Origin: an uncultured Dehalococcoidales bacterium
GTDB taxonomy: Bacteria > Chloroflexota > Dehalococcoidia > GIF9 > AB-539-J10
Direction: 5' to 3'
Assembly (NCBI GenBank): GCA_964514415.1
Contig: CAZEQL010000001.1
Location: 6,510-70,509 of the forward strand
Length of the DNA stretch: 64,000 nt
In this document: positions 1 through 64,000 of the stretch, in pieces
Position numbering within the stretch: position 1 is the stretch's first letter
Layout of the letters: every line of letters begins with the position of its first letter
The notes under the pieces: model-generated
The model's input: only the letters and a program-made list of their open reading frames with translations
The model's database searches: none
What the model was told of the DNA's origin: nothing
Position numbers and translations under genes: made by a program

Positions 1-1332
1 ATTGATGCCGCTACCACCAAGGGGATAGTAGTAGTTAATGCCCCGACAAGCAATACCATATCTGCCGCAGAACATACTATTGCCCTCATGCTCGCCCTGG
101 CGCGCAACGTGCCGCAAGCAGATGCTCTGCTCAAAGCGGGCAAATGGCAAAAAGAGAGATTAGTTGGCACAGAGCTTAGAAATAAAACGCTGGGTATCGT
201 AGGCATAGGCAATGTAGGCGCTGAAGTGGCCAAACGTGCCCAGGCTTTCGAAATGCGTGTCATCGCCCATGACCCATTTGTCTCTATAGACTCCGCTCGC
301 CATCTCAAAGTGAAGTTAGTCTCCATGGATCAGCTTCTCAGAGAAGCTGATTTTATCACGCTTCACGTGCCACTAACGGCTTCCACCAAGAAATTGATTG
401 GTGCTAAAGAGATAGTAAAATTAAAACCAGGAGTTCGGATTATCAATTGTGCCAGAGGTGGGCTGGTTGATGAAGAAGCGATAGCCGAAGCAATCAAGAA
501 CGGGAAAATAGCAGGTGCTGCCTTCGATGTCTTTAGCCGAGAGCCAATAACAGATAGTCCCCTGTTCAAAGAGGACAAGATAATAGTTACCCCCCACCTG
601 GGCGCCTCCACAATCGAAGCTCAGACAGGCGTTGCCAGGGATATTTCTGAGCAAATTCTAGCTGTGCTCCAAGGACAATTTAGTAAATATGCTGTTAACG
701 CTCCACACATCTCTCCTGAACTAGTACCATTCATGAAAGTAGCTTCGACCATTGGCAGCCTTGCCAGCCAATTAATGGAGGGACAACTAATCTCAATACA
801 TATTAAGTATTGTGGCGAAGTTACCAATTATGATTGCAACTCTCTCAAGACAGCAATTGTCAGTGGTCTATTGCAACAGACAAGCGAGGAAAGAATCAAT
901 CTGGTTAATGTCGGCCTTATCGCCACTCAGCGCGGTCTGAAGATCAGTGAGGAGAAGGAGACAATCTGCCAAAACTATTCTAACTTGATCACTCTAAAAG
1001 TCGATACAAATGAAGGAATTACTACCATATCAGGTACAGTTAGAGACAATGAAACCCATATTATCCAGGTTAATGACTTCTGGATGGACATTATGCCTAC
1101 AGGAGGTTATTTCCTTTTCTGCGATCACCTTGACCGACCCGGGCTTGTCGGTACGATCGGTAACATAACCGGCAAAGCCAATATTAATATTAGTTCCATG
1201 CACCTGAGCCGACTCCAGCCCCGAGGGCAAGCACTTATGGTTTTGGCTCTGGATGAACCGCTAGCTGAAGAGCAACTACAGGAAATCCTGGCTCTCCCTG
1301 ACATTTACGCCGCAAAAACAGTAAAGCTATAG
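1..1332 (+). CDS. serA: D-3-phosphoglycerate dehydrogenase (5'-partial, continues upstream of window)
   Basis: Frame 1 is open from base 1 and contiguous with the ORF 88..1332. It has a Rossmann NAD-binding motif GIVGIGNVG, a 2-hydroxyacid dehydrogenase catalytic region, and a C-terminal ACT-like domain. DUF1015 is a typical serA neighbour. Confidence 0.85.
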   Translation: MDAATTKGIVVVNAPTSNTISAAEHTIALMLALARNVPQADALLKAGKWQKERLVGTELRNKTLGIVGIGNVGAEVAKRAQAFEMRVIAHDPFVSIDSARHLKVKLVSMDQLLREADFITLHVPLTASTKKLIGAKEIVKLKPGVRIINCARGGLVDEEAIAEAIKNGKIAGAAFDVFSREPITDSPLFKEDKIIVTPHLGASTIEAQTGVARDISEQILAVLQGQFSKYAVNAPHISPELVPFMKVASTIGSLASQLMEGQLISIHIKYCGEVTNYDCNSLKTAIVSGLLQQTSEERINLVNVGLIATQRGLKISEEKETICQNYSNLITLKVDTNEGITTISGTVRDNETHIIQVNDFWMDIMPTGGYFLFCDHLDRPGLVGTIGNITGKANINISSMHLSRLQPRGQALMVLALDEPLAEEQLQEILALPDIYAAKTVKL

Positions 1333-2724
1333 TCAATCCAGGGGATTAATAATCAAGCCAGCAGGAAATTTAGGATAAAAATAGGTTGATTTCCTTGGCA
1401 TCCTATCTTGAGCATCAGCAACAGCCTTGACTATTTCCGGCTGCGGAGGGCTTACTAAGAAAGCTAATTGATATTTTCCTTCCTTTATCTGCTGGTAGGC
1501 TTCAGTTACGTCCACAGTATAAGCAATCTCCTCATTGCCTGCAGTAAACCCCAGCATTTTATTCAGAATAATGTGATTAAGAACACTAACGTCAAACCTT
1601 TTATAAATCTGGGAATAATTACCGGGCATCATTGCCTCAAGGGAAATGTCTCGACGTCGCCTCAACACCACCAGTGATCCAGCCTGTAAACCCAAAATTC
1701 CTAAAACCATGTCTGGAATACTAGCGAATGGCCGAGGTTCTTCGCTATGCTCAGAATGACAGGACAGCGCTTCAGTTAACGGAACGAATTCCAGGGCAAA
1801 GAATTTTTCAAGCTGGCTTTTTAATCCAGTTAAAGCAGCAGGGGCTATACCCCGTACCAACCTGTGAATGGGTAAAATAACTAGTCCAGGGTCGGAGAAT
1901 TCAACCAGGGTCATCATCGTATAATTAAAGGCTTCTTCACCAGTGATGGATGGAAGCGTTTGTGTCCTTTCCCGTTGGTAAGTCAGAGCTGTTTCATAGC
2001 GATGATGACCATCAGCCACATAAAGAGCTTGAGTAGATAAAAACTGACTTAACTTCTGCTTGAGTTTCGGTTCAGTTATCGCCCAGATATCATGACTTTC
2101 GCCAGAATCAGGGAGATTGCTTCGCTTTCCCTTCACTTCGCTCAAGGCTTCAGCTAACTGCAACGATATTATTGGTCCATCTTTTACCACCTCAGCTAAT
2201 AACGAAGCAACTTCTTGCTCTAAATCTTGATATAGGGCAAATAAGGGGCTGAAGTTAGCTCGGCAGGCTCGTATTAACTGCAAGCGGTCATCTTTAGCTT
2301 TAGAAGCTGTTTCCTCATGGGGAAATATACCACTACCCCATGGTTCCAGCCTAACGCGAGCTATCAGCCCACGCCGTCTCCTCTTTTCCCCCATGTAAGT
2401 AAAATAACAATCATGCAGATAAAAGGCTGAGTAATCGTCGAGCTGGAGAACTCCTTGCTCCAGCCACTGCTGGAAGGTAGTAGCTGCTTTGGTGTATTTG
2501 TTATTACAACTCCTGGCTGACATCTGACAGTTATCAGCCAGGGGATATTCCAACCGAATAGCATTGTAACTGCTCTTTTCGTAATAAAGTTTCTGCTGCT
2601 CAGAAGTAATAACATCATACGGAGGGCAGATGACTTGCGCTAACTCCCCCACTATTTTCTGATTGTAGCGTATGCCTCGAAATGGAGAGATCCGCTCACT
2701 TCGCTCAGAACCAAAGACTTTCAA
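1333..2724 (-). CDS. DUF1015 family protein
   Basis: 463-aa ORF adjacent to serA. Architecture and neighbourhood are typical of DUF1015. Family assignment is from memory. Confidence 0.6.
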   Translation of the reverse strand: MKVFGSERSERISPFRGIRYNQKIVGELAQVICPPYDVITSEQQKLYYEKSSYNAIRLEYPLADNCQMSARSCNNKYTKAATTFQQWLEQGVLQLDDYSAFYLHDCYFTYMGEKRRRRGLIARVRLEPWGSGIFPHEETASKAKDDRLQLIRACRANFSPLFALYQDLEQEVASLLAEVVKDGPIISLQLAEALSEVKGKRSNLPDSGESHDIWAITEPKLKQKLSQFLSTQALYVADGHHRYETALTYQRERTQTLPSITGEEAFNYTMMTLVEFSDPGLVILPIHRLVRGIAPAALTGLKSQLEKFFALEFVPLTEALSCHSEHSEEPRPFASIPDMVLGILGLQAGSLVVLRRRRDISLEAMMPGNYSQIYKRFDVSVLNHIILNKMLGFTAGNEEIAYTVDVTEAYQQIKEGKYQLAFLVSPPQPEIVKAVADAQDRMPRKSTYFYPKFPAGLIINPLD

Positions 2725-2792
2725 TTCAACCCTTTATAGCCATCAGCTTTCAGTTGTCAGCTATTAGCTTAATTTTAACTGCTGGTTGCTGA

Positions 2793-5054
2793 CTACTGAC
2801 TGTGCCTCACTGGCGCTTCTTGTAATGACAAGCCAAAACCGTCACGCCAGGCTTTTTCTACCTTAGACAGAGGCAATTTAATATAACCTTCTATTAATAA
2901 ATGATTACCCCCAACCTCCCCCAGCCAAGTTAATGGCACTTGCCACTTTCTGGCTATCTTGTTCAATTTAGCTGTTGAACCAGGCAATATTGATATCACA
3001 ATTTGTGATTGATGCTCTCCAAAAAAAGTGGAATCCACCCTTCCACTTATCTCCCAATCCCTCCCTCTAAAACCAATGTCACCAGCAACACAACTTTCGG
3101 CAATAGCTATCGCCAACCCTCCATCGGAACAATCGTGAGCTGATTTGACAAATCCATGCTTTACGGCTTCTAAACAACAACGCTGCACCCTCTTTTCCAG
3201 ATTTAAGTCGATAGCGGGTTTACCTTTTACCAAGCCATGCACTAACTCCAGATATTCACTGCCACCAAGACCATTACAGTTGCCAGTCGACAACTGATAG
3301 CTATCAGCTAAGGAAACCAGATCGCCCAGCAGAAACACTAAATCGCCTTCATCTTTGAAAGACATAGTGCAATGCTTATTTATGTCATCTACAATTCCTA
3401 CCATACCTATAATTGGAGTAGGATAAATAGCTTCACCTTTAGTTTCATTATAAAGGCTGACATTGCCACTTATGACGGGAATTTGCAATTCTCTACAAGC
3501 TCGAGCCATACCCTTGATGCATTCTTTCAATTGATAATAGACATCACTCTTCTCAGGATTACCAAAATTAAGGCAATCCGTAATGGCTAAAGGTTCAGCG
3601 CCACTACAAACCAAATTCCGAGCAGCCTCTGCCACAGCAATCGCTCCACCCAAAAAAGGATCAAGGTAGCAGTAACGTCCGTTGCCATCGACAGTTAACG
3701 AAATACCTTTTTTGCCGCCCTTGATACGTAAAACAGCAGCATCGCTACCGGGAAGAACCACAGAATTATTCATCACCTGATGATCATACTGACGATAAAC
3801 GCACTCCTTACTGGCAATATTGGGAGAAGCCAACAAACGAAGCAAAATAGAATTGCATTGTCCCGGCTTTAAGTCGCGGATAGTGCTCGTGTCAAAAGAT
3901 TGAAGCTCTGTAAGCCACATTGGCTTTCCGCTCCGCCGGCGATAAAATGGAGGAGACATTAACAATTTCACCGGAGCTTCGGCGACAACCTTCTCCCCTT
4001 CTTTAATCACCGCCAATTCACTGTCGGTAACCTGCCCAATGATGTCGGAGTGAAGGTCCCAGCGATCAAATAAGCTTCTCACTTTATCTTCACAGCCCTT
4101 TTTCACAACCACCAACATTCGCTCTTGCGATTCTGAGAGCATTATTTCATAAGGAGTCATGTTTTCCTCACGACGGGGCACTTTAAGCACGTCTATTTCC
4201 ATTCCTCCCCCACCCCTGGATACGGATTCCACAGAGGCGCTGGTCAACCCCGCAGCTCCCAAATCCTGCATGCCTACAATCCAATCGCTTTGAGCTAACT
4301 CAAGACACGCCTCTATAAGCAGCTTCTCCATAAAAGGATTACCCACTTGAACCGTTGGCCTTAGCTCCTGGTTATCCTCGAAAGTGCGTGAAGCCAGACC
4401 AGAAGCACCAAAAATCCCGTCGCGCCCGGTATCAGCTCCTACCAGCATCAACAGGTTGCCCACCCCGGTAGCCTTGGCACTAACAAGGCTATCCTTCTCA
4501 GCAATACCCAAACAGAAGGCATTAACCAGAGGATTGGCCGAATAACAATCGGCAAAAACCACCTCTCCACCAACGTCGGGTATTCCCAGGCAATTTCCAT
4601 AAGCGCCGATGCCACCAACAACCCCATTGAACAAATAGCGATTGCGCGCCTCACTTAAAGGACCAAACCGAAGTGAGTTGAGCAGGGCAATGGGCCTGGC
4701 TCCCATGGTGAAGATGTCGCGTACAATCCCACCCACGCCGGTAGCTGCTCCTTGATAGGGCTCAATCGCCGAGGGATGATTGTGAGACTCCATCTTCATT
4801 ACCACCACATACCCATCACCAATATCCACCACCCCAGCATTTTCCTCTCCAGGACTGACTAAGACACGCTTACTGCGGGAGGGCAAAAATTTGAGCAAAG
4901 GCTTAGAATGTTTATAACCGCAGTGCTCGCTCCATAATGAACCAAACATCCCCAATTCCACCTCAGTGGGCTCCCGCCCTAATTGCTGGACAACAAGCCT
5001 ATACTCTTTTTCGCTTAAGGCAACTTTATCCAGAATTTCTTTGGAGATATTCAA
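2793..5054 (-). CDS. purL: phosphoribosylformylglycinamidine synthase subunit PurL
   Basis: 753 aa with AIR-synthase-related domains. The start overlaps the purQ end by 29 nt, as in a purQL operon. Confidence 0.9.
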
Positions 5055-5727
5055 TAATCGACTCCCAAATTAAATTACCATCTGTACTACCCAGAAGTGA
5101 TTCACAAGCTCGCTCTGGGTGAGGCATCATACCCAACACATTGCCTCTTTTGTTAACAATCCCTGCGATATTATGTAAAGAACCATTGGGATTAGCCCCC
5201 TCGGTTATCTTGCCTAAAGGGGTAGAGTAGCGAAAAACAACCTGACCATTGGCTTCCATCTCTTTTAGAGTGGCTTCATCGGCATAGTAGTTGCCTTCGT
5301 AGTGAGAAATAGGAATCCTTAAGACTTGTCCTTTCTCACATCTAGAAGTAAATGATGAATAATCGTTCTCAACCCTAAGATTGACCCACTGGCATCGATA
5401 TTGCAGATGACTACTGGGTAATAGCACCCCCAGTAGAAGTCCAGCTTCACATAGAATCTGAAAACCATTACAGATGCCAATAACCAAACCCCCATCATGA
5501 GCAAATTGTTCCACCGCTGCCATAATGGGACAAAAACGAGCTATAGCTCCTACCCGAAGGTAATCACCATAAGAAAAACCTCCGGGAAGAATGATACAAT
5601 CATAGTCGGACAATTGAGTTTCCTTATGCCAAATATAACCAGCCTCCTGCCCTAGCATATCATGAAGAGCATAGTAACAATCCTGGTCACTCCAGGTGCC
5701 AGGAAAAACAATAATCCCAAACTTCAT
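5026..5727 (-). CDS. purQ: phosphoribosylformylglycinamidine synthase glutamine amidotransferase subunit PurQ
   Basis: 233 aa, class I GATase with catalytic Cys in a GICNGFQ context and C-terminal HPER motif. Confidence 0.9.
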
Positions 5728-5815
5728 GCCATAAACAAAAACAATGGCGGCTTCACTCTACCGCCAATATATTAGTGGGTCACTGATTTAGAAATTCTGA
5801 CTACCTCAATAAATC

Positions 5816-6265
5816 TTAAATAGTATCAAGCAATTGTGAAACTACTTCGCTGACTTCTTTTCCATCAGCTTTACCCTTAAGCTGAGGCATAAGCTGAGAC
5901 ATAACTTTGCCTTTGTCATTTGGCCCTTTAATCCCAACTGCGTCAATTACCTGGCGTGCCACAACCACAATCTCTTCCCGGCTCATTTGCTTGGGAAGAT
6001 ACCCCATAAGAACATCCAATTCTGCTTCTTCCTGCGCCGTGAGGTCGCTGCGATTCCCTTTTTTAAAGGCCTCGATACTCTCTCGATGGCGTCTCACTGC
6101 CGTAGTAATAACATCAAGCACTTTATTATCATCAAGGGGCTTTTGCTGAGCAATTTCAGCATACTTTATCTCAGACAACAATAACCTCAAGGTAGAGACT
6201 TGCGTTGCCTGGTGCTTTCTAAGCGCATCTTTGAGGTCTTCTCTTAGCTTCTCTGCCAATGCCAT
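5816..6265 (-). CDS. GatB/YqeY domain protein
   Basis: 149-aa acidic/lysine-rich protein typical of YqeY, located downstream of rpsU as in many bacteria. Confidence 0.75.
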   Translation of the reverse strand: MALAEKLREDLKDALRKHQATQVSTLRLLLSEIKYAEIAQQKPLDDNKVLDVITTAVRRHRESIEAFKKGNRSDLTAQEEAELDVLMGYLPKQMSREEIVVVARQVIDAVGIKGPNDKGKVMSQLMPQLKGKADGKEVSEVVSQLLDTI

Positions 6266-6270
6266 TTTGG

Positions 6271-6447
6271 CTACTTAGAACTTTTCCGCCTCTTCACCGC
6301 TTCCTTTTTCCTCCGCTCATCACTAGGCTTCTCATAGAACCTGCGGCGTCGAACTTCAGCTAAAATGCGATCCTGCTGCACACGCTTACCAAATCTGCGC
6401 AGCAGACTGTCAAAACTCTCACCCGAACCAAGCTTCACATGAGCCAT
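6271..6447 (-). CDS. rpsU: 30S ribosomal protein S21
   Basis: Manually translated 58 aa: MAHVKLGSGESFDSLLRRFGKRVQQDRILAEVRRRRFYEKPSDERRKKEAVKRRKSSK. It is absent from the ORF track because it is under 60 aa. Confidence 0.8.
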   Translation of the reverse strand: MAHVKLGSGESFDSLLRRFGKRVQQDRILAEVRRRRFYEKPSDERRKKEAVKRRKSSK

Positions 6448-6622
6448 ACTTTAAAACAGGTCATTCTATACCCTGTAACTCAGCTATGTCAAACATTTTT
6501 ATTGATATTCTATAATTTTACCGCCGACTAACAAGTAACTAGGATGTTTAAAGAACACTTAAGAAGGAATCGATTAGCTAAATATAGATTAATCTCTTAT
6601 TTTAGTGTAACTTAATATCCTC

Positions 6623-7069
6623 ATGAAAGCGCTGGTGCAGCGGGTCACTAACGCTTCGGTAAGCGTAAATAACAATATAGCGGGCAAAATTAATCAGGGG
6701 TTGGTGATTTTCCTTGGCATCGCCAAAGACGATTCAGAGGATGACGCCCGTTATTTGGCAAACAAGATAGTCAATATGCGTGTCTTTGCTAGCGGATCAA
6801 GCAAGCTTGCCCTTTCAACACTGGAAACGAAAGGGGAAATTCTGACAGTAAGCCAATTCACCCTTTTAGCTGACTTGCGGAAGGGGAGGCGACCCAGCTT
6901 CACCGAGGCAGCTCCACCGGATAAAGCCAGGGAATTATATGAATTTTTCGTGAACCAAGTTCGCTCTTCAGGGCTTAAGGTAGAAACAGGGATTTTCCAG
7001 GAGCACATGATAGTGGAGATTCATAATGATGGGCCGGTAACCTTGTTGTTAGAAAGCAAAAAACGCTAA
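6623..7069 (+). CDS. dtd: D-aminoacyl-tRNA deacylase
   Basis: 148 aa, N-terminal MKALVQRV, GIAKDD, and SQFTL motif characteristic of Dtd. Confidence 0.85.
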   Translation: MKALVQRVTNASVSVNNNIAGKINQGLVIFLGIAKDDSEDDARYLANKIVNMRVFASGSSKLALSTLETKGEILTVSQFTLLADLRKGRRPSFTEAAPPDKARELYEFFVNQVRSSGLKVETGIFQEHMIVEIHNDGPVTLLLESKKR

Positions 7070-7072
7070 AAT

Positions 7073-7084
7073 CAACTAATTGCA
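7073..7084. promoter_or_regulatory. candidate Fur/Zur operator motif CAACTAATTGCA, copy 1 (upstream of the regulator gene)
   Basis: The identical 12-mer occurs again at 7575..7586 immediately upstream of the metal-transporter binding-protein gene. It is adjacent to the palindrome TATTGCAATA. Confidence 0.35.
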
Positions 7085-7134
7085 TCAGCGACCTATTGCA
7101 ATAGTTCCCCCATTGTGCCATAATCCATTTTCAA

Positions 7135-7554
7135 ATGAGCTGCTATAAAGTCCTCCAGGAAAAGGGTTATCGTTTAACTCCACAGCGGATGTTGGTTATC
7201 GAAGCCCTGCATAACGCTGATGGCCACATTAGCGCTGAGGAAATCTATGAGCAACTACATAGTCGCTATCCTTACGGCAATATCTCCACAGTGTATCGCA
7301 CTTTGGAGTTACTAAAAGAATTGAACTTAGTTACTGAAACCGATTTTGGCGATGGGCGTGTGCGCTATCATGTCGCCGGGAAAAGTCATCATCATCACCT
7401 TGTTTGCCATACCTGTGGTAGGGTGATGGATTTAGACGAATCTATATTATACCTATTAAAAGACAGTTTGCTTCGGGATTACGGATTTGAAGCTGATCTG
7501 AGACATTTAGCTATTTCAGGAGAGTGCAGCAATTGCCGGAGCAAGAACACCTAA
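7135..7554 (+). CDS. Fur-family metalloregulator (Zur-like)
   Basis: 139 aa with a winged-helix N-terminus, an HHHH metal site and CxxC...CxxC. It is encoded directly upstream of a Zn/Mn-type ABC transporter. Confidence 0.8.
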   Translation: MSCYKVLQEKGYRLTPQRMLVIEALHNADGHISAEEIYEQLHSRYPYGNISTVYRTLELLKELNLVTETDFGDGRVRYHVAGKSHHHHLVCHTCGRVMDLDESILYLLKDSLLRDYGFEADLRHLAISGECSNCRSKNT

Positions 7555-7574
7555 GTTTTTTTGCTCCTTTGTTG

Positions 7575-7586
7575 CAACTAATTGCA
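7575..7586. promoter_or_regulatory. candidate Fur/Zur operator motif CAACTAATTGCA, copy 2 (overlapping putative -10 TATAAA at 7591..7596)
   Basis: Exact repeat of the 12-mer found upstream of the regulator gene, 28 nt before the znuA-like start. Confidence 0.35.
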
Positions 7587-7613
7587 GGTATATAAAGTAT
7601 CGAAAGGAGAATT

Positions 7614-8450
7614 ATGAAAAGAAAATCTCTACTAAGCTTGGCATCATTGTTCCTGATTGTAACTCTGCTAATGCCCCTGTCCTGTACCCACCCATCGGCC
7701 GACATCATGGCTGGGAGCTCGCTCATAAACAACATCATTCAAGGTGTAGCTGGCGGCAAATTGCAAGCACGCACCCTTGTACCGCCGGGCATGTGTCCGG
7801 GGCATTATGACGTAAAGCCAAGTGATATTGAGACATTAGCTAATAGTGAAGCTCTTTTTATCCACGATTACCAGCAAAACATGAAAAACATAACCGGGCT
7901 TGTGGAAGCTGCTGACAATCCCGACCTTGATGTTAAGGTTATTGACGTGGAGGGAAACTGGATGGCGCCTCCCGTTCAGGCTGAAGCTGTGGATAAAATC
8001 GCTCAGGCTTTAGGTGAAATAGACCCAGCAAATTCGGCATATTATCAAGAGCGAGCTAGCGAACGAACGCAGTCCATTTTAGCCAAAGGTGAGGAAATAC
8101 AAGGCAAACTAAAGGAAGCGGGGGTGAGTGAGGTAAAGGTAACTTGCGCCCAGATGCAGGCGGGATTTATAACATGGGCTGGCTTTGACGTCGTGGCTAC
8201 CTATGGTCGGCCAGAGGAACTGAGTGTGGCGGAGATGGAGAAGCTGGTGGTTGAAGCCAGAGAGGCTGGTGTGACCATGGTCATTGACAATCTGCAGAGC
8301 GGCGCAACGGCTACAAGCGAAGCTATGGCGCGGGACATTAGAGCCACCCAGGTGACGCTGTCCAACTTTCCCGGCGGCTTTGCTGATACCGAAACCTGGG
8401 AGAAGGCTATAGACAAGAACATTGATTTATTGCTTAAAGCTCAAGTCTAG
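7614..8450 (+). CDS. metal (Zn/Mn-type) ABC transporter substrate-binding lipoprotein, TroA/ZnuA-like
   Basis: Signal peptide plus Cys (lipobox-like LSCT), cluster-9 binding-protein-like sequence, and a downstream ATPase and permease. Confidence 0.75.
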   Translation: MKRKSLLSLASLFLIVTLLMPLSCTHPSADIMAGSSLINNIIQGVAGGKLQARTLVPPGMCPGHYDVKPSDIETLANSEALFIHDYQQNMKNITGLVEAADNPDLDVKVIDVEGNWMAPPVQAEAVDKIAQALGEIDPANSAYYQERASERTQSILAKGEEIQGKLKEAGVSEVKVTCAQMQAGFITWAGFDVVATYGRPEELSVAEMEKLVVEAREAGVTMVIDNLQSGATATSEAMARDIRATQVTLSNFPGGFADTETWEKAIDKNIDLLLKAQV

Positions 8451-8463
8451 TGGAGGCAACAGC

Positions 8464-9243
8464 ATGGATAATACAGTTATAGATATCAAAGGCGCCGTGG
8501 TTTCTTACAGGGAGGATGTAGCTTTACAGGGCGTATCACTTAAGGTAAAGCGAGGGGAGTTCGTTGGCATCATCGGGCCCAATGGCGCCGGCAAGACTAC
8601 TATACTCACCATAATCAACGGCCTGGGCAAACTGCTTCATGGTCAGGCTGAGGTATTGGGTTTGCCGGTGAAGGGAGGAAATGGCAACGCGTTGAGAAAA
8701 CGCATTGGCTATGTGGCTCAGGTGGAAAATATCGACCCCAGGTTGCCCATCAATGTCAGGGAGACAGTGATGGTGGGATGCTATGGCCGCCTGGGATTAT
8801 TCCACCGACCCACACGGGCTCAATGGGAAAATGTAGATCGTGTGCTAGATTTAGTCGGTATGACTCATCTGTCCCAACGCCCCATAGGACATCTCTCCGG
8901 AGGGGAGTATCAAAGGGTAGCTATTGCTCGAGCACTGGTTCAACAGCCTGAAATATTCCTCCTTGACGAGCCCACAGCCTCCATAGACCCCCAGTCGCAG
9001 AGGGAAATCTTGAGCCTGATACAGCTTGTTCATAATCAGTACCACATGACTACCCTACTTGTCACCCACGACTTAAGAGCGCTGCCTGCCCCCTGCCACC
9101 GACTTATTCTAATGAAGGAAGGTAAAATCTGGCGGCAGGGCAACCCTGAGTCAATGCTCAAGAGGGAGATACTAAGCCAGCTTTACGGGACGCCACTTTC
9201 GGTAGGAGAAAAGGAGGCCATCTCAGCACCATCCTTTATGTAA
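8464..9243 (+). CDS. metal ABC transporter ATP-binding protein (ZnuC-like)
   Basis: Walker A GPNGAGKT, ABC signature LSGGEYQRV, Walker B LLDEP. The track ORF starts at a TTG at 8422; I place the start at the ATG at 8464, which is preceded by a GGAGG RBS. Confidence 0.8.
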   Translation: MDNTVIDIKGAVVSYREDVALQGVSLKVKRGEFVGIIGPNGAGKTTILTIINGLGKLLHGQAEVLGLPVKGGNGNALRKRIGYVAQVENIDPRLPINVRETVMVGCYGRLGLFHRPTRAQWENVDRVLDLVGMTHLSQRPIGHLSGGEYQRVAIARALVQQPEIFLLDEPTASIDPQSQREILSLIQLVHNQYHMTTLLVTHDLRALPAPCHRLILMKEGKIWRQGNPESMLKREILSQLYGTPLSVGEKEAISAPSFM

Positions 9244-9246
9244 CGA

Positions 9247-10086
9247 ATGGACTTTTCTATTTTCCAATATCAATTCATGCAGAGCGCCATCCTTGCCGGG
9301 CTGTGTGGCGGCATAACCTGCTCCATTGTCGGTGTCTTTGTCGTTACCATGCATCTCTCCTTTATCGGAGTGTGTATTGCCCATGCTGCCTTCGCTGGAG
9401 CTCTTCTCGGCGTCTGGTTGGGATTTAATCCCCTGCTTGGAGCCTTACTTTTCAGCCTGGCTTCGGCAGGAATCGTCGGCCCCATGGCTGATCGCGGAGA
9501 GCTAAATCCTGATACCTCCATCGGCATCATATTCTCTTTAATGCTGGGGCTGGCTTTTCTTTTCATGGGCATGGCGCCAGGGTCGAGGACAGAGGCATTG
9601 AGCCTGTTCTGGGGGAGCATATTAACCGTAAGCCAGGAGAATCTGATTTTCCTCGCCATAGTGACGGTTGTGATAATTGCACTGGTGATGACCTTTTACA
9701 AGGAAATCCAGGCGGTGATCTGCCATCGACAGGTGGCTCTGGCCGTGGGCATCCCGGCAACCCTTGTTTTCTATGGCTTGCTATTTTCCACCGGCGTAAC
9801 CGTCACTGCCTCGTTGCAAAGCATCGGTGGGCTACTCATATATAGCCTTATTCTAAATCCCGCCGCCGCCGCCTATCAGCTTACCTACAGCTTAAAGCGA
9901 ATGCTTCTCATCGCCGTAGCTTTCGGCATTGTCTCCTGCTGGACAGGACTCGCAATTTCCTACTTCCTGGATACGCCGTCGGGTGCCTCCATAGTGATAA
10001 CCTCGTCTGTTATCTTCGGTCTGGCGACGCTGTTCTCCCCAAAGAGAAAGGTGAAGAAATGGCAGCAAGCACAATTAACGGCTTAG
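9247..10086 (+). CDS. metal ABC transporter permease (ZnuB-like)
   Basis: 279 aa, polytopic hydrophobic membrane protein of the ABC-3 family, between the ATPase and the end of the operon. Confidence 0.8.
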   Translation: MDFSIFQYQFMQSAILAGLCGGITCSIVGVFVVTMHLSFIGVCIAHAAFAGALLGVWLGFNPLLGALLFSLASAGIVGPMADRGELNPDTSIGIIFSLMLGLAFLFMGMAPGSRTEALSLFWGSILTVSQENLIFLAIVTVVIIALVMTFYKEIQAVICHRQVALAVGIPATLVFYGLLFSTGVTVTASLQSIGGLLIYSLILNPAAAAYQLTYSLKRMLLIAVAFGIVSCWTGLAISYFLDTPSGASIVITSSVIFGLATLFSPKRKVKKWQQAQLTA

Positions 10087-10688
10087 ATATGCAGCTTAAA
10101 GATTATTTCGACCATCTGGCGCCGTCCTGGGATGGAGAAATCACCTCGCATAGCCTGGAGTGCCTTGCCAACATCGTCAAAGAACTGGACATCAGGCATG
10201 AAGATTGGGTGCTTGATATTGGCTGTGGTACAGGCATTCTCTTGCCCTTTTTAACTCACAGGGTGACCGAGAAGGGAAAAGTCATAGCGCTGGACTTCTC
10301 AGCGAAGATGCTGCTTCAAGCTAAAACCAAAGGGGTCCCGTCCATTGTGGATTTTATTCAAGCTGATATCACATCCATACCGTTGCCCCAATGTTGCGTA
10401 GACCTGGCTATATGTAACAGTGTCTTTCCACATTTCAGCGACAAAGCAAGAGCTTTGATGGAGATTGCCAGGGTAATGGGAGACGACGGCAGGCTAGTTA
10501 TATGCCACACCAAAAGCCGCGAGGAGATTAACCAGCTTCATCAAACTATTGGCGGAGTGGTGGGAGATCACTCTTTACCCGACGAACTTGAGCTGACGCA
10601 ACTGACAGGACACGCCTGTCTGACGATAACCCACTTAGAAGATAATCCCTGGCGATACCTGGTTATCGCCAGGAAAAATCATCGTTGA
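10059..10688 (+). CDS. class I SAM-dependent methyltransferase
   Basis: Motif I VLDIGCGTG. An alternative start is the ATG at 10089. Overlaps the znuB-like end. Confidence 0.65.
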   Translation: MAASTINGLDMQLKDYFDHLAPSWDGEITSHSLECLANIVKELDIRHEDWVLDIGCGTGILLPFLTHRVTEKGKVIALDFSAKMLLQAKTKGVPSIVDFIQADITSIPLPQCCVDLAICNSVFPHFSDKARALMEIARVMGDDGRLVICHTKSREEINQLHQTIGGVVGDHSLPDELELTQLTGHACLTITHLEDNPWRYLVIARKNHR

Positions 10689-10925
10689 TATCTAAAGTGG
10701 GGTGCCCCCAATATTAGCACCACTTACAATGAGAGGGTTCCTGCTCTTTCGGTGCCAGAAAACCTGGCTGTTGCCAGTCAGTTTTTACAAGAGTATAATC
10801 AGGCTCACTTGCTTCTTCTCAAATATCCCTGATTAAGTATTGGTATTCCTTTAGTAGTAAAGTGATAACGCTCCTATCATCCACTCACAGCACATAGTGG
10901 GAATAATAAGGAGGGACATGGCTGG

Positions 10926-13031
10926 ATGGGAAATCTCAAAATTGAGCACATAAGGAAAAGAGAAGGTCATATCGTTTCATTCGACCCTGCCAAAATAACC
11001 GAAGCCGTATTTAAGGCCACCAAGGCTGTAGGTGAGGACGACAGAAGCAAAGCGGAACGCATATCCGGTGAGGTGGTTTCTATTCTGGAGATCACGTGTA
11101 GAGATGGCAGGGTGCCCACGGTGGAGGAAGTGCAGGACCTGGTGGAGAAAATGCTCATCGAGAACGGCTATGCCAGGATTGCCAAGGCTTACATCCTTTA
11201 TAGAGACCAGCACGCCAAGCTGAGGGAATCAAGAAGGCTATTAGACGGCGCCAGACGAATGGTTGATGACTATCTGAGCAAGTTGGACTGGAGGGTGAGT
11301 GAAAACAGCAACATGGATTATTCCCTCCAGGGGCTTAATAATTATGTGTCATCTGGCATCGCCTCTCGTTACTGGCTTGGCAACATATACCCACCTGAGA
11401 TAAGGGAGGCTCATATTAAAGGGGACTTCCATATACACGACCTGGGGATTTTGGGAGGCTATTGTTGTGGGTGGGACTTAAAAGATTTATTGGTTCAAGG
11501 TTTCCGAGGAGTTCAGGGGAAGGTGGAGAGCACTCCTCCAAAACACCTCCGTAGTGCCTTAGGACAAATCGTGAATTTCTTCTATACTCTTCAGGGAGAG
11601 GCGGCAGGTGCCCAGGCTTTTTCCAACTTTGATACTCTTCTTGCTCCCTTCATCAGATACGATAGTTTGAACTATAAGGAAGTAAAACAGGCAATGCAGG
11701 AGTTTGTCTTTAGCCTGAACATTCCCACGAGAGTTGGTTTCCAGACGCCTTTTACCAACCTTTCCTTCGACCTCCTCCCTTCTTCCCCCCTGAAAGATGA
11801 AGCAGTTATAATCGGGGGCAAGCCTCTGGAATCCACGTACGCTGAGTTTCAGAAAGAAATGAATATGCTCAACAAGGCATTTTGTGAAATTATGATAGAG
11901 GGCGACGCCAAGGGGCGCATCTTTACTTTTCCCATTCCCACCTACAGCATCACCAGGGACTTTGACTGGCAAGGCGAGGAACAAAAGGCGCTCTGGGAAA
12001 TGACGGCGAAGTATGGCATTCCCTATTTTGCTAATTTCGTCAACTCCGATATGAATCCTGAAGACACCCGAAGCATGTGTTGTAGATTGAGGTTAGATAC
12101 CAGCGAGATTAGAAGGAGGGGCGGCGGACTTTTCGGCTCGAATCCTCTCACTGGAAGCATCGGCGTGGTAACCATTAACATGCCCAGAATTGGTTATCTC
12201 TCTAATAGTGAACAGGATTTCTTTGCCAGGTTAGGCAAACTTATGTCCCTGGCCAAGGAGAGCCTGGAGATTAAGAGAAAGACCATGGAAATGTTTACCG
12301 AGGACGGGCTCTACCCCTATTCCAGATTTTACCTCGCCATGGTAAAGAAAAGATTTGGTAACTACTGGACGAATCATTTCTCCACCATTGGCCTCATCGG
12401 GATGAATGAAGCCTGCTTGAATTTCATGGGAAAAGATATATCAACGGAAGAAGGAAAGGAGCTGGCTGTAAAGGTGCTCGCCTTTATGAGAGAAACACTG
12501 GCGCGATTTCAAGAAGAGACGGGAGGGCTTTACAACCTGGAAGCCACGCCTGGCGAGGGCGCCTGTTACCGACTGGCGAGACTTGACAGGGAAAACTTTC
12601 CCAACATTATTACCGCAGGAGAGAAACAGCCATACTACACTAATTCGACCCACCTACCCGTAAAATATAATGGCGACCTTTTCCAGGCTTTAACTCACCA
12701 GGATGGACTCCAGGCTCTATATACCGGGGGCACAGTGTTTCATTGCTTTCTGGGTGAGAGAGTAGATGACCCCGAGGCTTGCAAGCTGCTGGTGAGGCGA
12801 ATTGTGGAGAATTTTCATCTCCCCTACTTCACCCTGACACCCACCTTCTCCATCTGCCCCACGCATGGCTACATCGCCGGTGAGCATCTCCGGTGTTCAC
12901 AGTGTGGGAAAGAGACAGAGATTTACTCTCGTATCGTGGGATATTTCAGACCCGTTCAGCAGTGGAACGAGGGCAAACAGGAAGAGTTCAGGGAGCGGAA
13001 GGAGTACAAACTTAAGGCTACTTTGTTTTAA
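10926..13031 (+). CDS. nrdD: anaerobic ribonucleoside-triphosphate reductase (class III)
   Basis: 701 aa, N-terminal ATP-cone-like region, C-terminal Zn ribbon CPTHG...CSQCG and glycyl-radical-like RIVGYFRP. Followed by the activase gene. Confidence 0.9.
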   Translation: MGNLKIEHIRKREGHIVSFDPAKITEAVFKATKAVGEDDRSKAERISGEVVSILEITCRDGRVPTVEEVQDLVEKMLIENGYARIAKAYILYRDQHAKLRESRRLLDGARRMVDDYLSKLDWRVSENSNMDYSLQGLNNYVSSGIASRYWLGNIYPPEIREAHIKGDFHIHDLGILGGYCCGWDLKDLLVQGFRGVQGKVESTPPKHLRSALGQIVNFFYTLQGEAAGAQAFSNFDTLLAPFIRYDSLNYKEVKQAMQEFVFSLNIPTRVGFQTPFTNLSFDLLPSSPLKDEAVIIGGKPLESTYAEFQKEMNMLNKAFCEIMIEGDAKGRIFTFPIPTYSITRDFDWQGEEQKALWEMTAKYGIPYFANFVNSDMNPEDTRSMCCRLRLDTSEIRRRGGGLFGSNPLTGSIGVVTINMPRIGYLSNSEQDFFARLGKLMSLAKESLEIKRKTMEMFTEDGLYPYSRFYLAMVKKRFGNYWTNHFSTIGLIGMNEACLNFMGKDISTEEGKELAVKVLAFMRETLARFQEETGGLYNLEATPGEGACYRLARLDRENFPNIITAGEKQPYYTNSTHLPVKYNGDLFQALTHQDGLQALYTGGTVFHCFLGERVDDPEACKLLVRRIVENFHLPYFTLTPTFSICPTHGYIAGEHLRCSQCGKETEIYSRIVGYFRPVQQWNEGKQEEFRERKEYKLKATLF

Positions 13032-13048
13032 GGAACCGCTTCTAGAAG

Positions 13049-13750
13049 ATGAGAATCTGTGGTATGCAGGGAATATCCCTGATTGATTTTCCTGGAAGGA
13101 TAGCGTCCATCCTGTTTGTGGGTGGGTGTAATTTCCGATGCCCCTATTGTCAAAACGGAAGTCTCGTGGAAGGGTATGAGCGCCTGCCTTCTATAGATGC
13201 AGATTCGGTACTAGCTTTTCTTAAGAGAAGAGAAGGCTTTATTGATGGCGTGGTGATTACGGGCGGCGAGCCGTTGCTGAATGGCAGCAATCTGGTAGAG
13301 TTTTTGGGGAAGGTGAGAAACACGGGATTATCTATAAAGCTGGATACCAATGGCTACAGCACGGATGTATTGAGAGAGATTTTAAAGAGCAAAGTTGTAG
13401 ATTATGTTGCCATGGATATAAAAACATCGCTTGAAAAATACCACATAGCTTCAGGAAGAAAAATAAATGCCAACAAGATACTGGATAGCATACGAGCCAT
13501 CATGGAGGCGTCCATCGAATATGAGTTCAGGACGACCTGTGTGCCGGGGCTGGTTGGGAGAGAGGATATAGAAGATATCACCTCATTGATTAAAGGAGCA
13601 AAACGGTATTACCTGCAGCAATTCAGGGCTGATAATCCCACACTGGACCCTTCCTACATGAGGATAGTTCCCTACCCCAAGGAAAAGCTGGAGGAGTTTC
13701 TAAACGTTGCGCAAGAGCATGTTACATCAGTTGGCATTCGGGGAATATGA
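13049..13750 (+). CDS. nrdG: anaerobic ribonucleotide reductase activating protein (radical SAM)
   Basis: 233 aa with CNFRCPYCQN (CxxxCxxC) near the N-terminus, immediately downstream of nrdD. Confidence 0.85.
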   Translation: MRICGMQGISLIDFPGRIASILFVGGCNFRCPYCQNGSLVEGYERLPSIDADSVLAFLKRREGFIDGVVITGGEPLLNGSNLVEFLGKVRNTGLSIKLDTNGYSTDVLREILKSKVVDYVAMDIKTSLEKYHIASGRKINANKILDSIRAIMEASIEYEFRTTCVPGLVGREDIEDITSLIKGAKRYYLQQFRADNPTLDPSYMRIVPYPKEKLEEFLNVAQEHVTSVGIRGI

Positions 13751-13843
13751 GCAAATGCAAGAGACTATTTAGCAATCTCTACACTGACGCTTTTGTGAGT
13801 GGGAGTGTTCTTACCCAGTGTCTCATCCTTAAAACATGAAGAT

Positions 13844-13872
13844 TTGACATCCCAAATGCAGTTAATTATAAT
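13844..13872 (+). promoter_or_regulatory. consensus sigma70-type promoter: TTGACA (13844-13849), 17-nt spacer, TATAAT (13867-13872)
   Basis: Perfect -35/-10 hexamers about 120 nt upstream of the 13994 start, in an AT-rich region containing the palindrome CGCATATGCG. Confidence 0.5.
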
Positions 13873-13993
13873 GTTAATCAACTTTACTTGTGTATATGAA
13901 TATTAATTTGTATAAATAAAGATTACGCATATGCGTTTCGGCAAGAAAATCCGCTCATTAAGTGTAAATTAAGCTATTAACAAGGAGGTAGAA

Positions 13994-15205
13994 ATGAGCA
14001 GCATTAAAAAGAAACTCGGTGTTCTGGGTGGTTTGTTGTTGGTTTTGGCACTTATCTCGGCTATGATATTACCCACATCAGTGCTGGGACAGACAACCTA
14101 TCCTTTGCATCCAACTGACGCTAAGATAGCTAATGCTCTGGGTTATCTGCATGGCCAGCAGACCGCAGAGGGCGACATCGGTGGATTTGGACCCTCAGCC
14201 TGGGTAACCATGGCAATAGCTGCCGCGGGGGAAGATCCTCACGAATGGAAGGTGGGAGATAATCCTTCCATCGTCGATTATCTAGCTACTAATGCGGGTG
14301 GTGCCACTTCGGCTACTGATTACGCCAGAATGATCCTGGCTATAGTGGCCGCTCGTGAAAACCCTACAAACTTTGGCGGCATAGATTTTATGGCTCAATT
14401 AGAAGCAACCTATGATGGTATACAAATTGGCGATCCAACGCTAGTCAATGATGATTTTTGGGGAGTTATAGCCCTTATTGCTGCCGGGAAGGAGCCAAGT
14501 TCGGAGATTATCCAACACAGCGCGACGTTCATTAAAAACTGCCAGCAACCTGATGGCGGTTGGGGTTTCGATGTCGCGGCTTCATGGGGAACAGACATTG
14601 ACGATACTGCTGCGTCTGTTATAGCTTTGGTTGTTGCTGGAGAGGGTCCTGCTTCAACCGCAGTGACGAATGCTCTGGCTTATATCAAATTGAAGCAGAT
14701 GGATAACGGAGGCTTTGAATCCTGGGGTGGTGCAACCAACGCGGATACAGATTCCTGTGCCATTAATGCTATAGTGGCTGCGGGCCAAGACCCAACAAGT
14801 GCAGATTGGACCAAAAATGGCAATACTCCTATTGATGATGTGGTAAGCTTCCAGCAGGGCAATGGACAGTTTAACTGGCAGACTGGTGATCCTGGAGCTT
14901 GGCCATGCCAGACCACTGCTGCTGCCGTACAGGCACTTTTAGGCAAACCATATTTCACCACTGTAACCACAGGCTTAGTCTCCCTTGGAGACAACTTAGT
15001 TATAGCCTGGGGCTATAGGGAAGGCGAGGGTACTGGTGGATGGACAGTTTATGGTCCTTCCTTACCACCTGGAAGCAACACCCTCACACTGCTACACAGA
15101 GGCCGGGGCTACTGGATAAACGTGAGAGAAGAGTGCACCTTAGTTTATGGCAATAACACTTATTACCTGGATGAAGGTTGGACTCTTATTGGCTGGCTTG
15201 ACTAA
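13994..15205 (+). CDS. secreted alpha/alpha-toroid (prenyltransferase / squalene-oxidase-repeat-like) protein
   Basis: Signal peptide followed by at least four repeats of [IV]xxxQQxDGG[WF]...TAxA[IV]xAL (QQTAEGDIGGF, CQQPDGGWGF, KQMDNGGFESW, FQQGNGQFNW), typical of PF00432/PF13243-type toroid repeats. Confidence 0.6.
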   Translation: MSSIKKKLGVLGGLLLVLALISAMILPTSVLGQTTYPLHPTDAKIANALGYLHGQQTAEGDIGGFGPSAWVTMAIAAAGEDPHEWKVGDNPSIVDYLATNAGGATSATDYARMILAIVAARENPTNFGGIDFMAQLEATYDGIQIGDPTLVNDDFWGVIALIAAGKEPSSEIIQHSATFIKNCQQPDGGWGFDVAASWGTDIDDTAASVIALVVAGEGPASTAVTNALAYIKLKQMDNGGFESWGGATNADTDSCAINAIVAAGQDPTSADWTKNGNTPIDDVVSFQQGNGQFNWQTGDPGAWPCQTTAAAVQALLGKPYFTTVTTGLVSLGDNLVIAWGYREGEGTGGWTVYGPSLPPGSNTLTLLHRGRGYWINVREECTLVYGNNTYYLDEGWTLIGWLD

Positions 15206-15290
15206 CTTAGGTGATAGCAAAGCATAAAACTCTAGCACGCCTGATTCAGCAATTCTACACGGCAGGCAGCTTTTATAAGGCTAGATATGG

Positions 15291-17048
15291 ATGAGGCAAG
15301 GTAAATTACCGAAGATATTCGTATTATCGCTTACCGTTACCTTCTTACTTGCCATTATCTTAAGTGGTAGTTACCACCAGCAAACGGCTGCCTCTGCCGC
15401 GCAGGCGCTTTTAAGCAAATTACCATATCCAGCAACGGTTCTCGGAGCACAGGAAGAGGCATCTGTCTATGTAAGAATCGAGGGGCAGGATGAAACCATC
15501 TGGAGGGGAAGCGTAACTGTCTCTGAATCCGCTATTATTGCTGATAACAGCAACAAAACCTATCATCTGTCAGACCCCACCGTGTTGGGCGCTCTAGATG
15601 AGGCTTCCCAGACTGGGGATTTCCCATATTACGTGACTGATACCTATGGGGCGTTGTTCGTAAGCTCTATAGGTGAGGAGGAGAATAAGGGGACGGGGAC
15701 GCGTGCGTGTGGTTGGCAGTACCGCGTAAATTACTATTGCCCCAGCGTCGCTGCTGGCAGATTTATTCTGGGTGAAACAACACCCCCAGAACCCCCACAC
15801 CAAGAAGTGCTGTGGTACTATGGGTCCGGTGGCGACGCACCCCTAAAAATATCGTTCAGCGATACCCGGATAGGTGCAGGTGAGGAATTCACCGCCCGGG
15901 TAGCTCTGTATGATGATGGCAGTCATGATTGGTCACCCTGTGCAGACGCCACGGTTCGTATCAATCATCATAATTACACAACTGGCGCTGATGGGACAGC
16001 GGACATCAGCATAGCTAACGAAGGAAGCTATGCTGTCTTTGCTGAAAAAGATGGGTGTATACGCAGTGATAAGATAGCAGTAACGGTTGTGGCATCCGAA
16101 CCTAGGCATCGTAGCCTGACGGTGGATATAAGTCCCGAAAGCGGTGGAGCGGTTGATTTAAGTCCCAATCAGCCCGCTGAGAGTTATTCCGAAGACAGCG
16201 AAGTTGAGCTAAATGCTATACCAGCTAATGGTTATGCTTTTGGCAGTTGGAGTGGTAGTCTGAGCGGCAGCATCAATCCCACCACTGTAATTATGAGCAG
16301 GAATAAAAAGGTTACCGCTAACTTTGTGCTGTTTGATACTGGTAACCTGACTAATATGGGACTAGTGAAGGCAGGCACTGAGGTGACGTCAATTTCTGTG
16401 GATAGCTGCCCTGCCGAGAACCTGGGCGATGTTCCCCCTGACCTGGATATCCAATCAGCCTATGTTGTAGACTCAGAGGGAAGTGGAAGTTTCACCCTAA
16501 AATTCACTGATGTCTCTAATGCTGAGCACGTAAAATTTTATAAGATTGTTGATGCTAGCTGGACAGAGCTTGAGAATGTGACAACCTCTGGCAGCACTGC
16601 CGAACTTGATATGGAAATTGGTAACTCAATCATTGCACTTATGCTGCCTGCATCAGAGAAGCCAGCTAGTTTTTCAGCCTCCAATCTTAATATCTCGCCA
16701 GAGCAAGTCCAGCCTAACCAGCAGGTGAACATCTCCATCGACATAGCCAATAATGGTGGGAAAACTGGAAGCTACGAAGCTGTTCTTTATATCAACAACC
16801 GGATTGAAGACAGCCAGACGGTGAGCATTTCTCCAGGCTCAACTCAGACTGTGGTATTTGGCATAACCAGGGCAACTCCAGATACTTATGCTGTTTCAAT
16901 GGCAGAAGGTCAAGGGCAATTTACCGTGGCTGGCAGCCAAGCTTCCAGTGGTGGACTAGACACTGTGAGCAAAATAGCTATTGTGGTTATTATAGCGCTT
17001 GTCGCAGGTTTGGCTTTCCTATTTCGTAAAATTAGGCAGAAGGCATAA
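15291..17048 (+). CDS. cell-surface protein: N-terminal DUF4430-like domain + InlB-B-repeat-like domain + CARDB-like domain + C-terminal TM anchor
   Basis: Signal peptide. A W.Y.VN...A....L motif resembles DUF4430. The Y.FGSWSG...VTANF block resembles an InlB B-repeat. The C-terminal ~120 aa are homologous to the C-termini of the 24491 and 26656 proteins. Confidence 0.55.
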   Translation: MRQGKLPKIFVLSLTVTFLLAIILSGSYHQQTAASAAQALLSKLPYPATVLGAQEEASVYVRIEGQDETIWRGSVTVSESAIIADNSNKTYHLSDPTVLGALDEASQTGDFPYYVTDTYGALFVSSIGEEENKGTGTRACGWQYRVNYYCPSVAAGRFILGETTPPEPPHQEVLWYYGSGGDAPLKISFSDTRIGAGEEFTARVALYDDGSHDWSPCADATVRINHHNYTTGADGTADISIANEGSYAVFAEKDGCIRSDKIAVTVVASEPRHRSLTVDISPESGGAVDLSPNQPAESYSEDSEVELNAIPANGYAFGSWSGSLSGSINPTTVIMSRNKKVTANFVLFDTGNLTNMGLVKAGTEVTSISVDSCPAENLGDVPPDLDIQSAYVVDSEGSGSFTLKFTDVSNAEHVKFYKIVDASWTELENVTTSGSTAELDMEIGNSIIALMLPASEKPASFSASNLNISPEQVQPNQQVNISIDIANNGGKTGSYEAVLYINNRIEDSQTVSISPGSTQTVVFGITRATPDTYAVSMAEGQGQFTVAGSQASSGGLDTVSKIAIVVIIALVAGLAFLFRKIRQKA

Positions 17049-17083
17049 TCAGATATAGATAAGAGCTTCCTTCTAGAGGGTGA

Positions 17084-18046
17084 ATGTGGATGAAGCAAGG
17101 TAACTTGCCAAAGATAATTGCACTAGCGCTTGCTTTTTCTTGTCTATTCGTCATCGTCGTATCTGGCTGTCAATCACAGCCCTCGGGTGAGATTGCAGTC
17201 AGGGTGATAGTCAGCCAGAACTTTGGCAGTGAATTGATGCTGGATAAGTCAGTGATAATAAACGATGGCGCTGCCGCTCTGGATGCTATGGAAAAGGTAG
17301 CCACAGTGGAAACGAAGTATGGGGGTGGGTTTGTTGAGGCTATAAACGGGATTCGCTCTCAGTATTCTGGAAGTAAAGTTAAGAAGGACTGGTTTTTCTA
17401 CGTTAATGGCATGTCAGCTAGAGTTGGAGCACTGAGCTATAAGCTCCGTGATGGTGACGTAGAGCATTGGGATTTCCATGATTGGAGTCTTTATGCCTTC
17501 GTTCCTGCCATAATTGGTGATTTCCCCCAGCCATTTTTAGGTGGCTATCAAGGGAAGGTTCCGCCAACCGTAGTAGTGTATGATGAAGGCTTCCAAGATG
17601 CTGCTCAGAATCTAATGAGTAAGCTAAAAGAGCTGGAAGTTGAAAATGTGAGCGTCCAAGCTGCCACTGAACTACCCTCTCAAGATAAGGAACACTCCAA
17701 CTTAATACTTTTGGGCACCAAGGGTTTTGAACCCATATCAGAGCTGAACGAGATTTATAAAAAGCTTGGTTTTTTCATTTACTTTGCCGAAGATAAGGTC
17801 ATAGGATTCGATTTGCAGGGAAATCAAGCGCAATATGGACCAGCCTGTGGGTTGATTCAGGCTACCCAGAATCCCTGGAACCCTAAGGGCACCGGAGCTT
17901 GTGAAAATGTAATCTGGGTGGTGTCGGGGATGAACAATGCTGCAGTTGAGGATGCCGCGGATGCCCTAATTAATCATTATGAAAAATTTCGTTATGCCTG
18001 CGCCGCTGTGATAATTGACGGAGAAGTTATCAAGGTGCCTCAATGA
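17084..18046 (+). CDS. DUF4430 domain lipoprotein
   Basis: Signal peptide with lipobox VVSGC. Hallmark DWFFYVNGMSARVGALSYKLRDGDVEHWDF (WxYxVNG...GA..Y.L.DGD...W). The paralogous start MKQGNLPKII suggests the ATG at 17090 may be the true start. Confidence 0.65.
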   Translation: MWMKQGNLPKIIALALAFSCLFVIVVSGCQSQPSGEIAVRVIVSQNFGSELMLDKSVIINDGAAALDAMEKVATVETKYGGGFVEAINGIRSQYSGSKVKKDWFFYVNGMSARVGALSYKLRDGDVEHWDFHDWSLYAFVPAIIGDFPQPFLGGYQGKVPPTVVVYDEGFQDAAQNLMSKLKELEVENVSVQAATELPSQDKEHSNLILLGTKGFEPISELNEIYKKLGFFIYFAEDKVIGFDLQGNQAQYGPACGLIQATQNPWNPKGTGACENVIWVVSGMNNAAVEDAADALINHYEKFRYACAAVIIDGEVIKVPQ

Positions 18047-18969
18047 TAAGCTATAACTATAGAGATAAAGGTACGGCTATTTATAGGCTAAATCCCTGGA
18101 GCAAGCTAGCTTGGATTGCTAGTGTTTTTGTTCTTGCCTTGCTGTTTAATAACCCTTTCTATCTCCTTTTATTATTTCTGTCAACGCTGCCTCTAATTTT
18201 AGCAGCCAAAGTATGGAGAGAATGGACTTCCTTAATAAAATTCATTGTTTTCCTTTGTGGGTTAATAATAGTCATAAATACCCTGGTGAGCAATCAAGGT
18301 TCGCATGTTCTATATCAAGCACCTTTCGCCATCCCCATAATGGGTGTTCCTACTATAACCTTGGAAGCCATACTTTGTGGTGTAGGGAATAGCATACGGC
18401 TGCTAGCCATAATTTCTGCTTTCACTATCCTTATGTTTACTATCCACCCCGATGACTTAATGCTAGCTATGACAAAAGTGAAGTTGCCTTATAAATCGGT
18501 CCTGGTCACTTCCTTATCCGCCAAATTTGTCCCCACACTAATCGATGATGCACAATGTATCACTGACGTTCAGAGGTCCAGAGGCCTGGAGTTTGAGAAG
18601 GGAGGGCGAATTCAAAGGGCTAAGAATCATATGACTATTGCTATTCCGCTGCTATCCAATTCCTTGGATCGAGCAGTCCAGGTTGCTGAAGCTATGGAAT
18701 CAAGAGCTTTTGGCTCCAGCCAAAACAGGACTTTCTACAAAGAACTGAAGATAACTCGATTCGATGCTATCACTATTGCCTGTGCTCTACTCCCCTGCGC
18801 GGTTGGCATTGTTATGCGTTGCCTGGGGCAAGGAGGGTATGAATATTATCCTGTTTTGCAAGAAGTTAGTTTCACACAACTGGAGACAATTATGCTAATC
18901 AGCTTGATATTCTTGTTAAACATGTTATCTATTTTAGCTCCCTTAAAAAGGAGAATCGACCTTGATTAA
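18043..18969 (+). CDS. ECF transporter transmembrane (T) component, EcfT/CbiQ-like
   Basis: 308 aa, polytopic. Arg-containing coupling-helix motifs QRSRGLEFEKGG and AMESRAFG. Start overlaps the upstream stop. Confidence 0.8.
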   Translation: MISYNYRDKGTAIYRLNPWSKLAWIASVFVLALLFNNPFYLLLLFLSTLPLILAAKVWREWTSLIKFIVFLCGLIIVINTLVSNQGSHVLYQAPFAIPIMGVPTITLEAILCGVGNSIRLLAIISAFTILMFTIHPDDLMLAMTKVKLPYKSVLVTSLSAKFVPTLIDDAQCITDVQRSRGLEFEKGGRIQRAKNHMTIAIPLLSNSLDRAVQVAEAMESRAFGSSQNRTFYKELKITRFDAITIACALLPCAVGIVMRCLGQGGYEYYPVLQEVSFTQLETIMLISLIFLLNMLSILAPLKRRIDLD

Positions 18970-20668
18970 GATAAATAACTTGACTTTTCACTATAGCGAT
19001 ACCGCTAAGCCGGCTCTGCGAAACATAAGTCTTGAGATTCAGGATGGCGAGTTTGTGCTAATTACTGGCCCCTCTGGGGGAGGGAAGTCAAGTCTATGTC
19101 GCTGTCTGAATGGGTTGATACCGCATTTTTATGGAGGTGAGATAAGTGGCAAGGTGGAGGTGGAGAGCCTTGATGTAATGGAGCATCCCACTATGGAGTT
19201 AGCTACCAAGGTGGGAATGGTATTTCAAGACCCAGAGAATCAACTGGTGTCAACGGATGTAGATAGGGAGATCGCTTTTGGCTTGGAAAATCTTGGCTTT
19301 CCCCGGGAACTAATGGCTAAAAGAGTAGAAGAAGCATTGGATACAGTGGGTATTGCTGGATTGCGCCATCGAACTATAACTGAGCTCTCTGGCGGAGAAA
19401 AACAGCGGGTGGCTATAGCCTCAGTCATAGCGTTGTATCCTAATATCTTGGTGCTAGATGAGCCTACCTCCGAATTAGACCCTAAAGGCGCTGAAGAGGT
19501 GCTTAATGTGGTAGAGCGACTGAACGATGAGTTAGGCATTACGGTGATACTGGTAGAACACAGGTTAGACAGGGTGGTGCAACATGTTGATAGAATACTT
19601 GTGTTGGATGATGGCATGATTATGGCTGATGGGGTTCCGCGATCAATTCTCAGCGATAGTAGGGTTGCGTTAAGTGGTGTCGGCATGCCTCCAGTAATCA
19701 AACTTACCCAGGGGCTTAAACAAAGAGGCATCAGAATTGATAACACTCCTCTAACAGTTAAAGAAGGCAGGACAGCTTTAGCCAAAACCCTTCAACCCCA
19801 CACCTTTCTGACCCTGAACGAAGTGAAGAGGAAAAATCTGTCTCCTCAGCCCATTAATAATACTAAAAGGGATTACTCTCAGCCGCTAATTGACGTGAAG
19901 GGACTATGGCACGCTTACCCCAACGATTTTGTTGCTCTGAAAAACATAAGTGTGAAAGTATGTGAAGGGGAATTTATAGCTGTTATGGGCAGGAATGCCT
20001 CTGGAAAGACAACCTTGGTCAAGCACTTTAACGGGCTGTTAAAGCCAACAAAGGGCAGCGTGCTGGTGAATGGCATTGATACTAGAGAAACAACTATAGC
20101 TGAGCTAGCTAAGAAAGTAGGCTATGTTTTTCAGAATCCTAATGAGCATCTATTCGCCGATACTGTTGAAGAGGAGATTGCCTTTACTCTAAGGAATTTG
20201 GGGTTTTCAAACAAGGAAATGGGTCTGATGATTGACCAGGTGCTGGAGAGATTTAAACTTACACAATACCGGCATCGATACCCACGGTCTTTAAGCGGCG
20301 GAGAAAAACAAAGGGTAGCTCTGGCTTCCATTCTTGTAGCTCGGCCTAAGATAATCATTTTGGATGAGCCTACCAGGGGAATGGAGTATAAGTTGAAGGT
20401 TGAGTTGTTGAGCTTTTTAGATGAGTACAGAAAAGAAGGCAAGGCGGTGATTTTGGTTACTCAAGATGTGGAGACAGTAGCTGAGTATGGCGACAGAGTG
20501 ATATTACTCAGCGAGGGGGGAGTTGTGGTAGATGGGAATAAGCGAGAGGTGTTATCGCAAGCATTGCTATTCTCTCCCCAGATAAATCGCCTGGCTCAAT
20601 CGCTCAAAAGCTATGGTATCCCCGGCGATGTGTTAACTGCTAATGAAGCGTTAGGGATAATGGCATGA
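18962..20668 (+). CDS. ECF transporter fused duplicated ATPase (EcfA-EcfA')
   Basis: 568 aa with two complete ABC cassettes (GPSGGGKSS / LSGGEKQRV / VLDEP and GRNASGKTT / LSGGEKQRV / ILDEP). TTG start with a GGAG RBS. Confidence 0.85.
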   Translation: MIKINNLTFHYSDTAKPALRNISLEIQDGEFVLITGPSGGGKSSLCRCLNGLIPHFYGGEISGKVEVESLDVMEHPTMELATKVGMVFQDPENQLVSTDVDREIAFGLENLGFPRELMAKRVEEALDTVGIAGLRHRTITELSGGEKQRVAIASVIALYPNILVLDEPTSELDPKGAEEVLNVVERLNDELGITVILVEHRLDRVVQHVDRILVLDDGMIMADGVPRSILSDSRVALSGVGMPPVIKLTQGLKQRGIRIDNTPLTVKEGRTALAKTLQPHTFLTLNEVKRKNLSPQPINNTKRDYSQPLIDVKGLWHAYPNDFVALKNISVKVCEGEFIAVMGRNASGKTTLVKHFNGLLKPTKGSVLVNGIDTRETTIAELAKKVGYVFQNPNEHLFADTVEEEIAFTLRNLGFSNKEMGLMIDQVLERFKLTQYRHRYPRSLSGGEKQRVALASILVARPKIIILDEPTRGMEYKLKVELLSFLDEYRKEGKAVILVTQDVETVAEYGDRVILLSEGGVVVDGNKREVLSQALLFSPQINRLAQSLKSYGIPGDVLTANEALGIMA

Positions 20669-21363
20669 AGAAGAGCTACATCGTCCTGGCATTGCTACTG
20701 GCTTTAAGTATAGGTTTTGCCATTTCCCCTGCTTTGTTTCCTTCGTTCAATGCTTTGGCAAACTGGGGCTTAGTAGCAATTCTGCTAGCCGTTCTGATCA
20801 TATTAGCCTTTTTCTTCAAGTTTGAATCAGTCGCTCTGGGCTCTAAAGAGATAGCGTTAGTTTCCATGTTGGCCACTACATCGGCAGTTCTAAGAATTCC
20901 ATTTGCTGCTATTCCCAGCTTTCAACCTTGCACTTTTTTGATAATTTGCTCTGGATATGTCTTTGGGCCCATATCTGGTTTCATGGTAGGAGCGATGACG
21001 CCACTCATCTCCAATTTTTTCTTAGGGCAGGGTCCCTGGACGTTATATCAAATGCTTGCCTGGGGATTGATAGGGTATGGGGCTGCTTATCTCAGGCGAT
21101 TCAATCTGGACAGGAAAGGACTGATTGTTATTGGTGTTATTTGTGGTTTCGTTTTTGGCTTCCTCACGAATATCTACTTCTGGCTATTCTTTACTTATCC
21201 CCTTACACTCAGAACTTTAATCCTTGTCCAAATTAGCAGTCTTTGGTTTGACATCTCTCATGCCGCAGGAAATGCCATCTTTCTCGGACTCTTTGGCACA
21301 AAGACTATTGGTGTGTTGGAGAGATACAAGAAGCGCTTCAACTGGAAGTTATCATCAAGTTGA
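20665..21363 (+). CDS. putative ECF transporter substrate-specific (S) component
   Basis: 232-aa small hydrophobic protein with about 6 predicted TM segments. Its start is translationally coupled to the EcfAA' stop (overlapping ATGA). Family not recognised. Confidence 0.5.
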   Translation: MKKSYIVLALLLALSIGFAISPALFPSFNALANWGLVAILLAVLIILAFFFKFESVALGSKEIALVSMLATTSAVLRIPFAAIPSFQPCTFLIICSGYVFGPISGFMVGAMTPLISNFFLGQGPWTLYQMLAWGLIGYGAAYLRRFNLDRKGLIVIGVICGFVFGFLTNIYFWLFFTYPLTLRTLILVQISSLWFDISHAAGNAIFLGLFGTKTIGVLERYKKRFNWKLSSS

Positions 21364-21571
21364 GATATTTGGAGCTTTTGGGCTACGAGACGCAATATGA
21401 GACGCTAAAAGAGGAATAGTGTGACGATGCGGAGTGAATCGCATCCACACAGAAGGAATAGATTCAGGTCTACACAGGAAATTCTAAAGGTACAGCTATG
21501 GACACTTCGGATCTGACTTTTCGGGGATGCCACCTCACCTCATCGTTTGGGCTATGGTAAACCGGCCAAAG

Positions 21572-22426
21572 ATGATTGTAACTAAGGAACTCACCAAAAT
21601 ATACGGTGGAATCAGAGCAGTTGAGACCTTAGATCTGGAAGTGCATACGGGGGAGATGTTTGGATTTCTGGGTCCCAATGGCGCTGGCAAGACCACGACT
21701 ATCCGCATCTTGACTACTTTAACCAAGCCATCTTCAGGACATGCCTGGATAAACAGCTTCGACGTGGTGAAGAACCCGAGACAGGTAAGAAAGGAGTTCG
21801 GAATAGTGCAGCAGCACTTGAGCCTAGATTGGGAGCTGACCGTATGGGAGATTTTGGAATTGCACGCTCGGCTGCATCACCTAAAGCTAAATGAGCGGCG
21901 GCAGCGCATCGCCGAGTTGCTTGACTATATAGGACTGACCAAGCAAACTAATCAACTGGTCAGGGAGCTTTCAGAAGGGATGAAAAGGCGGGTGATGATT
22001 GCCCGCGCTCTCATACACCACCCCAAAGTGCTCTTCCTCGATGAGCCCACAGCAGGGGTGGATGCCCAGAGCCGACGCCATGTCTGGGATATGATACGCG
22101 GCATGAACTCAGCTGGCACCACCGTTTTTCTCACTACCCATTACATCGAGGAGGCAGAGGCTCTCTGCCAGCGAGTGGGGATAATCCACCAGGGGCAATT
22201 GATCGCCCTAGGCAGCCCCCTGGAGCTCCGGCTGCGCCTAGGGCTGGTCACCGTAGAGACACTCTCTAACAATAAAAACACCCACTATCACTACTTCCCT
22301 AACAGAGCTGCAGCGACAGGCTACGTTCAGAGCCTACCCTCCGACGTTAAGACCATCATCGTGCGGGAATCGAATCTAGAAGATGTCTTCGTAGAGCTGA
22401 CCGGGCGAAAGGTAGGTGACGAATAA
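21572..22426 (+). CDS. ABC transporter ATP-binding protein (ABC-2 / DrrA-like exporter type)
   Basis: Walker A GPNGAGKTT, signature LSEGMKRRV, Walker B FLDEP. The ATG at 21572 is preferred over the upstream extension in the ORF track. Confidence 0.8.
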   Translation: MIVTKELTKIYGGIRAVETLDLEVHTGEMFGFLGPNGAGKTTTIRILTTLTKPSSGHAWINSFDVVKNPRQVRKEFGIVQQHLSLDWELTVWEILELHARLHHLKLNERRQRIAELLDYIGLTKQTNQLVRELSEGMKRRVMIARALIHHPKVLFLDEPTAGVDAQSRRHVWDMIRGMNSAGTTVFLTTHYIEEAEALCQRVGIIHQGQLIALGSPLELRLRLGLVTVETLSNNKNTHYHYFPNRAAATGYVQSLPSDVKTIIVRESNLEDVFVELTGRKVGDE

Positions 22427-22427
22427 C

Positions 22428-23162
22428 ATGGATTTCTACTCCATTCTCTGGACAGATTTAAGGATTTTACGGCGCCAATGGTGGCGGCTTCTTGTCACCA
22501 CCATGATTAGCCCCCTGCTGTACTTAATAGCCTTTGGCTGGGGGTTAGGGCGGGGAATCAATATCGAGGGTACAAATTACCTCGAGTTCGTGATACCAGG
22601 CATAGTCGCCCTTACCGCCATGACCATCAGCTTCAATGGTGCCGGAATGAAGCTCAACGTGGATCGCCTTTATTGCAAGAGCTTCGACGAATGCTTGATG
22701 TCTCCCGTTAGTCACCTTTCGTTAATCCTGGGCAAGGCGTCAATCGGCGTGGTGCGTGGTCTCATTAGCTCCATAGCCTTCCTGGTAGTGGCTTATCTGC
22801 TATCACCCACCTTAACCTTCAGCCCTCTTTTCGTGGTAACTCTGGTGCTCACCTGCTTCATCTTCGCCTTTATGGGAGTCCTCATTGCGCTACTGGTGAA
22901 GGCACATGAAGACATGGCTACCTTCAGCAGCCTGATATTACTGCCGATGACCTTTCTCTGTGGCACCTTCTTCTCCCTGAGCCAATTGCCCGAGGGACTA
23001 AAGGTCGCCCTGTACATCCTTCCCCTGACACATTCCAGCCTGTGCTTGCGAGCAGCATCTCTGGGCCAGCCCTTCCCCTGGCTGTCACTGCTGGCCATCG
23101 TGGGTTTTGGAATAGCCTTTCTTCTGGGGTGTGTAATAGCTCTGAGGAGAGCGAGTATATAG
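22428..23162 (+). CDS. ABC-2 family transporter permease
   Basis: About 245 aa, 6 TM segments, immediately downstream of the ATPase. ATG at 22428. Confidence 0.7.
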   Translation: MDFYSILWTDLRILRRQWWRLLVTTMISPLLYLIAFGWGLGRGINIEGTNYLEFVIPGIVALTAMTISFNGAGMKLNVDRLYCKSFDECLMSPVSHLSLILGKASIGVVRGLISSIAFLVVAYLLSPTLTFSPLFVVTLVLTCFIFAFMGVLIALLVKAHEDMATFSSLILLPMTFLCGTFFSLSQLPEGLKVALYILPLTHSSLCLRAASLGQPFPWLSLLAIVGFGIAFLLGCVIALRRASI

Positions 23163-23255
23163 GTTTAATATGAAAGCTTATTTACTATCATTTTGCGCCC
23201 TCTGTTTCTTGTCATCGTGAAGGCTGCAAGTGTCATGGCGGTGAATTAGCAAAAT

Positions 23256-23285
23256 TTGACATGGCAAAAACATATGTTTTATAAT
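23256..23285 (+). promoter_or_regulatory. consensus sigma70-type promoter: TTGACA (23256-23261), 18-nt spacer, TATAAT (23280-23285)
   Basis: Perfect hexamers about 130 nt upstream of the BtuF-like start. The leader is homologous to the leader of gene 13994. Confidence 0.5.
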
Positions 23286-23413
23286 CTCTCTTAATCAAGT
23301 AAGCTTGCTTTTAAGCAAATAAACTTGTATACCTGAGAGGGAGAGAGGCATATGAACTAGCTGAAGGAATCCGCTGCAGTCTAAGCAACTACTGACAAGG
23401 AGGTAGAGTAGAA

Positions 23414-24478
23414 ATGAATAGCATTAAAAAGAAATTTGGTATATGGGGTAGTCTACTGCTTGCGTTGGCGCTGGTGGTGGCAATGTCGCTTCCTGCAACC
23501 AGTCTGGCTACCACTTATCCCATAACCCTCACCGACGACTTAGGCCGGGAGGTCACCATTGAGGCATTACCACAGAGAATAGTGTCTCTAGCCCCTTCCA
23601 ACACCGAGATACTATTTGCCCTGGGCTTGGGGGATAGAGTGGTGGGAGTGACAGACTTCTGCGACTACCCACCGGAGGCTCAGGAGAAGGAAAGCATAGG
23701 AGGTCCCTGGACACCGGATGTAGAAAAGCTAGTTGCTCTTCAGCCTGACTTTGTACTGGCTGCAGCTATCAATCCTATCGATGTTATTAACACCCTGGAG
23801 GGATTGGGGGTTACGGTATTCGGCGTAGAAGCCACCGATTTAGATGACATACTTCATGATATCAGGACGGTAGGGCAAATAACCGACAAGGAAGCGGGGG
23901 CAGATGCGATTACAACTGACATGCAAAACAAGATAGATACAATAACCGCAGAGACAGCGGGGCTTCCCCAGAATGAAAAGCCCAGGACGTTCCACATTTG
24001 CTATCACGAGCCCATATGGACTGCAGGCAATGGCACCTTCATCCATGATTTGATTGAAAAGGCAGGGGGAGTGAATATTTTTGCCGACATTGATGACTAT
24101 CAGTCAGTCGACATCGAGGCGGTAATCGGGCGCAATCCCGAGGTAATCATAGTAACGGCGATGGGTGGCACGGCATCCGGAACATGGGACTGGGTACTTA
24201 CCGAGCCCCGGCTTGCGGGTGTATCAGCCCGTCAAAATGGAAGAGCGTACTATGTGGAATCTAACTGGGTTGAGCGCCCAGGACCACGAATAGTGCTTGG
24301 CTTGGAGGCGGTGGCTAAATACATCCATCCCGAGCTTTTCTTCGACCCCTGGGATTACGATGAAGATGGCAATGGAGACATCAACAAGGCTGAAGCCATC
24401 GAATCCATCCAGGACTACTTTAACGGTTTGATAGCTAAGGCGCAGGCGATAGAAGTCGTGACACTCTACTTTGGATAA
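23414..24478 (+). CDS. BtuF-like periplasmic corrinoid/iron-siderophore binding protein (cluster 8 binding protein) with C-terminal EF-hand-like extension
   Basis: Signal peptide. TroA-like binding fold (LAPSNTEILFALG, DFVLAA). C-terminal DEDGNGDINKAE matches the canonical 12-residue EF-hand/dockerin Ca loop (D1, D3, N5, G6, I8, E12). Confidence 0.7.
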   Translation: MNSIKKKFGIWGSLLLALALVVAMSLPATSLATTYPITLTDDLGREVTIEALPQRIVSLAPSNTEILFALGLGDRVVGVTDFCDYPPEAQEKESIGGPWTPDVEKLVALQPDFVLAAAINPIDVINTLEGLGVTVFGVEATDLDDILHDIRTVGQITDKEAGADAITTDMQNKIDTITAETAGLPQNEKPRTFHICYHEPIWTAGNGTFIHDLIEKAGGVNIFADIDDYQSVDIEAVIGRNPEVIIVTAMGGTASGTWDWVLTEPRLAGVSARQNGRAYYVESNWVERPGPRIVLGLEAVAKYIHPELFFDPWDYDEDGNGDINKAEAIESIQDYFNGLIAKAQAIEVVTLYFG

Positions 24479-24490
24479 TTAGGGGAAAAT

Positions 24491-26497
24491 ATGAGAAGGA
24501 AATTATTATCGAGAGGGTTCTTTTCCACCCTGGCGGCAGTTGTGCTGATAGCAGTTATAATCGCACCAGTACTGGCGGCGCCAGCAACCGCTACCAGGAC
24601 ACTCCCCACGTCGGTAGAATCAGTAGCCGAGTTCAATGTCGCCATTGAGGCTTCAGGCTGTGGTTTTGCCGGTCAGGTGGTGGAAACGCTGCCTGATGGC
24701 TTTACCTATGTCGGCTGCGATTCGGAAGATGTCGGAGTTGAGCAAACAGGCAACACAATCAAGTTCACCTTTATGGGTGATTCGGTGAGCTTTATCTATA
24801 CCGCGAGAGCGCCAACGGTCGAGACTACCACTGCTTATACCTTTCATCAGGGCATAGTTAAGGATGAGAATCACATTGAATATCCCATTCCGGACAGCTC
24901 AATAATTGTAACTGCACCTGGTCCCGCGACCTGTACTTTAACCATGGCGGTGAGCGGGAATGGCTCGACCACCCCCGCGGTGGGCGGTCACACTTATGAC
25001 GAAGGAACCGTAGTAGATATCAGCGCCACGGCAAACTCAGGCTGGCGATTTGACCATTGGTCCAGCAATGTTGCCAACCCTGCTTCCTCATCCACCACGA
25101 TAACCATGGACAGCGATAAAACGGTCACCGCCTATTTCACCCTCTTTACCGGGGCGTCGGGCACCAGGACACTTCCGACATTGGTGACATCAGGAGCCGA
25201 GTTCAATGTCGCCATTGAGGCTTCAGGCTGTGGCGACTTCGGTCAGGTAGTGGAAACACTACCCGATGGATTTACCTATGCCGGCTGTGATTCGGAAGAC
25301 GTTGGAGTTGAGCAAACAGGCAACACAATCAAGCTCTCTTTCTTCGATTCGGCAAGCTTTATTTACAAGGTTAAGGCGCCAAGAGTTGCCGCTACCACTA
25401 CCTATACCTTCCAGGGCGAAATCCTGGATGAGGACAGGATTTCCTACCCCATTCAAGATGATGATATAACAGTACTGGTAACATCAGGCACCAGGATTCT
25501 CCCGGCATCGGTGACATCGGGAGACAAGTTCGCTATCACTATTGAGGCTTTGGGATGTGGCGACTTCGGTCAGGTGGTGGAGATCTTGCCCGACGGGTTT
25601 ACCTACGTGAGCAGTTCTCTCCCAACAGGCCAGGTTGAACAGACAGGCAGTATGGTCAAGTTCTCTTTCTTCGATTCAGCAAGCTTTACCTACAAAGTTA
25701 CGGCACCAAGAGTTGCCGCTACCACTACCTATACCTTCCAGGGCGAAATCCTGGATGAGGACAGGATTTCCTACCTCATTGAAAATGATGACATAACAGT
25801 AGTAAATGAGCCACCTGTTGCCAATGCCGGCACTGACCAAACGGTTTATATCCATCCTCCCGCCACCACTGCCAAGGTAACACTCGCTAGCTCTGGTTCT
25901 TATGACCCAGAAGGAGACTCTCTTACCTACGAATGGACATGGAACAGCACTACTGTTACTGAGGGCAATCCAACGATCGAGCTTCCTCTGGGAACTACCA
26001 CAATCACCCTGGTGGTAAACGACGGCAACTCGGATTCATCTCCCGATACCGTAAATATCATCGTACTGGAGTTGAGGAAGTCCAATGAATTATCTAAGAA
26101 GCCGGCAAACTTTGTGGCTTCTTATCTGCATATCTCACCAGAGCAAGTTCTACCCAATCAGCAAGTTGAAATCTCAATCAATATAGGCAATCATGGCGGG
26201 GAGAAAGGTAGCCATACCACTTCCTTGTACATCAACAGGCAGTTAGAAGACAGATGGGTAGTTGGTGTTTCCCCTGGCTCCTGCCAGAATGTGGTGTTCA
26301 GGTTAAGTAAAACAACACCAGGAACTTATCAAGTATCTTTAGAAGGACACCAAGGTCAGTTCGTTGTGCTAGCTCCACTCACAACTACCTATCCCTCTGG
26401 TGGCTTGGGCACAGGTGGCATAATAACCATTATAGTTGTATCTCTAGTGCTCGTTGCAGCAATAGTGTTTCTAATCGCTAGAACCAGAAGAGAGTAA
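24491..26497 (+). CDS. cell-surface protein: 3 tandem ~110-aa novel domains + InlB-B-repeat-like domain + PKD-like domain + CARDB-like domain + C-terminal TM anchor
   Basis: Signal peptide. Thrice-repeated (A/G)TRTLP...FNVAIEASGCG(F/D)(A/F)GQVVE(T/I)LPDGFTY... block. PANAGTDQT...SYDPEGDSLTYEWTW resembles PKD. C-terminus is paralogous to 15291 and 26656. Confidence 0.6.
   Translation: MRRKLLSRGFFSTLAAVVLIAVIIAPVLAAPATATRTLPTSVESVAEFNVAIEASGCGFAGQVVETLPDGFTYVGCDSEDVGVEQTGNTIKFTFMGDSVSFIYTARAPTVETTTAYTFHQGIVKDENHIEYPIPDSSIIVTAPGPATCTLTMAVSGNGSTTPAVGGHTYDEGTVVDISATANSGWRFDHWSSNVANPASSSTTITMDSDKTVTAYFTLFTGASGTRTLPTLVTSGAEFNVAIEASGCGDFGQVVETLPDGFTYAGCDSEDVGVEQTGNTIKLSFFDSASFIYKVKAPRVAATTTYTFQGEILDEDRISYPIQDDDITVLVTSGTRILPASVTSGDKFAITIEALGCGDFGQVVEILPDGFTYVSSSLPTGQVEQTGSMVKFSFFDSASFTYKVTAPRVAATTTYTFQGEILDEDRISYLIENDDITVVNEPPVANAGTDQTVYIHPPATTAKVTLASSGSYDPEGDSLTYEWTWNSTTVTEGNPTIELPLGTTTITLVVNDGNSDSSPDTVNIIVLELRKSNELSKKPANFVASYLHISPEQVLPNQQVEISINIGNHGGEKGSHTTSLYINRQLEDRWVVGVSPGSCQNVVFRLSKTTPGTYQVSLEGHQGQFVVLAPLTTTYPSGGLGTGGIITIIVVSLVLVAAIVFLIARTRRE
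25150..25823 (+). repeat. two tandem ~337-bp intragenic direct repeats (about 95% identical over at least 105 bp, e.g. 25338-25442 vs 25675-25779)
   Basis: Direct reading: near-identical stretches ...gcaagctttatttacaaggttaaggcgccaagagttgccgctaccactacctataccttccagggcgaaatcctggatgaggacaggatttcctacc... recur with a period of 337 nt inside CDS 24491..26497. Confidence 0.7.
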
Positions 26498-26655
26498 CGT
26501 AGAGTGTCCAAAGCGCAGATTAAAAAGAGCAGCTAGTAATATTTGCGTCAGGTGGAGGTGGTACTAATACTATGCCACCTCCACAAAGTGATAACCAAGG
26601 CACCAGCAACATAATTTGTGATGCCGTATTCTGGATGATAAGGGTGAGAGGAAAA

Positions 26656-27951
26656 ATGCTATCGAGAAGGGTCATTCCTTCAATAGCAGCAATTATACTG
26701 ATAGCAGTTATAGCTGCCCCGGCCCTGGCGTCGCCAGCGACAGCCACGCGGACCCTTCCGTCATCGGTAGCTTCAGGAGCCACTTTCAACGTCGCCATTG
26801 AGGCTTCAGGCTGCGGTTTTGCTGGTCAGGTAGAGGAGACCTTGCCTGATGGGTTTACCTATCTCAGTTGCACCCCTGATGATATTGGAACCCAAAAATC
26901 AGGCAACACAGTCAAGTTCACCTTCCTCGGGAATTCAGCAAGTTTTACCTATAGTGCCAAGGCACCAACAATCGACACTATCACCACCTATACCTTCCAC
27001 GGCGTAGTCAAGGATGAGGATAAGAATGAATATCCTGTCGATGATGATGAGATAACTGTGACCATGGGTGGGCCTCCCCCAGAAACTTACATTCTGACTA
27101 TGGCGGTGGATGGAAGTGGCTCAACCACCCCTTCAGTGGGCAACCATATCTATGATGTCGGAGACGTAGTGAGCATCAGCGCCACACCAGCCTCAGACTG
27201 GCAATTTGACCACTGGTCAAGTAACATTGCCGACCCTGATTCTCCATCTACCACGGTAACCATGGATAGAGATAAAACTATCACCGCTCATTTCAGCCCA
27301 GGCAGCAGCAGTGCGAACGACCTCATAACCTATACCTTAACAGTAACCTATGAACCAAGCGATGGCGGAAGTGTTATCCTCAGCCCTTCGGAATTAGGCA
27401 GCCATTATGAGAAGGACACTTCTATCAAGCTAACCGTTATCCCTTCTGAGGGTCATATCTTTTCTTGCTGGGGCGGTGATCTCACCGGAAACGCCAATCC
27501 CGTTACCATAGCTATGGACTCTGACAAGAATATTACCGCCAATTTTGCATCGCCCACGCGGGGAAACCTGGCCAGTTTTGCAATCTCCCCCCTCAATATC
27601 TCGCCAGAGCAAGTTCAGCCTAACCAGACAGTCAGCATCTCCGCCAGTATAACCAACAATGGTGAGAAAACTGGAACTTATGAAGCCCTCCTTTATGTCA
27701 ATGAGCAAGTGGAGGACAGTCAACTGGTGGAGATTTCACCTGGTTCATCCCAGAATGTGGTCTTTAGTGTAACCAAGGCAACCCCGGGAGTTTATACCGC
27801 CTTACTGGGAGAGCAGCAAGGGGAATTCACCGTGGCGAATAACGCTTCTAATAGGAATCTCGACACCAGTAGCACGATAGCTATTGTGGTTATCATCGTA
27901 CTTGTTGTAGCTCTGGTATTCATATTCCGTAGAATTAGGAGAGGAACGTAA
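26656..27951 (+). CDS. cell-surface protein paralog: 1 novel ~110-aa domain + two InlB-B-repeat-like domains + CARDB-like domain + C-terminal TM anchor
   Basis: The ATG at 26656 gives the signal peptide MLSRRVIPSIAAIILIAVIAAPALA, aligning with the 24491 protein. The same domain order follows and the C-terminus is homologous. Confidence 0.6.
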   Translation: MLSRRVIPSIAAIILIAVIAAPALASPATATRTLPSSVASGATFNVAIEASGCGFAGQVEETLPDGFTYLSCTPDDIGTQKSGNTVKFTFLGNSASFTYSAKAPTIDTITTYTFHGVVKDEDKNEYPVDDDEITVTMGGPPPETYILTMAVDGSGSTTPSVGNHIYDVGDVVSISATPASDWQFDHWSSNIADPDSPSTTVTMDRDKTITAHFSPGSSSANDLITYTLTVTYEPSDGGSVILSPSELGSHYEKDTSIKLTVIPSEGHIFSCWGGDLTGNANPVTIAMDSDKNITANFASPTRGNLASFAISPLNISPEQVQPNQTVSISASITNNGEKTGTYEALLYVNEQVEDSQLVEISPGSSQNVVFSVTKATPGVYTALLGEQQGEFTVANNASNRNLDTSSTIAIVVIIVLVVALVFIFRRIRRGT

Positions 27952-28165
27952 CTACGTACAAATTAAAGGGAGTATCAAAAAAGGCAGCCTTTATTCAATC
28001 AACAAAGTTGCTTAACAACCCGTCCGATTCTAAGCAAAGCGAGAAATTAGGACCCCTCGTCACTGTTCGGAAGACAGACTAAATAATCCTCAATCAGTTG
28101 AACTTGTTTATAGTAAGCTTAGGTTGTAATATTATGGATATTTGGCAAGCTCGAGAGGTAGTCAA

Positions 28166-28810
28166 ATGAAAGTTTTCGCTTCATGGAGTGGAGGGAAAGA
28201 ATGCGCTTTGGCAACCTATAGAGCAATTTCACAAGGGTATGAAGTCTTATATTTGGTTAACTTTATCTCTGAAGATGGGGAGAGATCAAGGTCTCATGGG
28301 ATTAAGGCCGGTGTTTTAGCTTCGCAAGCAGAAGCTATTGGCATCCCTCTGATTCAGGTGAAAACGTCCTGGGAAGAATATGAGGAGAACTTTAAGAAGG
28401 TCGTGAGAGAGCTCAAGCATAAGGGGATAGAAGGAGGAGTTTTTGGCGATATAGACTTAAAAGAGCATAGGGAGTGGGTAGAGAGGGTCTGTAATGAGCT
28501 AGGGATAAAGGCGTTTCTGCCCCTTTGGGGAACAAAGGCAGAAGAATTAATTGGTGAATTTCTTAAGCTAGAATTCAAAGCTATGGTGGTAGCCACTAGA
28601 TTAGAAGAGAGCTTATTGGGAAAAGTTTTGGATGAAACTCTTGTGAGTCAGGTTACCAAACTCGGCTCCCATCCCTGTGGAGAAGGAGGAGAATACCATA
28701 CTTTTGTCACTGCAGGACCCATCTTTAAGAAGACACTCAAGATTACTCAGGGTGCGAAAGAAAAGAGAGATAATATGTGGTTTCTGGAAATCTCAGCTAA
28801 GTTGCAATGA
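28166..28810 (+). CDS. PP-loop ATP pyrophosphatase of the DUF71 / Dph6 (MJ0570) family
   Basis: N-terminal SWSGGKEC PP-loop and the family-typical EGGEYHT motif. The start is placed at the ATG at 28166 with its RBS; the track starts at an upstream TTG. Confidence 0.65.
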   Translation: MKVFASWSGGKECALATYRAISQGYEVLYLVNFISEDGERSRSHGIKAGVLASQAEAIGIPLIQVKTSWEEYEENFKKVVRELKHKGIEGGVFGDIDLKEHREWVERVCNELGIKAFLPLWGTKAEELIGEFLKLEFKAMVVATRLEESLLGKVLDETLVSQVTKLGSHPCGEGGEYHTFVTAGPIFKKTLKITQGAKEKRDNMWFLEISAKLQ

Positions 28811-28896
28811 GAGAGGCGCTCCATTGCTCTACGTTCCCGAGCAAATCGCAGTGCTTTGGAAATTCTTCGTTATGCTCAGAATAAAGGAGTGAACTT

Positions 28897-29661
28897 GTGA
28901 ATATCTATCACATATCTTATTCATTGGACCATTATGGGACTAGAGAAGTGACTCTTTCCTTCCAGGGATGTAATTTTGAGTGCATCGGTTGTCTTCGAAA
29001 AAGGAGCAAGTATGATATCTATGCCGATAAAGAAGAGCGCATTGATATGAGCTTAGAGGGGATTATCCAAAAGGTAAATGAACTTAAGCCACACCGAGTT
29101 TATTTTGGGGGCTATGAACCTACTCTCGACCCTGATCTAATAAGTATAATCAAGACACTTTCAAGAGCTGATCGTTATCTATGTCTGTGTACCAACGGAA
29201 GTAAGTTAGATGAAGATTATGTAAAGGAATTAAGGAGAGCGGGGATAAATCAAGTTTTCCTCAGTGTGAAAGCTTTCGATCCAGGAAAACATATCTACTA
29301 CACAAAAGTCTCTAATGAGCTAAGTTTAAGAGCAATAAGCCTTCTTTCCAAAATGGAAGACGAGCATTTTATGCTTCATGTGGAGACAATCCTAATTCCA
29401 GGTGTAAACGATCCCGTGGATATTGAGAAGCTGGCAACATTTATCTCAGAGATAGACCCTACGATCCCACTCTGGATAGATCCCTGGGTTCCTACCTCAG
29501 AGGAATTTCGAGAACCAACAAAACAGGAGCTAATAGAAGCAGTCTCCAGGGCAATGAAGCATCTTTATGTCGTTTCTTACCTGCCTTTACACTCCGAAAT
29601 AAGTGAGATACGAAAAACAAGGAAGAAGACAGAGTTTGTGAACTGCCTGGCGAGAGAGTGA
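28897..29661 (+). CDS. small radical SAM protein (activase / QueE-like type)
   Basis: CNFECIGC (CxxxCxxC) 25 aa from the N-terminus. 254 aa. GTG start with an AAGGAG RBS 7 nt upstream. Confidence 0.7.
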   Translation: MNIYHISYSLDHYGTREVTLSFQGCNFECIGCLRKRSKYDIYADKEERIDMSLEGIIQKVNELKPHRVYFGGYEPTLDPDLISIIKTLSRADRYLCLCTNGSKLDEDYVKELRRAGINQVFLSVKAFDPGKHIYYTKVSNELSLRAISLLSKMEDEHFMLHVETILIPGVNDPVDIEKLATFISEIDPTIPLWIDPWVPTSEEFREPTKQELIEAVSRAMKHLYVVSYLPLHSEISEIRKTRKKTEFVNCLARE

Positions 29662-29666
29662 TTAAA

Positions 29667-29753
29667 ATGAATATCTATCATATCACTTATGCCCTAGAGG
29701 CTAAACACACTTGTCCTCTTTTAAGGGGGGATGGAAGGTTTAAGCTCAAGTAG
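29667..29753 (+). pseudogene. 5' stub duplicate of the radical SAM gene (28-codon ORF MNIYHITYALEAKHTCPLLRGDGRFKLK)
   Basis: The first ~24 nt, atgaatatctatcatatcacttat, nearly match the start of gene 28897, gtgaatatctatcacatatcttat. It lies 6 nt after that gene's stop and is then unrelated. Confidence 0.3.
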
Positions 29754-29767
29754 TGCGGGTATATTAA

Positions 29768-30892
29768 ATGATGCACTTCTCTTCCGAGTCAGTTAGCAAA
29801 CCTGCTAGCGAATTTGCCCTATCCTACCCTCTTCGCTGGAAAGGCAAGGTTTATGCCTTAGTAGGACTCGCTGGGTTGCTTTTAGTAGTAATTATTTTTG
29901 CCACTACCCTGGGAAGCGTTCACATACCCTTCTCTACCTGTTTTCAAGTCCTTTTTTCCCAGGTGCCTTTTCTCCATATCGTCCCTCCCTGTCCTGAAAT
30001 TTTTGGCATGACCCTGACGATTGAGGGACTTGAGACGATAATCTTGGACGTCAGGCTTCCGCGCATCCTTTTGGCAGGTTTAGTAGGGGCAGCTTTGGCG
30101 GTAGCCGGAGCCACCTACCAAGGGTTGTTTCGCAATCCCCTGGCTGACCCTTATCTTCTCGGCGTGGCTTCGGGGGCCGGATTGGGAGCCACTACCGCCT
30201 TCCTCATCCCTTTCACCATCTCCTGGATGAGTTTCGGAGCCGTGCCATTGTTCGCCTTTATCGGCGCCATGAGTGCTGTTGCCATTGTCTATTCACTGGC
30301 CCGTGTGGGCAAGACACTGCCGGCAACTACCCTTATCCTGGCTGGAGTAGCTTTGGGCGCTTTCCTGTCCGCAATTACCTGTTACCTTATGACCATCTGC
30401 GGGGAGGAACTGCACGGGATTGTATTCTGGCTGATGGGAGGGCTTTCCCTGACCAAGTGGTCTGAAGTATGGACAGTCCTCCCCTGTGTACTGGCAGGTA
30501 TCGTAGTCATCTGTCTTCATGCTCGGCCTCTCAACGTGATGCAGCTTGATGAAGAGCAGGCACAACAATTGGGCATCAATGTAGAAAGAGTTAAACTCAT
30601 ATTGCTGGGTACTGCGACTCTTATCACCTCCTCCGCAGTCTGTTTCACCGGACTTATCGGTTTTGTAGGCATAATCGTTCCACACGCGGTGAGGCTTATC
30701 TGGGGACCAGACCATCGTTTCTTGCTTCCCCTATCTACCCTGGTCGGTGCCATATTCCTTATCCTGGCTGACACCCTAGCCCACACTCTACTTCCACCCA
30801 CAGAGATCCCAGTAGGAGTAATCACTGCCTTCTGTGGTGCTCCTTTCTTCCTTTATTTATTGCGAAGAAAGAAAGGCCTTGCTTTCTTCTAA
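29768..30892 (+). CDS. FecCD-family ABC permease (BtuC-like corrinoid/siderophore permease)
   Basis: About 370 aa with about 9-10 TM segments. FecCD signature region with Gly-rich TM segments. Confidence 0.8.
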   Translation: MMHFSSESVSKPASEFALSYPLRWKGKVYALVGLAGLLLVVIIFATTLGSVHIPFSTCFQVLFSQVPFLHIVPPCPEIFGMTLTIEGLETIILDVRLPRILLAGLVGAALAVAGATYQGLFRNPLADPYLLGVASGAGLGATTAFLIPFTISWMSFGAVPLFAFIGAMSAVAIVYSLARVGKTLPATTLILAGVALGAFLSAITCYLMTICGEELHGIVFWLMGGLSLTKWSEVWTVLPCVLAGIVVICLHARPLNVMQLDEEQAQQLGINVERVKLILLGTATLITSSAVCFTGLIGFVGIIVPHAVRLIWGPDHRFLLPLSTLVGAIFLILADTLAHTLLPPTEIPVGVITAFCGAPFFLYLLRRKKGLAFF

Positions 30893-30902
30893 GAGGAGAA
30901 AA

Positions 30903-31637
30903 ATGAGAGAAAAGGAAATCGAAATCAACTTAGAAGGGATAAAAGCTGGAATAATTTATCACCAGTTTCAAAGAATAGAAGTAAAGACCTTCTTAGCTTA
31001 CTTCGCCAAGGAAAGGAGGTGTTTAAACACCAGGGAGGGATTTAAGAAGATAAAAGTGGTGGCTAATAATTATACTCCTCCCAGTTTATGGGAATTTACG
31101 CATCAAAATTACGATGCTCATAGGAACCAGATTTTCAGCGACTTAAATCTTTCTCCAGCCAAAACAGCTATGCTATGTACCGGAGCGGATATGGATAACC
31201 TCGCCGTCAAGTGGGAAGAATACCAGGAGTTTAAAGTCTTTGCTCTGGTTACCGCAGGAATAAAATCCAATGCCCAAAGGATAGGGGTTGATAAAGCAGG
31301 GAGCCTGGAAAGAGAAGGAATTTTTGAGACTTTAGGCACTATTAACATAATAGTTCTAACCAACGCCTCGCTCTCAGAAGGGGCACTGGCTCGAGGGATA
31401 ATTACCTTAACTGAAGCAAAGGTAATAGCCCTTGAAGATTTGGATATTAGAAGCTCTTACAATCCTGAAATTCGAGCTACGGGCACAGGAACCGATAACG
31501 CTATAATAGTATCCGGTGGAGGGCCAAAGATAAATTATCTGGGTGGACATAGCAAGATGGGCGAGCTTATGGCCAGGGCAGTAACTTCGGCAGTGAAAGA
31601 GGCTATCTTTAAGCAAAACGGGATTGAAGTGCCATGA
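30903..31637 (+). CDS. cbiZ: adenosylcobinamide amidohydrolase (CbiZ-like)
   Basis: About 245-aa soluble protein between btuC and btuD, as in corrinoid salvage loci. Family assignment is from memory of CbiZ size and sequence pattern. Confidence 0.55.
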   Translation: MREKEIEINLEGIKAGIIYHQFQRIEVKTFLAYFAKERRCLNTREGFKKIKVVANNYTPPSLWEFTHQNYDAHRNQIFSDLNLSPAKTAMLCTGADMDNLAVKWEEYQEFKVFALVTAGIKSNAQRIGVDKAGSLEREGIFETLGTINIIVLTNASLSEGALARGIITLTEAKVIALEDLDIRSSYNPEIRATGTGTDNAIIVSGGGPKINYLGGHSKMGELMARAVTSAVKEAIFKQNGIEVP

Positions 31638-32440
31638 TTAAATTAAAGGATGTCAGTCTGGGCTATGACCATCAAGCCATCTTAAATGATATAAATCTGA
31701 AGGCGGTGCCAGGCAAAATGTTAGGTCTCATCGGACCTAATGGCTCTGGGAAATCAACCTTGCTCAAGGGAATAACCCGGGTGATTAATCTTTTCTCCGG
31801 GTACATCTTCGTTGACGGCAGGGACATAAAAGACATTAAGAGAGATGAAATTGCTCGCCTTCTCGCCACGGTACCGCAAAGTCCCGTTTTACCTGAGGCG
31901 TTTACTGCCTTTGAAATGGTGCTTATGGGACGAACACCCCACCTGGGATTTCTCCGCTATGAAAGCAGAGAGGATATAGCCATTGCCTGGCAAGCGATGG
32001 AGATGACGCAGACAAAAGCTTTGGCCGAGCGCAGAATGGGTGAGCTTTCTGGGGGTGAGAGACAAAGGCTCATCATTGCTAGAGCACTGACCCAGCAGCC
32101 GAAGGCAATCCTTCTTGATGAGCCGACAGCACATCTGGACATAAATCATCAGGTCGAGATTCTCAACCTGGTTAAGAGGCTCTGCCTGGAGCAAAATTTG
32201 ACCGTCATTGCTGCCCTGCACGATTTGAATTTAGCCGCTCAATACTGTGATTGGCTAGTCATGCTAAATAAAGGGGGAATTTACACTGAGGGAACAGCAC
32301 AGGATGTACTTACAGTTCAGAATATTAAAAGTGTTTATGGAACTGAAGTATGCGTCTATCCTCATCCAGTTAATAAGTTGCCTACTACCCTTATTACGGC
32401 TGGTGGAGGTATAGAGGAAAGAACTTATACTCAGCGGTAG
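31634..32440 (+). CDS. ABC ATP-binding protein (BtuD/FepC-like)
   Basis: Walker A GPNGSGKST, signature LSGGERQRL, Walker B LLDEP. Translationally coupled (ATGA) to cbiZ. Confidence 0.85.
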   Translation: MIKLKDVSLGYDHQAILNDINLKAVPGKMLGLIGPNGSGKSTLLKGITRVINLFSGYIFVDGRDIKDIKRDEIARLLATVPQSPVLPEAFTAFEMVLMGRTPHLGFLRYESREDIAIAWQAMEMTQTKALAERRMGELSGGERQRLIIARALTQQPKAILLDEPTAHLDINHQVEILNLVKRLCLEQNLTVIAALHDLNLAAQYCDWLVMLNKGGIYTEGTAQDVLTVQNIKSVYGTEVCVYPHPVNKLPTTLITAGGGIEERTYTQR

Positions 32441-32447
32441 AAAAACT

Positions 32448-33380
32448 GTGGAACTTTTATTCATTTTGTTCTTGGCTCTAGTACTCGACCTTCTATTTGG
32501 AGAGCTACCTCGAGCCATACATCCAGTGGTGTGGATGGGAAAACTCATCTCCCTCTGGAAAAAGCTCGCCCCTGTTCGGGGCACGAAGGCTCAATTAGCC
32601 TATGGCGGCGGCACAGTTCTGCTTACTATTCTTATTTTCGCTTCGCCCGTTTATTTCCTTCTACTTTATGTAAGGAATATCAGTCCTGTAGCCTATGTAA
32701 TCACTGGTGCCCTGCTACTGAAAACGACCTTTTCTTTTAAAGAACTGCGCCGGAGCGCTTTTGACATCAAGGCGCTTTTAGCCGAGGATAATCTAGAGGA
32801 GGCGCGGGAGAAGATGCCTGCTCTGGTCAGCCGTGAAACTCAAAATCTGGGAAAGCCAGCGCTGGTATCAGCAACGGTGGAGTCGCTGGCGGAGAATACC
32901 TGTGATAGCTTCGTTGCCCCTTTGTTCTACTTTTTGCTTCTTGGCGTGCCTGGCGCTGTGGCTTATCGGGTGGTGAACACCTGGGACTCCATGATCGGCT
33001 ATCATGGGAAATATGAATACTTAGGCAGGTGCCCTGCTAAATTGGATGACGTCCTAAATTTTATCCCATCTCGGATCTCAGGGCTCCTGCTAGTAATAGC
33101 TGCCTATCTATGCAGGAAAGATGGCAAGAACGCCTGGCAGGTCATGCTTCACGACCATGGCAAAACTGAGAGTCCCAATGCGGGCTGGCCAATGAGTGCC
33201 GTAGCCGGAGCACTCAGGGTTCGACTAGAAAAAGCCGGTTGCTATAGCTTGGGCAATCCTAACAATCTCTTATCACCCCAGCTCATTTCCTCTGGAATAA
33301 ATTTAGTGGAAGTGGCTGCTCTACTTTGGGTTTTAGTCTATTCGATTGTGGAGGTAACGTATTTTGCCTTTATTGCCTAG
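32448..33380 (+). CDS. cbiB: adenosylcobinamide-phosphate synthase CbiB (CobD family)
   Basis: 310-aa polytopic membrane protein. HP..W and GK motifs of the CbiB/CobD family. GTG start. Confidence 0.75.
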   Translation: MELLFILFLALVLDLLFGELPRAIHPVVWMGKLISLWKKLAPVRGTKAQLAYGGGTVLLTILIFASPVYFLLLYVRNISPVAYVITGALLLKTTFSFKELRRSAFDIKALLAEDNLEEAREKMPALVSRETQNLGKPALVSATVESLAENTCDSFVAPLFYFLLLGVPGAVAYRVVNTWDSMIGYHGKYEYLGRCPAKLDDVLNFIPSRISGLLLVIAAYLCRKDGKNAWQVMLHDHGKTESPNAGWPMSAVAGALRVRLEKAGCYSLGNPNNLLSPQLISSGINLVEVAALLWVLVYSIVEVTYFAFIA

Positions 33381-33396
33381 GCCGGAGATACAAAGT

Positions 33397-34470
33397 ATGG
33401 CAGTCTGCCCACATGGGGGTATTGACTATGGAGAGGTAGGAATACTGGGCATTGCTCCTCAAGATATTCTTGATTTCAGTGCTAATCTAAACCCTTTTGG
33501 CCCACCACCAAGAGCAATGGAGGCATTATGCGAGCGCCATAACGAACTGAGTGAGATAATTTCCCATTATCCTGATTCCGAAGTTCGCTGTCTGAGGTGT
33601 TCCCTGGCTGATAAACTATGTGTACATATGGAAAATATACTCGTTGGTAGCGGTTCTACCGAGCTTATACGTCTTGCTGTTTTGGCTTATTTTGGTAAAG
33701 GGGATTGTGTTTTAATCATTGAGCCTACTTACGGTGAATACCAGGTTGCCTGCCAGATTGCTGGAGCATCTCTTATAAAACAGCAGCTCTCCCCACAAAA
33801 TGGTTTCTATCTCAATGCAAATGAGACCGTTGAATTAATCCAACAGCATCGCCCCAAAGGTGTCTTTGTCTGTAATCCCAATAATCCTACAGGGAGGTAT
33901 CTTTCACGAATAGATTTCGAGCGAATTCTGGATGTCGGTAAGGATTCTTTAATAATTCTAGACGAAGCTTATGTCAGCTTCGTGGATGGCACCTGGTCCT
34001 CTCTGAATATGATTGAAGGAAATAACCTACTCATCTTGCGCTCTATGACCAAGGACCATACCATGGCCGGACTCCGCCTGGGTTATGGAATAGCAAAGGA
34101 GGAAATTATCGCCAACCTTCGTCGCATCTGTCCGCCATGGAATGTCAACGCGCTGGCTCAAAAAGCGGGGGTTATCGCTGTGAACGAAGAGGAATACTTA
34201 AAGAGATGCCAGAATGAGATTAGAGAGGCGAAGGCTTATCTTTATGCTGAGCTTTCTCATCTCGGCTTGCCCCCACTCCCTTCAGAGGCAAATTTCTTCC
34301 TGGTCGAGGTGGGAGATGCTTCAGGAGTGCGGCGTGAATTGCTTGAACGAAAAATACTGGTGCGGGATTGTACCTCGTTTGGCCTGCCCCGATACATCCG
34401 CATCGCCCCCCGCACCCTTCCCGAATGCCAGAAGTTGGTTGTCGCTATTATGGAGGTGAGAGGCAGGTGA
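33397..34470 (+). CDS. cobD: L-threonine-O-3-phosphate decarboxylase (CobD, PLP-dependent class I/II aminotransferase fold)
   Basis: About 357-aa aminotransferase-fold protein with SMTKDH-type PLP-lysine context, located between cbiB and cobQ. Confidence 0.65.
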   Translation: MAVCPHGGIDYGEVGILGIAPQDILDFSANLNPFGPPPRAMEALCERHNELSEIISHYPDSEVRCLRCSLADKLCVHMENILVGSGSTELIRLAVLAYFGKGDCVLIIEPTYGEYQVACQIAGASLIKQQLSPQNGFYLNANETVELIQQHRPKGVFVCNPNNPTGRYLSRIDFERILDVGKDSLIILDEAYVSFVDGTWSSLNMIEGNNLLILRSMTKDHTMAGLRLGYGIAKEEIIANLRRICPPWNVNALAQKAGVIAVNEEEYLKRCQNEIREAKAYLYAELSHLGLPPLPSEANFFLVEVGDASGVRRELLERKILVRDCTSFGLPRYIRIAPRTLPECQKLVVAIMEVRGR

Positions 34471-34475
34471 TTAAA

Positions 34476-35996
34476 ATGCGGGCTAAGACTCTGATGATAC
34501 AGGGAACCTCTTCCTCGGTGGGCAAGAGTGTTCTGGTTACTGCCCTCTGCCGCATCTTCAAGCAGGATGGCTTTCGTGTAGCACCCTTTAAGGCACAGAA
34601 TATGGCGCTCAATTCTTTCGTCACTAAGGATGGGGAGGAAATGGGTCGGGCTCAAGTGGTACAAGCAGAGGCAGCAGGGATCGAGCCCAGAGTGGATATG
34701 AACCCTGTATTGATCAAACCAGAGGCAGATGCTAAGTCTCAGGTAATCGTTCGAGGTAAAGTGGCAAAAACTATCTCTGCCGAGAAATATTACCGCTACA
34801 CTCCTTATTTACTAAAGATAGTGGAAGACTCGCTAAACCATCTCTGTTCTACCTACGATGTGGTGATTATCGAAGGAGCTGGAAGTCCGGCGGAGATAAA
34901 TCTCAAGGCGAGGGAGATAGTCAACATGCGGATATCCAAAATAGCCCATGCTCCTGTTATTCTGGTAGGGGATATTGACAGGGGAGGAGTTTTTGCCTCC
35001 CTGGTGGGCACACTGGAGTTACTGGAAGAAGATGAGCGTAACTACATTAAGGGTTTTATTATTAACAAGTTCCGCGGCGACTTGAAGCTGCTCCAGCCGG
35101 GACTTGAGCTTCTCGAGAAACACACGGCAAAACCCGTCCTTGGCGTAGTGCCTTACTTTCGCGGCATTACCATTGCCCAGGAAGACTCAGTCTATCTTGA
35201 GGAGAGGATAGAAAATACGCCGTCTTCTGACTTGGATATCGCCATTATTCACCTCCCCCATATTTCCAACTACGATGATTTTGACCCACTGGAAGAGGAG
35301 GGTTGCAGGGTGCACTATATAGCCTATCCTTGCGAGCTAGGCTCCCCTGACCTCATTATACTGCCTGGCACTAAGAGTACTATCAGCGATCTTCTTTATC
35401 TCTGGCGGTCGGGATTGGCTGAGGATATTATTCAGCAGGCGAGGAACGGTGTGCCAGTAGTGGGCATCTGTGGTGGCTATCAAATATTGGGGAGAAGCCT
35501 CCACGACCCAGGCGGCATAGAATCATCGGAGGACAGTGCCCTGGGATTGGGGTTGCTGGACATGACGACTACTTTTACTCCGGGAAAATCCACCACTCAA
35601 GTCAGGGCGCGAGTGGCAGCCAACCATGGATTACTTGAGAAGATGAAGGGACAGGAACTCGTGGGCTATGAGATACACATGGGGCAGACCGAGAACATTG
35701 GAGATATGAGTGCCTTCCACATCTTTGAAACACCACAGGGCAAGACTGATTATTCCGATGGCACACTCAATGCCCAGGGCATGGTATTGGGAACCTATTT
35801 GCATGGCTTGTTCCACAATTTTGGCTTCAGTCGAACCTTGCTTAATTTCCTGCGACGACGCCGTGGATTGCCCCAGAGGTCAGGTGGAGCTACAATGGGA
35901 AAAGAACAGCAATATGACAGGCTGGCAGAGTTGGTGCGCCGCAGCCTTGATATGGCCGCCATCTATAAAATAATGGATGAGGGCATCAAGGCATGA
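34476..35996 (+). CDS. cobQ: cobyric acid synthase
   Basis: N-terminal P-loop GTSSSVGKS (CobQ/CobB/MinD-like) and C-terminal glutamine amidotransferase domain (GICGGYQ). ATG at 34476 with RBS. Confidence 0.85.
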   Translation: MRAKTLMIQGTSSSVGKSVLVTALCRIFKQDGFRVAPFKAQNMALNSFVTKDGEEMGRAQVVQAEAAGIEPRVDMNPVLIKPEADAKSQVIVRGKVAKTISAEKYYRYTPYLLKIVEDSLNHLCSTYDVVIIEGAGSPAEINLKAREIVNMRISKIAHAPVILVGDIDRGGVFASLVGTLELLEEDERNYIKGFIINKFRGDLKLLQPGLELLEKHTAKPVLGVVPYFRGITIAQEDSVYLEERIENTPSSDLDIAIIHLPHISNYDDFDPLEEEGCRVHYIAYPCELGSPDLIILPGTKSTISDLLYLWRSGLAEDIIQQARNGVPVVGICGGYQILGRSLHDPGGIESSEDSALGLGLLDMTTTFTPGKSTTQVRARVAANHGLLEKMKGQELVGYEIHMGQTENIGDMSAFHIFETPQGKTDYSDGTLNAQGMVLGTYLHGLFHNFGFSRTLLNFLRRRRGLPQRSGGATMGKEQQYDRLAELVRRSLDMAAIYKIMDEGIKA

Positions 35997-36538
35997 CGGA
36001 AAACGGAGAAAAGAAGGAAGTCTTCTCAAAGGGGCTAACTCAGGTTTATACTGGGGACGGCAAAGGCAAAACTACAGCAGCCCTAGGGTTGGCTCTCAGA
36101 GCGGTGGGTTGTGGAATGAAAGCCATCATCATCCAATTTATCAAAGGTGACCATACTTGTGGGGAGCATCTTTTTGCTGCCCGATACCATCCCTTCGACA
36201 TAGTGCAGCTAAACACTGAGAGCAGCTTCAACCAGACTACAGAGGGGCTTTGTTCAATTACTCGGCAGACTTTAGCCCTCGCCGAGAGAGCCATCACCCA
36301 AGGTGGCTACGACGTGGTTGTCCTCGATGAGATATTTGTTGCTGTAAGTAAAGGACTAGTAAGTACGGAGCAAGTATTAAGTTTGATGAATAAGAAGCCT
36401 GAGAAAGTGGAACTAATTTTAACTGGACGCGGGGCGCCGAAGGAAATCATTCGACAAGCAGACCTGGTTACCCAAATGGTGGCAGTTAAACATCCATTTA
36501 CTAAAGGAATTGCAGCACGAAGAGGCATTGAATACTGA
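35993..36538 (+). CDS. cobA: cob(I)yrinic acid a,c-diamide / corrinoid adenosyltransferase (CobA/CobO/BtuR type)
   Basis: 181 aa, P-loop-like GDGKGKTTAA, family-typical length, overlaps the cobQ stop. Confidence 0.8.
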   Translation: MTENGEKKEVFSKGLTQVYTGDGKGKTTAALGLALRAVGCGMKAIIIQFIKGDHTCGEHLFAARYHPFDIVQLNTESSFNQTTEGLCSITRQTLALAERAITQGGYDVVVLDEIFVAVSKGLVSTEQVLSLMNKKPEKVELILTGRGAPKEIIRQADLVTQMVAVKHPFTKGIAARRGIEY

Positions 36539-36611
36539 AACCAGTAACTGATAGATGCAAGCTTTCAGATCGCATACCTTAACAAAATAAAGGAAGGGGA
36601 GGATAAAGGTA

Positions 36612-37667
36612 ATGAACGATTCTCTATCGCAAGTATTAAAGCAAATAAAGCCTTTAGACAACGAGGCAATGGAGGCAGCTCGAGCACGACAGGACGAATT
36701 AACCAAACCCAAAGGGAGCTTGGGGCGACTGGAGGAGTTATCCATCAAGATAGCCGGCATCAGAGGCAAGATGATTCGTGGTTTTGAACACAAAGCTATT
36801 GTGACCATGGCTGCAGATCATGGCGTGGTAAGTGAAGGAATAGCCCTTTACCCTCAAGAGGTCACAAAACAGATGGTATTCAACTTCCTCAACGGTGGCG
36901 CTGGCATAAATGTTCTGGCTCGATTTATCGGCGCTCGCGTTGTCGTGGTTGATATGGGTGTAATTGGGGGATTTGAGCTTCATCCCAACCTCATTTGCAA
37001 GATGATAGACTTCGGCACCATGGACATGACCAAAGGTCCAGCTATGACTCAGCGACAGACACTGGATGCCATTGATAGCGGCATCGAGGTGATAGAGGCT
37101 GAGATAGCCAAAGGGCTTGACATCGTGGGTACTGGAGACATGGGCATTGGCAATACCACTGCCAGCAGCGCCATATGTGCTGCTATCACCGGCGAACCGG
37201 TAGAAAAGGTCACCGGACGAGGTGCGGGACTCGATGATGAGCAACTGGCACACAAAGTCAAGATGACTCAAAAGGCTCTAGCTATCAATAAGCCCAACCC
37301 TCAAGACCCCATAGATGTGTTGAGCAAAGTCGGAGGCTTTGAAATTGGCGGGCTTGTAGGAGTTATGCTCGGAGCAGCAGCGCATCGCGTTCCTGTAGTC
37401 ATTGATGGCTTTATTTCAGGAGCCGCTGCACTCATAGCCACCGAACTTGCGCCCGGGCTAAAAGATTATCTTATTGCTGCTCACCTATCTGCCGAGAGCG
37501 GGCACAGAACAATGCTGGATTATATGGAATTGACCCCGCTACTAAGCCTGGAGATGCGTCTTGGTGAGGGGACTGGGGCAGCACTGGGCATAGCAATTGT
37601 TGAGGCAGCGGTGAAAACCTTAGCTGAAATGGCAACTTTCGGGGAGGCCGGCATTTCAAAGGCTTAG
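36612..37667 (+). CDS. cobT: nicotinate-nucleotide--dimethylbenzimidazole (lower-ligand) phosphoribosyltransferase
   Basis: 351 aa with the CobT signature region GIGNTT. Confidence 0.85.
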   Translation: MNDSLSQVLKQIKPLDNEAMEAARARQDELTKPKGSLGRLEELSIKIAGIRGKMIRGFEHKAIVTMAADHGVVSEGIALYPQEVTKQMVFNFLNGGAGINVLARFIGARVVVVDMGVIGGFELHPNLICKMIDFGTMDMTKGPAMTQRQTLDAIDSGIEVIEAEIAKGLDIVGTGDMGIGNTTASSAICAAITGEPVEKVTGRGAGLDDEQLAHKVKMTQKALAINKPNPQDPIDVLSKVGGFEIGGLVGVMLGAAAHRVPVVIDGFISGAAALIATELAPGLKDYLIAAHLSAESGHRTMLDYMELTPLLSLEMRLGEGTGAALGIAIVEAAVKTLAEMATFGEAGISKA

Positions 37668-37683
37668 AAAAAAAGCAGAATAG

Positions 37684-38451
37684 ATGAGATTCTGGAGTGC
37701 ATGGCAATTCCTTACCATAATCCCCTCCCCTCACCACAGAGAGCACAGCGCTGAGGACCCGGGGAAATCAACAATTTTCTTTCCTGTGGTAGGGCTCTTT
37801 TTAGGGGCAGTGCTATTTGGGCTTGACCTTCTGCTGAGGTTATTTTTGCCTTCGCTGTTAATCAATGCCTTGCTTGTTATTGCTCTTGTTATCCTCACGG
37901 GAGCACTACATATGGATGGCTTTATTGATACCTGCGATGGGTTTGTTATACGAAGCTCAGTTTCAGACAGGTTAAAAGTTATGAGCGATAGCCGAGTTGG
38001 TGGATTTGGGGTGGTCGGGGGATGCTGCCTCATTATTGCCAAGTTTGCGGCTTTGGTTACCCTGCCACAGGAGTTGCGAGCAAGTGCCCTCATGCTTATG
38101 CCTGTCCTGAGTCGCTGGGGGATAGTATATGCTATTTATGCCTTCCCTACAGCTAAGAATGAAGGTATGGGATGGGCTATCAAGCAAGGGACAAATTGGA
38201 AAGTGATGGCAATAGCAACCCTGTTTGCCTTAATTATAGCACTGGTTTTGCTGAACTGGTGGGGAGCAGCGCTCCTGGTAACGCTTTGCCTTATTCTCTT
38301 AGGGGGTTCAAAATATCTCTGCTCTAGATTTGGAGGGCTTACCGGCGATAGCTACGGTGCTATAAGTGAGTTTGCTGAAGTAATCGTGTTGATTCTGGTG
38401 TTTATAATTGGAGAAATGGGAGGGGCCGGTTGGTTAGGCTCATTCTTGTAA
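37684..38451 (+). CDS. cobS: adenosylcobinamide-GDP ribazoletransferase (cobalamin synthase)
   Basis: 255-aa polytopic membrane protein with the CobS family pattern, following cobT. Confidence 0.8.
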   Translation: MRFWSAWQFLTIIPSPHHREHSAEDPGKSTIFFPVVGLFLGAVLFGLDLLLRLFLPSLLINALLVIALVILTGALHMDGFIDTCDGFVIRSSVSDRLKVMSDSRVGGFGVVGGCCLIIAKFAALVTLPQELRASALMLMPVLSRWGIVYAIYAFPTAKNEGMGWAIKQGTNWKVMAIATLFALIIALVLLNWWGAALLVTLCLILLGGSKYLCSRFGGLTGDSYGAISEFAEVIVLILVFIIGEMGGAGWLGSFL

Positions 38452-38454
38452 AAT

Positions 38455-39045
38455 ATGGCAAAGCTCGGAGGCAAATTGGCTAAGAAATTCGTCCTCATCC
38501 TGGGCGGGGCTCGCAGCGGCAAAAGCAGCTTCGCTCAGGGCATGGCAGCAGAATTTGGAGAGAAGGTGCTCTTTGTGGCTACTGGGGAGCCACTTGATGA
38601 GGAAATGGTTTTACGGATCAAGGAGCATAAACGGACACGCCCTCAAAATTGGCGGACTTTAGAAATCGCCACCATGGTGGGGCAGAAGTTGGAAGAGCAG
38701 ATTGGCAATGCTGAGGTAGTTCTTCTCGACTGCTTAACCCTGCTCATCTCAAATATTCTAACTAAAGAAGCTGCAGCGTCCTCTTGTCATTGCGAGCGCA
38801 ACGAAGCAAACGCTGAAACAGAAAAACAAGTCGTGACTGAAATGGAAGACCTGATCGGATGCATCAATAAACATGAAAGCAATTTTATTGTTGTTTCTAA
38901 CGAAGTGGGTTTGGGACTGGTACCCGAGAGCAAGCTGGGCAGAGTCTACCGAGATCTCCTTGGCAAAGCCAACCAGCTTCTAGCTCAGCATGCCGACGAA
39001 GTTTATTTCATGGCTTCTGGCATTCCAATGAAGATAAAGGGCTAA
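38455..39045 (+). CDS. cobU: bifunctional adenosylcobinamide kinase / adenosylcobinamide-phosphate guanylyltransferase
   Basis: 196 aa, P-loop GGARSGKS near the N-terminus, last gene of the cob cluster. Confidence 0.75.
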   Translation: MAKLGGKLAKKFVLILGGARSGKSSFAQGMAAEFGEKVLFVATGEPLDEEMVLRIKEHKRTRPQNWRTLEIATMVGQKLEEQIGNAEVVLLDCLTLLISNILTKEAAASSCHCERNEANAETEKQVVTEMEDLIGCINKHESNFIVVSNEVGLGLVPESKLGRVYRDLLGKANQLLAQHADEVYFMASGIPMKIKG

Positions 39046-39312
39046 CCTTTCGGTAGCTTCCCTGAGCTTACCCCTTAATTGTTCACAAATATTCATATAC
39101 CCTCACAACCTTTGGTAAACAGTGAACCTTTGTAACCACTCCACCACCTTTCTTAGTCATTTTCGCCCCCATAGAAATTTATTCCGCTCCTCTAACTATA
39201 ATACAACAATACAACAAAACTATTGCGAATTTGCTGCCACAGTTAACCACTAATTTAGGGTCACTGTATAAAAGTTGCTAACTTAACCATTTAAGGGTTA
39301 TACTAAAAAGTT

Positions 39313-40392
39313 ATGGCGATAAAGCAAGATTATTATGAAATGCTCGGAGTGCCTCGAAATGCCAGTGACGCGGAAATTAAAAGGGCATTTCGCAAACTTG
39401 CTTTCCAGTACCATCCTGATCACAATAATGATCCAGCGGCAGAGGATAAATTTAAGGAAATAAACGAAGCTTACCAGGTCCTTTCCGATCCCAAGAAGAG
39501 AAGCAGTTATGATCGCTATGGTCGAGTAGCTACTGAAGGAGGCTCACCTGATTTTGGTTTTGGCGGGCTGGGAGACATTTTTGAATCCTTCTTCGGTGGA
39601 TTTGGTGAACCTTCTTCCGGATTTAGCAAGACTGCCCAGCGTACCCCACAAAAAGGGGATAGCCTCCAAAGTCACCTTACCCTTTCCTTCGAGGAAGCAG
39701 TCTTCGGAAGCAAGAAAGAAGTCGAAGTACAGCGTGTTGAGAACTGCCCTTTATGCCATGGCTTGGGCAGCCAGCCAGGAACAAATCCTCAAACTTGCCC
39801 CGAGTGTCATGGCATGGGACAGGTGAGAAGGGTGCAGCAAAGCCTTTTCGGCCGCTTCACTCATGTTGCTACGTGTTCTCGCTGCTCCGGCAGCGGCACC
39901 ATAATAACCCACCCTTGCTCTCAATGCCGTGGAAAAGGAAAGATAAGGATAAAGCGCAAGCTAATGGTGGATATTCCTGCTGGTGTAGATGATGGGTATC
40001 AATTATGTCTAGATGGCGAGGGAAATGCTGGCTTGTATGGAGGAGCCCCAGGTGCTCTCTACATCTCCTTTTCAGTAAAGCCACACAACTTGTTCCATAG
40101 AGAGGGCATTGACATTTTCTATAAATTACCTATCAATCTTACTCAAGCTGTTCTAGGTGATGAGATAGACATACCGTCTTTAGATGGAAAGCTAAGTCTA
40201 AAGATACCACCAGGCATTCAGAATGGGGAAGGCTTCCGCCTCAAAGGCAAAGGCATTCCTCGTGTTAATGATAAAAAAAGGGGGGATCTACTTGTCGAAA
40301 TTCAAGTGGTTACTCCACAACACATAGATAAGAAGCAGCGCCACCTTTTCGAGGAATTGGCTAAGACATTGCCCCGAACTAAGTTACCTTAA
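39313..40392 (+). CDS. dnaJ: molecular chaperone DnaJ
   Basis: J domain with HPD (YHPDHN), G/F region, four CxxCxGxG zinc-finger repeats, and a C-terminal substrate-binding domain. Confidence 0.85.
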
Positions 40393-40412
40393 CAGTTGTC
40401 TATTTTTATATC

Positions 40413-41376
40413 TCACTGCCTCAAAGCATTTAACGAGATTAAGTCAGCCAACGCCTTAGGCGCTGGAAGGTTTTCAAAAAGGACACGATAAATAAGATTA
40501 GTAATAGGTGCCTCCAATCTCACTTTCTGTGCTAGTTGATGAACAGCCCTGGTAGTATAAACTCCCTCGGCGACCTGTGACATAGAGGCAGATATTTCAG
40601 CTAAAGGTCGCCCTTTAGCCAATTCATAACCAACATGATGATTGCGGCTCAAAGTGCTGGAGCAAGTGGCTATCAAGTCGCCCAATCCAGCCAGACCATA
40701 AAATGTATCAGCCCTAGCTCCCAAGGTTACTCCCAAGGAAACAAGCTCAGCCCATCCCCAGGTAACAAAGGCACTTTTAGCATTGTCACCTAAACCCAAT
40801 CCATCCATCATCCCTGCGCCCAAAGCTATAATGTTTTTCAGGGCTCCGCCTAATTCAACTCCAATAACGTCATCTGTGGTAAACAGGAGGAAATTTGGTG
40901 AATGCATCAATTCCCGTGCTCTTTCAGCAACGGCTATATCTTGAGAAGCAACGACAGAGGCAGCCGGTAAGCCCTGGGCAATTTCCTTAGCTAGATTAGG
41001 ACCAGAAAGAACACAGATCCGCTGCCCTAAAGAAGAAGCAACCACCTCTGCTATTACCTGAGACATTCTCTTACCGCTACTTACCTCCAATCCCTTGGCG
41101 GCACTCATCAATATCATCGAGTCAGTTAAGTAATCCTTAACTTGATTAACATTTTGCCGCATCTTCTGCGAAGGAACTGCCCAAATTACCAGGTCAGCTC
41201 CATTTAAGGCTTCTTCAACATGGTTAGTAGAAGAGTAACTATATTTTCCCTGGTTTAATTCTTCAGCTTCAGTTTTACTTCGTGTCCAAAGCTTTACTAC
41301 TATCCCTTTGCCGCTTAACAGAGTAGCCAGAGTTTTGCCCCAAGTGGTATTGCCTATGATAGTGACTTTAGGCATG
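40413..41376 (-). CDS. gpsA: NAD(P)H-dependent glycerol-3-phosphate dehydrogenase
   Basis: Rossmann TIIGNTTWG. The track ORF begins at TTG (41381); the ATG at 41376 is preferred. Confidence 0.85.
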
Positions 41377-41406
41377 CTCAAAGAATAATTTGCTCTTTAA
41401 CCTTTT

Positions 41407-42045
41407 TCACCATAATCGGCTCTCTGTGCCCTGCTGTAGGCGCTTCATGTTGTCACGATGCTGGTAGACGAGCAGTGCTATAGCTACCAAACCATAAACT
41501 AGATAAACAGGAGGGAAATTGTAAGCGATAGTCAGGGGCACCATTAAGCACCAAGAAGCCAGTGCTCCAAATATAGAGCCCTTAGACATATGTCGGCTGC
41601 GTAATGCTGAAATTGCTAGAACTTCAGCGCCAAATATACCTGCTGGGGGGAAAATGGCTAGCAATGTGCCAAAATAGGTGGTCACTCCTCTCCCGCCTTT
41701 GAACTTGGCAAATACAGGCCAGTTATGCCCTGCCACTACTGCCAATCCGGCCACAACCTGGGCTATCTGCCAATTAAGAACTACGCTACCAACAACTAAA
41801 ACGCTGCCGCCCATAATTGCTTTGGCTAACATCACCGCACCAACAGCCTTAGCCACATCGAGACCTAGGGTTAAAATGCCTAACTTGGTTCCCGCAGCCC
41901 TCATCACATTAGTCGCACCGGTCTTGCCGCTTCCATGCTTCCTGACATCAACACCACGTGTAAGTTTGCCTATTATCAAGCCAAAAGGGATAGAGCCAAG
42001 AAGATAAGCAATGACTACTATAGCAACGAGGTTAACTACCATCAT
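41407..42045 (-). CDS. plsY: glycerol-3-phosphate acyltransferase PlsY
   Basis: 212-aa membrane protein with the GSGN(T/A)GATN motif (GSGKTGATN). Confidence 0.85.
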   Translation of the reverse strand: MMVVNLVAIVVIAYLLGSIPFGLIIGKLTRGVDVRKHGSGKTGATNVMRAAGTKLGILTLGLDVAKAVGAVMLAKAIMGGSVLVVGSVVLNWQIAQVVAGLAVVAGHNWPVFAKFKGGRGVTTYFGTLLAIFPPAGIFGAEVLAISALRSRHMSKGSIFGALASWCLMVPLTIAYNFPPVYLVYGLVAIALLVYQHRDNMKRLQQGTESRLW

Positions 42046-43385
42046 GTTCTTACCACCTCTATCTTCTTATTGTTTTTACCAGCGGTTTTGGTGAAAACCA
42101 CATGCACAGGAACGCCTCGAAAACCAAAATTATGGCGAAGCTTGTTTTCCAGATAGCGCTGGTAAGAAAAATGCACTAACTTCGGATCATTAACTCGCAA
42201 AATAAAGGTTGCTGGTCTCGATTCATCTTGACGGGCTTGAGTGATGCGCAACCGCCTCGAACCTGTGCGCGGTGGGGGGCGGCTGATTACTGCTTGTTTA
42301 ATTACTTCATTAACTGCTGATTGCGACAACCGTTTCTGACTTTCCTGCCATATCCGCCAGGCCTGAGGTAAAATTTTGCCTACGCCGTGCCCCAGCTTGG
42401 CAGAGATATAAATAGCAGGTGCGTAGGAAATAAATCTAAGTCTCTGCTCCAGGCATTGTTTGAATTCTCGCCTCCGCTCCTGGGGAACAAGATCCCATTT
42501 ATTAACCACCAGGACTATACCCTTACCAACTTCAACAATATAACCAGCGATATGCATATCCTGGGCGGTAACAAATTCAGCAGCATCGATTAATAATAAG
42601 GCAACATCACAGCGGTTAATAGCTTGAAGAGCGCGAAGCAAGCTGTAATAGTCAATTCCAACATCAATTCGCCCACGCCGTTTAATACCAGCGGTATCAA
42701 TGAGCAAAGCCTTTTTATTATTCCACTGGACTATAGCATCAAGCGAATCGCGAGTTGTCCCTGGAGTTTCATGAATGATAGCTCTTTCATTACCCAACAG
42801 CGCATTTAACAACGTTGACTTGCCCACATTAGGCCGCCCCACAATGGCTAATTTAGCCTCTTCTGTCTCGGCGAGACTGATGGATGGTGGAGGTAAGGAG
42901 GCCAGGACAGCATCCATTAAATCATCTACTCCTCGATTATGGTAAGCGCTAATAGCTAGGGGCTCACCAATGCCAAGGTGATAAAAATCACTTACTTGAT
43001 TTTCTTGTTTAACAGAATCTATCTTGTTTACCGCCAGGATAACAGGCTTCCTGGCAGTGCGCAATATGTCAGCTATTTCTTCATCGGCGCTAATGACTCC
43101 ATCACGAGCGTCTACCAGAAAAATGATAGCGTCTGCTTGAGACATAGCTACCTCTGCTTGACGAGTAATTTCTTGCTCCAAAAATGACTGCGGCTTTGAC
43201 TGCCAGCCACCGGTATCAACCAAAGTTAACTCTTGCCCTTGCCATGAAGCGGAAGCAAAAACGCGGTCACGCGTAGTCCCTGGTAAGTCAGCGACAACAG
43301 CGGTGCGTTTGCCTGCCAAACGATTAAGCAAGGTAGACTTGCCTACATTGGTTCTACCTACAATGGCTATAATAGGTTTTGTCAT
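42042..43385 (-). CDS. der: ribosome biogenesis GTPase Der (EngA)
   Basis: Two tandem GTPase domains (GRTNVGKST and GRPNVGKST) plus a KH-like C-terminus. Confidence 0.9.
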   Translation of the reverse strand: MTKPIIAIVGRTNVGKSTLLNRLAGKRTAVVADLPGTTRDRVFASASWQGQELTLVDTGGWQSKPQSFLEQEITRQAEVAMSQADAIIFLVDARDGVISADEEIADILRTARKPVILAVNKIDSVKQENQVSDFYHLGIGEPLAISAYHNRGVDDLMDAVLASLPPPSISLAETEEAKLAIVGRPNVGKSTLLNALLGNERAIIHETPGTTRDSLDAIVQWNNKKALLIDTAGIKRRGRIDVGIDYYSLLRALQAINRCDVALLLIDAAEFVTAQDMHIAGYIVEVGKGIVLVVNKWDLVPQERRREFKQCLEQRLRFISYAPAIYISAKLGHGVGKILPQAWRIWQESQKRLSQSAVNEVIKQAVISRPPPRTGSRRLRITQARQDESRPATFILRVNDPKLVHFSYQRYLENKLRHNFGFRGVPVHVVFTKTAGKNNKKIEVVRT

Positions 43386-43421
43386 TTACTTATAGCTAAC
43401 TGCATAATCTCGTATAAACTA

Positions 43422-43530
43422 CCTCTCCCTTGAAGGGAGGGGATTGTAGTTGCCTGATTCATCAGGCTTAGCCCAATAAATTGGGCAACTACATTGTTAA
43501 ATAACTCCCTCCCTCCAGAGGAGGGAGAAT
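43422..43530. repeat. REP-like palindromic intergenic element (ctctcccttgaagggagg hairpin + tgtagttgcctgattcatcaggc...gcccaataaattgggcaactaca hairpin + ctccctccagaggagggag hairpin)
   Basis: Direct reading. The same composite element recurs at 51701-51830, and parts of it recur many times in 52.9-61.2 kb. Confidence 0.6.
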
Positions 43531-43557
43531 TATAAGGAATTTTGCAATTGCCCATAA

Positions 43558-44481
43558 TTACCCTTGAGTTGGCTGGCGAAGTATCTTAGCTAACAGTGCT
43601 TTTTGCAGGTGAAGCCTATTTTCCGCCTGGTCAAAGACTACCGATCTGGGGTCGTCTAATAACCCAGCAACAATTTCCTCATCATAATGGGCAGGCAAAG
43701 GGTGCATAAACAAAACATCTCCTTCAGCCAGGTCCAACAATTTATTATCCACTTGATAGCCCAAAAAAGCAAGCCGCCGTTTCTCCGCTTCAGCCTCCTG
43801 TCCCATGCTTGTCCACACATCAGTATATATTATATCGGCGCCTTTAACTGCTTCGTGAGGTTCCCTGGTTAGCTGGATTTGACCGCCACTGAGAGTGGCG
43901 AATTCTTCGCCTTGTTTTAGTATCTCTTGACTGACTTCGTAGCCGTGTGGCGAAGCAATATGAAAATTCATACCGCTGAGTGAAGCAGCAAGGAGCAAGC
44001 TATTAGCTACATTATTGCCATCGCCAATAAATGCCAAAGTTAAGCCAGAAAGCTTGCCTTTCTTTTCATAAATGGTGAGGAGGTCGGAGAGCACCTGGCA
44101 AGGGTGTTCCAAGTCAGAAAGCGCATTAATTACCGGCACGGAAGAATACTCAGCCAAGGTACGCAAGGTCTCGTGGGAAAATGTGCGAGCAATGATACCA
44201 TCAACGTAGCGGCTGAGTACCCGGGCTACATCAGCTATAGACTCTCGTTCGCCCAAGCCTACCTCCACCGGAGATAGATAAATGGCATACCCGCCTAATT
44301 GATGCATAGCTAAGTCAAAGCTAACTTTTGTCCGCAAGGAAGGCTTCTCAAAAAGAAGTGCCAGGGCTTTCCCTGAAAGGAGATGTGATGTATCCTCTTG
44401 TTTCAGGACTAATGCCTGCTCTATAAGTTGCTCAATTTCCTCACGGCTGAGATCCGCTACCGAAAGTAAATCTCTCTTCAT
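43558..44481 (-). CDS. argF: ornithine carbamoyltransferase-family carbamoyltransferase
   Basis: FEKPSLRTKVSF (STRTR-like carbamoyl-phosphate site), HPLP, and a C-terminal VVFDQAENRLH motif matching OTC. Substrate specificity is not certain. Confidence 0.75.
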   Translation of the reverse strand: MKRDLLSVADLSREEIEQLIEQALVLKQEDTSHLLSGKALALLFEKPSLRTKVSFDLAMHQLGGYAIYLSPVEVGLGERESIADVARVLSRYVDGIIARTFSHETLRTLAEYSSVPVINALSDLEHPCQVLSDLLTIYEKKGKLSGLTLAFIGDGNNVANSLLLAASLSGMNFHIASPHGYEVSQEILKQGEEFATLSGGQIQLTREPHEAVKGADIIYTDVWTSMGQEAEAEKRRLAFLGYQVDNKLLDLAEGDVLFMHPLPAHYDEEIVAGLLDDPRSVVFDQAENRLHLQKALLAKILRQPTQG

Positions 44482-44550
44482 CCATTACCTCTGAACTATG
44501 ACTTTTGTAAAGAGGCTTTAGTATATCATGTCTGTCAAGTAGTATAATAA

Positions 44551-47274
44551 GTGGAAGTGGTCGAAGAGAAAAAGCCATTATTACTACTCTTTGATGGCAA
44601 TGCTCTAATACATCGGGCATTTCATGCCTTGCCCCCGTTAACGGTATCCAAGACGGGGGAGATAGTAAATTCTGTTTATGGCTTTGCCAATACATTGCTC
44701 AAGGTACTGGCTGAATTTAAGCCCACTTACTGGGCTGTTGCCTTCGACCGTCCAGCTCCTACCTTCAGACACAAAATGTTCCGGGAATATAAAGCACAGC
44801 GCCCTGCTATGCCGGAAGAGCTGAAAGGTCAGATAGGGCGAGTTCATCAACTGGTGGAGGCCTTCCACATTCCCATCTTTGAAATTGATGGCTTTGAAGC
44901 TGATGATGTTCTGGGCACTTTGAGCAAGCAAGCTAGCGACCAGACTATTGAGACCATCGTTGTTACCGGCGATAATGACATGCTTCAAATCATATCACCC
45001 CGAATAAAAGCCCTTGCCCCAAAGCGAACTTTTAATGATACCGCCCTCTATGACGAGGAGGCAGTGGAGCAAAAATATGGCGTGAAGCCAGAACAAATCA
45101 CGGACTTTAAGGCGTTGGTTGGTGACCCTTCGGATAATATTCCTGGTGTGCCAAGCATTGGCGAAAAAACAGCTACCAGGTTAATTCAGCAATTTGGTAG
45201 CCTTGAGGGAATCTATGAACATATTGAAGATATAACAGCGAGCAAGCTGCAAACGGCGCTGCGCCAATATCAATCCCGGGCATTTCAGAATAAAGAATTA
45301 GTCACCATAGTCAAAGATGTCCCTATCAACCTAAATTTGGAGGCTTGCCGAGTGAGTGCTTATAACCGAGATGAAGTAGTGAAGCTTTTTCAGGAGCTTG
45401 AATTCATTAAATTGCTGCCTAGATTGCCGCATGAGAGCTATCAACTGACAACTGACAGCTTTCCGAGAGGCGTTTACCACATAATTAATACCGAAAGAGG
45501 GCTAGACGAGCTTGTAAGTCAGCTAGAAGCGGCAAGCAACATAGTCGTTGCCCTTGAAACCACCCTCCCCCCTGAAAGTAAAGAGACCATGACAGCAGAG
45601 TTAGTGGGAATAGTAGTATCGCCATTCCCAGAGAAAGTATTTTATATACCTCTAGGGCACCGCAGGTTGAATCAATCTGAGCAGTTACCGCTTACTCAAG
45701 TCATGGCTAAGTTTAAACCATTGTTAGAAAACACAAATATAGACAAACTTGTTCACAACGGTAAATGCAATATGACAGTGTTAGCTAACTACGGGGTAAA
45801 ACTGGAAGGTTTAAATTTCGATACTATGCTAGCTGCCTATCTTCTCGGTGAAAAGAACCTGGGTCTTAAAGCGCTTGCCTTCAATAAACTGGGTGTTGAA
45901 ATAACGCCTGTCAGCGAATTAATTAGCACGGGGAAGAAGCACACCCCGATAGCCATGTTAGAGATAAGGCAAGTTGCCGACCATGTTTTCGCTTGCGCTG
46001 ATATTATCTGGAATTTAACAGATAGCCTAAAGGAGGAATTGCATCAGCAAGGATTGTGGCAACTCTTCAGCGAAGTAGAAATGCCCCTGATTCCAGTGTT
46101 AGCGGCTATGGAAAGGAATGGCGTTCTCCTGGATACCGATTTGCTTCGTAAGATATCTCTTGAACTAGGTCGGGAAATGTTAAAACTGGAAATAGAAATC
46201 TACAGTAGCGTGGGACACCAATTCAATATCAACTCACCGCGGCAACTAGGCAAAGTACTCTTTGAAGAACTGAGGCTACCTCAATTTCGTAAAACAAAAA
46301 CTGGTTATTCTACCGAAGCCTCGGTGCTCGAGGCACTAAAGGGTATTCATCCCATAATAGAGCTTGTATTGGAATATCGCCAGCTTGCTAAGCTCAAGTC
46401 AACGTACGTTGATGCTCTGCCGGTGCTCGTTAATCCCAAGACGAGAAGAGTTCATACCAATTTTAACCAGACAGGCACAACTACCGGGCGACTTTCCTCC
46501 AGCGAGCCGAACTTGCAAAATATTCCCACGAGGGGAGAATTGGGGAGAGAGATAAGGAAAGCCTTCGTAGCTCCGCCGGGAACATTATTGCTAAGTGCTG
46601 ATTACTCTCAAATCGACCTCAGGGCATTAGCCCATCTCTCTCAAGACTCCAGTCTTATTGCCGCCTTCGCCCGAGATGAGGATATTCATACTGTAACTGC
46701 AAGTAAGATTTTTAATGTTCCCGAGGCTGAAGTGACCCCCGACATGCGCCGAAATGCTAAGACAGTTAACTTTGGTGTTATTTATGGCATGAGCGATTAT
46801 GGATTGGAGCAAGCCACCAATTTAAGCCGAGGGGAGGCAGCTCAATTTATCGCTTTGTATTTCGAGACATATCCCAAGGTAAAGGAGTATATCGAAGCAA
46901 CTAAAGAGCAAGCTAGAAAACTGGGCTATGTGCAAACGGTAATGGGAAGGCGAAGGTTCATACCGGAAATCAATTCTCCCAATCGGCAAGTAAGAGAAGC
47001 GGCTGAGCGCATGGCTATAAATGCCCCTGTACAAGGCACATCCGCTGACATTATTAAGGTCGCCATGATCAATTTATATCGAGAAATACAGAGGCGCAAT
47101 CTAAAAAGCAAGATGCTTCTGCAAATTCATGATGAATTGATTTTCGAGGTACCCGAAGAGGAAGTGGGAGAGATGAAATCTTTAGTTGCCGAGCTAATGA
47201 CCAAAGCAGTAAAGCTTTGTGTACCCCTGAAAATAGATATCAAGTTGGGCAAAAATTGGGGCGAGATGGCATAG
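44551..47274 (+). CDS. polA: DNA polymerase I
   Basis: 907 aa. 5'-3' exonuclease N-terminus, 3'-5' exonuclease-like middle region, and polymerase motifs A (DYSQIDLR), B (RRNAKTVNFGVIYG) and C (QIHDEL). GTG start. Confidence 0.9.
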   Translation: MEVVEEKKPLLLLFDGNALIHRAFHALPPLTVSKTGEIVNSVYGFANTLLKVLAEFKPTYWAVAFDRPAPTFRHKMFREYKAQRPAMPEELKGQIGRVHQLVEAFHIPIFEIDGFEADDVLGTLSKQASDQTIETIVVTGDNDMLQIISPRIKALAPKRTFNDTALYDEEAVEQKYGVKPEQITDFKALVGDPSDNIPGVPSIGEKTATRLIQQFGSLEGIYEHIEDITASKLQTALRQYQSRAFQNKELVTIVKDVPINLNLEACRVSAYNRDEVVKLFQELEFIKLLPRLPHESYQLTTDSFPRGVYHIINTERGLDELVSQLEAASNIVVALETTLPPESKETMTAELVGIVVSPFPEKVFYIPLGHRRLNQSEQLPLTQVMAKFKPLLENTNIDKLVHNGKCNMTVLANYGVKLEGLNFDTMLAAYLLGEKNLGLKALAFNKLGVEITPVSELISTGKKHTPIAMLEIRQVADHVFACADIIWNLTDSLKEELHQQGLWQLFSEVEMPLIPVLAAMERNGVLLDTDLLRKISLELGREMLKLEIEIYSSVGHQFNINSPRQLGKVLFEELRLPQFRKTKTGYSTEASVLEALKGIHPIIELVLEYRQLAKLKSTYVDALPVLVNPKTRRVHTNFNQTGTTTGRLSSSEPNLQNIPTRGELGREIRKAFVAPPGTLLLSADYSQIDLRALAHLSQDSSLIAAFARDEDIHTVTASKIFNVPEAEVTPDMRRNAKTVNFGVIYGMSDYGLEQATNLSRGEAAQFIALYFETYPKVKEYIEATKEQARKLGYVQTVMGRRRFIPEINSPNRQVREAAERMAINAPVQGTSADIIKVAMINLYREIQRRNLKSKMLLQIHDELIFEVPEEEVGEMKSLVAELMTKAVKLCVPLKIDIKLGKNWGEMA

Positions 47275-47611
47275 ATTGGGAAATAAACGTGGTTGCTGAG
47301 CTCTCAGGCTCCAATATTCTCACGGGCGCATATAGACGAGCGCCGGATCTCAGGTACCCATCCCTTTCAAACTATGTGGCGTATTGCTCAATCTCCAGAC
47401 GCTGGGTATAGTGAGGGCAAGAATGAGAGCGAACGGGACATTGGTCGTATTCGCAGTCCACTGGATACATTTCAAAAACTGTAAGGGTCAATAAAGAATG
47501 ACAAAATCTGGTTTACCCAGAGTTGGGGATAAACGAAGTAGGTTCATTTACCCATAGTTAGGCGAAATGCTTATTGCAGGTCGCCATTAAAAACATAAGG
47601 ATGAAAAAGAA

Positions 47612-49111
47612 ATGAGCAAAAAGGCGATAATAATAGGTGCGGGAATAGCAGGGTTATCGACAGGCTGTTATTTACAAATGAATGGGTACAAAACGCAAAT
47701 ATTCGAAATGAGCCAATCTCCAGGTGGGGTATGCACTTCATGGAAGAGGAAAGGATATATTTTCGATGGCTGCATCCATTGGCTTGTTGGCTCAAGTCCC
47801 TCTGTTAATTTCTACAAGATATGGCAGGAATTGGGTGCGATTCAACATAAGGAGATAGTGGACTTTGATGAATTTACCAGAATAGAAAGAAAAAATGGAG
47901 AGGTTTTCACGGTTTATACAAATGTGGATAAGTTAGAGAACGAGATGATGGAGGTTGCGCCTGAGGATAAACAGGTAATAGAAGAATTTACAGATGCAAT
48001 AAGGGAATTTGCAAGGTTTGAGATGCCAATAGGGAAGGCACCTGAATTATATGGCCCTATCGATGGAATGAAACTTTTATTTAAGATGTATCCATTTTTA
48101 AAAGCTGCAAAGAAATGGAAGAATATTACAATCAAGGACTATGCGGAAAGATTTAAAAATCATTTTTTAAGAGAGGTGTTCCCACTAATTCTTGGAATAG
48201 ACGATAGATTCACAATGGTTGGACTTATCATGACGCTTTCTTGGATGCATCTAAAATCTGCGGGTTACCCAGTTGGAGGGTCTTTAGAGTTTTCAAAGTC
48301 TATCGAAAGGAGATATGTCAATCTCGGCGGCAAAGTGAACTATAACTCCAAGGTATCAAAGGTCATCGTGAAAGATAACAAAGCTGTTGGGATAAAACTG
48401 GCAAACGAAGAAATTTACAATGCTGATATAGTAATCTCGGCTGCTGACGGACACTACACCATCTTTGAAATGCTTGATGGCAAATATGTAAATAAGAAAA
48501 TCTTAAACGATTACAATAATTTAGAGCTGTTTCCTGCAATTATTCAGATTTCATTGGGAATATCAAAAAGCTTCGATGATGTTCCACACTCAATAAGTTT
48601 CCCTCTTGATAAGCCTTTTATCATCGATGACAAAAACAAAGTTGGAAGGATAATGGTGAGAATCTATAACTTTGACCCTGCATTGGCATCAGAAGGGAAA
48701 ACCTCTGTCATTGTATACACCCCCTCTAATTATGAGTATTGGGTAAATTTGAGGGGAAAAGATATGGAGAAATATCGTGAAGAAAAGGAAAGAATTGCTA
48801 AAGAGCTTATAGAGATACTTGATAAACGATTTGGAAATATAGCCTCGAAGGTTGAAGTTTACGATGTTGCTACTCCCGCCACTTACATAAGATATACAAA
48901 TAACTGGAAGGGAAGTTTTGAAGGATGGCTACCAACATCAAAAGTGCTTATGAGAAGGATGAAAAAGACTTTACCCAAGTTGAAAAATTTTTATATGGCT
49001 GGGCAATGGGTTGAACCAGGCGGAGGCTTGCCTGCTGTAGCTCTATCTGGGAGGAATTTAGCTCAAGTGATATGCAGAAAAGACAAGAAAAAATTTCAGG
49101 TGGTGGTTTAG
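47612..49111 (+). CDS. FAD/NAD(P)-binding oxidoreductase of the phytoene desaturase (CrtI)-like amine-oxidase family
   Basis: N-terminal GxGxxG dinucleotide fold IIGAGIAGLS. 499 aa. The gene is strikingly AT-rich relative to its flanks. Confidence 0.65.
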   Translation: MSKKAIIIGAGIAGLSTGCYLQMNGYKTQIFEMSQSPGGVCTSWKRKGYIFDGCIHWLVGSSPSVNFYKIWQELGAIQHKEIVDFDEFTRIERKNGEVFTVYTNVDKLENEMMEVAPEDKQVIEEFTDAIREFARFEMPIGKAPELYGPIDGMKLLFKMYPFLKAAKKWKNITIKDYAERFKNHFLREVFPLILGIDDRFTMVGLIMTLSWMHLKSAGYPVGGSLEFSKSIERRYVNLGGKVNYNSKVSKVIVKDNKAVGIKLANEEIYNADIVISAADGHYTIFEMLDGKYVNKKILNDYNNLELFPAIIQISLGISKSFDDVPHSISFPLDKPFIIDDKNKVGRIMVRIYNFDPALASEGKTSVIVYTPSNYEYWVNLRGKDMEKYREEKERIAKELIEILDKRFGNIASKVEVYDVATPATYIRYTNNWKGSFEGWLPTSKVLMRRMKKTLPKLKNFYMAGQWVEPGGGLPAVALSGRNLAQVICRKDKKKFQVVV

Positions 49112-49363
49112 TATGGCGACCTGCAAGACTATCGTATAACACAGCATATATACGCTACGGGCTTACGATCTTGCCCTTCGGGACATTGCTCTCTTTGGTC
49201 GCAACGTCGTATATGCTGGAAACGTTAAACGGAAAGCCTAAACAAAAGGGCGCTCCGTTGGACTGCTGTCTTACACTGAATAACAAGCCACTTATTGGGT
49301 CCCATTGGCTTGCATTGCAGCAACTGCTTAAACCTCTAAATCCCAGACATTTGGAATTTGGGT

Positions 49364-50770
49364 TTAAGATTTCCTCTGGAAATAAGCATCAATATCAGCG
49401 GCGGCTCTTTTGCCTGCGCCCATAGCGCTTATCACCGTAGCTGCCCCGGTGGCCATATCGCCGCCGCACCAGACTCTGTCCTTGCTCGTTTTCCCTGTAG
49501 CCTCGTCGGTTTTCACCGTGCCCCATCTGGTGAGTTCCAACCCCCTGGTCGTTGAGGGGATGATTGGGTTAGGCCTGGTGCCCAAAGCAGGGATGGCTGT
49601 ATCAATCTCCATGATAAATTCGGTGCCTGGCTTTGGTATTGGTCGCCGCCGACCACTTTCATCGGGTTCGCCAAGCTCCATTTCATATAATTCTACTGCT
49701 TTAACTCTACCTTGTTCATCGCCAAGGAACCTCCTGGGATTAGTTAGAAGCTTAAATATGACTCCCTCCTCCTCAGCATTCTCCCTCTCCTCAAGCCTGG
49801 CCGGCATCTCAACTCTGGAACGCCGATAAATAATGTATACCTCTTCGGCTCCCAGCCTCAGAGAACATCGGGAGGCATCCATGGCGACATTGCCTCCACC
49901 GAAGACAGCCACTCTTTTCCCCACTTTTATGGGAGTATCATATTCAGGGAAACGATATGCCTTCATCAGGTTCGTCCGAGTAAGGAACTCGTTAGCAGAA
50001 TAAATGCCGCTGAAGTTCTCGCCGGGAATGTTTAAAAACATCGGTGCTCCGGCACCAGGGGCTAGGAAAACAGCATCATAGTCATTTTCCAAAAGCTCAT
50101 CTACAGTGGCTATTTTGCCTATTACCTGGTCAAGCTTAATCTCCACCCCTAAAGACTTTACATAGTCAACTTCACCTTGAACGATAGTTTTAGGCAATCT
50201 AAACTCGGGTATTCCATACATCAGCACACCACCAGCTACGTGAAGGGCTTCAAGGATAGTGACTTCATACCCTAGCCTGGATAAATCAGCAGCACAAGTT
50301 AAACCCGCTGGCCCAGAACCAACTACAGCCACCTTCTTACCATTAGATACACAATCGACTTTCTGCTTCTCTATAACTTCAGGGTGAGCTCTTTCCCAAT
50401 CAGCCACATACCTTTCCAGGCGGCCAATAGCAATAGGAGCGCCCTTTTTAGCCAGGATGCAACTCATTTCGCACTGTGTTTCCTGGGGGCAAACTCGCCC
50501 ACAAATGCCAGGAAGGCTGTTTTTGTTCTTAAGTATCCTCACTGCCTCAGGCATATCATGGTCGCGTATTGCTTTTATGAATTCGGGGATATCTACATTG
50601 ACAGGGCAGCCATCCTTACAATAAGGTTTCTTGCACTGAAGGCAGCGATTAGCTTCCTCAACAGCTTGTTCTTCAATGTATCCCAGGGCTACTTCGTTAA
50701 AATTTCCTTTTCTTACTGCTGACTCTTGCTTGGGCATCGGCACGCGATTTAGATTTATTTTGCCTGCCAT
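49364..50770 (-). CDS. NADPH-dependent glutamate-synthase-small-subunit-like oxidoreductase (NfnB / SudA-like)
   Basis: 468 aa. N-terminal 2x[4Fe-4S] Cys clusters (CLQCKKPYC...C, C...C...C), then FAD/NAD(P) Rossmann folds VVGSGPAG and VFGGGNVA. Confidence 0.8.
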   Translation of the reverse strand: MAGKINLNRVPMPKQESAVRKGNFNEVALGYIEEQAVEEANRCLQCKKPYCKDGCPVNVDIPEFIKAIRDHDMPEAVRILKNKNSLPGICGRVCPQETQCEMSCILAKKGAPIAIGRLERYVADWERAHPEVIEKQKVDCVSNGKKVAVVGSGPAGLTCAADLSRLGYEVTILEALHVAGGVLMYGIPEFRLPKTIVQGEVDYVKSLGVEIKLDQVIGKIATVDELLENDYDAVFLAPGAGAPMFLNIPGENFSGIYSANEFLTRTNLMKAYRFPEYDTPIKVGKRVAVFGGGNVAMDASRCSLRLGAEEVYIIYRRSRVEMPARLEERENAEEEGVIFKLLTNPRRFLGDEQGRVKAVELYEMELGEPDESGRRRPIPKPGTEFIMEIDTAIPALGTRPNPIIPSTTRGLELTRWGTVKTDEATGKTSKDRVWCGGDMATGAATVISAMGAGKRAAADIDAYFQRKS

Positions 50771-50776
50771 AGTCCT

Positions 50777-51610
50777 TCACCTCCCTGGTGTACTCGCTTC
50801 CCAAAGTTCTAGCGATTTCTTTTCCTCCTCTAAGTAGGTGCGCTGACGATTCATAAGTAAATCCCAATCAACTTGATGACCATCAAAGTCCGGCCCATCA
50901 ACGCAGGCAAACTTAGTTTCACCACCTACAGACACACGACAACAACCACACATTCCTGTGCCATCAACCATTATGGGATTAAGACTCACGATGGTTTTGA
51001 CACCAAAAGGCTTGGTAGTTAAGGAGCAGAACTTCATCATTACTGTGGGGCCAATAGCGATAACCCTATCAACTTTTGCCACCTGCAAAAGCTCCCTTAG
51101 TGGTTCAGTGACCAACCCTTTACGCTCATATGAACCATCGTCAGTGGTTACAATAAGCTTATCACTTACGCTGCCCAGCTTTTCTTCCCAGAAAACAATC
51201 TCCTTAGTGCGAAACCCCATAACTGCAATGACCCTGTTCCCCACCTCTTTCATAGCTCGAGCAATAGGCACTATGGTAGCAATGGCAAATCCTCCGGCAA
51301 CGCAGACCACGGTGCCAAATTTCTTAATTTCTGTGGGACGGCCTAGTGGACCAACAAAGTCAAGAACGCTATCACCAGCATTAAGCAAAGCTAATTTCTT
51401 AGTGGAAGTGCCTACTTCCATAAAAACGATAGTCACGCTCCCCTCTGTTTTATTCCAATCAGCAATAGTTAGGGGAATACGTTCCCCCTTTTCATCGCTT
51501 CTGACAATAACGAATTGCCCCGGTTCAGCCTTCATGGCTACTTCTGGGGCTTCAACTCTAAATAAATGAATATTCGGAGCAAGGTCCTTCCTGGCTAAGA
51601 TTCTATACAT
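50777..51610 (-). CDS. ferredoxin-NADP reductase-like FAD/[2Fe-2S] subunit (NfnA / SudB / PyrK-like)
   Basis: About 278 aa with a C-terminal Cys cluster CGCC..C. Adjacent to, and on the same strand as, the GltD-like gene. The ATG at 51610 carries a GGAGG RBS. Confidence 0.75.
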   Translation of the reverse strand: MYRILARKDLAPNIHLFRVEAPEVAMKAEPGQFVIVRSDEKGERIPLTIADWNKTEGSVTIVFMEVGTSTKKLALLNAGDSVLDFVGPLGRPTEIKKFGTVVCVAGGFAIATIVPIARAMKEVGNRVIAVMGFRTKEIVFWEEKLGSVSDKLIVTTDDGSYERKGLVTEPLRELLQVAKVDRVIAIGPTVMMKFCSLTTKPFGVKTIVSLNPIMVDGTGMCGCCRVSVGGETKFACVDGPDFDGHQVDWDLLMNRQRTYLEEEKKSLELWEASTPGR

Positions 51611-51700
51611 GGAATAATTACCTCCTGGTAACACAAAGGCTGTTTAACTTTGATTTTCCGTTCATTTTTGGGCATTTTGGGAGTCTTTCACCCAGATTTC

Positions 51701-51830
51701 TGTAGTTGCCTGATTCATCAGGCATAAGTCGCCCAATAAATTGGGCAACTACATTTTTAAACAACCTCACGCATGGTAAAATTTAAATAATTATAGCACC
51801 TTAACCCTCTCCCATTGAAGGAGAGGAATT
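51701..51830. repeat. REP-like palindromic intergenic element, second copy (tgtagttgcctgattcatcaggc...gcccaataaattgggcaactaca + ccctctcccattgaaggagagg)
   Basis: Near-identical to the element at 43422-43530. Lies between the nfnA-like gene and mutM. Confidence 0.6.
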
Positions 51831-51866
51831 TTATAAGAACTTGCGCCGGATGCTGGAAGCGGGAAA

Positions 51867-52703
51867 ATGCCTGAGTTACCTGAAGTAGAGACAATTAAAA
51901 ACGAACTTTCGCCCTGGGTGGTGGGGCAAAGTTTCACTCAAGTTAGCATCTTTGACGCCCATTTAGTGCCCGGAATTTCAATTGAGGAATTTCGCCGTAA
52001 CTTAACTGAGCAAACAATAAAAAGCCTTGAACGACGAGGGAAATATCTCATCTTCAATCTGGCAAGTAGCCAGGCATTGATTATGCACCTTAGAATGACG
52101 GGGGCTTTATTACTAAACCCGAGGAAAGTTAGCCACTATGCCAGGGCGGTTTTTCTACTTTCTAACGGTATTCGAATTGTGTTTATCGACCAGCGCCGAC
52201 TAGGCGTAATGTGGCTGGTAGAAAACGCTGATGCCATAGTGGGTAAGCTAGGCCCCGAACCATTAAGTGAGACCTTCACCCCACCAATTCTGGCGCAAAG
52301 ATTAAGCCAGCATCATATCCCCATAAAAGCAGCTCTTCTGGACCAAAGCGTGGTTGCGGGTATTGGTAATATGTATGCCGATGAGGCTCTGTTTGCCGCT
52401 GGAATTCATCCTTTGAGAAAAACAGATGCTTTATCATCCGAAGAAATACAAACCTTATATCATTGTATTCGTGAAATCCTCTGGTCAGCTATAGGTAATA
52501 AAGGTGCCAGCGTTGATACTTATGTTCGCCCTGAAGGTCAACTGGGCACAGCCCACTTCAATTTTAAGGTTGCCCATCAGGGTGGCAAGCCCTGCCCCCT
52601 CTGTGGCACTCCAATTCAGCGGATTCTGGTACGAAACCGCGGCACTTACTTTTGCCCCAACTGTCAGCCCATAACAACCCAGATGCTCCTTTTGTCACCC
52701 TGA
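51867..52703 (+). CDS. mutM: formamidopyrimidine-DNA glycosylase
   Basis: N-terminal MPELPEVE (catalytic Pro2 and Glu3), an H2TH domain, and a C-terminal zinc finger CPLCG...CPNC. Confidence 0.85.
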   Translation: MPELPEVETIKNELSPWVVGQSFTQVSIFDAHLVPGISIEEFRRNLTEQTIKSLERRGKYLIFNLASSQALIMHLRMTGALLLNPRKVSHYARAVFLLSNGIRIVFIDQRRLGVMWLVENADAIVGKLGPEPLSETFTPPILAQRLSQHHIPIKAALLDQSVVAGIGNMYADEALFAAGIHPLRKTDALSSEEIQTLYHCIREILWSAIGNKGASVDTYVRPEGQLGTAHFNFKVAHQGGKPCPLCGTPIQRILVRNRGTYFCPNCQPITTQMLLLSP

Positions 52704-52824
52704 GCGAAGCGAAGGGCCTCAGAGATTCTTCGCCTAAGGCTCAGAATAACGAAGCATAGAATTTCAAGGGCCGGCTGCCCTATTATGCCAGCCCTCGGGC
52801 ATTAGATCCCTAAATATAAAAAAG

Positions 52825-52896
52825 TGGCAGCGAGTGGATTTGAACCACTGACCAATGGCTTATGAGTCCACTGCTCTACCGCTGAGCTACGCTGCC
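52825..52896 (-). tRNA. tRNA with CAU anticodon (Met or Ile2-lysidine type)
   Basis: Manual fold of the reverse complement: GGCAGCG-TA-GCTCAGCGGTAGAGC-A-GTGGA-CTCATAA-GCCAT-TGGTC-AGTGG-TTCAAAT-CCACT-CGCTGCC-A. Acceptor, D and T arms are canonical. The anticodon stem has one A:G at 31:39. CCA is not encoded. Confidence 0.7.
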
Positions 52897-52903
52897 TCAA
52901 ATT

Positions 52904-53520
52904 TAGTTTAGCATTGGCTACTAGAAATGGTCAAATTGGTATATGCATTCATACCTCGGTCGGGGACAAGCCCCGACTTAGATGTCACCAACCGTAGTGG
53001 CGGGGTTTATCCCCGCCTTGTGTCTTCCTGTGAATTCGTAGCATCGAGGCTTTAGCCTCGATATGCGGGTATTGCACGGGTCTAAAGACCCATGCCTACA
53101 GACCCGCACCTGTCCCTAAAAAATTTTGTAGTTGCCTGATTCATCAGGCATAGTAGGAGATTGCCGCGCCTTCGGCTCGCAATGACACCACGCCTTCTTG
53201 AGGGCTGCGGGAGTCCTCTCCCTCAGCATGAAGGAATCCGTTCCTTCATGCCTCAGATAAAGCCTCGATATGCGGGTATTGCACGGGTCTAAAGACCCAT
53301 GCCTACAGACCCGCACCTGTCCCTAAAAAATTTTGTAGTTGCCTGATTCATCAGGCATAGTAGGAGATTGCCGCGCCTTCGGCTCGCAATGACAGGGGAG
53401 GGAACTCGTGATGACAAAGGGAGGCTTGTAGGGGAGAGGACAAGCCTCTCCCCTACAGGGGTAACCATACGTAACCGTAGCGGCGGGGTTTATCCCCGCC
53501 TAATGCTGGAAATAACATAA
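52904..53520. repeat. mosaic array of short palindromic modules, including a ~207-bp block repeated twice in tandem (core copies 53043-53187 and 53260-53394)
   Basis: Direct reading. Modules seen: cggggacaagccccg, ggcggggtttatccccgcc, atcgaggctttagcctcgat, gggtctaaagaccc, tgtagttgcctgattcatcaggcatag, ttgccgcgccttcggctcgcaa, gagggctgcgggagtcctctccctc, gaaggaatccgttccttc. Confidence 0.7.
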
Positions 53521-53686
53521 TAACTGCCTGAGACGTCACCTCCTTATGAGTTGCCTTTTCTTTACCACTTTTCTCGGAAAGAGGACATTTCTAAAGAGTT
53601 TTCTAGGGGACATTATCAAAGAGTTACGACACCCTGGCTTTAAAATTCTTGACCCGCTAAATTAGAAACATTAATATAAGCAAGCT

Positions 53687-54277
53687 TTGGGCACGTTTAG
53701 AACAGCAAGATACATAAAAGCAGCAATTACGAGTATTTTATTAATTGTCGCCCTGGCCTTAATCCTCTGTTTGCCAGCATTGGCCGATGACACTGGCACT
53801 ATAACCATAACTATGACTGGAGCTAATGAGATAGCTATCACTCTGGATAAGACGAATTGGGATTTAGGAAACGTAACTTCAGACACAGAGTATGAAACAA
53901 GCCCGCCAATACAGTGGTGTACCTTGACCAATACCGGCAATGTTAACGTGAATACTCTTATTGCGGGTGAGGATGCTAAGTGGGTTGATAATCCTGCTGC
54001 ATACAAGTGGACGTTGAGCGGCGATGGAACTAATAACAACCACATATATGGGTTATGGTTCCGCATATCTGGCGATACCACACGTGGACCTCATAGCGAT
54101 GGTTATGTCCCCATTACCACGACAGAAAATGAATTCTGGCCTTATTCTGGGGGCTCAGGCTCAAGTCTGGCACCTGACGACTATAAACAATTCGGGCTAA
54201 GGCTGCTAACGCCTACCTTGTTCTACGGCAATAGGCAAATGCAGACTCATATCACCATAAGTGCGGTAGCTGCCTGA
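53687..54277 (+). CDS. secreted hypothetical protein (signal peptide; possible WxL-like surface protein)
   Basis: TTG start followed by a hydrophobic signal peptide. Thr/Asn-rich beta-rich sequence with a KWTLSGD motif. Family not recognised. Confidence 0.4.
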   Translation: MGTFRTARYIKAAITSILLIVALALILCLPALADDTGTITITMTGANEIAITLDKTNWDLGNVTSDTEYETSPPIQWCTLTNTGNVNVNTLIAGEDAKWVDNPAAYKWTLSGDGTNNNHIYGLWFRISGDTTRGPHSDGYVPITTTENEFWPYSGGSGSSLAPDDYKQFGLRLLTPTLFYGNRQMQTHITISAVAA

Positions 54278-54828
54278 TGACACGACAGGTTAAATACCTG
54301 GTTGGGATAATCGCAGTTTCACTAATTATCCTTTCGCCTTCTCCCGTCCTGGCTCAGAACTTCAGTGTCTCCCCTGCTGAAGTAAAGATAGATGATTTAT
54401 TCCCAGGAGAAGAAGCTGAATTTCAACTGACCATTCACAATAAAGACAATATTAGGCACAACTTCACTTTAACTGCTCATACCCCCGAGAAATTACAGCG
54501 AAGGCAAGGAAGGGCTGAGTTTCCCGACAATAGCTGGATAAGTTTTTCCCCTCAGCAGGTTAAAGTACAAGCCGGCTCTAAAGTTGAGATAAAGGTATTG
54601 GTGGACATACCATCGAGCCCGAAATGGGCAGGTAAAGATTGGGAAGTATGGTTGGAGGTCACCCCGGAATCCAGCAACCTATTGACCGTGGAAGTGTATG
54701 TTCGTTTGTTGATATCCACAGGCGGAGGGACGGGAAGCAGCTTCAATATATGGTTGATTAGTGGCACTGTCGCGGTCATGTCGCTCCTTGGTTATAGCAT
54801 TTATTACTTCAGGCGTAAGACCAGATAA
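54277..54828 (+). CDS. secreted protein with C-terminal TM anchor (DUF916-like architecture)
   Basis: Signal peptide, beta-rich domain, Gly-rich linker GGGTGSS, one C-terminal TM helix and an RRKTR tail. Start is coupled to the upstream stop. Confidence 0.4.
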   Translation: MTRQVKYLVGIIAVSLIILSPSPVLAQNFSVSPAEVKIDDLFPGEEAEFQLTIHNKDNIRHNFTLTAHTPEKLQRRQGRAEFPDNSWISFSPQQVKVQAGSKVEIKVLVDIPSSPKWAGKDWEVWLEVTPESSNLLTVEVYVRLLISTGGGTGSSFNIWLISGTVAVMSLLGYSIYYFRRKTR

Positions 54829-55044
54829 ACCTCATTTCGCGGGGCTCGCAAGGTGCCTTATGGCACGGTAGCTAATAGAGACTACTTCTTTTCCCCTGGT
54901 AACCCTTCTCCGCATCAAATCCGATGTCGGCTATAGAAAAAAGGTCGTAGTACTAATTTCTGGCACAAAACAGTACTAACTGGGGATGTTTGGTACGTTA
55001 GTTGTGTTTTATATTTATCATGTAGGAGTAAGCCTGACATCCGT

Positions 55045-55644
55045 GTGGGGCAAGAAATGAAAATAGCTGAATTTGTCTCTCAAGCGAATGAAACTGAGCT
55101 GACGGAGAAGTTGCGCTCTGGTGACTTCGCCGCCGTGGAGGAGCTCTACCACGCTTATAGCGATAAGCTCTACACCTGGGTACTTAAACAAGCAGGTGGA
55201 GACCAGGCTGTGGCTGAGGATATAGTTCAGGAAACATTCCTCGCTGCCTTGAATTCGCTGGATAAATTCCGTGGTGATAGCCAGCTTTATACCTGGCTAT
55301 GCAGTATAGCCTACCACAAGATAAATGACCTCTATCGCCGCCAGGCACGAGAGGTTAAGCTGGAGGAATTGCCTTTCGGCGTTGAGATTACAGAGTTGGA
55401 GCGAGACAGAGACACTGAGCCCATCATCCCCAGCACAATGGAATCCGAAGAGACCCGCCAGGCAGTTCGGCAAGCTCTGGTCAACTTGCCAGGGGATTAT
55501 CGACAAGTCCTGACCCTCAAATACATTGAGGGGGTACCTGTCTTAGAGATAAGCCGTATCATGAGTCGGTCGCCAAAGTCGGTTGAGGGATTGCTATCGC
55601 GAGCGCGAAGAATCCTGCGCTCCACTTTAGCGGGAGTAATATAG
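55045..55644 (+). CDS. ECF-type RNA polymerase sigma-70 family factor
   Basis: Region 2 (DIVQETFLAALNSLDKF...YTWLCSIAYHK) and region 4 HTH (LPGDYRQVLTLKYIEGVPVLEISRIMS). No adjacent anti-sigma factor is evident. Confidence 0.8.
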   Translation: MGQEMKIAEFVSQANETELTEKLRSGDFAAVEELYHAYSDKLYTWVLKQAGGDQAVAEDIVQETFLAALNSLDKFRGDSQLYTWLCSIAYHKINDLYRRQAREVKLEELPFGVEITELERDRDTEPIIPSTMESEETRQAVRQALVNLPGDYRQVLTLKYIEGVPVLEISRIMSRSPKSVEGLLSRARRILRSTLAGVI

Positions 55645-55689
55645 GGGCTATCAAGTCCGTATGGACATAGCCTGACTTCATCACACTTC

Positions 55690-56235
55690 TTATGAATTCG
55701 CAGCTACACTCCAATAGTACAATTGTAGTGGCGGGGTTTATCCCCGCCTTAACCCCTGGGAGGGCACAAGACCCTCCTCTACGATAGATAATCGTAGTAT
55801 CGAGGCTTTAGCCTCGATACGCGGGTATTGCACGGGTCTAAAGACCCATGCCTACAGACCCACACTTGTCCCTAAAAAATTTGTAGTTGCCTGATTTATC
55901 AGGCATAGCAGGGAATTGCCACACCTTCTTGAGGGCTGAGGGAATCCTCTCCCTCAGCATGAAGGAATCCGTTCCTTCATGCCTCAGATAAAGCCTCGAT
56001 GTGCGGGTATTGCACGGGCCTAAAGACCCACGCCTACAGACCCATGCCTGTCCCTAAAAAATTTTGTAGTTGCCTGATTCATCAGGCATAGTAGGAGATT
56101 GCCGCGCCTTCGGCTCGCAATAACACCACACCTTCTTGAGGGCTGAGGGAATCCTCTCCCTCAGCATGAAGGAATCCGTTCCTTCATGCCTCAGATAAAG
56201 CCTCGATGTGCGGGTCTACAGACCCGCACCTACAT
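55690..56235. repeat. second mosaic palindromic array, about 2.5 tandem copies of the same ~207-bp block as at 53043-53394, same orientation
   Basis: Direct reading. The atcgaggctttagcctcgat...gggtctaaagaccc...tgtagttgcctgattcatcaggcatag...gagggctgagggaatcctctccctc...gaaggaatccgttccttc series recurs. Confidence 0.7.
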
Positions 56236-56252
56236 AATAGTAGATAAGGAGG

Positions 56253-57275
56253 CTAATTTGAGCGCATCACCACTGTTACTGCTTCTAAAGCGTTGATACG
56301 CCCTTCCCCCACACCATCGGCGTCAATGGGAGTGCAGCTACTTTCAATTGCCTGCCGCACTTCATCGTTGACTACGCCGTTGCCATTGGTGTCCTTAGCT
56401 ACACTAAAGCCCAGAGCAGCCACGCCCGAGACGTGAGCTGCTGCTGGTGAAGTGCCGATTTTACAACCATATTGATTGTCGGGCAATTCGGAGTAGATGT
56501 CAAAGCCTGGAGCAGCCACATCTACCCAATCGCCATGGTTGGATAGTAATGCCAGGGAATCATCTTCATCAGTAGCAGCTACGGCAAGGGAATTAACATA
56601 GTAAGCGGGATACGCCGGCGCTGACTTACCTTCGTTGCCCGCCGCCGCCACAATTACCGCTCCGCGACTCCAGGCATAGTTTACCGCCTCTTCCAAATCT
56701 GGCGACGATTTCACGCAGAGGCTTACATTGATAACCCTGGCTCCGTGGTCCACCGCCCAGATGATGCCCTTAGCCACTGTGGAAGGCTCACATTTGCCGC
56801 CATCGTCAGCCACCTTGACATTCATTAACTGGCATTCGGGAGCGATAGCAGCAATGGTGCCAGCCATATGAGTCCCATGGCCATAAAGGTCGTCGCTTGT
56901 CGCACTATCGGTAAAATTCACCTGAGCTATAACCCTGTCACCTAAATCCTGATTATCCTCATCAATGCCGGTATCCAGAACGGCCACAATAACAGGCTTA
57001 CTATCTCTGGCTATTTGCCATGCCTGAGGCGCCTCGATTTTGCTTACCCCCCAGCGCAGGCTTACATAGCTATCACTTGATGAACTCGCTATCTCAGGGG
57101 AAGAGACTTGGCTCATGTCATCGCTACTGTAGGTTATGGTATCGCTGTTATAAACAGGCGCAGCATTACGGGCAGGTACAGTTTCCTCAGCAAGTGCTGC
57201 CGCATTCACCAGGAAGCCACCCAGTGCCACACCAATCACTGCCAGAACTATAATTGAATATCTCAGCCTTCTCAT
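56253..57275 (-). CDS. secreted subtilisin-like serine protease (peptidase S8)
   Basis: Signal peptide. Catalytic triad contexts VAVLDTGID (Asp), HGTHMAGTIAA (His) and GTSPAAAHVSG (Ser). Confidence 0.85.
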   Translation of the reverse strand: MRRLRYSIIVLAVIGVALGGFLVNAAALAEETVPARNAAPVYNSDTITYSSDDMSQVSSPEIASSSSDSYVSLRWGVSKIEAPQAWQIARDSKPVIVAVLDTGIDEDNQDLGDRVIAQVNFTDSATSDDLYGHGTHMAGTIAAIAPECQLMNVKVADDGGKCEPSTVAKGIIWAVDHGARVINVSLCVKSSPDLEEAVNYAWSRGAVIVAAAGNEGKSAPAYPAYYVNSLAVAATDEDDSLALLSNHGDWVDVAAPGFDIYSELPDNQYGCKIGTSPAAAHVSGVAALGFSVAKDTNGNGVVNDEVRQAIESSCTPIDADGVGEGRINALEAVTVVMRSN

Positions 57276-57359
57276 CCCATTTAAAATCTAACAGCCAGCT
57301 ACCCTGGTAGACATCAACTATTGGTACCGTTTCACACGAGAATTTGGTCATGTGACTTT

Positions 57360-57960
57360 TTACCCATGGCTTAGAGGACGTCCTTTGCCATTGCGAGCCG
57401 AAGGCATGGCAAACATGCATCTGTAGATGCGGGTCTATAGGTATGGGTCTGTAGACCCGTGCAACACCCGCATATCGAGGCTAAAGCCTCGATGCTACGA
57501 TTATCTATCGTAGGGGAGGGTCTTGTGCCCTCCCATGGGTTGAGGCGGGGATAAACCCCGCCACTACGGTTGTGCTTCGTAGGGTCGGGGACAAGCCCCG
57601 ACCAAACCCCCTTTGTCATTGCGAGCCGAAGGCGTGGCAATCCCCTGCTATGCCTGATAAATCAGGCAACTACAAAACATCATCTTGACCCCTTCGCTTC
57701 CTGTCATCCTGACCCCTTCGCCTCCTATCATCCTGACCCCTTCGCCTCCTGTCATTCTGAGCGTGTGAGCCGAAGCCTTAAACGAAGTGAAGGAGAAGAA
57801 TCTCATACGGCTCAGGACAAGCTCCGCGAAGAATCTCTTTTTCAGTTCCTTCCTCTCGTCACTGCCTCAATGTTTTGCCTCACCATAGCAGGCTCCGTGA
57901 AGAAGCTGAGCGGAGGCTCCCCTCGGTCATGCGACCTTTTGGCTATGGCTCATTGACTAG
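57360..57960. repeat. repeat mosaic (inverted-orientation copies of the palindromic modules) plus 24-bp tandem repeat x3-4 at 57681-57776 (catcctgaccccttcgcctcctgt)
   Basis: Direct reading. It is the reverse complement of the 52.9-53.5 kb modules, followed by the tgtcat(c/t)ctgagc...cgaag family also seen at 52688-52750 and 58705-58830. Confidence 0.65.
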
Positions 57961-58093
57961 CCAGGGGGAATGTGCTAACTTCAGCGGGAAAATAGTTAAA
58001 GCTGAGAGACAAAAAAAGAATGAGGCATTAATGCCAACGGTATTACGGCATGGTAGACAGAGGAAAATAGACATTTGTTCCTGGAGAAATGGT

Positions 58094-58333
58094 ATGAATA
58101 CTTCGGCAGTTAAAGTAACTAATGTTCTGGCTACTGGCGTTCAATTTGATGCCGAGCGGATGCATGTCCAGTTATCCGATGGACGTGAAATCGCTGTTTC
58201 ATTGGAATGGTTCCCTTCTCTGCGCAATGCTACAGATGAGCAGAGAAACAAGTGGCGACTTATTGGTAAGGGAGTGGGAATCCACTGGGAAGATCTTGAT
58301 GAGGACATTTCAGTAGAGAAATTACTGGGATAA
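58094..58333 (+). CDS. DUF2442 family small protein
   Basis: 80 aa from the ATG at 58094, with the family-typical pattern ...DGREIAVSLEWFP...IHWEDLDEDISVEKLL. The upstream part of the track ORF reads through repeats and is discounted. Confidence 0.55.
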   Translation: MNTSAVKVTNVLATGVQFDAERMHVQLSDGREIAVSLEWFPSLRNATDEQRNKWRLIGKGVGIHWEDLDEDISVEKLLG

Positions 58334-58369
58334 GTCCGAACCTTTTTTCTCTCGTCATCACCAGCTCCT

Positions 58370-58845
58370 CCTTTGCCATTGCGAGCCGAAGGCATGGCAA
58401 TCCTCCACCACGCCTGATAAATCAGGCAACTACAAAGCACTATAAACATGGGTCTGTAGGTGTGGGTCTGTAGGTGTGGGTCTGTAGGTGTGGGTCTGTA
58501 GGTGTGGGTCTGTAGGTGTGGGTCTTCAGACCCACACATCGAGGCTAAAGCCTCGATGCTACGATTATCTATCGTAGGGGAGGGTCTTGTGCCCTCCCAG
58601 GGGTTGAGGCGGGGATAAACCCCGCCACTACGGTTACGTATGGTTACTCCGTAGGGGAGAGGCTTGTCCTCTCCCAATTGATCTTCCCCCTAGCACCCCC
58701 CTTTTGTCATCCTGAGCTCTTCGCTTCCTGTCATCCTGAGCTCTTCGCTTCCTGTCATTCTGAGCGTAGCGAAGAATCTCACACGGCTCAGGGCAAGCTC
58801 CGCGAAGGCTCTCACCCCAACCCCCCAGCCTCTTGCTTGATCATC
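58370..58845. repeat. repeat mosaic with a 14-bp microsatellite (ggtctgtaggtgtg x5, 58451-58520) ending in the palindrome gtgggtcttcagacccac, and a 24-bp tandem repeat x2-3 (tgtcatcctgagctcttcgcttcc, 58705-58776)
   Basis: Direct reading. Unexpanded versions of the same module (gggtctaaagaccc / gggtctgtagaccc) occur at 53088, 53295, 55841, 57449. Confidence 0.7.
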
Positions 58846-59011
58846 ATTTCGCTTCTATTATCAATTACATCATTAAAAGCTTGACAAATCACCCTTTATG
58901 CCCTAATGTCAGGTTGGAAAAGAAGTCCCTCCACAGAGGTAGCCTTTGGCCCGGGTATGTTAATATGAAAGGCCGCAGGCTAAGGATAGGGAGACATAGG
59001 GGGTATCAGAG

Positions 59012-59290
59012 ATGCAGAAGTTACTTACCACTAAAGAGGTTGCCGACATGCTGAGGATGCGAATAGAAACAATCACCCGCAAAGCTGAGCAGGGGCTTCT
59101 GCCAGCTATTAAGGTAGGTGGTAGATGGCGAATCCCTCAGGGTCGCCTTGATGAGTGGCTGAGGGAGAAAGAGGCAATCTCTCCAATGACAAGAGGGGCA
59201 AAGTTAGAAAAGCCTATCAAGTTAAAAACCTACCACATGGGAGAGATTCGTGGCGCCCTTTCCAGGAGAGAGATTTATGAGGATATGTAA
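59012..59290 (+). CDS. helix-turn-helix (excisionase/MerR-like HTH_17) DNA-binding protein, putative antitoxin (copy 1)
   Basis: 92 aa. N-terminal LLTTKEVADMLRMRIETITR HTH. Stop overlaps the PIN gene start (ATGTAATG). Confidence 0.6.
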   Translation: MQKLLTTKEVADMLRMRIETITRKAEQGLLPAIKVGGRWRIPQGRLDEWLREKEAISPMTRGAKLEKPIKLKTYHMGEIRGALSRREIYEDM

Positions 59291-59730
59291 TGAATGACCT
59301 CGTCTTTCTCGACGCCAATATATTAATCTATGCTGCTAATGAGGACAGTCCTTATCACGCCAACGCCAGGGATATAATCGAGAGAGTAAACAGCGGGGAG
59401 CTTAAAGCTTGTGTATCATCCCAGGTATTAGCTGAATTCTACGCTGTAGTGACCAACCCTAAGAAGATGAGCCAACCCTTAAGCCCGGATGAAGCTGCTG
59501 AGGCTATCAACGGATATCTGGAATCTAATATCCCCAAGCTTTACCTCAGGGAGAGCACCTTAAGGCTCACTCTGGAATTGGCAATGCGCTATCAGGTTAG
59601 GGGATTGGACATTTTCGATACCCAGATTGTGGCTACCATGCTGGAGAACAGGGTCAAGACGATTTATACCGTTAATGAAGCGAATTTCCGAAGGTTTGAG
59701 GGAATAGAAATAGCGAATCCACTAAAATAA
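59290..59730 (+). CDS. PIN-domain ribonuclease, VapC-like toxin (copy 1)
   Basis: 146 aa. FLDANILIYA with conserved acidic residues (D8, E43-region, D97-region). Typical VapC length. Confidence 0.7.
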   Translation: MNDLVFLDANILIYAANEDSPYHANARDIIERVNSGELKACVSSQVLAEFYAVVTNPKKMSQPLSPDEAAEAINGYLESNIPKLYLRESTLRLTLELAMRYQVRGLDIFDTQIVATMLENRVKTIYTVNEANFRRFEGIEIANPLK

Positions 59731-60066
59731 GGACAAACCCACTTAAAATTGCCCTCTCCAGTATCCTTCCTGATTGAGGGAGAGGACTCCCTCAGCGACC
59801 AACCCTTTTGCCATTGCGAGCCGAAGGCGTGGCAATCCCCCACTACGCCTGATAAATCAGGCAACTACAAAACATCATCCTGACCCCTTCGCCTCCTGTC
59901 ATTTCGCTTCTATTATCAATTACATCATTAAAAGCTTGACAGATTACCTTTTATGCCCTAATATCAGGCTGGAAAAGAAGTTTCTCCACAGAGGTAGCCT
60001 TTGGCCCGGGTATGTTAATATGAAAGGCCGCAGGCTAAGGATAGGGAGACATAGGGGGTATCAGAG

Positions 60067-60345
60067 ATGCAGAAGTTACTTACCACTAAAGAGGTTGCCG
60101 ACATGCTGAGGATGCGAATAGAAACAATCACCCGCAAAGCTGAGCAGGGGCTTCTGCCAGCTATTAAGGTAGGTGGTAGATGGCGAATCCCTCAGGGTCG
60201 CCTTGATGAGTGGCTGAGGGAGAAAGAGGCAATCTCTCCAATGACAAGAGGGGCAAAGTTAGAAAAGCCTATCAAGTTAAAAACCTACCACATGGGAGAG
60301 ATTCGTGGCGCCCTTTCCAGGAGAGAGATTTATGAGGATATGTAA
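60067..60345 (+). CDS. HTH DNA-binding putative antitoxin (copy 2, identical protein)
   Basis: Identical to the 59012 product. Confidence 0.6.
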   Translation: MQKLLTTKEVADMLRMRIETITRKAEQGLLPAIKVGGRWRIPQGRLDEWLREKEAISPMTRGAKLEKPIKLKTYHMGEIRGALSRREIYEDM

Positions 60346-60785
60346 TGAATGACCTCGTCTTTCTCGACGCCAATATATTAATCTATGCTGCTAATGAGGA
60401 CAGTCCTTATCACGCCAACGCCAGGGATATAATCGAGAGAGTAAACAGCGGGGAGCTTAAAGCTTGTGTATCATCCCAGGTATTAGCTGAATTCTACGCT
60501 GTAGTGACCAACCCTAAGAAGATGAGCCAACCCTTAAGCCCGGATGAAGCTGCTGAGGCTATCAACGGATATCTGGAATCTAATATCCCCAAGCTTTACC
60601 TCAGGGAGAGCACCTTAAGGCTCACTCTGGAATTGGCAATGCGCTATCAGGTTAGGGGATTGGACATTTTCGATACCCAGATTGTGGCTACCATGCTGGA
60701 GAACAGGGTCAAGACGATTTATACTGTTAATGAAGCGGATTTCCGAAGGTTTGAGGGAATAGAAATAGCAAATCCACTAAAATAA
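60345..60785 (+). CDS. PIN-domain VapC-like toxin (copy 2; N137D relative to copy 1)
   Basis: Identical except EANFRRF vs EADFRRF. Confidence 0.7.
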   Translation: MNDLVFLDANILIYAANEDSPYHANARDIIERVNSGELKACVSSQVLAEFYAVVTNPKKMSQPLSPDEAAEAINGYLESNIPKLYLRESTLRLTLELAMRYQVRGLDIFDTQIVATMLENRVKTIYTVNEADFRRFEGIEIANPLK

Positions 60786-61145
60786 GGACATACCCACTTA
60801 AAATTGCCCTCTCCATGATTCTTTCCGATTGAGGGAGAGGACTCTCTCAGCCCTCAAGAAGACGTGGTGTCATTGAGAGCCCCTCTTTTGTCATTGCGAG
60901 CGCAGCGTGGCAATCTCCGCGGAGGGCATATAGAACTTGAGGCGGGGATGAACCCCGCCACTACGGTTATGCTTCGTAGGGTCGGGGCTTGTCCCCGGCC
61001 AAGCCTCCCCCCACCGAGATTGCTTCGTCGCTGCGCTCCTCGCAATGACAGGCGTGGTGTCATTGCGAGCCCCCCTTTGTCATTGCGAGCCGAAGGCGTG
61101 GCAATCCCGGTGGTGGGGTGTCCGCTCGACGAATCCATGGATTAA
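60786..61145. repeat. repeat mosaic (ttgtcattgcgagc(c/g)... / gcggggatgaaccccgcc / gtcggggcttgtccccg modules)
   Basis: Direct reading. Modules are shared with the 52.9-58.7 kb arrays. The two ORFs in the track here (60854..61138 minus, 60864..61145 plus) read through the palindromes on both strands and are discounted. Confidence 0.6.
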
Positions 61146-61398
61146 GGGGTCATGCGACTTATTGGCCAGGACTTATTGACTATGTGAAAAAAGTATGCTA
61201 GCCTTAAATCGAGGTTGAGGTTGATTTGAACCATATCTGAGGGTAAAGTGGAATAGAGGTGGTGAACGAGATGCCACTTAATTAGCAAATCTCAAAAAAT
61301 CCCCCAAAAGTACTGGAAAAGTGAGGGATTTTACTTTTTCTAGCGACTAACTATATGACTAAAGTAATAGTCATTTGGTCTTGATACGGAGGACGAAA

Positions 61399-64000
61399 AT
61401 GAAAAAGATAAATATGAAGAGGATAATGTTTTCTCTGCTCAGCGTGATAATGCTGATTACCATGGCGCTGCCCGCTGCAGCTACACCGGTGCTGGCGGGT
61501 GAAGATGGGGCTGCCAATGTGACTGCAGGCTCAGAAAATGTCATCTCTGTGGACTGCATCGTAATCTCACCCGATGCCGCCTTGATAAAGGCCGGAGGTG
61601 AGGAGAACCAGTCTTACTCCGCTGAGGCTTTTGATGCCAGAGATAACGGCTTGGGCGATGTCACCCAGGATACAAAGTTCACCATACAGCCTGAGGCTGG
61701 TGGAAGCTGGGAAGGTAATACATATATTTCAGGAGAGCCAGGAGACTGGGTAGTAACAGGCACCTATATTAGTGGCGAGGCTGATACCGCGAATTTGTAT
61801 ATTCTGGAAACTGCCGCATATCCCGGCGGCAGCCTTGTTTCGCCACATCGAGCAAGCGTGAGTTCGGGAACTAAGAAACCAGCGAAGCTAACGCCAGTGG
61901 TGGCTGCGTCAATTGGCGACCATGATATAACTTTCGTCAGTCATACCTTTGATGGGACATATTCAACGTGGACGTATAGCGTAACCTCTGGCTCCAGTCC
62001 TGCCTTGAGTCACTGGGCCATATCATGGTGTGATGAAACAGCCATCGAAGATGTTTCTGAAACACCCTGGGAGTACGGAACAGATCCGAATACAGGGATA
62101 ACAGGAATAAAATTCGATAAAGGCTATAGTGGTGGTGAGACGAGAACAGTTTGGTTTAGATTAGAAGGCGACCATGCCGAAGGCCTTGTTAAAGTTGGTA
62201 CTAAGGCTGGTGGCAACATAGCTCATGGCTGGGTAACAGGGCCACTATGCGGTCCGCCCCATCTGGAAACCGCCAAGAGCGCTACGGATGCCTGTATAAA
62301 CGGCGAGGCGGAGATAACGCTTGAGGTTACCGGTGCTGGCGAGCCAGTACCACTCCCACTGGATATCATGCTCATCATAGACCGCTCTGGAAGCATGGAA
62401 GGAGCGAAACTTGCTGCTGCCAAGAGCGCCGCCACAACTTTTGTGAATTTGCTCGACCCCGCTAACGACCGCTCAGGGCTGGTATCCTTTTCATATCGTG
62501 ACTGTTTAAAGTGGTTCCTTTTTTGGTGTATAGAATGGGGTCCTTGGTATGCAATACTTGACCAAGGATTGACACCTATCCAGTCGGATGTAACAACTGC
62601 CATAGCAGGCTTAACGGCCGATGGTAATACTGGCATAGGCGATGGTATTAATATGGCTACCGATGAGCTTATGGGTAATGGCAGGGTTAGGCCACCTGTA
62701 GTTTACGCCGAGATATTGCTTTCTGATGGTAGAAATAATGTCGGGGCTGACCCTATAGATGCAGCATATGATGCTGCCGGCAACAATATTGTCATTTACG
62801 CCATTGGCTTGGGGCCCGATGTCGATGCGGCCCTGATGCAGAATATCGCCGATATAACCGGTGGTACATATTACTATGCGCCAGACGCGAGTGACTTAGA
62901 GCATATATATGAAGAGATTGCCGGAGAGTTATCCAACATAGCCGGCACCAATGTCGTGGTCACCGAGGTTCTGCCCACTGGTGTTAATTATGTGGATGGC
63001 AGCGCCAGTCCTCCGCCGAGTTCCTGGAGTGGACAGACTCTGACCTGGAACCTAGGCATCATCAGCATAGGTGTAACAGAAACCATAACCTTCGATGTCA
63101 CCTTTGACGGTACAATTAGCCCGGGTTCACTGGTAATAGATGTTTATCCCGACACGAGGGTGGACTATACCAATTATGAAAGTCTTCCCGCTTTTGCAGT
63201 ATTTCCTCTGACAGAAATAACGGTATTTGAGGCGCCTACGGCAAGCATTACGCCTGACCCTGCTATAGTGTGTGTAGGCGTTAACCTGCAACTCCATGGC
63301 AATCCTTCGGGGGGCTCTGGCACCTATACCACTCATAGCTGGACTGGAGATGGTGCGGCACATTTATTAGACCCCAATGTACAAAATCCGATTTTTAACT
63401 CAGGTACAGCAGATACATATGACCTGACCTACACTGTGACCGACTCTAATGGTTGTGTAGGCAGCGATGATATTCAGGTCACGGTAGAGCTGTGTCTCTG
63501 CACTCTGACTGTTACCTCCACCGGCTGCTGTGATATACAGGTTGGAAGTCTGGGCACGGTATCTGCGGGTACAAGTAATACCTTTACTGTCCCTTGCGGC
63601 ACTGATGTCACCCTTACGGCTGATGATAGCGATGTCTGTTGTGACTTTGATAACTGGACGGGAGATGCCACTGGCACCGATAACCCCGTTACCATCCACA
63701 TAGATGGAAACAAGAGCGTAACCGGTCACTGCAGCACTGAGCCTGAGCCTACCACGTTAGTGCTTGTGCCCCCAACAGGCAGCAACCCTGTGGGCACAAC
63801 CCATGATTTAACAGCGACAGTCTATGATCAATATGACAATGTGATGGAAGGTGTGGGTGTAACCTGGAGCATAACCGGTGTGGGCTCCTTTTCTGGCACT
63901 CCAGAGAGCCCAACCGATGTCAATGGCCAGGCGGATGCCGTGATCACTTCCAGCGAGACTGGAACAAGCACGGTAAGATGCGAAGTGACAGGCAATACAT
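61399..64000 (+). CDS. very large secreted cell-surface protein (3'-partial at window end) with a VWA domain, DUF11-like and Ig-like/InlB-B-repeat-like domains
   Basis: ATG at 61399 with a signal peptide MKKINMKRIMFSLLSVIMLITMALPAAA. The frame is open to base 64000. VWA MIDAS context DIMLIIDRSGSM...SDG...IGLG. The minus-strand ORFs in the track here are discounted as shadow ORFs. Confidence 0.6.
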   Translation, partial: MKKINMKRIMFSLLSVIMLITMALPAAATPVLAGEDGAANVTAGSENVISVDCIVISPDAALIKAGGEENQSYSAEAFDARDNGLGDVTQDTKFTIQPEAGGSWEGNTYISGEPGDWVVTGTYISGEADTANLYILETAAYPGGSLVSPHRASVSSGTKKPAKLTPVVAASIGDHDITFVSHTFDGTYSTWTYSVTSGSSPALSHWAISWCDETAIEDVSETPWEYGTDPNTGITGIKFDKGYSGGETRTVWFRLEGDHAEGLVKVGTKAGGNIAHGWVTGPLCGPPHLETAKSATDACINGEAEITLEVTGAGEPVPLPLDIMLIIDRSGSMEGAKLAAAKSAATTFVNLLDPANDRSGLVSFSYRDCLKWFLFWCIEWGPWYAILDQGLTPIQSDVTTAIAGLTADGNTGIGDGINMATDELMGNGRVRPPVVYAEILLSDGRNNVGADPIDAAYDAAGNNIVIYAIGLGPDVDAALMQNIADITGGTYYYAPDASDLEHIYEEIAGELSNIAGTNVVVTEVLPTGVNYVDGSASPPPSSWSGQTLTWNLGIISIGVTETITFDVTFDGTISPGSLVIDVYPDTRVDYTNYESLPAFAVFPLTEITVFEAPTASITPDPAIVCVGVNLQLHGNPSGGSGTYTTHSWTGDGAAHLLDPNVQNPIFNSGTADTYDLTYTVTDSNGCVGSDDIQVTVELCLCTLTVTSTGCCDIQVGSLGTVSAGTSNTFTVPCGTDVTLTADDSDVCCDFDNWTGDATGTDNPVTIHIDGNKSVTGHCSTEPEPTTLVLVPPTGSNPVGTTHDLTATVYDQYDNVMEGVGVTWSITGVGSFSGTPESPTDVNGQADAVITSSETGTSTVRCEVTGNT

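What the first reader, a model, noticed from the sequence alone, without database searches (positions are those of the whole stretch)
13840..14110. Promoter-leader-signal-peptide cassette duplicated in front of two different secreted corrinoid-related proteins
The alpha/alpha-toroid gene (13994) and the BtuF-like gene (23414) are each preceded by a perfect TTGACA-17/18-TATAAT promoter about 120-130 nt upstream.

They share:
- leader segments (gcatatg, (g)aatccgct, taag, acaaggaggtaga);
- the first ~13 codons, MSSIKKKLGVLGGLLLVLAL vs MNSIKKKFGIWGSLLLALAL, including near-identical DNA atgaRYagcattaaaaagaaa.

The mature proteins are unrelated. This suggests modular 5' cassette shuffling and probable co-regulation of the two loci. 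It could be a shared cis-acting leader RNA element, although it is too short and lacks a recognisable B12 box for a classical cobalamin riboswitch.
Basis: seen in the sequence. Interest (0 to 1): 0.6.

Follow-up and report, generated by a model that had tools for sequence, protein, structure and literature searches.

The report
Shared operator-leader-signal cassette, corrinoid regulon
Two unrelated secreted proteins for vitamin-B12-type cofactor uptake in an uncultured Dehalococcoidia bacterium share one ancient promoter, repressor-binding site, leader and signal peptide, which points to control by an uncharacterised DNA-binding protein rather than the usual B12 riboswitch.

Summary
Windows 13844-14119 and 23256-23536 are colinearly similar from the -35 box to codon 42 (local-alignment z 13.5; 0 of 500 shuffles). 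Every sub-block is above chance on its own.

It is not a recent duplication in this genome. The same cassette precedes toroid-gene and BtuF-like-gene orthologues across a Dehalococcoidia clade.

The promoter-proximal part is a consensus sigma-70 promoter followed by two adjacent 20-bp imperfect palindromes (ATnCAAG-N4-CTTGTAT). A profile built only from other genomes finds this operator at 23292, 28099 and 13876 in the window. The 28099 site sits in front of the btuCD/cbiZ/cob salvage operon.

In at least 8 related loci, a winged-helix plus DUF7839 regulator is encoded immediately upstream of the cassette. I propose it is the repressor; binding and ligand are untested.

There is no riboswitch: no Rfam hit, no consensus RNA structure, and the leaders fold less stably than shuffles.

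The long leaders carry a conserved start-stop-like mini-uORF.

The 42-residue N-terminal module occurs only in these two protein families among 1.84 billion representative proteins.

Verdict: a conserved corrinoid-uptake regulon signature, with a candidate new regulator family.

The parts
13844..13872 (+). Promoter A: TTGACA-17-TATAAT in front of the toroid/DUF4430/ECF-transporter operon
   Evidence: 12/12 consensus match. The same promoter is conserved in orthologous loci.
13875..13915 (+). Operator pair A: TAATCAActttaCTTGTGTAT + ATGAATattaaTTTGTATAA, two adjacent 20-bp imperfect palindromes starting 3 nt after the -10
   Evidence: Alignment of 14 loci. A profile trained without window sequences hits 13876-13913 at E 0.013, the third-best hit in the window.
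13916..13993 (+). 5' UTR A. It holds an ATG at 13931 aligned with the mini-uORF start of other leaders (here a 13-codon ORF, 13931-13972, with no SD), the AATCCGCT and AAGTGTAA words, and SD AAGGAGG at 13982-13988.
   Evidence: No stable fold: z +0.95.
13994..14119 (+). N-terminal module A, codons 1-42: MSSIKKKLGVLGGLLLVLALISAMILPTSVLGQTTYPLHPTD. This is a Sec-type signal peptide or anchor plus the first mature residues of the alpha/alpha-toroid protein (gene 13994-15205).
23256..23285 (+). Promoter B: TTGACA-18-TATAAT in front of the BtuF-like operon
   Evidence: 12/12.
23292..23331 (+). Operator pair B: TAATCAAGtaagCTTGCTTT + TAAGCAAAtaaaCTTGTATA
   Evidence: Best hit in the window for the profile trained on other genomes only (E 8.6e-6). 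It also matches on the reverse strand (E 0.003), which shows dyad symmetry.
23332..23413 (+). 5' UTR B. It holds a purine-rich SD-like tract, the mini-uORF ATG AAC TAG at 23352-23360, GAAGG, the AATCCGCTGCAGTCTAAG block, and SD AAGGAGG at 23397-23403.
   Evidence: No stable fold: z +1.63. The uORF is conserved in L030, L032, L033, L038, L040, L041 and L042.
23414..23536 (+). N-terminal module B, codons 1-41: MNSIKKKFGIWGSLLLALALVVAMSLPATSLATTYPITLTD, belonging to the BtuF-like substrate-binding protein (gene 23414-24478)
   Evidence: The same n-region is present in all close orthologues, P0002-P0073.
28091..28135 (+). Third operator pair, CAATCAGttgaaCTTGTTTAT + AGTAAGCttagGTTGTAATA. It overlaps a weaker promoter (TTTATA-17-TATTAT, 28107-28135) in front of the corrinoid salvage operon (28142-39045).
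   Evidence: Profile hit 28099-28130 at E 1.1e-3, second best in the window. The same layout precedes the salvage operons of L033, L035, L036 and L038. Promoter scan.
10771..10835 (+). Tentative: nrdD promoter (TTGCCA-17-TATAAT) followed by the operator-like TAATCAGGctcaCTTGCTT..TCAAAtatcCCTGATTA
   Evidence: The profile gives only E 1.5, so this is not established.
13994..21363 (+). Operon A: toroid protein, DUF4430/Flg_new_2/CARDB protein, DUF4430 protein, ECF T component (CbiQ), double ATPase, ECF S component
   Evidence: Pfam.
23414..27951 (+). Operon B: BtuF-like Peripla_BP_2 protein plus two Flg_new_2/CARDB surface proteins
   Evidence: Pfam. NCBIfam BtuF model, E 2e-35.
28142..39045 (+). 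Operon C, corrinoid salvage: Diphthami_syn_2-like, radical SAM, FecCD (BtuC), CbiZ, ABC ATPase (BtuD), CobD/CbiB, aminotransferase, CobQ, CobA/BtuR, CobT, CobS, CobU
   Evidence: Pfam.

Best explanation
The two regions are copies of one ancient 5' module. It heads two operons of a corrinoid (B12-type cofactor) acquisition regulon in a clade of uncultured Dehalococcoidia.

Shown by computation:
- Each copy has a consensus sigma-70 promoter.
- Directly after the -10 box sit two adjacent ~20-bp imperfect palindromes (ATnCAAG-N4-CTTGTAT, 20-bp register).
- An unstructured A/U-rich 5' UTR follows, usually with a start-stop-like mini-uORF, then a strong SD.
- A 42-residue N-terminal secretion module follows, found only in the toroid and BtuF-like protein families.
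- A third copy of the palindrome pair, without the leader or signal peptide, overlaps the promoter of the btuCD/cbiZ/cob salvage operon at ~28.1 kb.

Inferred:
- The palindrome pair is the operator of a dimeric winged-helix repressor. The candidate is a ~260-270-aa protein with a DtxR/MarR-like wHTH and a C-terminal DUF7839 domain.
- Two dimers would sit on the same DNA face over the transcription start (promoters A and B) or over -35/-10 (promoter C) and block RNA polymerase.
- This regulator is encoded immediately upstream of the cassette in many related genomes. In this genome it must lie outside the window.

Further inferred, from regulon content only:
- The effector is a corrinoid or a closely linked signal, so the protein does the job that cobalamin riboswitches do elsewhere.
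- The shared leader and signal peptide are common descent kept by similar constraints: efficient translation start and export or anchoring of two surface corrinoid binders. They are not an RNA switch.
For: Homology of the cassettes:
- Statistics.

Conservation in orthologues:
- Toroid-gene loci L025, L013, L001/L014, L002 and L019.
- BtuF-like loci L030, L032, L033, L035-L042.
- All show TTGACA-17/18-TAnnAT followed by the palindrome pair (alignments).

Independent test of the operator:
- A 42-nt profile was trained on 14 sites from other genomes only.
- It ranks window sites 23292 (E 8.6e-6), 28099 (1.1e-3) and 13876 (0.013) first, ahead of everything else in 64 kb.
- It matches its own reverse complement.
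- It also finds untrained sites in L039, L041, L042-44 and L001.

DNA-level rather than RNA-level action:
- The same motif lies downstream of -10 in promoters A and B, but over -35/-10 in the salvage-operon promoters.

Regulator:
- An intact HTH+DUF7839 gene sits directly upstream of the cassette in L002, L019, L033/34, L035, L037, L039 and L042/44.
- Its C-terminus is visible upstream in L013 and L043.
- Pseudogene remnants are present in L030/31, L038 and L041.
- Operator-like sites follow the regulator's own -10 in L002, L019 and L037.
- Its wHTH is closest to DtxR/MntR-family repressors.
- The family is highly conserved: the top 120 clusters are >80% identical.

Regulon content:
- ECF transporter with toroid and DUF4430 proteins, BtuF-like protein, btuCD, cbiZ, cobDQATSU.
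- DUF4430 is the C-terminal domain of transcobalamins (PMC4350170).

No riboswitch:
- None in the window or in 146 kb of eight related loci.
Against: - No regulator homologue is encoded in the window (tblastn). The link to this genome is therefore by orthology only.
- DNA binding, the effector and the direction of regulation are untested.
- Operator A scores weakly: E 0.013 in the window-only search, and it falls out of the E<=0.05 list when 0.7 Mb is searched.
- In L033, L035 and L038 the regulator's own promoter shows no obvious operator.
- The AlphaFold model of the regulator is poor (mean pLDDT 62), and the fold search gave nothing at E<=0.001. No ligand-binding fold can be claimed.
- Conserved primary sequence in the post-operator leader (TGAATTAGTTGAAGG..ATCAATTGCAGTCTAA) is not explained by the operator model.
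Confidence: 0.68

Rival explanations
1. The shared leader is a cis-acting regulatory RNA. It would be either an unrecognised riboswitch-like element, or the palindromes acting as 5'-terminal stem-loops that set mRNA stability.
For: - In promoters A and B the palindromes lie downstream of -10 and would be transcribed.
- Unit 1 of copy B can form a 5-bp hairpin in the MFE fold.
- Primary sequence of the long leaders is conserved across genomes.
Against: - No Rfam family matches at E<=10 in a meaningful way: best 20 bits against a 43-bit threshold, for an unrelated sRNA.
- RNAalifold predicts 0 pairs on 7 and on 10 homologous leaders.
- Folding energies are worse than shuffles, z +1.63 and +0.95.
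- The same palindromes lie over -35/-10, mostly untranscribed, at the salvage-operon promoters.
- Several orthologous cassettes (L013, L002, L019, L037, L039) keep promoter and operator but have short leaders lacking the conserved block.
Confidence: 0.08
2. The similarity is a by-product of a recent intragenomic duplication or gene conversion, or of recombination that inserted the ECF operon next to BtuF. It would have no shared regulatory meaning.
For: - The two copies are direct repeats 9.4 kb apart.
- L036 has nrdD-nrdG-cassette-BtuF with no ECF operon in between. Recombination between the two copies would produce exactly that arrangement.
- TF-gene remnants travel with the cassette in L030, L038 and L041.
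- L032 has a tandem duplication of the promoter block.
Against: - The window pair is not more similar than cross-genome pairs. For SD to codon 32, winA-winB is 56% identical, against 68% for winA-L032(BtuF) and 67% for winA-L025(toroid). Signal-peptide identities tell the same story.
- Both gene families carry the module across the clade.
- The operator is also conserved at promoters that lack the leader and signal peptide.
Confidence: 0.12
3. Chance or convergence: two strong promoters, two strong SDs and two generic lysine-rich Sec signal peptides look alike without common origin.
For: Consensus promoters, SD sequences and K-rich/L-rich signal peptides are all low-complexity targets of convergent selection.
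Against: - Colinear similarity is significant in every sub-block, including the spacer leader.
- Other signal peptides in the window are different.
- A profile of the 42-aa module finds only these two families among 1.84 billion representatives.
Confidence: 0.03

Closest known systems
Cobalamin-riboswitch-controlled B12 uptake and salvage operons (btuFCD, ECF-CbrT, cbiZ/cob genes), as in Dehalococcoides mccartyi and many other bacteria
   Same: The same gene content is put under one common control element placed in the 5' region of each operon. The likely logic is also the same: shut uptake and salvage when corrinoid is sufficient. The tentative inclusion of B12-independent nrdDG would fit known B12 regulons too (my knowledge of Rodionov-type regulon reconstructions, not tested here).
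   Different: There is no riboswitch and no conserved RNA structure. The common element is a DNA palindrome pair, with a candidate protein regulator.
DtxR/MntR-family (and MarR-like) winged-helix repressors with palindromic operators overlapping the promoter (e.g. SloR, ScaR)
   Same: The candidate regulator's wHTH is most similar to this family (6o5c E 1.4e-4, SloR E 5e-3). The operators are dyad-symmetric, tandem and overlap the promoter or start site.
   Different: The rest of the protein is a beta-rich middle region plus the DUF7839 alpha/beta domain, not the DtxR dimerisation/metal-binding and SH3-like domains. No metal-site residues were identified. Full-length matches to curated DtxR/MntR models are far below cut-off.
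B12-binding transcription factors CarH/LitR (MerR family)
   Same: They would share the effector class, if the corrinoid inference is right.
   Different: The DNA-binding fold differs. There is no Pfam B12-binding domain hit. CarH-type proteins are light sensors, not uptake regulators (my knowledge).
Transcobalamin/intrinsic factor architecture (alpha6/alpha6 barrel plus C-terminal DUF4430-type domain)
   Same: Operon A encodes an alpha/alpha-toroid protein followed by two DUF4430 proteins. DUF4430 is the C-terminal domain of TCN proteins (PMC4350170).
   Different: Here the two domains are on separate polypeptides beside an ECF transporter. The toroid matches squalene-cyclase/prenyltransferase repeats only weakly. 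Corrinoid binding is not shown.
Family-specific signal peptides such as the YSIRK-G/S type of Gram-positive surface proteins
   Same: A conserved n-region motif (SI[KR][KR]..G..G/S) is shared by functionally linked surface proteins.
   Different: The YSIRK HMMs did not match even at E<=10, so it is not a member. The organism is a Dehalococcoidia.
Minimal 'start-stop' upstream ORFs in bacterial leaders
   Same: An SD-like tract is followed by ATG and an immediate or near-immediate stop. This is conserved through an indel that changes the frame but keeps the stop.
   Different: Translation is not shown. Copy A in the window has a 13-codon ORF without an SD.

Membership tests
Cobalamin riboswitch (Rfam RF00174 and variants) | Covariance-model match with B12 box and conserved multi-helix core | tested here: not met
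   No hit at gathering score in the window or in 146 kb of related loci. No cobalamin family is listed even at E<=10 in either leader.
Any structured cis-regulatory leader RNA | Conserved secondary structure with covariation; folding more stable than shuffles | tested here: not met
   RNAalifold predicts 0 pairs on 7 and on 10 leaders. Folding z-scores are +1.63 and +0.95.
Sigma-70-type promoter | TTGACA and TATAAT hexamers with 16-18 nt spacing, conserved in orthologous positions | tested here: met
   12/12 matches at 13844 and 23256, the only two in 20 kb. The promoter is conserved across 13 loci. The transcription start was not mapped.
Repressor operator of a dimeric winged-helix regulator | Dyad symmetry | tested here: met
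   Units read ATnCAAG-N4-CTTGnAT. The profile matches its own reverse complement. There is a clear inverted repeat in L032, TTATAAACAAG-taaa-CTTGTATAA.
Repressor operator of a dimeric winged-helix regulator | Conserved at promoters of functionally related operons in several genomes (a regulon) | tested here: met
   The profile trained without window data finds the three window sites as its top hits and finds untrained sites in other loci. The sites precede toroid/ECF, BtuF-like and salvage operons.
Repressor operator of a dimeric winged-helix regulator | Physical binding by the named regulator, and effector dependence | not testable with these tools
   The only evidence is gene adjacency in at least 8 loci.
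DtxR/MntR family regulator (the candidate TF) | N-terminal wHTH of DtxR type | tested here: inconclusive
   PDB profile hits to 6o5c (E 1.4e-4) and SloR (E 5e-3) cover only ~65 residues. Pfam assigns MarR_2/HTH_24.
DtxR/MntR family regulator (the candidate TF) | Helical dimerisation/metal-binding domain (and SH3-like domain) | tested here: not met
   The C-terminal part is DUF7839, with a beta-rich middle region. The MntR model scores 16 bits against a cut-off of 153.
Sec-type (SPase I) signal peptide | Basic n-region, hydrophobic h-region, small residues at -3/-1 | tested here: inconclusive
   By inspection, both have KKK, a 19-residue L/V/A core, and then P..SLA|T or ..VLG|Q. No predictor was available, and the long h-region could also be an uncleaved anchor.
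YSIRK-G/S signal peptide | Match to the YSIRK signal HMM (Pfam/TIGRFAM) | tested here: not met
   No such family is reported at E<=10 for four N-terminal peptides.
Mobile or promiscuous 5' cassette (integron- or shufflon-like) | The same module in front of many unrelated genes; recombination sites | tested here: not met
   Only two protein families carry the module among 1.84 billion representatives. No further copy of the leader or start words exists in the window.
BtuF (B12 substrate-binding protein) for gene 23414 | Match to the curated BtuF equivalog at cut-off | tested here: not met
   NF002894 scores 122 bits against a cut-off of 234. It is Peripla_BP_2 and is named 'cobalamin-binding protein' by NCBI for orthologues. 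It is BtuF-like, placed in a cob salvage context.

The most novel reading that the evidence does not exclude
The wHTH-DUF7839 protein would be a previously unrecognised corrinoid-sensing repressor. In a large clade of uncultured Dehalococcoidia it would have replaced cobalamin riboswitches as the master control of B12 uptake (ECF/toroid/DUF4430), BtuF-like binders, salvage genes and possibly nrdDG. The family-restricted N-terminal module would be an address tag that places the two extracellular corrinoid binders together at the cell surface.
Probability: 0.35. Interest if true: 0.75.

Novelty: new variant of a known kind. Interest (0 to 1): 0.58.

Why it matters
B12 uptake and salvage in bacteria is the textbook case of riboswitch control. 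Corrinoid auxotrophy shapes the ecology of Dehalococcoidia. This analysis yields several testable items:

- a defined operator motif;
- a candidate protein regulator from a domain family of unknown function;
- three target promoters;
- a candidate split transcobalamin-like capture system (toroid plus DUF4430) attached to an ECF transporter.

It also shows a rare case in which two unrelated secreted proteins keep a common promoter-to-signal-peptide module over long evolutionary time. That is useful for annotating these operons in metagenomes and for expression engineering.

Tried and rejected
- Riboswitch or structured RNA: rejected. I also tried by eye to find a small hairpin presenting the conserved GCAGTCTAA block. 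Stems such as CAATT/AATTG, TAATTG/CAATTA and CTAAT/ATTAG exist in some leaders, but they are in inconsistent registers and RNAalifold gives nothing.
- Simple word searches for the operator (CTTGTRTAW, CAAGN4CTTGT) were not specific. A profile was needed.
- Recent gene conversion between the two window copies: not supported.
- A third protein family carrying the N-terminal module: none found.
- YSIRK-type signal: no HMM match.
- Regulator gene in the window: none. The Fur-family gene at 7135 belongs with the adjacent ZnuABC genes.
- Fold of the regulator: the AF2 model is weak (pLDDT 62). Foldseek against PDB gave nothing at E<=0.001. The C-terminal domain resembles a tetrapyrrole-methylase half-domain only weakly (3hh1_C, prob 0.99, E 0.02; CbiE 2bb3). 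I treat that as a lead only.
- Literature: no paper mentions DUF7839. No paper was found on a protein regulator of btuF/corrinoid genes in Dehalococcoidia.
Full report
**1. The observation**

- TTGACA-17-TATAAT lies at 13844-13872 and TTGACA-18-TATAAT at 23256-23285. They are the only two perfect 12/12 sigma-70 matches between 10.5 and 30.4 kb.
- The -10 boxes end 121 and 128 nt before the ATGs of the alpha/alpha-toroid gene (13994) and the BtuF-like gene (23414).
- ATGARYAGCATTAAAAAGAAA occurs twice in 64 kb, against 0.01 expected. ACAAGGAGGTAGA occurs exactly only at these two sites.
- Local alignment of the two regions scores 54, against 19.6 +/- 2.5 for dinucleotide shuffles (z 13.5, 0/500). 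The non-coding part alone gives z 5.1.
- Each sub-block is above chance: the leader after the palindromes (z 2.6, 15/2000), the leader with SD (z 4.8), codons 1-14 (z 7.3) and codons 15-42 (z 3.6).
- The proteins are 25/42 identical over residues 1-42 and unrelated afterwards.
- Other secreted proteins in the window have different N-termini.
- Independent assemblies carry the same sequences.

**2. Context**

The window comes from an uncultured Dehalococcoidia lineage. The best relatives of the toroid protein among GTDB species representatives are only 58% identical.
- Operon A (13994-21363) encodes the toroid protein, two DUF4430 proteins and a complete ECF transporter: CbiQ-type T component, double ATPase and S component.
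- Operon B (23414-27951) encodes a Peripla_BP_2 protein, called cobalamin-binding by NCBI in orthologues, plus two Flg_new_2/CARDB surface proteins.
- From 28142 to 39045 runs a corrinoid salvage cluster: FecCD/BtuC, CbiZ, BtuD, CobD, aminotransferase, CobQ, CobA, CobT, CobS and CobU.
- nrdD-nrdG lies directly upstream of cassette A.
- DUF4430 is the C-terminal domain of transcobalamins (PMC4350170). Toroid plus DUF4430 therefore resembles a split transcobalamin. This is an inference.

**3. The cassette is ancient and conserved in both gene families**

- Toroid orthologues in L025 (72% identity), L013, L001/L014, L002 and L019 have the same promoter and the same element after the -10.
- L025, L013 and L001 also have the MSSIK[KR][KR]LG-type signal peptide.
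- BtuF-like orthologues at 59-82% identity all start M[SN]S[IMVF]K[KR][KR][LF]G.
- Their upstream regions have the same architecture: L030, L032, L033, L035-L038 and L040-L042.
- The window pair is not unusually similar. For SD to codon 32, winA-winB is 56% identical, against 68% for winA-L032(BtuF) and 67% for winA-L025(toroid). Signal-peptide identities across families equal those within families.
- So there is no sign of a recent duplication or gene conversion in this genome. The module is old and held close to a common consensus in both families.
- A profile of the 42-residue module was searched against 1.84 billion representative proteins. It found five hits at E<=1e-3: three BtuF-like and two toroid proteins. 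The module is therefore specific to these two families and is not a promiscuous cassette.

**4. The promoter-proximal element is a DNA operator**

- Aligning 14 loci gives the consensus tAATCAAG-tnta-CTTGTATA-tAATAAAG-tnaa-CTTGTATAA. This is two adjacent 20-bp units, each an imperfect palindrome ATnCAAG-N4-CTTGnAT.
- L032 shows the inverted repeat plainly: TTATAAACAAG-taaa-CTTGTATAA.
- I built a 42-nt profile from 14 sites in other genomes only. In the 64-kb window its best hits are 23292-23331 (E 8.6e-6), 28099-28130 (1.1e-3) and 13876-13913 (0.013). The next hit is at E 0.36. The profile also matches on the reverse strand, which shows dyad symmetry.
- The 28.1-kb site lies in front of the salvage operon. 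Equivalent sites precede the salvage operons of L033, L035, L036 and L038. Untrained sites were also found in L039, L041, L042-44 and L001.
- At promoters A and B the element starts 3-7 nt after the -10. At the salvage promoters it covers the -35/-10 region.
- A motif that keeps its sequence and symmetry while moving relative to the start site is what a protein operator does, not an RNA element.
- An operator-like sequence also follows the nrdD -10 (10796-10835), but it scores only E 1.5. I list it as tentative.

**5. The candidate regulator**

- In L033/34 a 258-274-aa protein with MarR_2/HTH_24 and DUF7839 domains is encoded immediately upstream of the BtuF-like cassette.
- Homologues sit in the same position in L035, L037, L039 and L042/44 (BtuF-like) and in L002 and L019 (toroid). 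The C-terminus is visible at the contig edge in L013 and L043.
- Truncated remnants lie upstream of the cassette in L030/31, L038 and L041.
- In L002, L019 and L037 the regulator's own -10 is followed by an operator-like site. That is consistent with autoregulation.
- The family is abundant and very conserved, and sources name it only 'winged helix-turn-helix transcriptional regulator'.
- Its wHTH is nearest to DtxR/MntR-type repressors. The remainder is not DtxR-like.
- The structure model is weak, and the fold search is uninformative apart from a faint resemblance of the C-terminal domain to tetrapyrrole-methylase half-domains.
- No homologue is in the window.
- No paper mentions DUF7839.

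**6. Not an RNA switch**

- Rfam finds only a tRNA in the window.
- It finds nothing relevant in either leader at E<=10.
- It finds no cobalamin riboswitch in 146 kb of eight related loci that carry btuFCD/cob genes.
- RNAalifold predicts no pair on 7 or 10 homologous leaders.
- The leaders fold less stably than shuffles, as expected for open translation-initiation regions.
- Several orthologous cassettes have short leaders without the conserved block.

**7. What remains in the leader**

- The long leaders share primary sequence: ..ATGAATTAGtTGAAGG..ATCAATTGCAGTCTAA..CAAGGAGG.
- They also share a purine-rich SD-like tract followed by an ATG and an immediate stop:
  - ATG TGA in L040 and L041;
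  - ATG TAG in L033;
  - ATG AAY TAG/TAA in copy B (23352-23360), L030, L032 and L042;
  - ATG GAG TAG in L038.
- A 1-nt indel between L030 and L041 changes the frame but keeps an immediate stop.
- Copy A keeps the ATG (13931) but has a 13-codon ORF and no SD.
- This looks like a conserved start-stop mini-uORF. Its function (ribosome loading or translational tuning) is a guess.

**8. Mechanism proposed**

- Shown: homology of the cassettes; conservation and symmetry of the operator; its presence at three promoters of corrinoid genes; recurrent adjacency of the HTH-DUF7839 gene; absence of a riboswitch.
- Inferred: the regulator binds as two dimers, 20 bp apart on one DNA face, and represses all three operons. 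The effector is a corrinoid or a linked signal.
- Also inferred: the shared leader and signal peptide persist because both first genes need high, similarly tuned translation and the same export or anchoring route.

**9. Evolutionary note**

- nrdG is the left neighbour of the cassette in the window, in L001/L014 (toroid) and in L036 (BtuF-like).
- Recombination between the two direct cassette copies in a window-like arrangement would delete the ECF operon and give the L036 arrangement.
- This is compatible with the data but not tested.

**10. Verdict**

It is the signature of a conserved corrinoid-acquisition regulon with a candidate new regulator family, plus an unusual promoter-to-signal-peptide module restricted to two protein families.

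Noticed in passing
window 10771-10835: The nrdD promoter (TTGCCA-17-TATAAT) is followed by an operator-like sequence, TAATCAGGctcaCTTGCTT...TCAAAtatcCCTGATTA. The profile E-value is only 1.5. If real, the B12-independent ribonucleotide reductase would belong to the same regulon.
   Followed up: partly
window 23352-23360; L030, L032, L033, L038, L040, L041, L042 leaders: A conserved start-stop-like mini-uORF (ATG TGA, ATG TAG, ATG AAY TAG) lies behind an SD-like purine tract. An indel changes the frame but keeps the immediate stop.
   Followed up: partly
window ~24350-24475: The C-terminus of the BtuF-like protein (DYDEDGNGDINKAEAIESIQDYFNG...) looks like a dockerin/EF-hand-type module. The gene after the orthologue in L032 has a Dockerin_1 hit. 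This hints at a cell-surface assembly with the Flg_new_2/CARDB proteins.
   Followed up: no
L032 2100-2290: The whole promoter/operator block in front of the BtuF-like gene is tandemly duplicated.
   Followed up: no
L030/L031 9453-9746; L038 8470-8637 and 9591-9692; L041 5057-5292: Pseudogene remnants of the regulator's C-terminus lie directly upstream of the cassette. This suggests the unit that was copied in the past included the 3' end of the regulator gene.
   Followed up: partly
L033 ~8750-8770; L035 ~8875-8890; L038 ~5325-5340: The regulator genes appear to be leaderless: TGGTATAAT is followed after 6-7 nt by the start codon.
   Followed up: no
window 13994-18046: A toroid protein plus two DUF4430 proteins sit next to an ECF transporter. 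The domain pair is that of transcobalamin, split over separate secreted proteins.
   Followed up: partly
window 28142-28810 and L033, L035, L036, L038, L039: A Diphthami_syn_2-like (ATP pyrophosphatase-type) gene is a constant member of the corrinoid salvage cluster. Its role there is unknown.
   Followed up: no
window 59290-59730 and 60345-60785: Two 146-aa ORFs 1055 nt apart carry the same word at the same offset. They are probably tandem paralogues.
   Followed up: no
window 7135-10086: A Fur-family regulator gene lies directly upstream of ZnuA/ABC/ABC-3 genes. This is a likely Zur-type zinc uptake locus, unrelated to the finding.
   Followed up: no

Follow-up and report, generated by a model that had tools for sequence, protein, structure and literature searches.

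Three exported proteins encoded in the window (the whole 64-kb stretch of DNA analyzed here, from an uncultured Dehalococcoidia bacterium), designated p15291, p24491 and p26656 by the start positions of their ORFs, end in a common C-terminal module. This module is probably a lineage-specific type-I membrane anchor that stays uncleaved and has an Ig-like stalk next to the membrane; its carriers may serve as accessories of corrinoid (vitamin B12) uptake. Nothing found suggests a new protein-sorting machine; most likely, the shared C-terminus simply pins the proteins to the cell membrane.

The shared C-terminal module and its three carriers

The three ORFs have about 130 C-terminal aa in common, with 51 invariant columns and alignment identities given as 48–62% or 52–62%, and BLASTP aligned the C-termini of p15291 and p24491 over 134 aa (48.5% identity, E = 9e-32). 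In each protein, a variable linker connects a Pfam CARDB domain to a GL(G/D)T motif, behind which come a TM helix and an R/K tail (Table 1). The CARDB (PF07705) matches of 24.9 (p15291), 25.5 and 29.0 bits all exceeded the gathering cut-off of 22.7 bits. The AlphaFold2 model of p26656 (mean pLDDT 84) contains a beta-sandwich at residues 308–393 and a helix at 404–429, and in a Foldseek search its CARDB-like domain matched the Fn3-like domain in BglX, a glycoside hydrolase (rmsd 2.6 Å, 117 columns). The common C-terminus and CARDB-like domain described in an earlier note on this DNA were thus borne out, as were its L(D/G)T element, helix and basic tail; the linker it called Gly-rich is short (7–11 aa) and only modestly rich in Gly/Ser.

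Table 1. Positions in the window of the module proteins, their domains and the neighboring genes.
Feature	Position	Strand	Evidence
Operon with p15291	13994..21363	+	Pfam, NCBIfam, synteny
Secreted alpha/alpha-toroid protein, first operon gene	13994-15205	+	
p15291, 585 aa, second operon gene	15291..17048	+	ORF list, Pfam
p15291 CARDB-like membrane-proximal domain, residues 459-546	16665..16928	+	Pfam, alignment
p15291 anchor: linker AGSQASSG, motif GLDTVS, TM helix KIAIVVIIALVAGLAFLF, tail RKIRQKA	16929..17045	+	
DUF4430 lipoprotein, 3' of p15291	17084-18046	+	
ECF transporter T component, CbiQ-like	18043-18969	+	
ECF transporter fused ATPase	18962-20668	+	
ECF transporter S component	20665-21363	+	
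BtuF-like substrate-binding protein, directly 5' of p24491	23414..24478	+	Pfam, NCBIfam
p24491, 668 aa	24491..26497	+	ORF list, Pfam
p24491 CLIPPER/DUF11-like Cys domain, copy 1	24584..24919	+	alignment, AF2, structure search
p24491 further Cys-domain copies	25154-25480, 25481-25798	+	
p24491 CARDB-like domain, residues 539-626	26105..26368	+	Pfam
p24491 anchor: linker LAPLTTTYPSG, canonical motif GLGTGG, TM helix IITIIVVSLVLVAAIVFLIA, tail RTRRE	26369..26494	+	
p26656, 431 aa	26656..27951	+	ORF list, Pfam; AF2 model m947017ebdebc, pLDDT 84
p26656 Cys-domain copy	26731-27066	+	
p26656 CARDB-like domain, residues 306-393	27571..27834	+	Pfam, AF2
p26656 anchor: linker ANNASNR, degenerate motif NLDTSS, TM helix TIAIVVIIVLVVALVFIF, tail RRIRRGT	27835..27948	+	AF2
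Downstream corrinoid transport/salvage genes	28142..39045	+	

Before its stalk and anchor, p15291 has a signal peptide without a lipobox, a DUF4430-like domain (22.0 bits, slightly below the Pfam gathering cut-off of 23.8), a CarboxypepD_reg-like domain, an InlB B-repeat and a beta region without domain assignment; Pfam also matched Flg_new_2 (E = 5e-12). The signal peptide of p24491 is followed by a CLIPPER/DUF11-like Cys domain, an InlB B-repeat, two CLIPPER-like domains, a PKD domain, the CARDB-like stalk and the TM anchor, and that of p26656 by one CLIPPER-like Cys domain, two InlB B-repeats, stalk and anchor. An identical p24491 protein (P0008) is present on an ENA contig, and p26656 has 27 full-length orthologs; its start is most likely at 26656 (MLSRR...), as previously proposed, rather than at the upstream ATG 26572. 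p24491 and p26656 are paralogous along their whole length (first 215 aa: 65% identity, E = 4e-84, BLASTP). Different N-terminal domains were claimed for all three proteins, but only p15291 has a distinct N-terminal part. The N-termini of p24491 and p26656 had also been called ligand-facing; they consist of stalk-type folds (CLIPPER/DUF11-like, InlB B-repeat, PKD), with no recognizable binding domain.

The Cys domain (AlphaFold2 pLDDT 97.6) has ten invariant residues in alignment A10, namely R7, P10, C28, G29, G32, Q33, E36, L38, P39 and D95. Its closest PDB structure is the CLIPPER domain 9ifr (TM 0.73), and its Pfam DUF11 match is weak (E = 0.0077, below the cut-off). It occurs in tandem in a surface protein, like the CLIPPER/DUF11 isopeptide stalk domains of fibrillar adhesins (PMC12617251). 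Unlike these, however, it has no conserved Lys/Asn/Asp isopeptide triad, carries an invariant GCGxxGQVxE loop instead, and is tightly linked to BtuF genes.

Distribution and passengers

An exhaustive profile search returned 6074 representatives of 50% identity clusters with E ≤ 1e-3, of which 291 reached E ≤ 1e-30. Among the best 150 representatives, 101 ended in a TM helix with a basic tail, and 44 showed G-[GP]-L-[GD]-T-G-G-I before the helix and basic tail, often ending in RRE (pattern counted at the helix start: G[GP]L[GDS]T). The passengers of 47 carriers included PKD (19), InlB B-repeat (12), beta-helix (9), NosD (7), BACON_2 (7), cohesin (4) and VWA (3) domains. All 12 confirmed genome loci belonged to Dehalococcoidia or Dehalococcoidales MAGs, and the named protein matches were from Dehalococcoidia too; as far as sampled, the module is restricted to this class. 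The proposal of a recurrent C-terminal surface-anchoring module thus holds across many different passengers, and it is rightly termed uncharacterized, as no curated Pfam/NCBIfam sorting-signal family describes it.

The anchor also occurs without CARDB (P0181, P0188, P0189, P0202 and L007:5147-6430), and the CARDB subfamily is found elsewhere in tandem arrays and ahead of PGF-CTERM tails (P0016, P0022, P0050), the P0016 tail matching the PGF-CTERM model at 43.4 bits. On orthologous passengers, a second conserved motif-TM-basic tail (IGGxGYFPSxxGLLxPW...RRRKA) substitutes for the module anchor. The 59 Cys-domain proteins with complete C-termini ended in a type-A anchor (16), a type-B anchor (9), another TM helix (4), an AEA..YF tail (8), a dockerin-like end (6) or none of these (16). 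The anchor is best read as one of several interchangeable retention devices, and the cassette would have been shuffled onto many passengers, its place being taken elsewhere by a TM helix of the second type, a dockerin or an EF-hand-like tail.

The product of 54277–54828 had been said to end similarly, and its TM helix is indeed followed by the tail RRKTR. It was rejected as a member of the family, with no detectable homology to the three proteins (best E = 0.2–2.7, BLASTP) and an fn3_5/FixG_C Ig-like domain unlike their CARDB.

Probable membrane anchor and alternative readings

In the preferred reading, the N-terminal signal peptide would direct the carriers to Sec export, the C-terminal hydrophobic helix would act as a stop-transfer anchor with the R/K tail predicted to be cytoplasmic, and the CARDB-like beta-sandwich, together with other Ig-like domains, would form a stalk raising the N-terminal parts above the membrane. 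GGL(G/D)TGG, next to the membrane, may provide flexibility or cap the helix with which it travels, and neither cleavage nor lipid transfer is predicted to be needed. Anchoring by TM helices is well established for the S-layer and surface proteins of archaea and of some bacteria (bioRxiv 10.1101/2024.05.28.596244). The carriers resemble such proteins (C. glutamicum PS2, many archaeal ones) in their Sec signal peptide, strings of Ig-like/beta-sandwich domains, single C-terminal helix and basic tail, and in their predicted direct anchoring in the cytoplasmic membrane, the cell being expected to have no outer membrane. Unlike theirs, the module helix forms a conserved cassette together with one particular CARDB subfamily and GGL(G/D)TGG, and this cassette is reused on dozens of passengers in one class and covered by no curated family.

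Alternatively, GGL(G/D)TGG, helix and basic tail may form a true sorting signal cleaved by a candidate sortase-, archaeosortase- or rhombosortase-like Dehalococcoidia enzyme, the protein being attached to lipid or the S-layer, although we consider this unlikely. The layout of motif, helix and basic cluster is also the look of processed sorting signals: the conserved motif lies exactly at the helix start after a variable linker, at a fixed spacing from a very short C-terminus that is often RRE-COOH. Moreover, there are many unrelated passengers and several paralogs per locus, and the tripartite C-terminus, shared by many surface proteins within one lineage, recalls PGF-CTERM/archaeosortase A substrates of haloarchaea, PEP-CTERM, GlyGly-CTERM, MYXO-CTERM and GVDTG-CTERM. 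The PGF-CTERM-type tails directly after the same CARDB subfamily and the second motif-TM-basic tail would also fit. The hydrophobic segment, the basic tail and the T-G just before the helix loosely resemble LPXTG/sortase anchors (TIGR01167, PF00746) or GVDTG tails, but the L-P/A-x-T-G pentapeptide is missing. NCBIfam and Pfam scans of the module C-termini matched no known sorting-signal model at the motif, with a haloarchaeal PGF-CTERM tail as positive control (43.4 bits), confirming that LPXTG, PEP-CTERM and PGF-CTERM are absent from the three proteins. Some tails scored 16.2–18.7 bits on TIGR01167 (cut-off 15.9), but these alignments cover model positions 6 or 7 to 34 only, after the pentapeptide; that of p15291 (16.2 bits, positions 7–34) corresponds to the TM helix and basic tail. 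Searches of window ORFs of at least 150 aa revealed no sortase, exosortase or rhomboid family, no sortase-like gene turned up among about 20 inspected neighbors of module genes in other loci, and the dedicated sorting or processing step suggested earlier left no sign in these places or in the model scans. Among orthologs selected independently of the motif, conservation was 40% for the motif, 38% for the linker and 40% for the signal peptide, and bona fide orthologs carry degenerate motifs (NRNLDTSS, GWPDNGTT, FPRDPGVI, SRLGITDT). Subtypes are inherited vertically with orthologous groups, as ordinary anchors would be. Within the majority GGLGTGGII...RRE subtype, motif and helix are strikingly uniform, which tells against a plain anchor: identity is 85% in the motif columns, a figure biased upward because the alignment was selected for the motif, with 63% in TM columns and 28% in the adjacent linker. 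Peptidoglycan is reported to be missing from D. mccartyi, which serves as the class's cultured reference.

It is quite improbable that the CARDB-TM unit has a function of its own as a membrane-proximal lattice or spacer under the S-layer, possibly through helix-helix or CARDB-CARDB oligomers, with the N-terminal domains secondary. Proteins made up of signal peptide, CARDB and anchor exist (L002:9902-10405, 167 aa; P0071, 144 aa; P0076, 172 aa), TM conservation of 0.56–0.63 equals that of folded domains, and the motif has small-xxx-small patterns (GxxxG in GGLGTGG). However, truncation or wrong ORF calls may account for some of these short proteins, in a dataset with many fragments, the I/V/L/A-only alphabet inflates TM identity, and the carriers are mostly large and multidomain. 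Still harder to credit is trivial paralogy, in which the similarity would stem from recent whole-gene duplication in this genome with no portable module. The full-length paralogy of p24491 and p26656 and an intragenic duplication inside p24491 (89–92% DNA identity) agree with it, but the similarity of p15291 to the other two is confined to its InlB repeat and C-terminal module, the same module occurs on more than 40 distinct architectures (50% identity clusters), and each of the three has orthologs with the same anchor subtype in other MAGs. The module DNA, at 59–70% identity, argues for old divergence, and the profile search and passenger diversity largely refute this reading. With longest exact runs of 11, 13 and 20 nt, such DNA would also be a poor substrate for homologous recombination, which weakens the earlier idea that it enables domain swapping.

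Corrinoid gene context

The gene order of the p15291 operon is repeated in three other loci (L008, L009, L013), and the p15291 orthologs L008:1470-3140 and L009:2902-4560 occupy the equivalent position. The BtuF-like protein (Peripla_BP_2, E = 1e-37, Pfam; BtuF, E = 2e-35, NCBIfam) begins with a Sec signal peptide that has no lipobox and ends in a conserved EF-hand-like tail; p24491 starts 13 nt beyond the stop codon of this gene, and BtuF and Cys-domain genes were linked in 32 of 48 metagenome loci. The downstream genes encode diphthamide-synthase-like and radical SAM proteins, BtuC, CbiZ, BtuD, CbiB, CobD, CobQ, CobA, CobT, CobS and CobU, and no cobalamin riboswitch was detected in this corrinoid island.

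Some loci recall cellulosome scaffoldins (cohesin with an SLH or LPXTG anchor): in L012, a cohesin-BACON-CARDB-GGLGTGG-anchor protein adjoins Dockerin_1-tail genes, the L009 toroid ortholog has a canonical dockerin at its C-terminus, and cohesin occurs in 4 of the 47 carriers. Unlike scaffoldins, the three proteins of the window lack a Pfam cohesin, are anchored by a TM helix rather than SLH or sortase, and lie in a context of corrinoid transport, not polysaccharide degradation.

The three carriers may be accessory components of corrinoid uptake. For p15291, this role is suggested by its place in the ECF-transporter operon and its DUF4430 domain, which we take to be of the transcobalamin beta-domain type; for p24491 and p26656, by the Cys-containing CLIPPER-like domain genetically coupled to BtuF-BtuCD. 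Accessory extracellular proteins within B12 transporter operons are likewise seen in the Bacteroides lipoproteins BtuG/BtuH, and the alpha/alpha-toroid and DUF4430 proteins flanking the ECF transporter parallel transcobalamin/intrinsic factor (alpha/alpha-toroid and beta domain). The window proteins differ from these in their CLIPPER-like Cys fold, TM cassette anchor and predicted monoderm envelope. The conserved synteny of module proteins with BtuF/BtuCD and with the ECF/DUF4430/toroid operon suggests that the carriers and their neighbors form a candidate surface corrinoid-scavenging apparatus, and this gene context is a more interesting outcome than the anchor itself.

A shared C-terminal module in three predicted surface proteins

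We analyzed three predicted surface proteins of the window, p15291, p24491 and p26656, named by the start of their open reading frames (ORFs). All three lie on the same strand, and the G+C content of the window is 47%. The earlier note had proposed that they share one C-terminus, and this was borne out: over the last ~130 residues, their alignment has 51 invariant columns and identities of 52-62%. In BLASTP, the strong match between p15291 and p24491 was nearly confined to the C-terminus (48.5% over 134 aa, E 9e-32), and a second, weaker match was found in the InlB-repeat region (29%, E 1e-7). The three proteins scored 24.9, 25.5 and 29.0 bits on CARDB (PF07705), all above the gathering cut-off of 22.7 bits. 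The CARDB domain is followed by a linker of 7-11 aa, a GL(G/D)T motif (GGLDTV, GGLGTG and RNLDTS in the three proteins), a hydrophobic helix of 18-20 residues and an R/K tail. A hydrophobicity scan of all ORFs of at least 80 aa singled out these proteins; its only other matches were the final helices of two polytopic transporter proteins.

Other parts of the earlier description had to be revised. The linker described as Gly-rich is present, but it is short and only mildly enriched in Gly. Different N-termini had been claimed for all three proteins; p24491 and p26656 are instead full-length paralogs, 65% identical over the first 215 aa (E 4e-84). The 54277 protein, put forward as a family member, has a TM helix and an RRKTR tail but a different Ig-like domain (fn3_5/FixG_C, weak "choice-of-anchor T") and no detectable homology to the family (E >= 0.2). 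It is paired with a secreted protein without family match, and an ECF sigma factor and a subtilase adjoin the pair; all of these are unrelated to the CARDB module. The idea that module DNA serves as a recombination substrate is weak because its identity is 59-70%, with longest exact runs of only 11-20 nt. Within p24491, a recent intragenic duplication was observed between repeats 2 and 3 of its Cys-containing domain, whose DNA is 89-92% identical over 127-168 nt, far above the similarity among the C-terminal modules.

An AlphaFold2 model of p26656 based on a 36-sequence alignment (mean pLDDT 84) placed four beta-sandwich domains between a signal helix and a C-terminal helix, the two helices being predicted at residues 6-20 and 404-429. 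In the CARDB region, seven strands (residues 308-393, pLDDT about 90) form an Ig-like beta-sandwich that resembles the Fn3-like domains of GH3 enzymes (Foldseek, rmsd 2.5-2.6 A); otherwise, the whole multidomain model gave just generic Ig-string matches. A PDB sequence search returned no match for p15291 and PKD domains only for p24491. Inspection of the signal peptides revealed n, h and c regions with AxA-type sites. With a Sec signal peptide, a single C-terminal helix and a positive tail, the carriers are predicted in silico to be type-I membrane proteins.

Coordinates of the features discussed; positions without a locus prefix refer to the window
Feature	Position	Length	Remark
NrdD and activase	10926-13750		
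ECF operon	13994-21363		secreted alpha/alpha-toroid protein, p15291, DUF4430 lipoprotein, ECF T, fused A-A and S components
Toroid protein	13994-15205		
p15291	15291-17048	585 aa	
DUF4430 lipoprotein	17084-18046		
Compared signal peptides	15291-15420; 17084-17215	43 aa compared	p15291; DUF4430 lipoprotein
BtuF and salvage genes	23414-39045		BtuF-like, p24491, p26656, then BtuC, CbiZ, BtuD, CbiB, CobD, CobQ, CobA, CobT, CobS, CobU
BtuF	23414-24478		
BtuF tail	about 24344-24475	~45 aa	DPWDYDEDGNGDINKAEAIESIQDYFNGLIAKAQAIEVVTLYFG
p24491	24491-26497	668 aa	
Cys-domain repeats, p24491	24584-24919; 25154-25480; 25481-25798		three copies
Intragenic duplication	25307-25474; 25634-25801		Cys-domain repeats 2 and 3
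p26656	26572/26656-27951	459/431 aa	
Cys domain, p26656	26731-27066		one copy
Secreted protein	53687-54277	196 aa	
54277 protein	54277-54828	183 aa	
ECF sigma factor; subtilase	55045-55644; 56253-57275(-)		
Tailed, lipobox-free BtuF-like proteins in relatives	L001:7727-8797; L007:7927-9027; L010:7063-8133		
Toroid ortholog	L009:1630-2769		
Anchor straight after InlB repeat	L007:5147-6430		also P0181, P0188, P0189, P0202
Module-only protein	L002:9902-10405		
Locus with cohesin and dockerin-tailed proteins (Dehalococcoidia)	L012:257-1531; 1857-3791; 3906-6062; 6119-7414		
Type-B tail carriers			P0159, P0170, P0177, P0179, P0183, P0197, P0203; L014, L017, L018, L028, L029, L034-L036

Distribution and composition of the module family

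A profile of the three C-termini was searched exhaustively against 1.84 billion cluster representatives. As a result, 6074 proteins were identified at E<=1e-3, of which 291 also passed E<=1e-30. The family emerged only by this exhaustive search: a word-indexed search with the C-terminal 136 aa gave zero matches, and one with an anchor-only profile returned just short fragments (31-74 aa), which are uninformative on passenger diversity. Of the best 150 profile matches, 101 have a TM helix and a basic tail at their end. In 44, G-[GP]-L-[GDS]-T-G-G-I marks the start of the helix, and the typical end reads ...(Y/F/W)F-x-GGLGTGGIIAIVV...LRRE-COOH. We refer to this GGL(G/D)TGG-TM-RRE anchor as type A. 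p24491 has the canonical form of the motif, and p15291 and p26656 have an LDT variant common to their orthologs. Other top matches were tandem arrays of the same CARDB subfamily with up to 19 copies, some of which terminate in PGF-CTERM-type tails, as verified for the P0016 tail.

In the 47 motif-bearing carriers, the passengers assigned by Pfam were highly diverse, namely PKD (19), InlB B-repeat (12), right-handed beta-helix (9), NosD (7), BACON_2 (7), cohesin (4) and VWA (3), and 43 of the 47 matched CARDB. Since proteins with the anchor straight after an InlB repeat and without CARDB, CARDB arrays and "module-only" proteins all exist, CARDB and the motif with its helix are separable parts that usually occur together. 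On orthologous proteins bearing the Cys domain of p24491 and p26656, the CARDB+GGLGTGG cassette is replaced by another conserved tail, PPAIGG[DEK][GA]YFPSxxGLLxPWxAL...RRRKA, hereafter type B.

We scanned one genome per species (GTDB) with a 7-sequence alignment. Among the pattern matches listed, up to 80, 12 of 12 confirmed loci were from Dehalococcoidia or Dehalococcoidales MAGs, and the few named protein-database matches were likewise from Dehalococcoidia. An ENA metagenome contig encoded an identical p24491 protein in the same gene order. Anchor subtypes track orthologous groups across genomes and are vertically inherited, without homogenisation inside a genome. Within this sampling, the module is a lineage-specific, uncurated anchoring cassette. 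Among its closest analogues are anchoring scaffoldins and the TM-anchored S-layer or surface proteins of archaea and some bacteria; PGF-CTERM proteins have the same domain family upstream but a different tail, and the likeness to LPXTG proteins is limited to the helix and tail.

Sorting signal or membrane anchor

Whole proteins and isolated tails were compared with NCBIfam and Pfam at permissive E-values, with the P0016 tail (43.4 bits on PGF_CTERM) as a positive control. Only TIGR01167 (LPXTG_anchor; cut-off 15.9 bits) was matched at or close to its cut-off: the p15291 tail scored 16.2 bits and an ortholog tail 18.7. These alignments cover model positions 6/7-34, that is, the helix and basic tail, beginning after the pentapeptide. 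The three window proteins have no LPXTG-type pentapeptide ahead of the helix and no match to PF00746. Tails of type A gave zero matches to the PGF-CTERM, PEP-CTERM, GlyGly-CTERM and GVDTG-CTERM models, and the best scores on the NCBIfam sorting domains scanned, MYXO-CTERM included, were all under cut-off (PEF-CTERM 12.2, cut-off 23; PVV-CTERM 8.3, cut-off 27). One type-B tail reached 23.6 bits on TIGR03065 (cut-off 21.35), through the helix part only. The module belongs to none of the curated sorting signals; it can be classed both as CARDB and as a type-I membrane anchor.

The tripartite layout of the C-terminus sustains the reading that the module is a sorting signal, which would imply an enzyme that recognizes it. 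No sortase, exosortase, rhomboid or CPBP family was found in window ORFs of at least 150 aa or among 20 neighbours of module genes at other loci, and no archaeosortase, exosortase or rhombosortase was seen within the 64 kb window and flanks of up to 10 kb in other genomes. Considered as candidate sorting enzymes, the neighbours were rejected: they were just MFS, SBP_bac_5, Peptidase_MA_2, LemA, Peptidase_M48 and DUF6602, and the M48/LemA pair adjoining a module-only gene (L002) was a single occurrence. Column identity in alignment A4, which is biased because it was selected by the motif, was 85% for the motif, 63% for the helix, 66% for CARDB and 28% for the linker. In 28 full-length p26656 orthologs, picked by overall similarity, mean pairwise identity was 0.40 both for the motif and for the signal peptide; the linker reached 0.38, the helix 0.56 and the folded domains 0.53-0.68, and several orthologs have degenerate motifs. 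On balance, the results agree better with a plain stop-transfer anchor whose juxtamembrane cap is conserved than with an obligatory cleavage motif, and we regard a sorting signal as unlikely. It is quite improbable that two linked propositions hold jointly, namely that type A and type B tails are signals of an undiscovered sorting system and that the proteins which it displays in the surrounding gene island form an undescribed corrinoid-capture apparatus. The former would be a bacterial counterpart to archaeosortase/PGF-CTERM that sorts or processes proteins, and would be specific to Dehalococcoidia with an S-layer but no wall. The latter would couple a Cys-containing CLIPPER-like domain to BtuF at the cell surface and would include a split transcobalamin-like pair (secreted toroid and anchored DUF4430) feeding an ECF transporter.

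With the module as a stop-transfer anchor, the proteins would be exported through Sec with cleavage of the signal peptide, and the C-terminal helix would then insert with the basic tail inside. A stalk would be formed by five to seven Ig-like domains, CARDB among them. With some 4 nm for each Ig-like domain, the textbook length, the stalk is estimated at roughly 20-28 nm, which would place the N-terminal domains near the S-layer. The anchored proteins of the island may help to capture corrinoids or pass them to BtuF-BtuCD and the ECF transporter.

The corrinoid island and modular surface retention

The gene island around the three carriers is a corrinoid uptake and salvage island, consisting of an ECF operon and a set of BtuF-BtuCD and salvage genes in which p24491 begins 13 nt downstream of the BtuF-like gene. 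Both arrangements recur in other Dehalococcoidia MAGs (L001, L007, L010; L008, L009), where transporter genes are 70-84% identical and surface proteins 46-57%. The corrinoid transport and salvage genes span about 25 kb, yet searches for a cobalamin riboswitch (Rfam) were negative, both at the gathering threshold over the whole window (1-64000, including 13750-13994 and 23162-23414) and at E<=1 within 13000-29900. Directly upstream of the island lie genes for NrdD, a class III (anaerobic) ribonucleotide reductase, and for its activase; in L001 they likewise adjoin the BtuF operon.

The N-terminal domain of p15291 scored 22.0 bits on DUF4430 (PF14478; E 2e-4, gathering cut-off 23.8), and its homolog P0191 has a precomputed PF14478 match. 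The neighbouring lipoprotein scored 54.5 bits on DUF4430. The two signal peptides are alike (37%), with LSGS in p15291 where the lipoprotein has its lipobox VSGC, so the lipobox Cys is lost. This suggests that p15291 is a duplicate that traded a lipid anchor for the C-terminal TM cassette. Taken together, the secreted, prenyltransferase/squalene-cyclase-like toroid protein and the DUF4430 proteins around the ECF transporter recall transcobalamin-type B12 binders split into their two halves. In L009, the toroid ortholog has a canonical two-repeat dockerin at its end; the window toroid instead terminates in a different module of ~70 aa (...GYWINV...GWTLIGWLD).

The Cys domain scored 17.0 bits on DUF11 (PF01345; E 0.0077), below the gathering cut-off of 24.6 bits, and some of its homologs have precomputed PF01345 matches. 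A model of the isolated domain (pLDDT 97.6) had the CLIPPER/DUF11 domain 9ifr as its top PDB match (TMq 0.73, E 2e-5), followed by an archaeal cohesin, and shares the CnaA-like fold with 9ifr. CLIPPER domains contain a Lys-Asn isopeptide with a catalytic Asp, and some DUF11 domains are without an isopeptide bond (PMC12617251). No invariant Lys or Asn of such a triad was found in the Cys-domain alignment A10, which has an invariant Arg in the first strand; the GCGxxGQVxE loop is invariant. The B12 transporter BtuM ligates Co through a Cys, and by speculative analogy the invariant extracellular Cys may do so too. In a metagenome scan for the loop, 65 loci were found. Of the 48 loci having upstream sequence, 32 have a BtuF-like gene ahead of the first Cys-domain gene, and 31 of 56 Cys-domain ORFs start no more than 400 nt from a BtuF-like stop. 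The C-termini of Cys-domain proteins are interchangeable: 16 were type-A, 9 type-B, 4 other TM helices, 8 "AEAxxxVxxYF" tails, 6 dockerin-like and 16 others.

The BtuF-like protein adjoining the Cys-domain genes carries a Sec signal peptide but no lipobox, and its conserved tail contains the pattern of a canonical EF-hand Ca-loop. Tailed, lipobox-free BtuF-like proteins also occur in relatives. Related loci encode another BtuF paralog, which carries a lipobox but lacks the tail. Judged by eye, the tail may be a docking module, although it has no Pfam match to Dockerin_1. Docking onto the neighbouring Cys-domain proteins is weakened as an explanation because the same tail ends some Cys-domain proteins elsewhere (e.g. 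L049, L050, L054, P0209). The three carriers do not qualify as anchoring scaffoldins of the cohesin-dockerin type, having no Pfam cohesin, and the BtuF tail has no Dockerin_1 match. Both parts are present in the related locus L012, which encodes a protein with cohesin, BACON, CARDB and a GGLGTGG anchor beside another cohesin protein and a pair of proteins whose tails are of Dockerin_1 type, and looks like a membrane-anchored cohesin-dockerin system in Dehalococcoidia. Lipoboxes, two TM cassettes and docking tails were thus all observed, and surface retention is therefore modular in this lineage.

Cultured Dehalococcoides reportedly lack peptidoglycan and have an archaeal-style envelope, and to our knowledge the retention of extracellular proteins in Dehalococcoidia is essentially undescribed. 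Our literature search retrieved nothing relevant on Dehalococcoidia with CARDB, sortase or archaeosortase, nor on GVDTG. Along with the dockerin-like and second TM tails that are interchangeable with it, the module offers a concrete signature by which the surface proteome of this class can be searched. Dehalococcoidia also show a conserved genetic coupling between corrinoid transporters and surface proteins that are anchored or docked. As far as the searched literature shows, this coupling is likewise undescribed, and it is the part most deserving follow-up. Dehalococcoides and relatives rely on corrinoids supplied by the community. The surface proteins show conserved synteny with BtuF-BtuCD and with the ECF/DUF4430/toroid operon, and are therefore candidates for the extracellular step with which corrinoid scavenging begins, a step relevant to bioremediation consortia and to B12 ecology in sediments.

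Follow-up and report, generated by a model that had tools for sequence, protein, structure and literature searches.

Most B12-requiring microbes are unable to make the vitamin and rely on scavenging it, and the part of salvage that lies between import and reassembly has been only partly worked out. The DUF71-B12 subgroup of PP-loop ATP pyrophosphatases, an open case in this pathway since 2012, was defined by de Crecy-Lagard et al. by its clustering with btuFCD/cbiB and by an E-N-G-E-[FY]-H motif, in which His takes the position of Glu188 of the diphthine-ammonia ligase Dph6; it was predicted to be a player in B12 salvage (PMC3541065). The same survey found DUF71-B12 and CbiZ to be anti-correlated in bacteria and adopted as its working hypothesis an amidohydrolase role in which DUF71-B12 substitutes for CbiZ; a radical SAM, CbiE-like, or NirJ-like partner is not mentioned there (PMC3541065). 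Our literature search found no biochemical characterization of DUF71-B12 after 2012.

Here, a DUF71 gene and an adjacent gene for a small radical SAM (rSAM) protein were analyzed in a 64,000-nt stretch of DNA (the window) from an uncultured Dehalococcoidia bacterium. DUF71-B12 is already known; what this analysis adds is a radical SAM family tied to BtuFCD importers. Both plus-strand ORFs were confirmed at the coordinates given in an earlier note on this DNA (Table 1), and identical gene calls exist in the public assembly GCA_030611425.1. The corrinoid setting proposed in that note also held: BtuF-like, BtuC-like, CbiZ, and BtuD-like genes surround the pair, followed by CbiB, CobD, CobQ, and onward, in one co-directional array from BtuF to CobU. 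On balance, this array is probably a corrinoid (vitamin B12 family) import-and-salvage operon, a judgment made jointly with the roles proposed below for the two enzymes.

Table 1. Gene array around the DUF71 and rSAM genes; positions are those of the 64-kb window
Feature	Position	Strand	Basis or remark
Candidate promoter for whole array	23256..23285	+	TTGACA, 18 nt spacer, TATAAT; 12/12 matches; 5' of BtuF
BtuF-like substrate-binding protein	23414..24478	+	PF01497, E 1.1e-37
Surface repeat protein 1	24491..26497	+	InlB B-repeat, CARDB, PKD-like domains; C-terminal membrane anchor
Surface repeat protein 2	26572..27951	+	Paralogue of surface repeat protein 1
DUF71-B12-type PP-loop ATP pyrophosphatase, 214 aa	28166..28810	+	ATG start; PF01902, E 2.5e-56
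Swapped cassette (rSAM gene and both spacers)	28801..29777		L050 comparison
Small radical SAM protein, 254 aa	28897..29661	+	GTG start; PF04055
28-codon ORF, starts MNIYHITYALEAKHTC	29667..29753	+	Resembles rSAM-family N terminus
BtuC-like permease	29768..30892	+	PF01032, E 7.7e-97
CbiZ (adenosylcobinamide amidohydrolase family)	30903..31637	+	PF01955, E 2.8e-49
BtuD-like ABC ATPase	31634..32440	+	PF00005
CbiB, CobD (aminotransferase-class), CobQ/CbiP genes	32448..35996	+	CobD_Cbib match; L049 comparison
CobO/CobA-type corrinoid adenosyltransferase	35993..36538	+	Insertion relative to L049
CobT, CobS, CobU (nucleotide-loop assembly)	36612..39045	+	L049 comparison; CobT cluster has product name

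The operon reading is supported by the co-directional arrangement, by the one strong promoter-like site, and by the lack of intergenic terminator-like sites on the plus strand from that site to position 32000; the two plus-strand terminator-like matches found up to 32000 both fall within BtuC. No cobalamin riboswitch or other Rfam element reached its gathering score in the 64-kb window, and none was detected at E<=1 across positions 17000-40000. The BtuF-like protein has a hydrophobic N terminus that represents a signal or anchor segment. It scored 122 bits with the BtuF model, the BtuC-like permease 337 bits with the BtuC model NF007081, and the BtuD-like ATPase 256 bits with the corrinoid ABC ATPase model, each under the cutoff. 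A homologue of surface repeat protein 1 occupies the equivalent position in two related loci (L049 and L050), and L050 also has a CbiZ gene. The downstream cob genes were assigned in part by reference to L049, a Pfam-annotated locus with 76-78% DNA identity: the CbiB/CobD/CobQ region is 76% identical to L049 genes with PF03186, PF00155, and PF01656/PF07685, and the CobT/CobS/CobU region is 71-78% identical to genes with PF02277, PF02654, and PF02283.

The DUF71 protein matched PF01902, its sole Pfam match, at 191.1 bits against a gathering score of 23.2, and residues 1-210 cover model positions 1-215 of 219, which is the full length. The PP-loop SWSGGKEC (residues 6-13) contains the SGGKD/E core, and the second motif, CGEGGEYHTF, is present. 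When GEGGEYHT was aligned to GEGGEFET of PF0828/3RK1, His fell at the position of Dph6 Glu188, a replacement also seen in all full-length DUF71 genes located beside rSAM-family genes (GE-x-GEYHT). Because it carries this His signature, the protein is by sequence a member of DUF71-B12; the earlier statement that bacterial DUF71 proteins are unassigned overlooked this subgroup, published in 2012 (PMC3541065). As in other DUF71-B12 members, such as P. furiosus PF0295, the PF01902 fold, the SGGK[DE] PP-loop, and the Glu188 to His change are combined with placement between btuF and btuC (PMC3541065). The gene lies 3.6 kb 5' of CbiB, and the BtuF-BtuC/CbiB placement recurs in eight relatives. It departs from the published subgroup in the second motif, where G (S in relatives) replaces the N of the logo, and in sharing an operon with CbiZ, in the window and in L050 alike, which breaks the bacterial anti-correlation (PMC3541065). 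Homology to Dph6 (PF0828, PDB 3RK1) spans approximately 190 residues (118 bits) and includes the ATP-binding residues, and the adenylation and ammonolysis chemistry is probably shared. However, the window protein scored 136 bits with the Dph6 equivalog model TIGR03679, under the cutoff of 197.3, has no Glu188, and comes from a bacterial host (Dehalococcoidia) without the EF-2 diphthamide (PMC3541065).

The rSAM protein matched PF04055 with an E value of 5.3e-22 (79.2 bits against a gathering score of 29.5). Both family assignments were thereby confirmed by HMM, and chance is excluded because the PF01902 and PF04055 matches lie far above the curated thresholds. The start codon is preceded by AGGAG, and the protein carries the motif QGCNFECIGC. 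Its single CX3CX2C cluster motif (C25-x3-C29-x2-C32) is invariant across the family, in which only three Cys are invariant. G72, E74, P75, T76, T99, and N100 are invariant as well, with G101 nearly so, and by analogy these residues would form the SAM-binding motifs (GGE-like and ribose); every family-invariant residue is intact in the window protein. No NCBIfam model reached its cutoff, and an exact-sequence look-up returned no name for this protein or for DUF71; of the proteins looked up, the CobT cluster alone had a product name. The activase models PFLA (43.7 vs 231.75 bits), NrdG2 (36.4 vs 131.15), and YjjW (43.1 vs 250.2) were far from it, as were the MoaA and tungsten-cofactor maturase models (61 vs 284 and 63.5 vs 380 bits); with three invariant Cys only, the family also shows no C-terminal auxiliary cluster of the kind these two have. 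An AlphaFold2 prediction (pLDDT 88.9) was compared with the PDB using Foldseek, and the best folds were those of PflA activase (3c8f/8fo0; TM 0.71-0.73, E 1e-12), so the predicted fold is closest to a minimal, PflA-like partial barrel.

PflA (PDB 3C8F) and NrdG are likewise rSAM proteins with a single cluster, about 250 aa long, in which a beta-hairpin at the N terminus precedes CX3CX2C. The window protein differs in its low identity (17%), its failure on the PflA, NrdG, and other activase models, its lack of a glycyl-radical enzyme partner, and the motifs of its family (CNFxCxGC[ILV]R, YT, and the WRxPT/FxEP[TS] region). The window encodes a single glycyl-radical enzyme, NrdD (10926-13031), and directly after it lies a genuine NrdG2 (13049-13750; 206.6 bits vs 131.15). 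Since NrdD has its own NrdG, the rSAM protein is not a glycyl-radical activase. Placement in the NrdG/PflA clade, which the earlier note had raised as an objection to its own proposal, found no support, as no activase model was reached. That note had also likened the pair to QueC/QueE of 7-deazaguanine synthesis. The analogy of logic stands, in that each system combines a small rSAM enzyme with an ATP-dependent, carboxylate-activating PP-loop enzyme, but homology does not: neither family was matched, and the window context is corrinoid uptake rather than queuosine. QueE models were absent from the 25 best NCBIfam matches of the rSAM protein, and QueC belongs to a different Pfam family (ExsB), not PF01902.

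We defined a BtuFCD-linked small rSAM family by an [NT]-[IV]-[YF]-H-I-x-[YF] N terminus, the motifs CNFxCxGC[ILV]R, GxEPT, TNG, and YT, a length of approximately 230-270 aa, and a gene adjacent to btuF/C/D; the window protein has all of these features. The family is rare: at E<1e-30, 1.84 billion representatives contained 26 clusters of it. Our literature search found no description of this family. In many archaeal and some bacterial lineages, its genes lie inside or directly next to operons for BtuFCD-type importers. Among 40 genome loci, a BtuF/C/D gene lay within 300 bp of the rSAM gene in 29, a DUF71 or AsnB-like gene within 5 kb in 13, and cob/cbi genes within 8 kb in 10. Metagenome loci with both flanks, a set that overlaps the genome set in part, had a corrinoid-linked gene within 5 kb in 28 of 30 cases. 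The most constant neighbor is BtuFCD rather than DUF71, and unmistakable cob/cbi genes are found in only about one-quarter to one-half of the loci. The expected conservation of btu/cob linkage across distant lineages was borne out: linkage to btu persists down to 31% rSAM identity and spans ANME-1, Bathyarchaeia, Hadarchaeota, Desulfurococcales, Dehalococcoidales, and Omnitrophota. In a few ANME-1 loci (L020, L028), the rSAM gene has no btu or cob neighbor.

An unbiased Pfam census of 148 neighbors of 28 rSAM clusters returned Peripla_BP_2 (19), ABC_tran (14), FecCD (12), Aminotran_1_2 (5), Diphthami_syn_2 (5), CobD_Cbib (4), Asn_synthase (4), TP_methylase (4), and CbiZ (2), and no glycyl-radical enzyme was among the families shared by these neighbors. 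Recurrent products encoded near the rSAM gene are DUF71-B12, AsnB-like PP-loop amidoligases, CbiE-like methyltransferases, NirJ/AhbD-like rSAM/SPASM proteins, CbiZ, and CbiB. NirJ, AhbC, and AhbD use radical SAM chemistry on the acetate or propionate side chains of tetrapyrroles, and a NirJ2/AhbD-like rSAM/SPASM protein recurs beside the small rSAM at other loci; the window has no such gene, and its small rSAM has no SPASM domain and scored only 32-39 bits on these models. Two further ideas were rejected. A diphthamide-like pathway (Dph5-like methylase plus Dph6-like ligase) was discarded because the neighboring TP_methylases score above the cutoff of the CbiE domain model and no Dph5 model appears. 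A cytoplasmic BtuF-like carrier presenting substrate to the rSAM was discarded, since nearly every BtuF-like protein encoded beside the rSAM gene has a signal or anchor segment. The top 150 representatives contained no informative rSAM domain fusions; the oddities among them were one rSAM-ThiS protein and some long rSAM proteins that have several domains and matched only in part.

Comparison with L050 showed that the rSAM gene occupies an exchanged segment. Identity between the two loci is 95.2% on one flank (window 25730-28800) and 98.3% on the other (window 29778-32383), whereas the cassette itself is unrelated to its counterpart, and L050 holds a 716-bp CobO cassette in the same slot between DUF71 and BtuC. 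CobO adjoins DUF71, with rSAM absent, in the nearest DUF71 relatives (80-92% identity), and it does so in all six rSAM-less Dehalococcoidia relatives. The window CobO is only 43% identical to the CobO in the L050 slot. Relatives of the window DUF71 at 77-92% identity have all been found in btu operons so far, but the rSAM has no relative above 62% identity and its named relatives are archaeal; the DUF71-rSAM pairing has been assembled more than once. Base composition was not decisive as evidence of transfer because the rSAM gene (41% GC) is matched by other low values in native DUF71 (43%), CbiZ (42%), and ECF genes (43-45%). Since the nearest operon relatives do without rSAM, it is dispensable for basic salvage. 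We infer that DUF71 and rSAM share a pathway without being an obligate pair: the adjacency noted earlier is real in the window, but the nearest DUF71 relatives have CobO in that place.

We somewhat favor the view that the two proteins are cytoplasmic accessory enzymes that process imported corrinoids within an import-and-salvage operon. Against this view stand the failure to detect a cobalamin riboswitch, the wider substrate range of BtuF/FecCD-type transporters, the limited share of loci with unmistakable cob/cbi genes, the few unlinked ANME-1 loci, and the nearest relatives that do without the rSAM. Re-amidation of side chains by DUF71 is inferred solely from the chemistry of Dph6: working in the usual direction of its fold, the enzyme would take an imported corrinoid that is incomplete or deamidated and adenylate one of its free side-chain carboxylates, which ammonia would then turn into an amide. 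The rSAM protein would use its single [4Fe-4S] cluster and SAM to direct a 5'-deoxyadenosyl radical at the same corrinoid, and its open, minimal PflA-like barrel would fit such a bulky substrate. As candidate targets of the radical we consider the upper ligand of cobalt and, for tailoring or repair, the periphery of the ring or one of its side chains. The step may take place at or just after import, ahead of cofactor rebuilding by CbiZ/CbiB/CobQ and CobT/S/U. Lower-ligand chemistry, which had also been suggested, found no support. The window pair seems to represent the smallest version of a larger set that recurs elsewhere and comprises the small rSAM, a NirJ/AhbD-like rSAM, CbiE-like methylases, and PP-loop amidoligases of two kinds. 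This set suggests that imported corrinoids are chemically tailored or repaired, beyond reassembly. The rSAM family points to an undescribed step in B12 recycling, and it is tied to BtuFCD in ANME-1, Bathyarchaeia, Hadarchaeota, Thermoprotei, and Dehalococcoidia, groups of central importance among the anaerobes of sediments, seeps, and hot springs.

The CobO/rSAM exchange provides a concrete, testable hypothesis of a different kind, in which the rSAM adenosylates corrinoids, joining a SAM-derived 5'-deoxyadenosyl radical to a cob(II)-corrinoid to make the Co-C bond, and so replaces CobA/CobO as the first post-import step and supplies adenosylated substrates for CbiZ and CbiB. The proposed bond formation is AdoCbl homolysis in reverse. 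CobA/CobO, which likewise acts first on imported corrinoids, sits in the DUF71-BtuC slot of near-identical relatives and next to DUF71 in all six rSAM-less relatives described above; the surveyed rSAM-family loci have no CobO within 5-8 kb, and the neighbor census contains neither CobA_CobO_BtuR nor PduO-type proteins. In the canonical route of cobinamide salvage, adenosylation is also the first reaction inside the cell (PMC3541065). Nevertheless, we consider this reading unlikely. CobA/CobO has an unrelated P-loop fold (PF02572) and uses ATP and Co(I), we know of no rSAM corrinoid adenosyltransferase, and functional equivalence is a hypothesis only. The window has also kept a CobO, located 6 kb farther downstream in the array; compared with L049 this gene has been inserted, as if to compensate for the lost one. 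Archaeal cobA is commonly found outside cob clusters, so its absence from 8-kb flanks is weak evidence, and the recurrent methylases, amidoligases, and NirJ/AhbD-like rSAM proteins point to ring or side-chain chemistry instead. If the reading were correct, the rSAM would bypass the difficult Co(I) state and could take the place of CobA/CobO in some Dehalococcoidia and in anaerobic archaea.

It is distinctly unlikely that the transporter and accessory enzymes serve another metal-tetrapyrrole or chelate (heme, F430 or a breakdown product, or a siderophore), with the cob link being secondary. BtuF/FecCD-type transporters do carry heme and siderophores as well, Peripla_BP_2/FecCD are not B12-specific, and all B12-specific NCBIfam models were under cutoff here; many family members come from ANME-1 archaea, which are rich in F430, and the NirJ/AhbD-like rSAM belongs to the larger module. 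On the other hand, CbiZ, CbiB, CobD, and CobS recur in rSAM loci, the window array continues directly into CobQ, CobO, CobT, CobS, and CobU, the neighboring methylases are CbiE-type, and the family is also found in Desulfurococcales, Ignisphaera, and Dehalococcoidia, lineages unlikely to make F430. The 2012 amidohydrolase idea, with DUF71-B12 cleaving pseudo-B12 or cobinamide and the rSAM unrelated to it, is very unlikely: it was consistent with the anti-correlation reported in that survey, but DUF71 and CbiZ are co-operonic in the window, L050, and the archaeal loci L004, L006, and L047, and PP-loop enzymes are adenylate-forming ligases, an objection also made by a reviewer of the 2012 paper (PMC3541065). 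Finally, the best structural match to PflA, 25% identity to the window NrdG over 182 residues (the G-x-R ... GCNFxC region at the N terminus among them), and the recent cassette swap could indicate a spare NrdG/PflA activase or a passenger with no operon role, but this is hardly credible given the activase scores, the NrdG2 adjacent to NrdD, and the absence of glycyl-radical enzymes from the 148 neighbors on the one side and, on the other, the fully intact invariant residues and a btu linkage that persists down to 31% identity, as that of a passenger could not.

The 28-codon ORF between rSAM and BtuC best matches the N termini of group-2 rSAM proteins (77% over 13 aa, a weak match). The CobO-BtuC spacer of L050 is approximately 70% similar in DNA sequence to this region, and the ORF is possibly a relic of a second rSAM gene.

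The two ORFs begin and end where the earlier note had placed them, and their gene calls are identical in GCA_030611425.1, a public assembly with the same sequence. The family calls made there were also confirmed: the first ORF matches the PP-loop family PF01902 (DUF71) end to end (Pfam, E 2.5e-56), and the second is a small radical SAM protein (rSAM; PF04055, E 5.3e-22). Both belong to a co-directional array in the order BtuF-like, two paralogous surface repeat proteins, DUF71, rSAM, BtuC, CbiZ, BtuD, CbiB, CobD, CobQ, CobO, CobT, CobS and CobU. A perfect sigma-70 consensus is present, and no terminator-like sites were found on the + strand in the intergenic gaps from there up to 32 kb; a cobalamin riboswitch was searched for at the operon and not detected. 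The source is an uncultured Dehalococcoidia bacterium, and every named relative of the window DnaJ (72-76% identity) bears that label. The surface repeat proteins may serve in corrinoid capture at the cell surface; homologues hold the equivalent place in L049 and L050, close relatives of the operon without rSAM, and ANME-1 loci have in their place very large BtuF-fusion or CARDB/PQQ proteins with MotA/ExbB and DUF2149.

Features of the window discussed in the text
Feature	Position	Strand	Details
NrdD, anaerobic ribonucleotide reductase	10926-13031	+	1097 bits on NF006126; sole glycyl-radical enzyme of window
NrdG2, directly after NrdD	ends 13750	+	206.6 bits (cutoff 131.15)
Probable ECF-type uptake region	13994-21363	+	13994 weakly squalene-hopene-cyclase-like; 15291 InlB-repeat; 17084 DUF4430; 18043 CbiQ; 18962 double ATPase; 20665 232-aa membrane protein
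DrrA/DrrB-like ABC-2 exporter pair	21527-23162	+	between ECF genes and BtuF
Sigma-70 consensus	23256-23285		perfect
BtuF-like	23414		
Surface repeat protein	24491-26497	+	InlB B-repeat, CARDB, C-terminal anchor
Surface repeat protein	26572-27951	+	paralogue of the preceding, same features
DUF71	28166-28810	+	214 aa; SWSGGKEC, CGEGGEYHTF
rSAM	28897-29661	+	254 aa; GTG start after AGGAG; QGCNFECIGC
28-codon ORF right after rSAM stop	29667-29753	+	MNIYHITYALEAK... (MNIYHITYALEAKHTCPLL...); resembles rSAM-family N-terminus
CobO	35993-36538		

The DUF71 protein does not reach the Dph6 equivalog model (136 bits; cutoff 197.3). Its GEGGEYHT motif aligns with GEGGEFET of the Dph6 structure PF0828/3RK1, so the catalytic Glu188 of Dph6 is His here. 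His at this position is the signature published for the DUF71-B12 subgroup, whose genes clustered with btuFCD in 75/102 cases and also with cbiB, and for which a role in B12 salvage was predicted (De Crecy-Lagard et al. 2012, PMC3541065). Because of the His signature and the published subgroup definition, the protein is assigned by sequence to this known group, whose role is so far a prediction; this half of the pair is therefore already in the literature in that form, and literature searches found no characterization after 2012. The signature is present in every full-length DUF71 of the rSAM-family loci. The 2012 idea that DUF71-B12 substitutes for CbiZ in bacteria does not fit here, with CbiZ in the same operon in both the window and its closest relative.

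A word-index search of 5.8 billion proteins recovered 42 relatives of the rSAM, the nearest at 62% identity and the named ones archaeal (Methanophagales, Thermoprotei). The family is rare: among 1.84 billion cluster representatives, a profile search found only 26 clusters with E<1e-30. Scanning one genome per GTDB species yielded 38 loci, from archaea (ANME-1/Methanophagales, Methanosarcinales-labelled MAGs, Bathyarchaeia, Thermoprotei, Hadarchaeota, Nezhaarchaeales, Methanomethylicota and Ignisphaera/Desulfurococcales) and from Dehalococcoidales, Thermodesulfobacteriota and Omnitrophota. When these and earlier loci (n = 40) were annotated by searches with the proteins of the window, a BtuF, BtuC or BtuD importer gene lay no more than 300 bp from the rSAM in 29/40, a DUF71 or AsnB-like PP-loop gene within 5 kb in 13/40, and CbiZ, CbiB, CobD or CobS within 8 kb in 10/40. 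In a partly overlapping metagenome set, 28 of the 30 loci extending to both sides of the rSAM had a corrinoid-linked gene within 5 kb. An unbiased Pfam census of 148 neighboring ORFs from 28 rSAM clusters (<80% identity) was headed by Peripla_BP_2 (19), ABC_tran (14) and FecCD (12), followed by Aminotran_1_2, Diphthami_syn_2 and further Radical_SAM (5 each), CobD_Cbib, Asn_synthase and TP_methylase (4 each) and CbiZ (2). Typical orders are BtuF-DUF71-rSAM-BtuC-CbiB-CobD...CbiZ in ANME-1, AsnB-like-rSAM-DUF71 in Hadarchaeota and CbiZ-rSAM-rSAM in Bathyarchaeia. The small rSAM is thus deeply and repeatedly linked to genes for BtuFCD-type importers and corrinoid salvage, and the association proposed from this one locus extends across lineages. 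A cofactor-independent phosphoglycerate-mutase-like metalloenzyme gene also adjoins CobD within archaeal cob salvage clusters (L004/L024, 3105-4352, and one other locus), with two occurrences in the neighbor census.

At several loci (L036, L113, L114, L122, L087, L089, L010), the small rSAM is one member of a larger recurrent set beside BtuFCD. The other members are a NirJ2/AhbD-like rSAM/SPASM protein of 341-373 aa, CbiE-like methylases (one or two), DUF71-B12 and an AsnB_C-like PP-loop protein that lacks a glutaminase domain. L122, L114 and L036 have BtuF-BtuC-BtuD, small rSAM, rSAM/SPASM (361-373 aa), two CbiE-like methylases, AsnB_C-like PP-loop and DUF71; L113 has DUF71-CbiE-BtuF-CbiE-BtuC-BtuD-rSAM, and the Dehalococcoidia-like L087 and L089 have rSAM/SPASM-BtuF-CbiE-rSAM-BtuD-CbiB-CobD. 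The methylases score above the CbiE domain cutoff (133-158 bits versus 92.9), and the rSAM/SPASM proteins are closest to NirJ2, AhbD, NirJ1 and AhbC, with scores under their cutoffs. CbiE-type methylases and NirJ/AhbD-type rSAMs are enzyme types that act on tetrapyrrole rings and their side chains. The window holds only DUF71 and the small rSAM from this set. We infer that imported corrinoids are the substrate of both enzymes: DUF71 would be an adenylate-forming amidoligase acting on a free side-chain carboxylate, and the same bulky molecule would undergo a radical step catalysed by the rSAM. The proteins encoded alongside (methylases, amidoligases and NirJ-like rSAMs) suggest that this step tailors or repairs the ring or a side chain.

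L050 is 95.2% identical to the window over 25730-28800 and 98.3% over 29778-32383, and between these lies a clean cassette replacement (window 28801-29777, L050 3073-3788) in which a 176-aa CobO, a corrinoid adenosyltransferase, occupies the rSAM slot between DUF71 and BtuC. Five more relatives share the DUF71-CobO arrangement, and no CobO was found in the flanks of any rSAM-family locus. The swap suggests that the radical step could instead be handling of the cobalt upper ligand. That the rSAM is itself a corrinoid adenosyltransferase is chemically attractive and agrees with its exchange for CobO in L050, but loses weight given the CobO that the window still encodes. The retained gene, only 43% identical to the CobO adjoining DUF71 in L050 and a 596-bp insertion (window 35990-36585) between CobQ and CobT relative to L049, looks like a compensating acquisition. 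Relatives at 77-92% identity number in the hundreds for the window DUF71; for the rSAM, none exceeds 62%. The 28-codon ORF, which weakly matches Hadarchaeota and Omnitrophota group-2 proteins best and has a decayed counterpart in the L050 CobO-BtuC spacer (weak, ~70% DNA similarity), may be the remnant of an rSAM gene that once stood at the site. At least three forms of the family occur in Dehalococcoidia: that of the window, a 47-49% form (L087) and a group-2 form (L033; ECF transporter-DUF71-BtuF-rSAM-AsnB-like). Literature searches turned up no account of the small BtuFCD-linked rSAM family, of the CobO/rSAM swap or of the larger module. Corrinoid salvage loci as such are a familiar type of system; for this finding, new chemistry is a real possibility.

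No NCBIfam cutoff was reached by the window rSAM, with best scores of ~60 bits (tungsten-cofactor maturase, MoaA) and lower ones for PflA (43.7) and NrdG2 (36.4). The closest folds to its AlphaFold model (pLDDT 88.9) are the PflA activase structures 3c8f/8fo0 (TM 0.71-0.73, 17% identity), then NifB and MoaA. A role as glycyl-radical activase was rejected because the window NrdD already has its own genuine NrdG2, to which the rSAM is only 25% identical. The only invariant cysteines of the family are the three cluster cysteines; the window copy retains every family-wide invariant (F22, C25-N26-F27, C29, C32, G72, E74-P75-T76, T99-N100, T136, P199, P207).

The DrrA/DrrB-like exporter pair has clearly higher GC (0.52-0.53; third position 0.62-0.65) than its neighbors and may, from this composition, be an insertion. 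A MarR/HTH_24/DUF7839 regulator gene immediately precedes the B12 uptake operon in Dehalococcoidia relatives that lack the rSAM (L049, L051, L132, L133 and the P0142 locus) and may control the operon there instead of a riboswitch. The ECF-type region upstream of BtuF is a probable second corrinoid uptake system; its 232-aa membrane protein, which had no NCBIfam match, would be the S component, judging from its position in relatives. In L132 the same gene set lies before BtuF-DUF71-CobO, and in L033 before DUF71.
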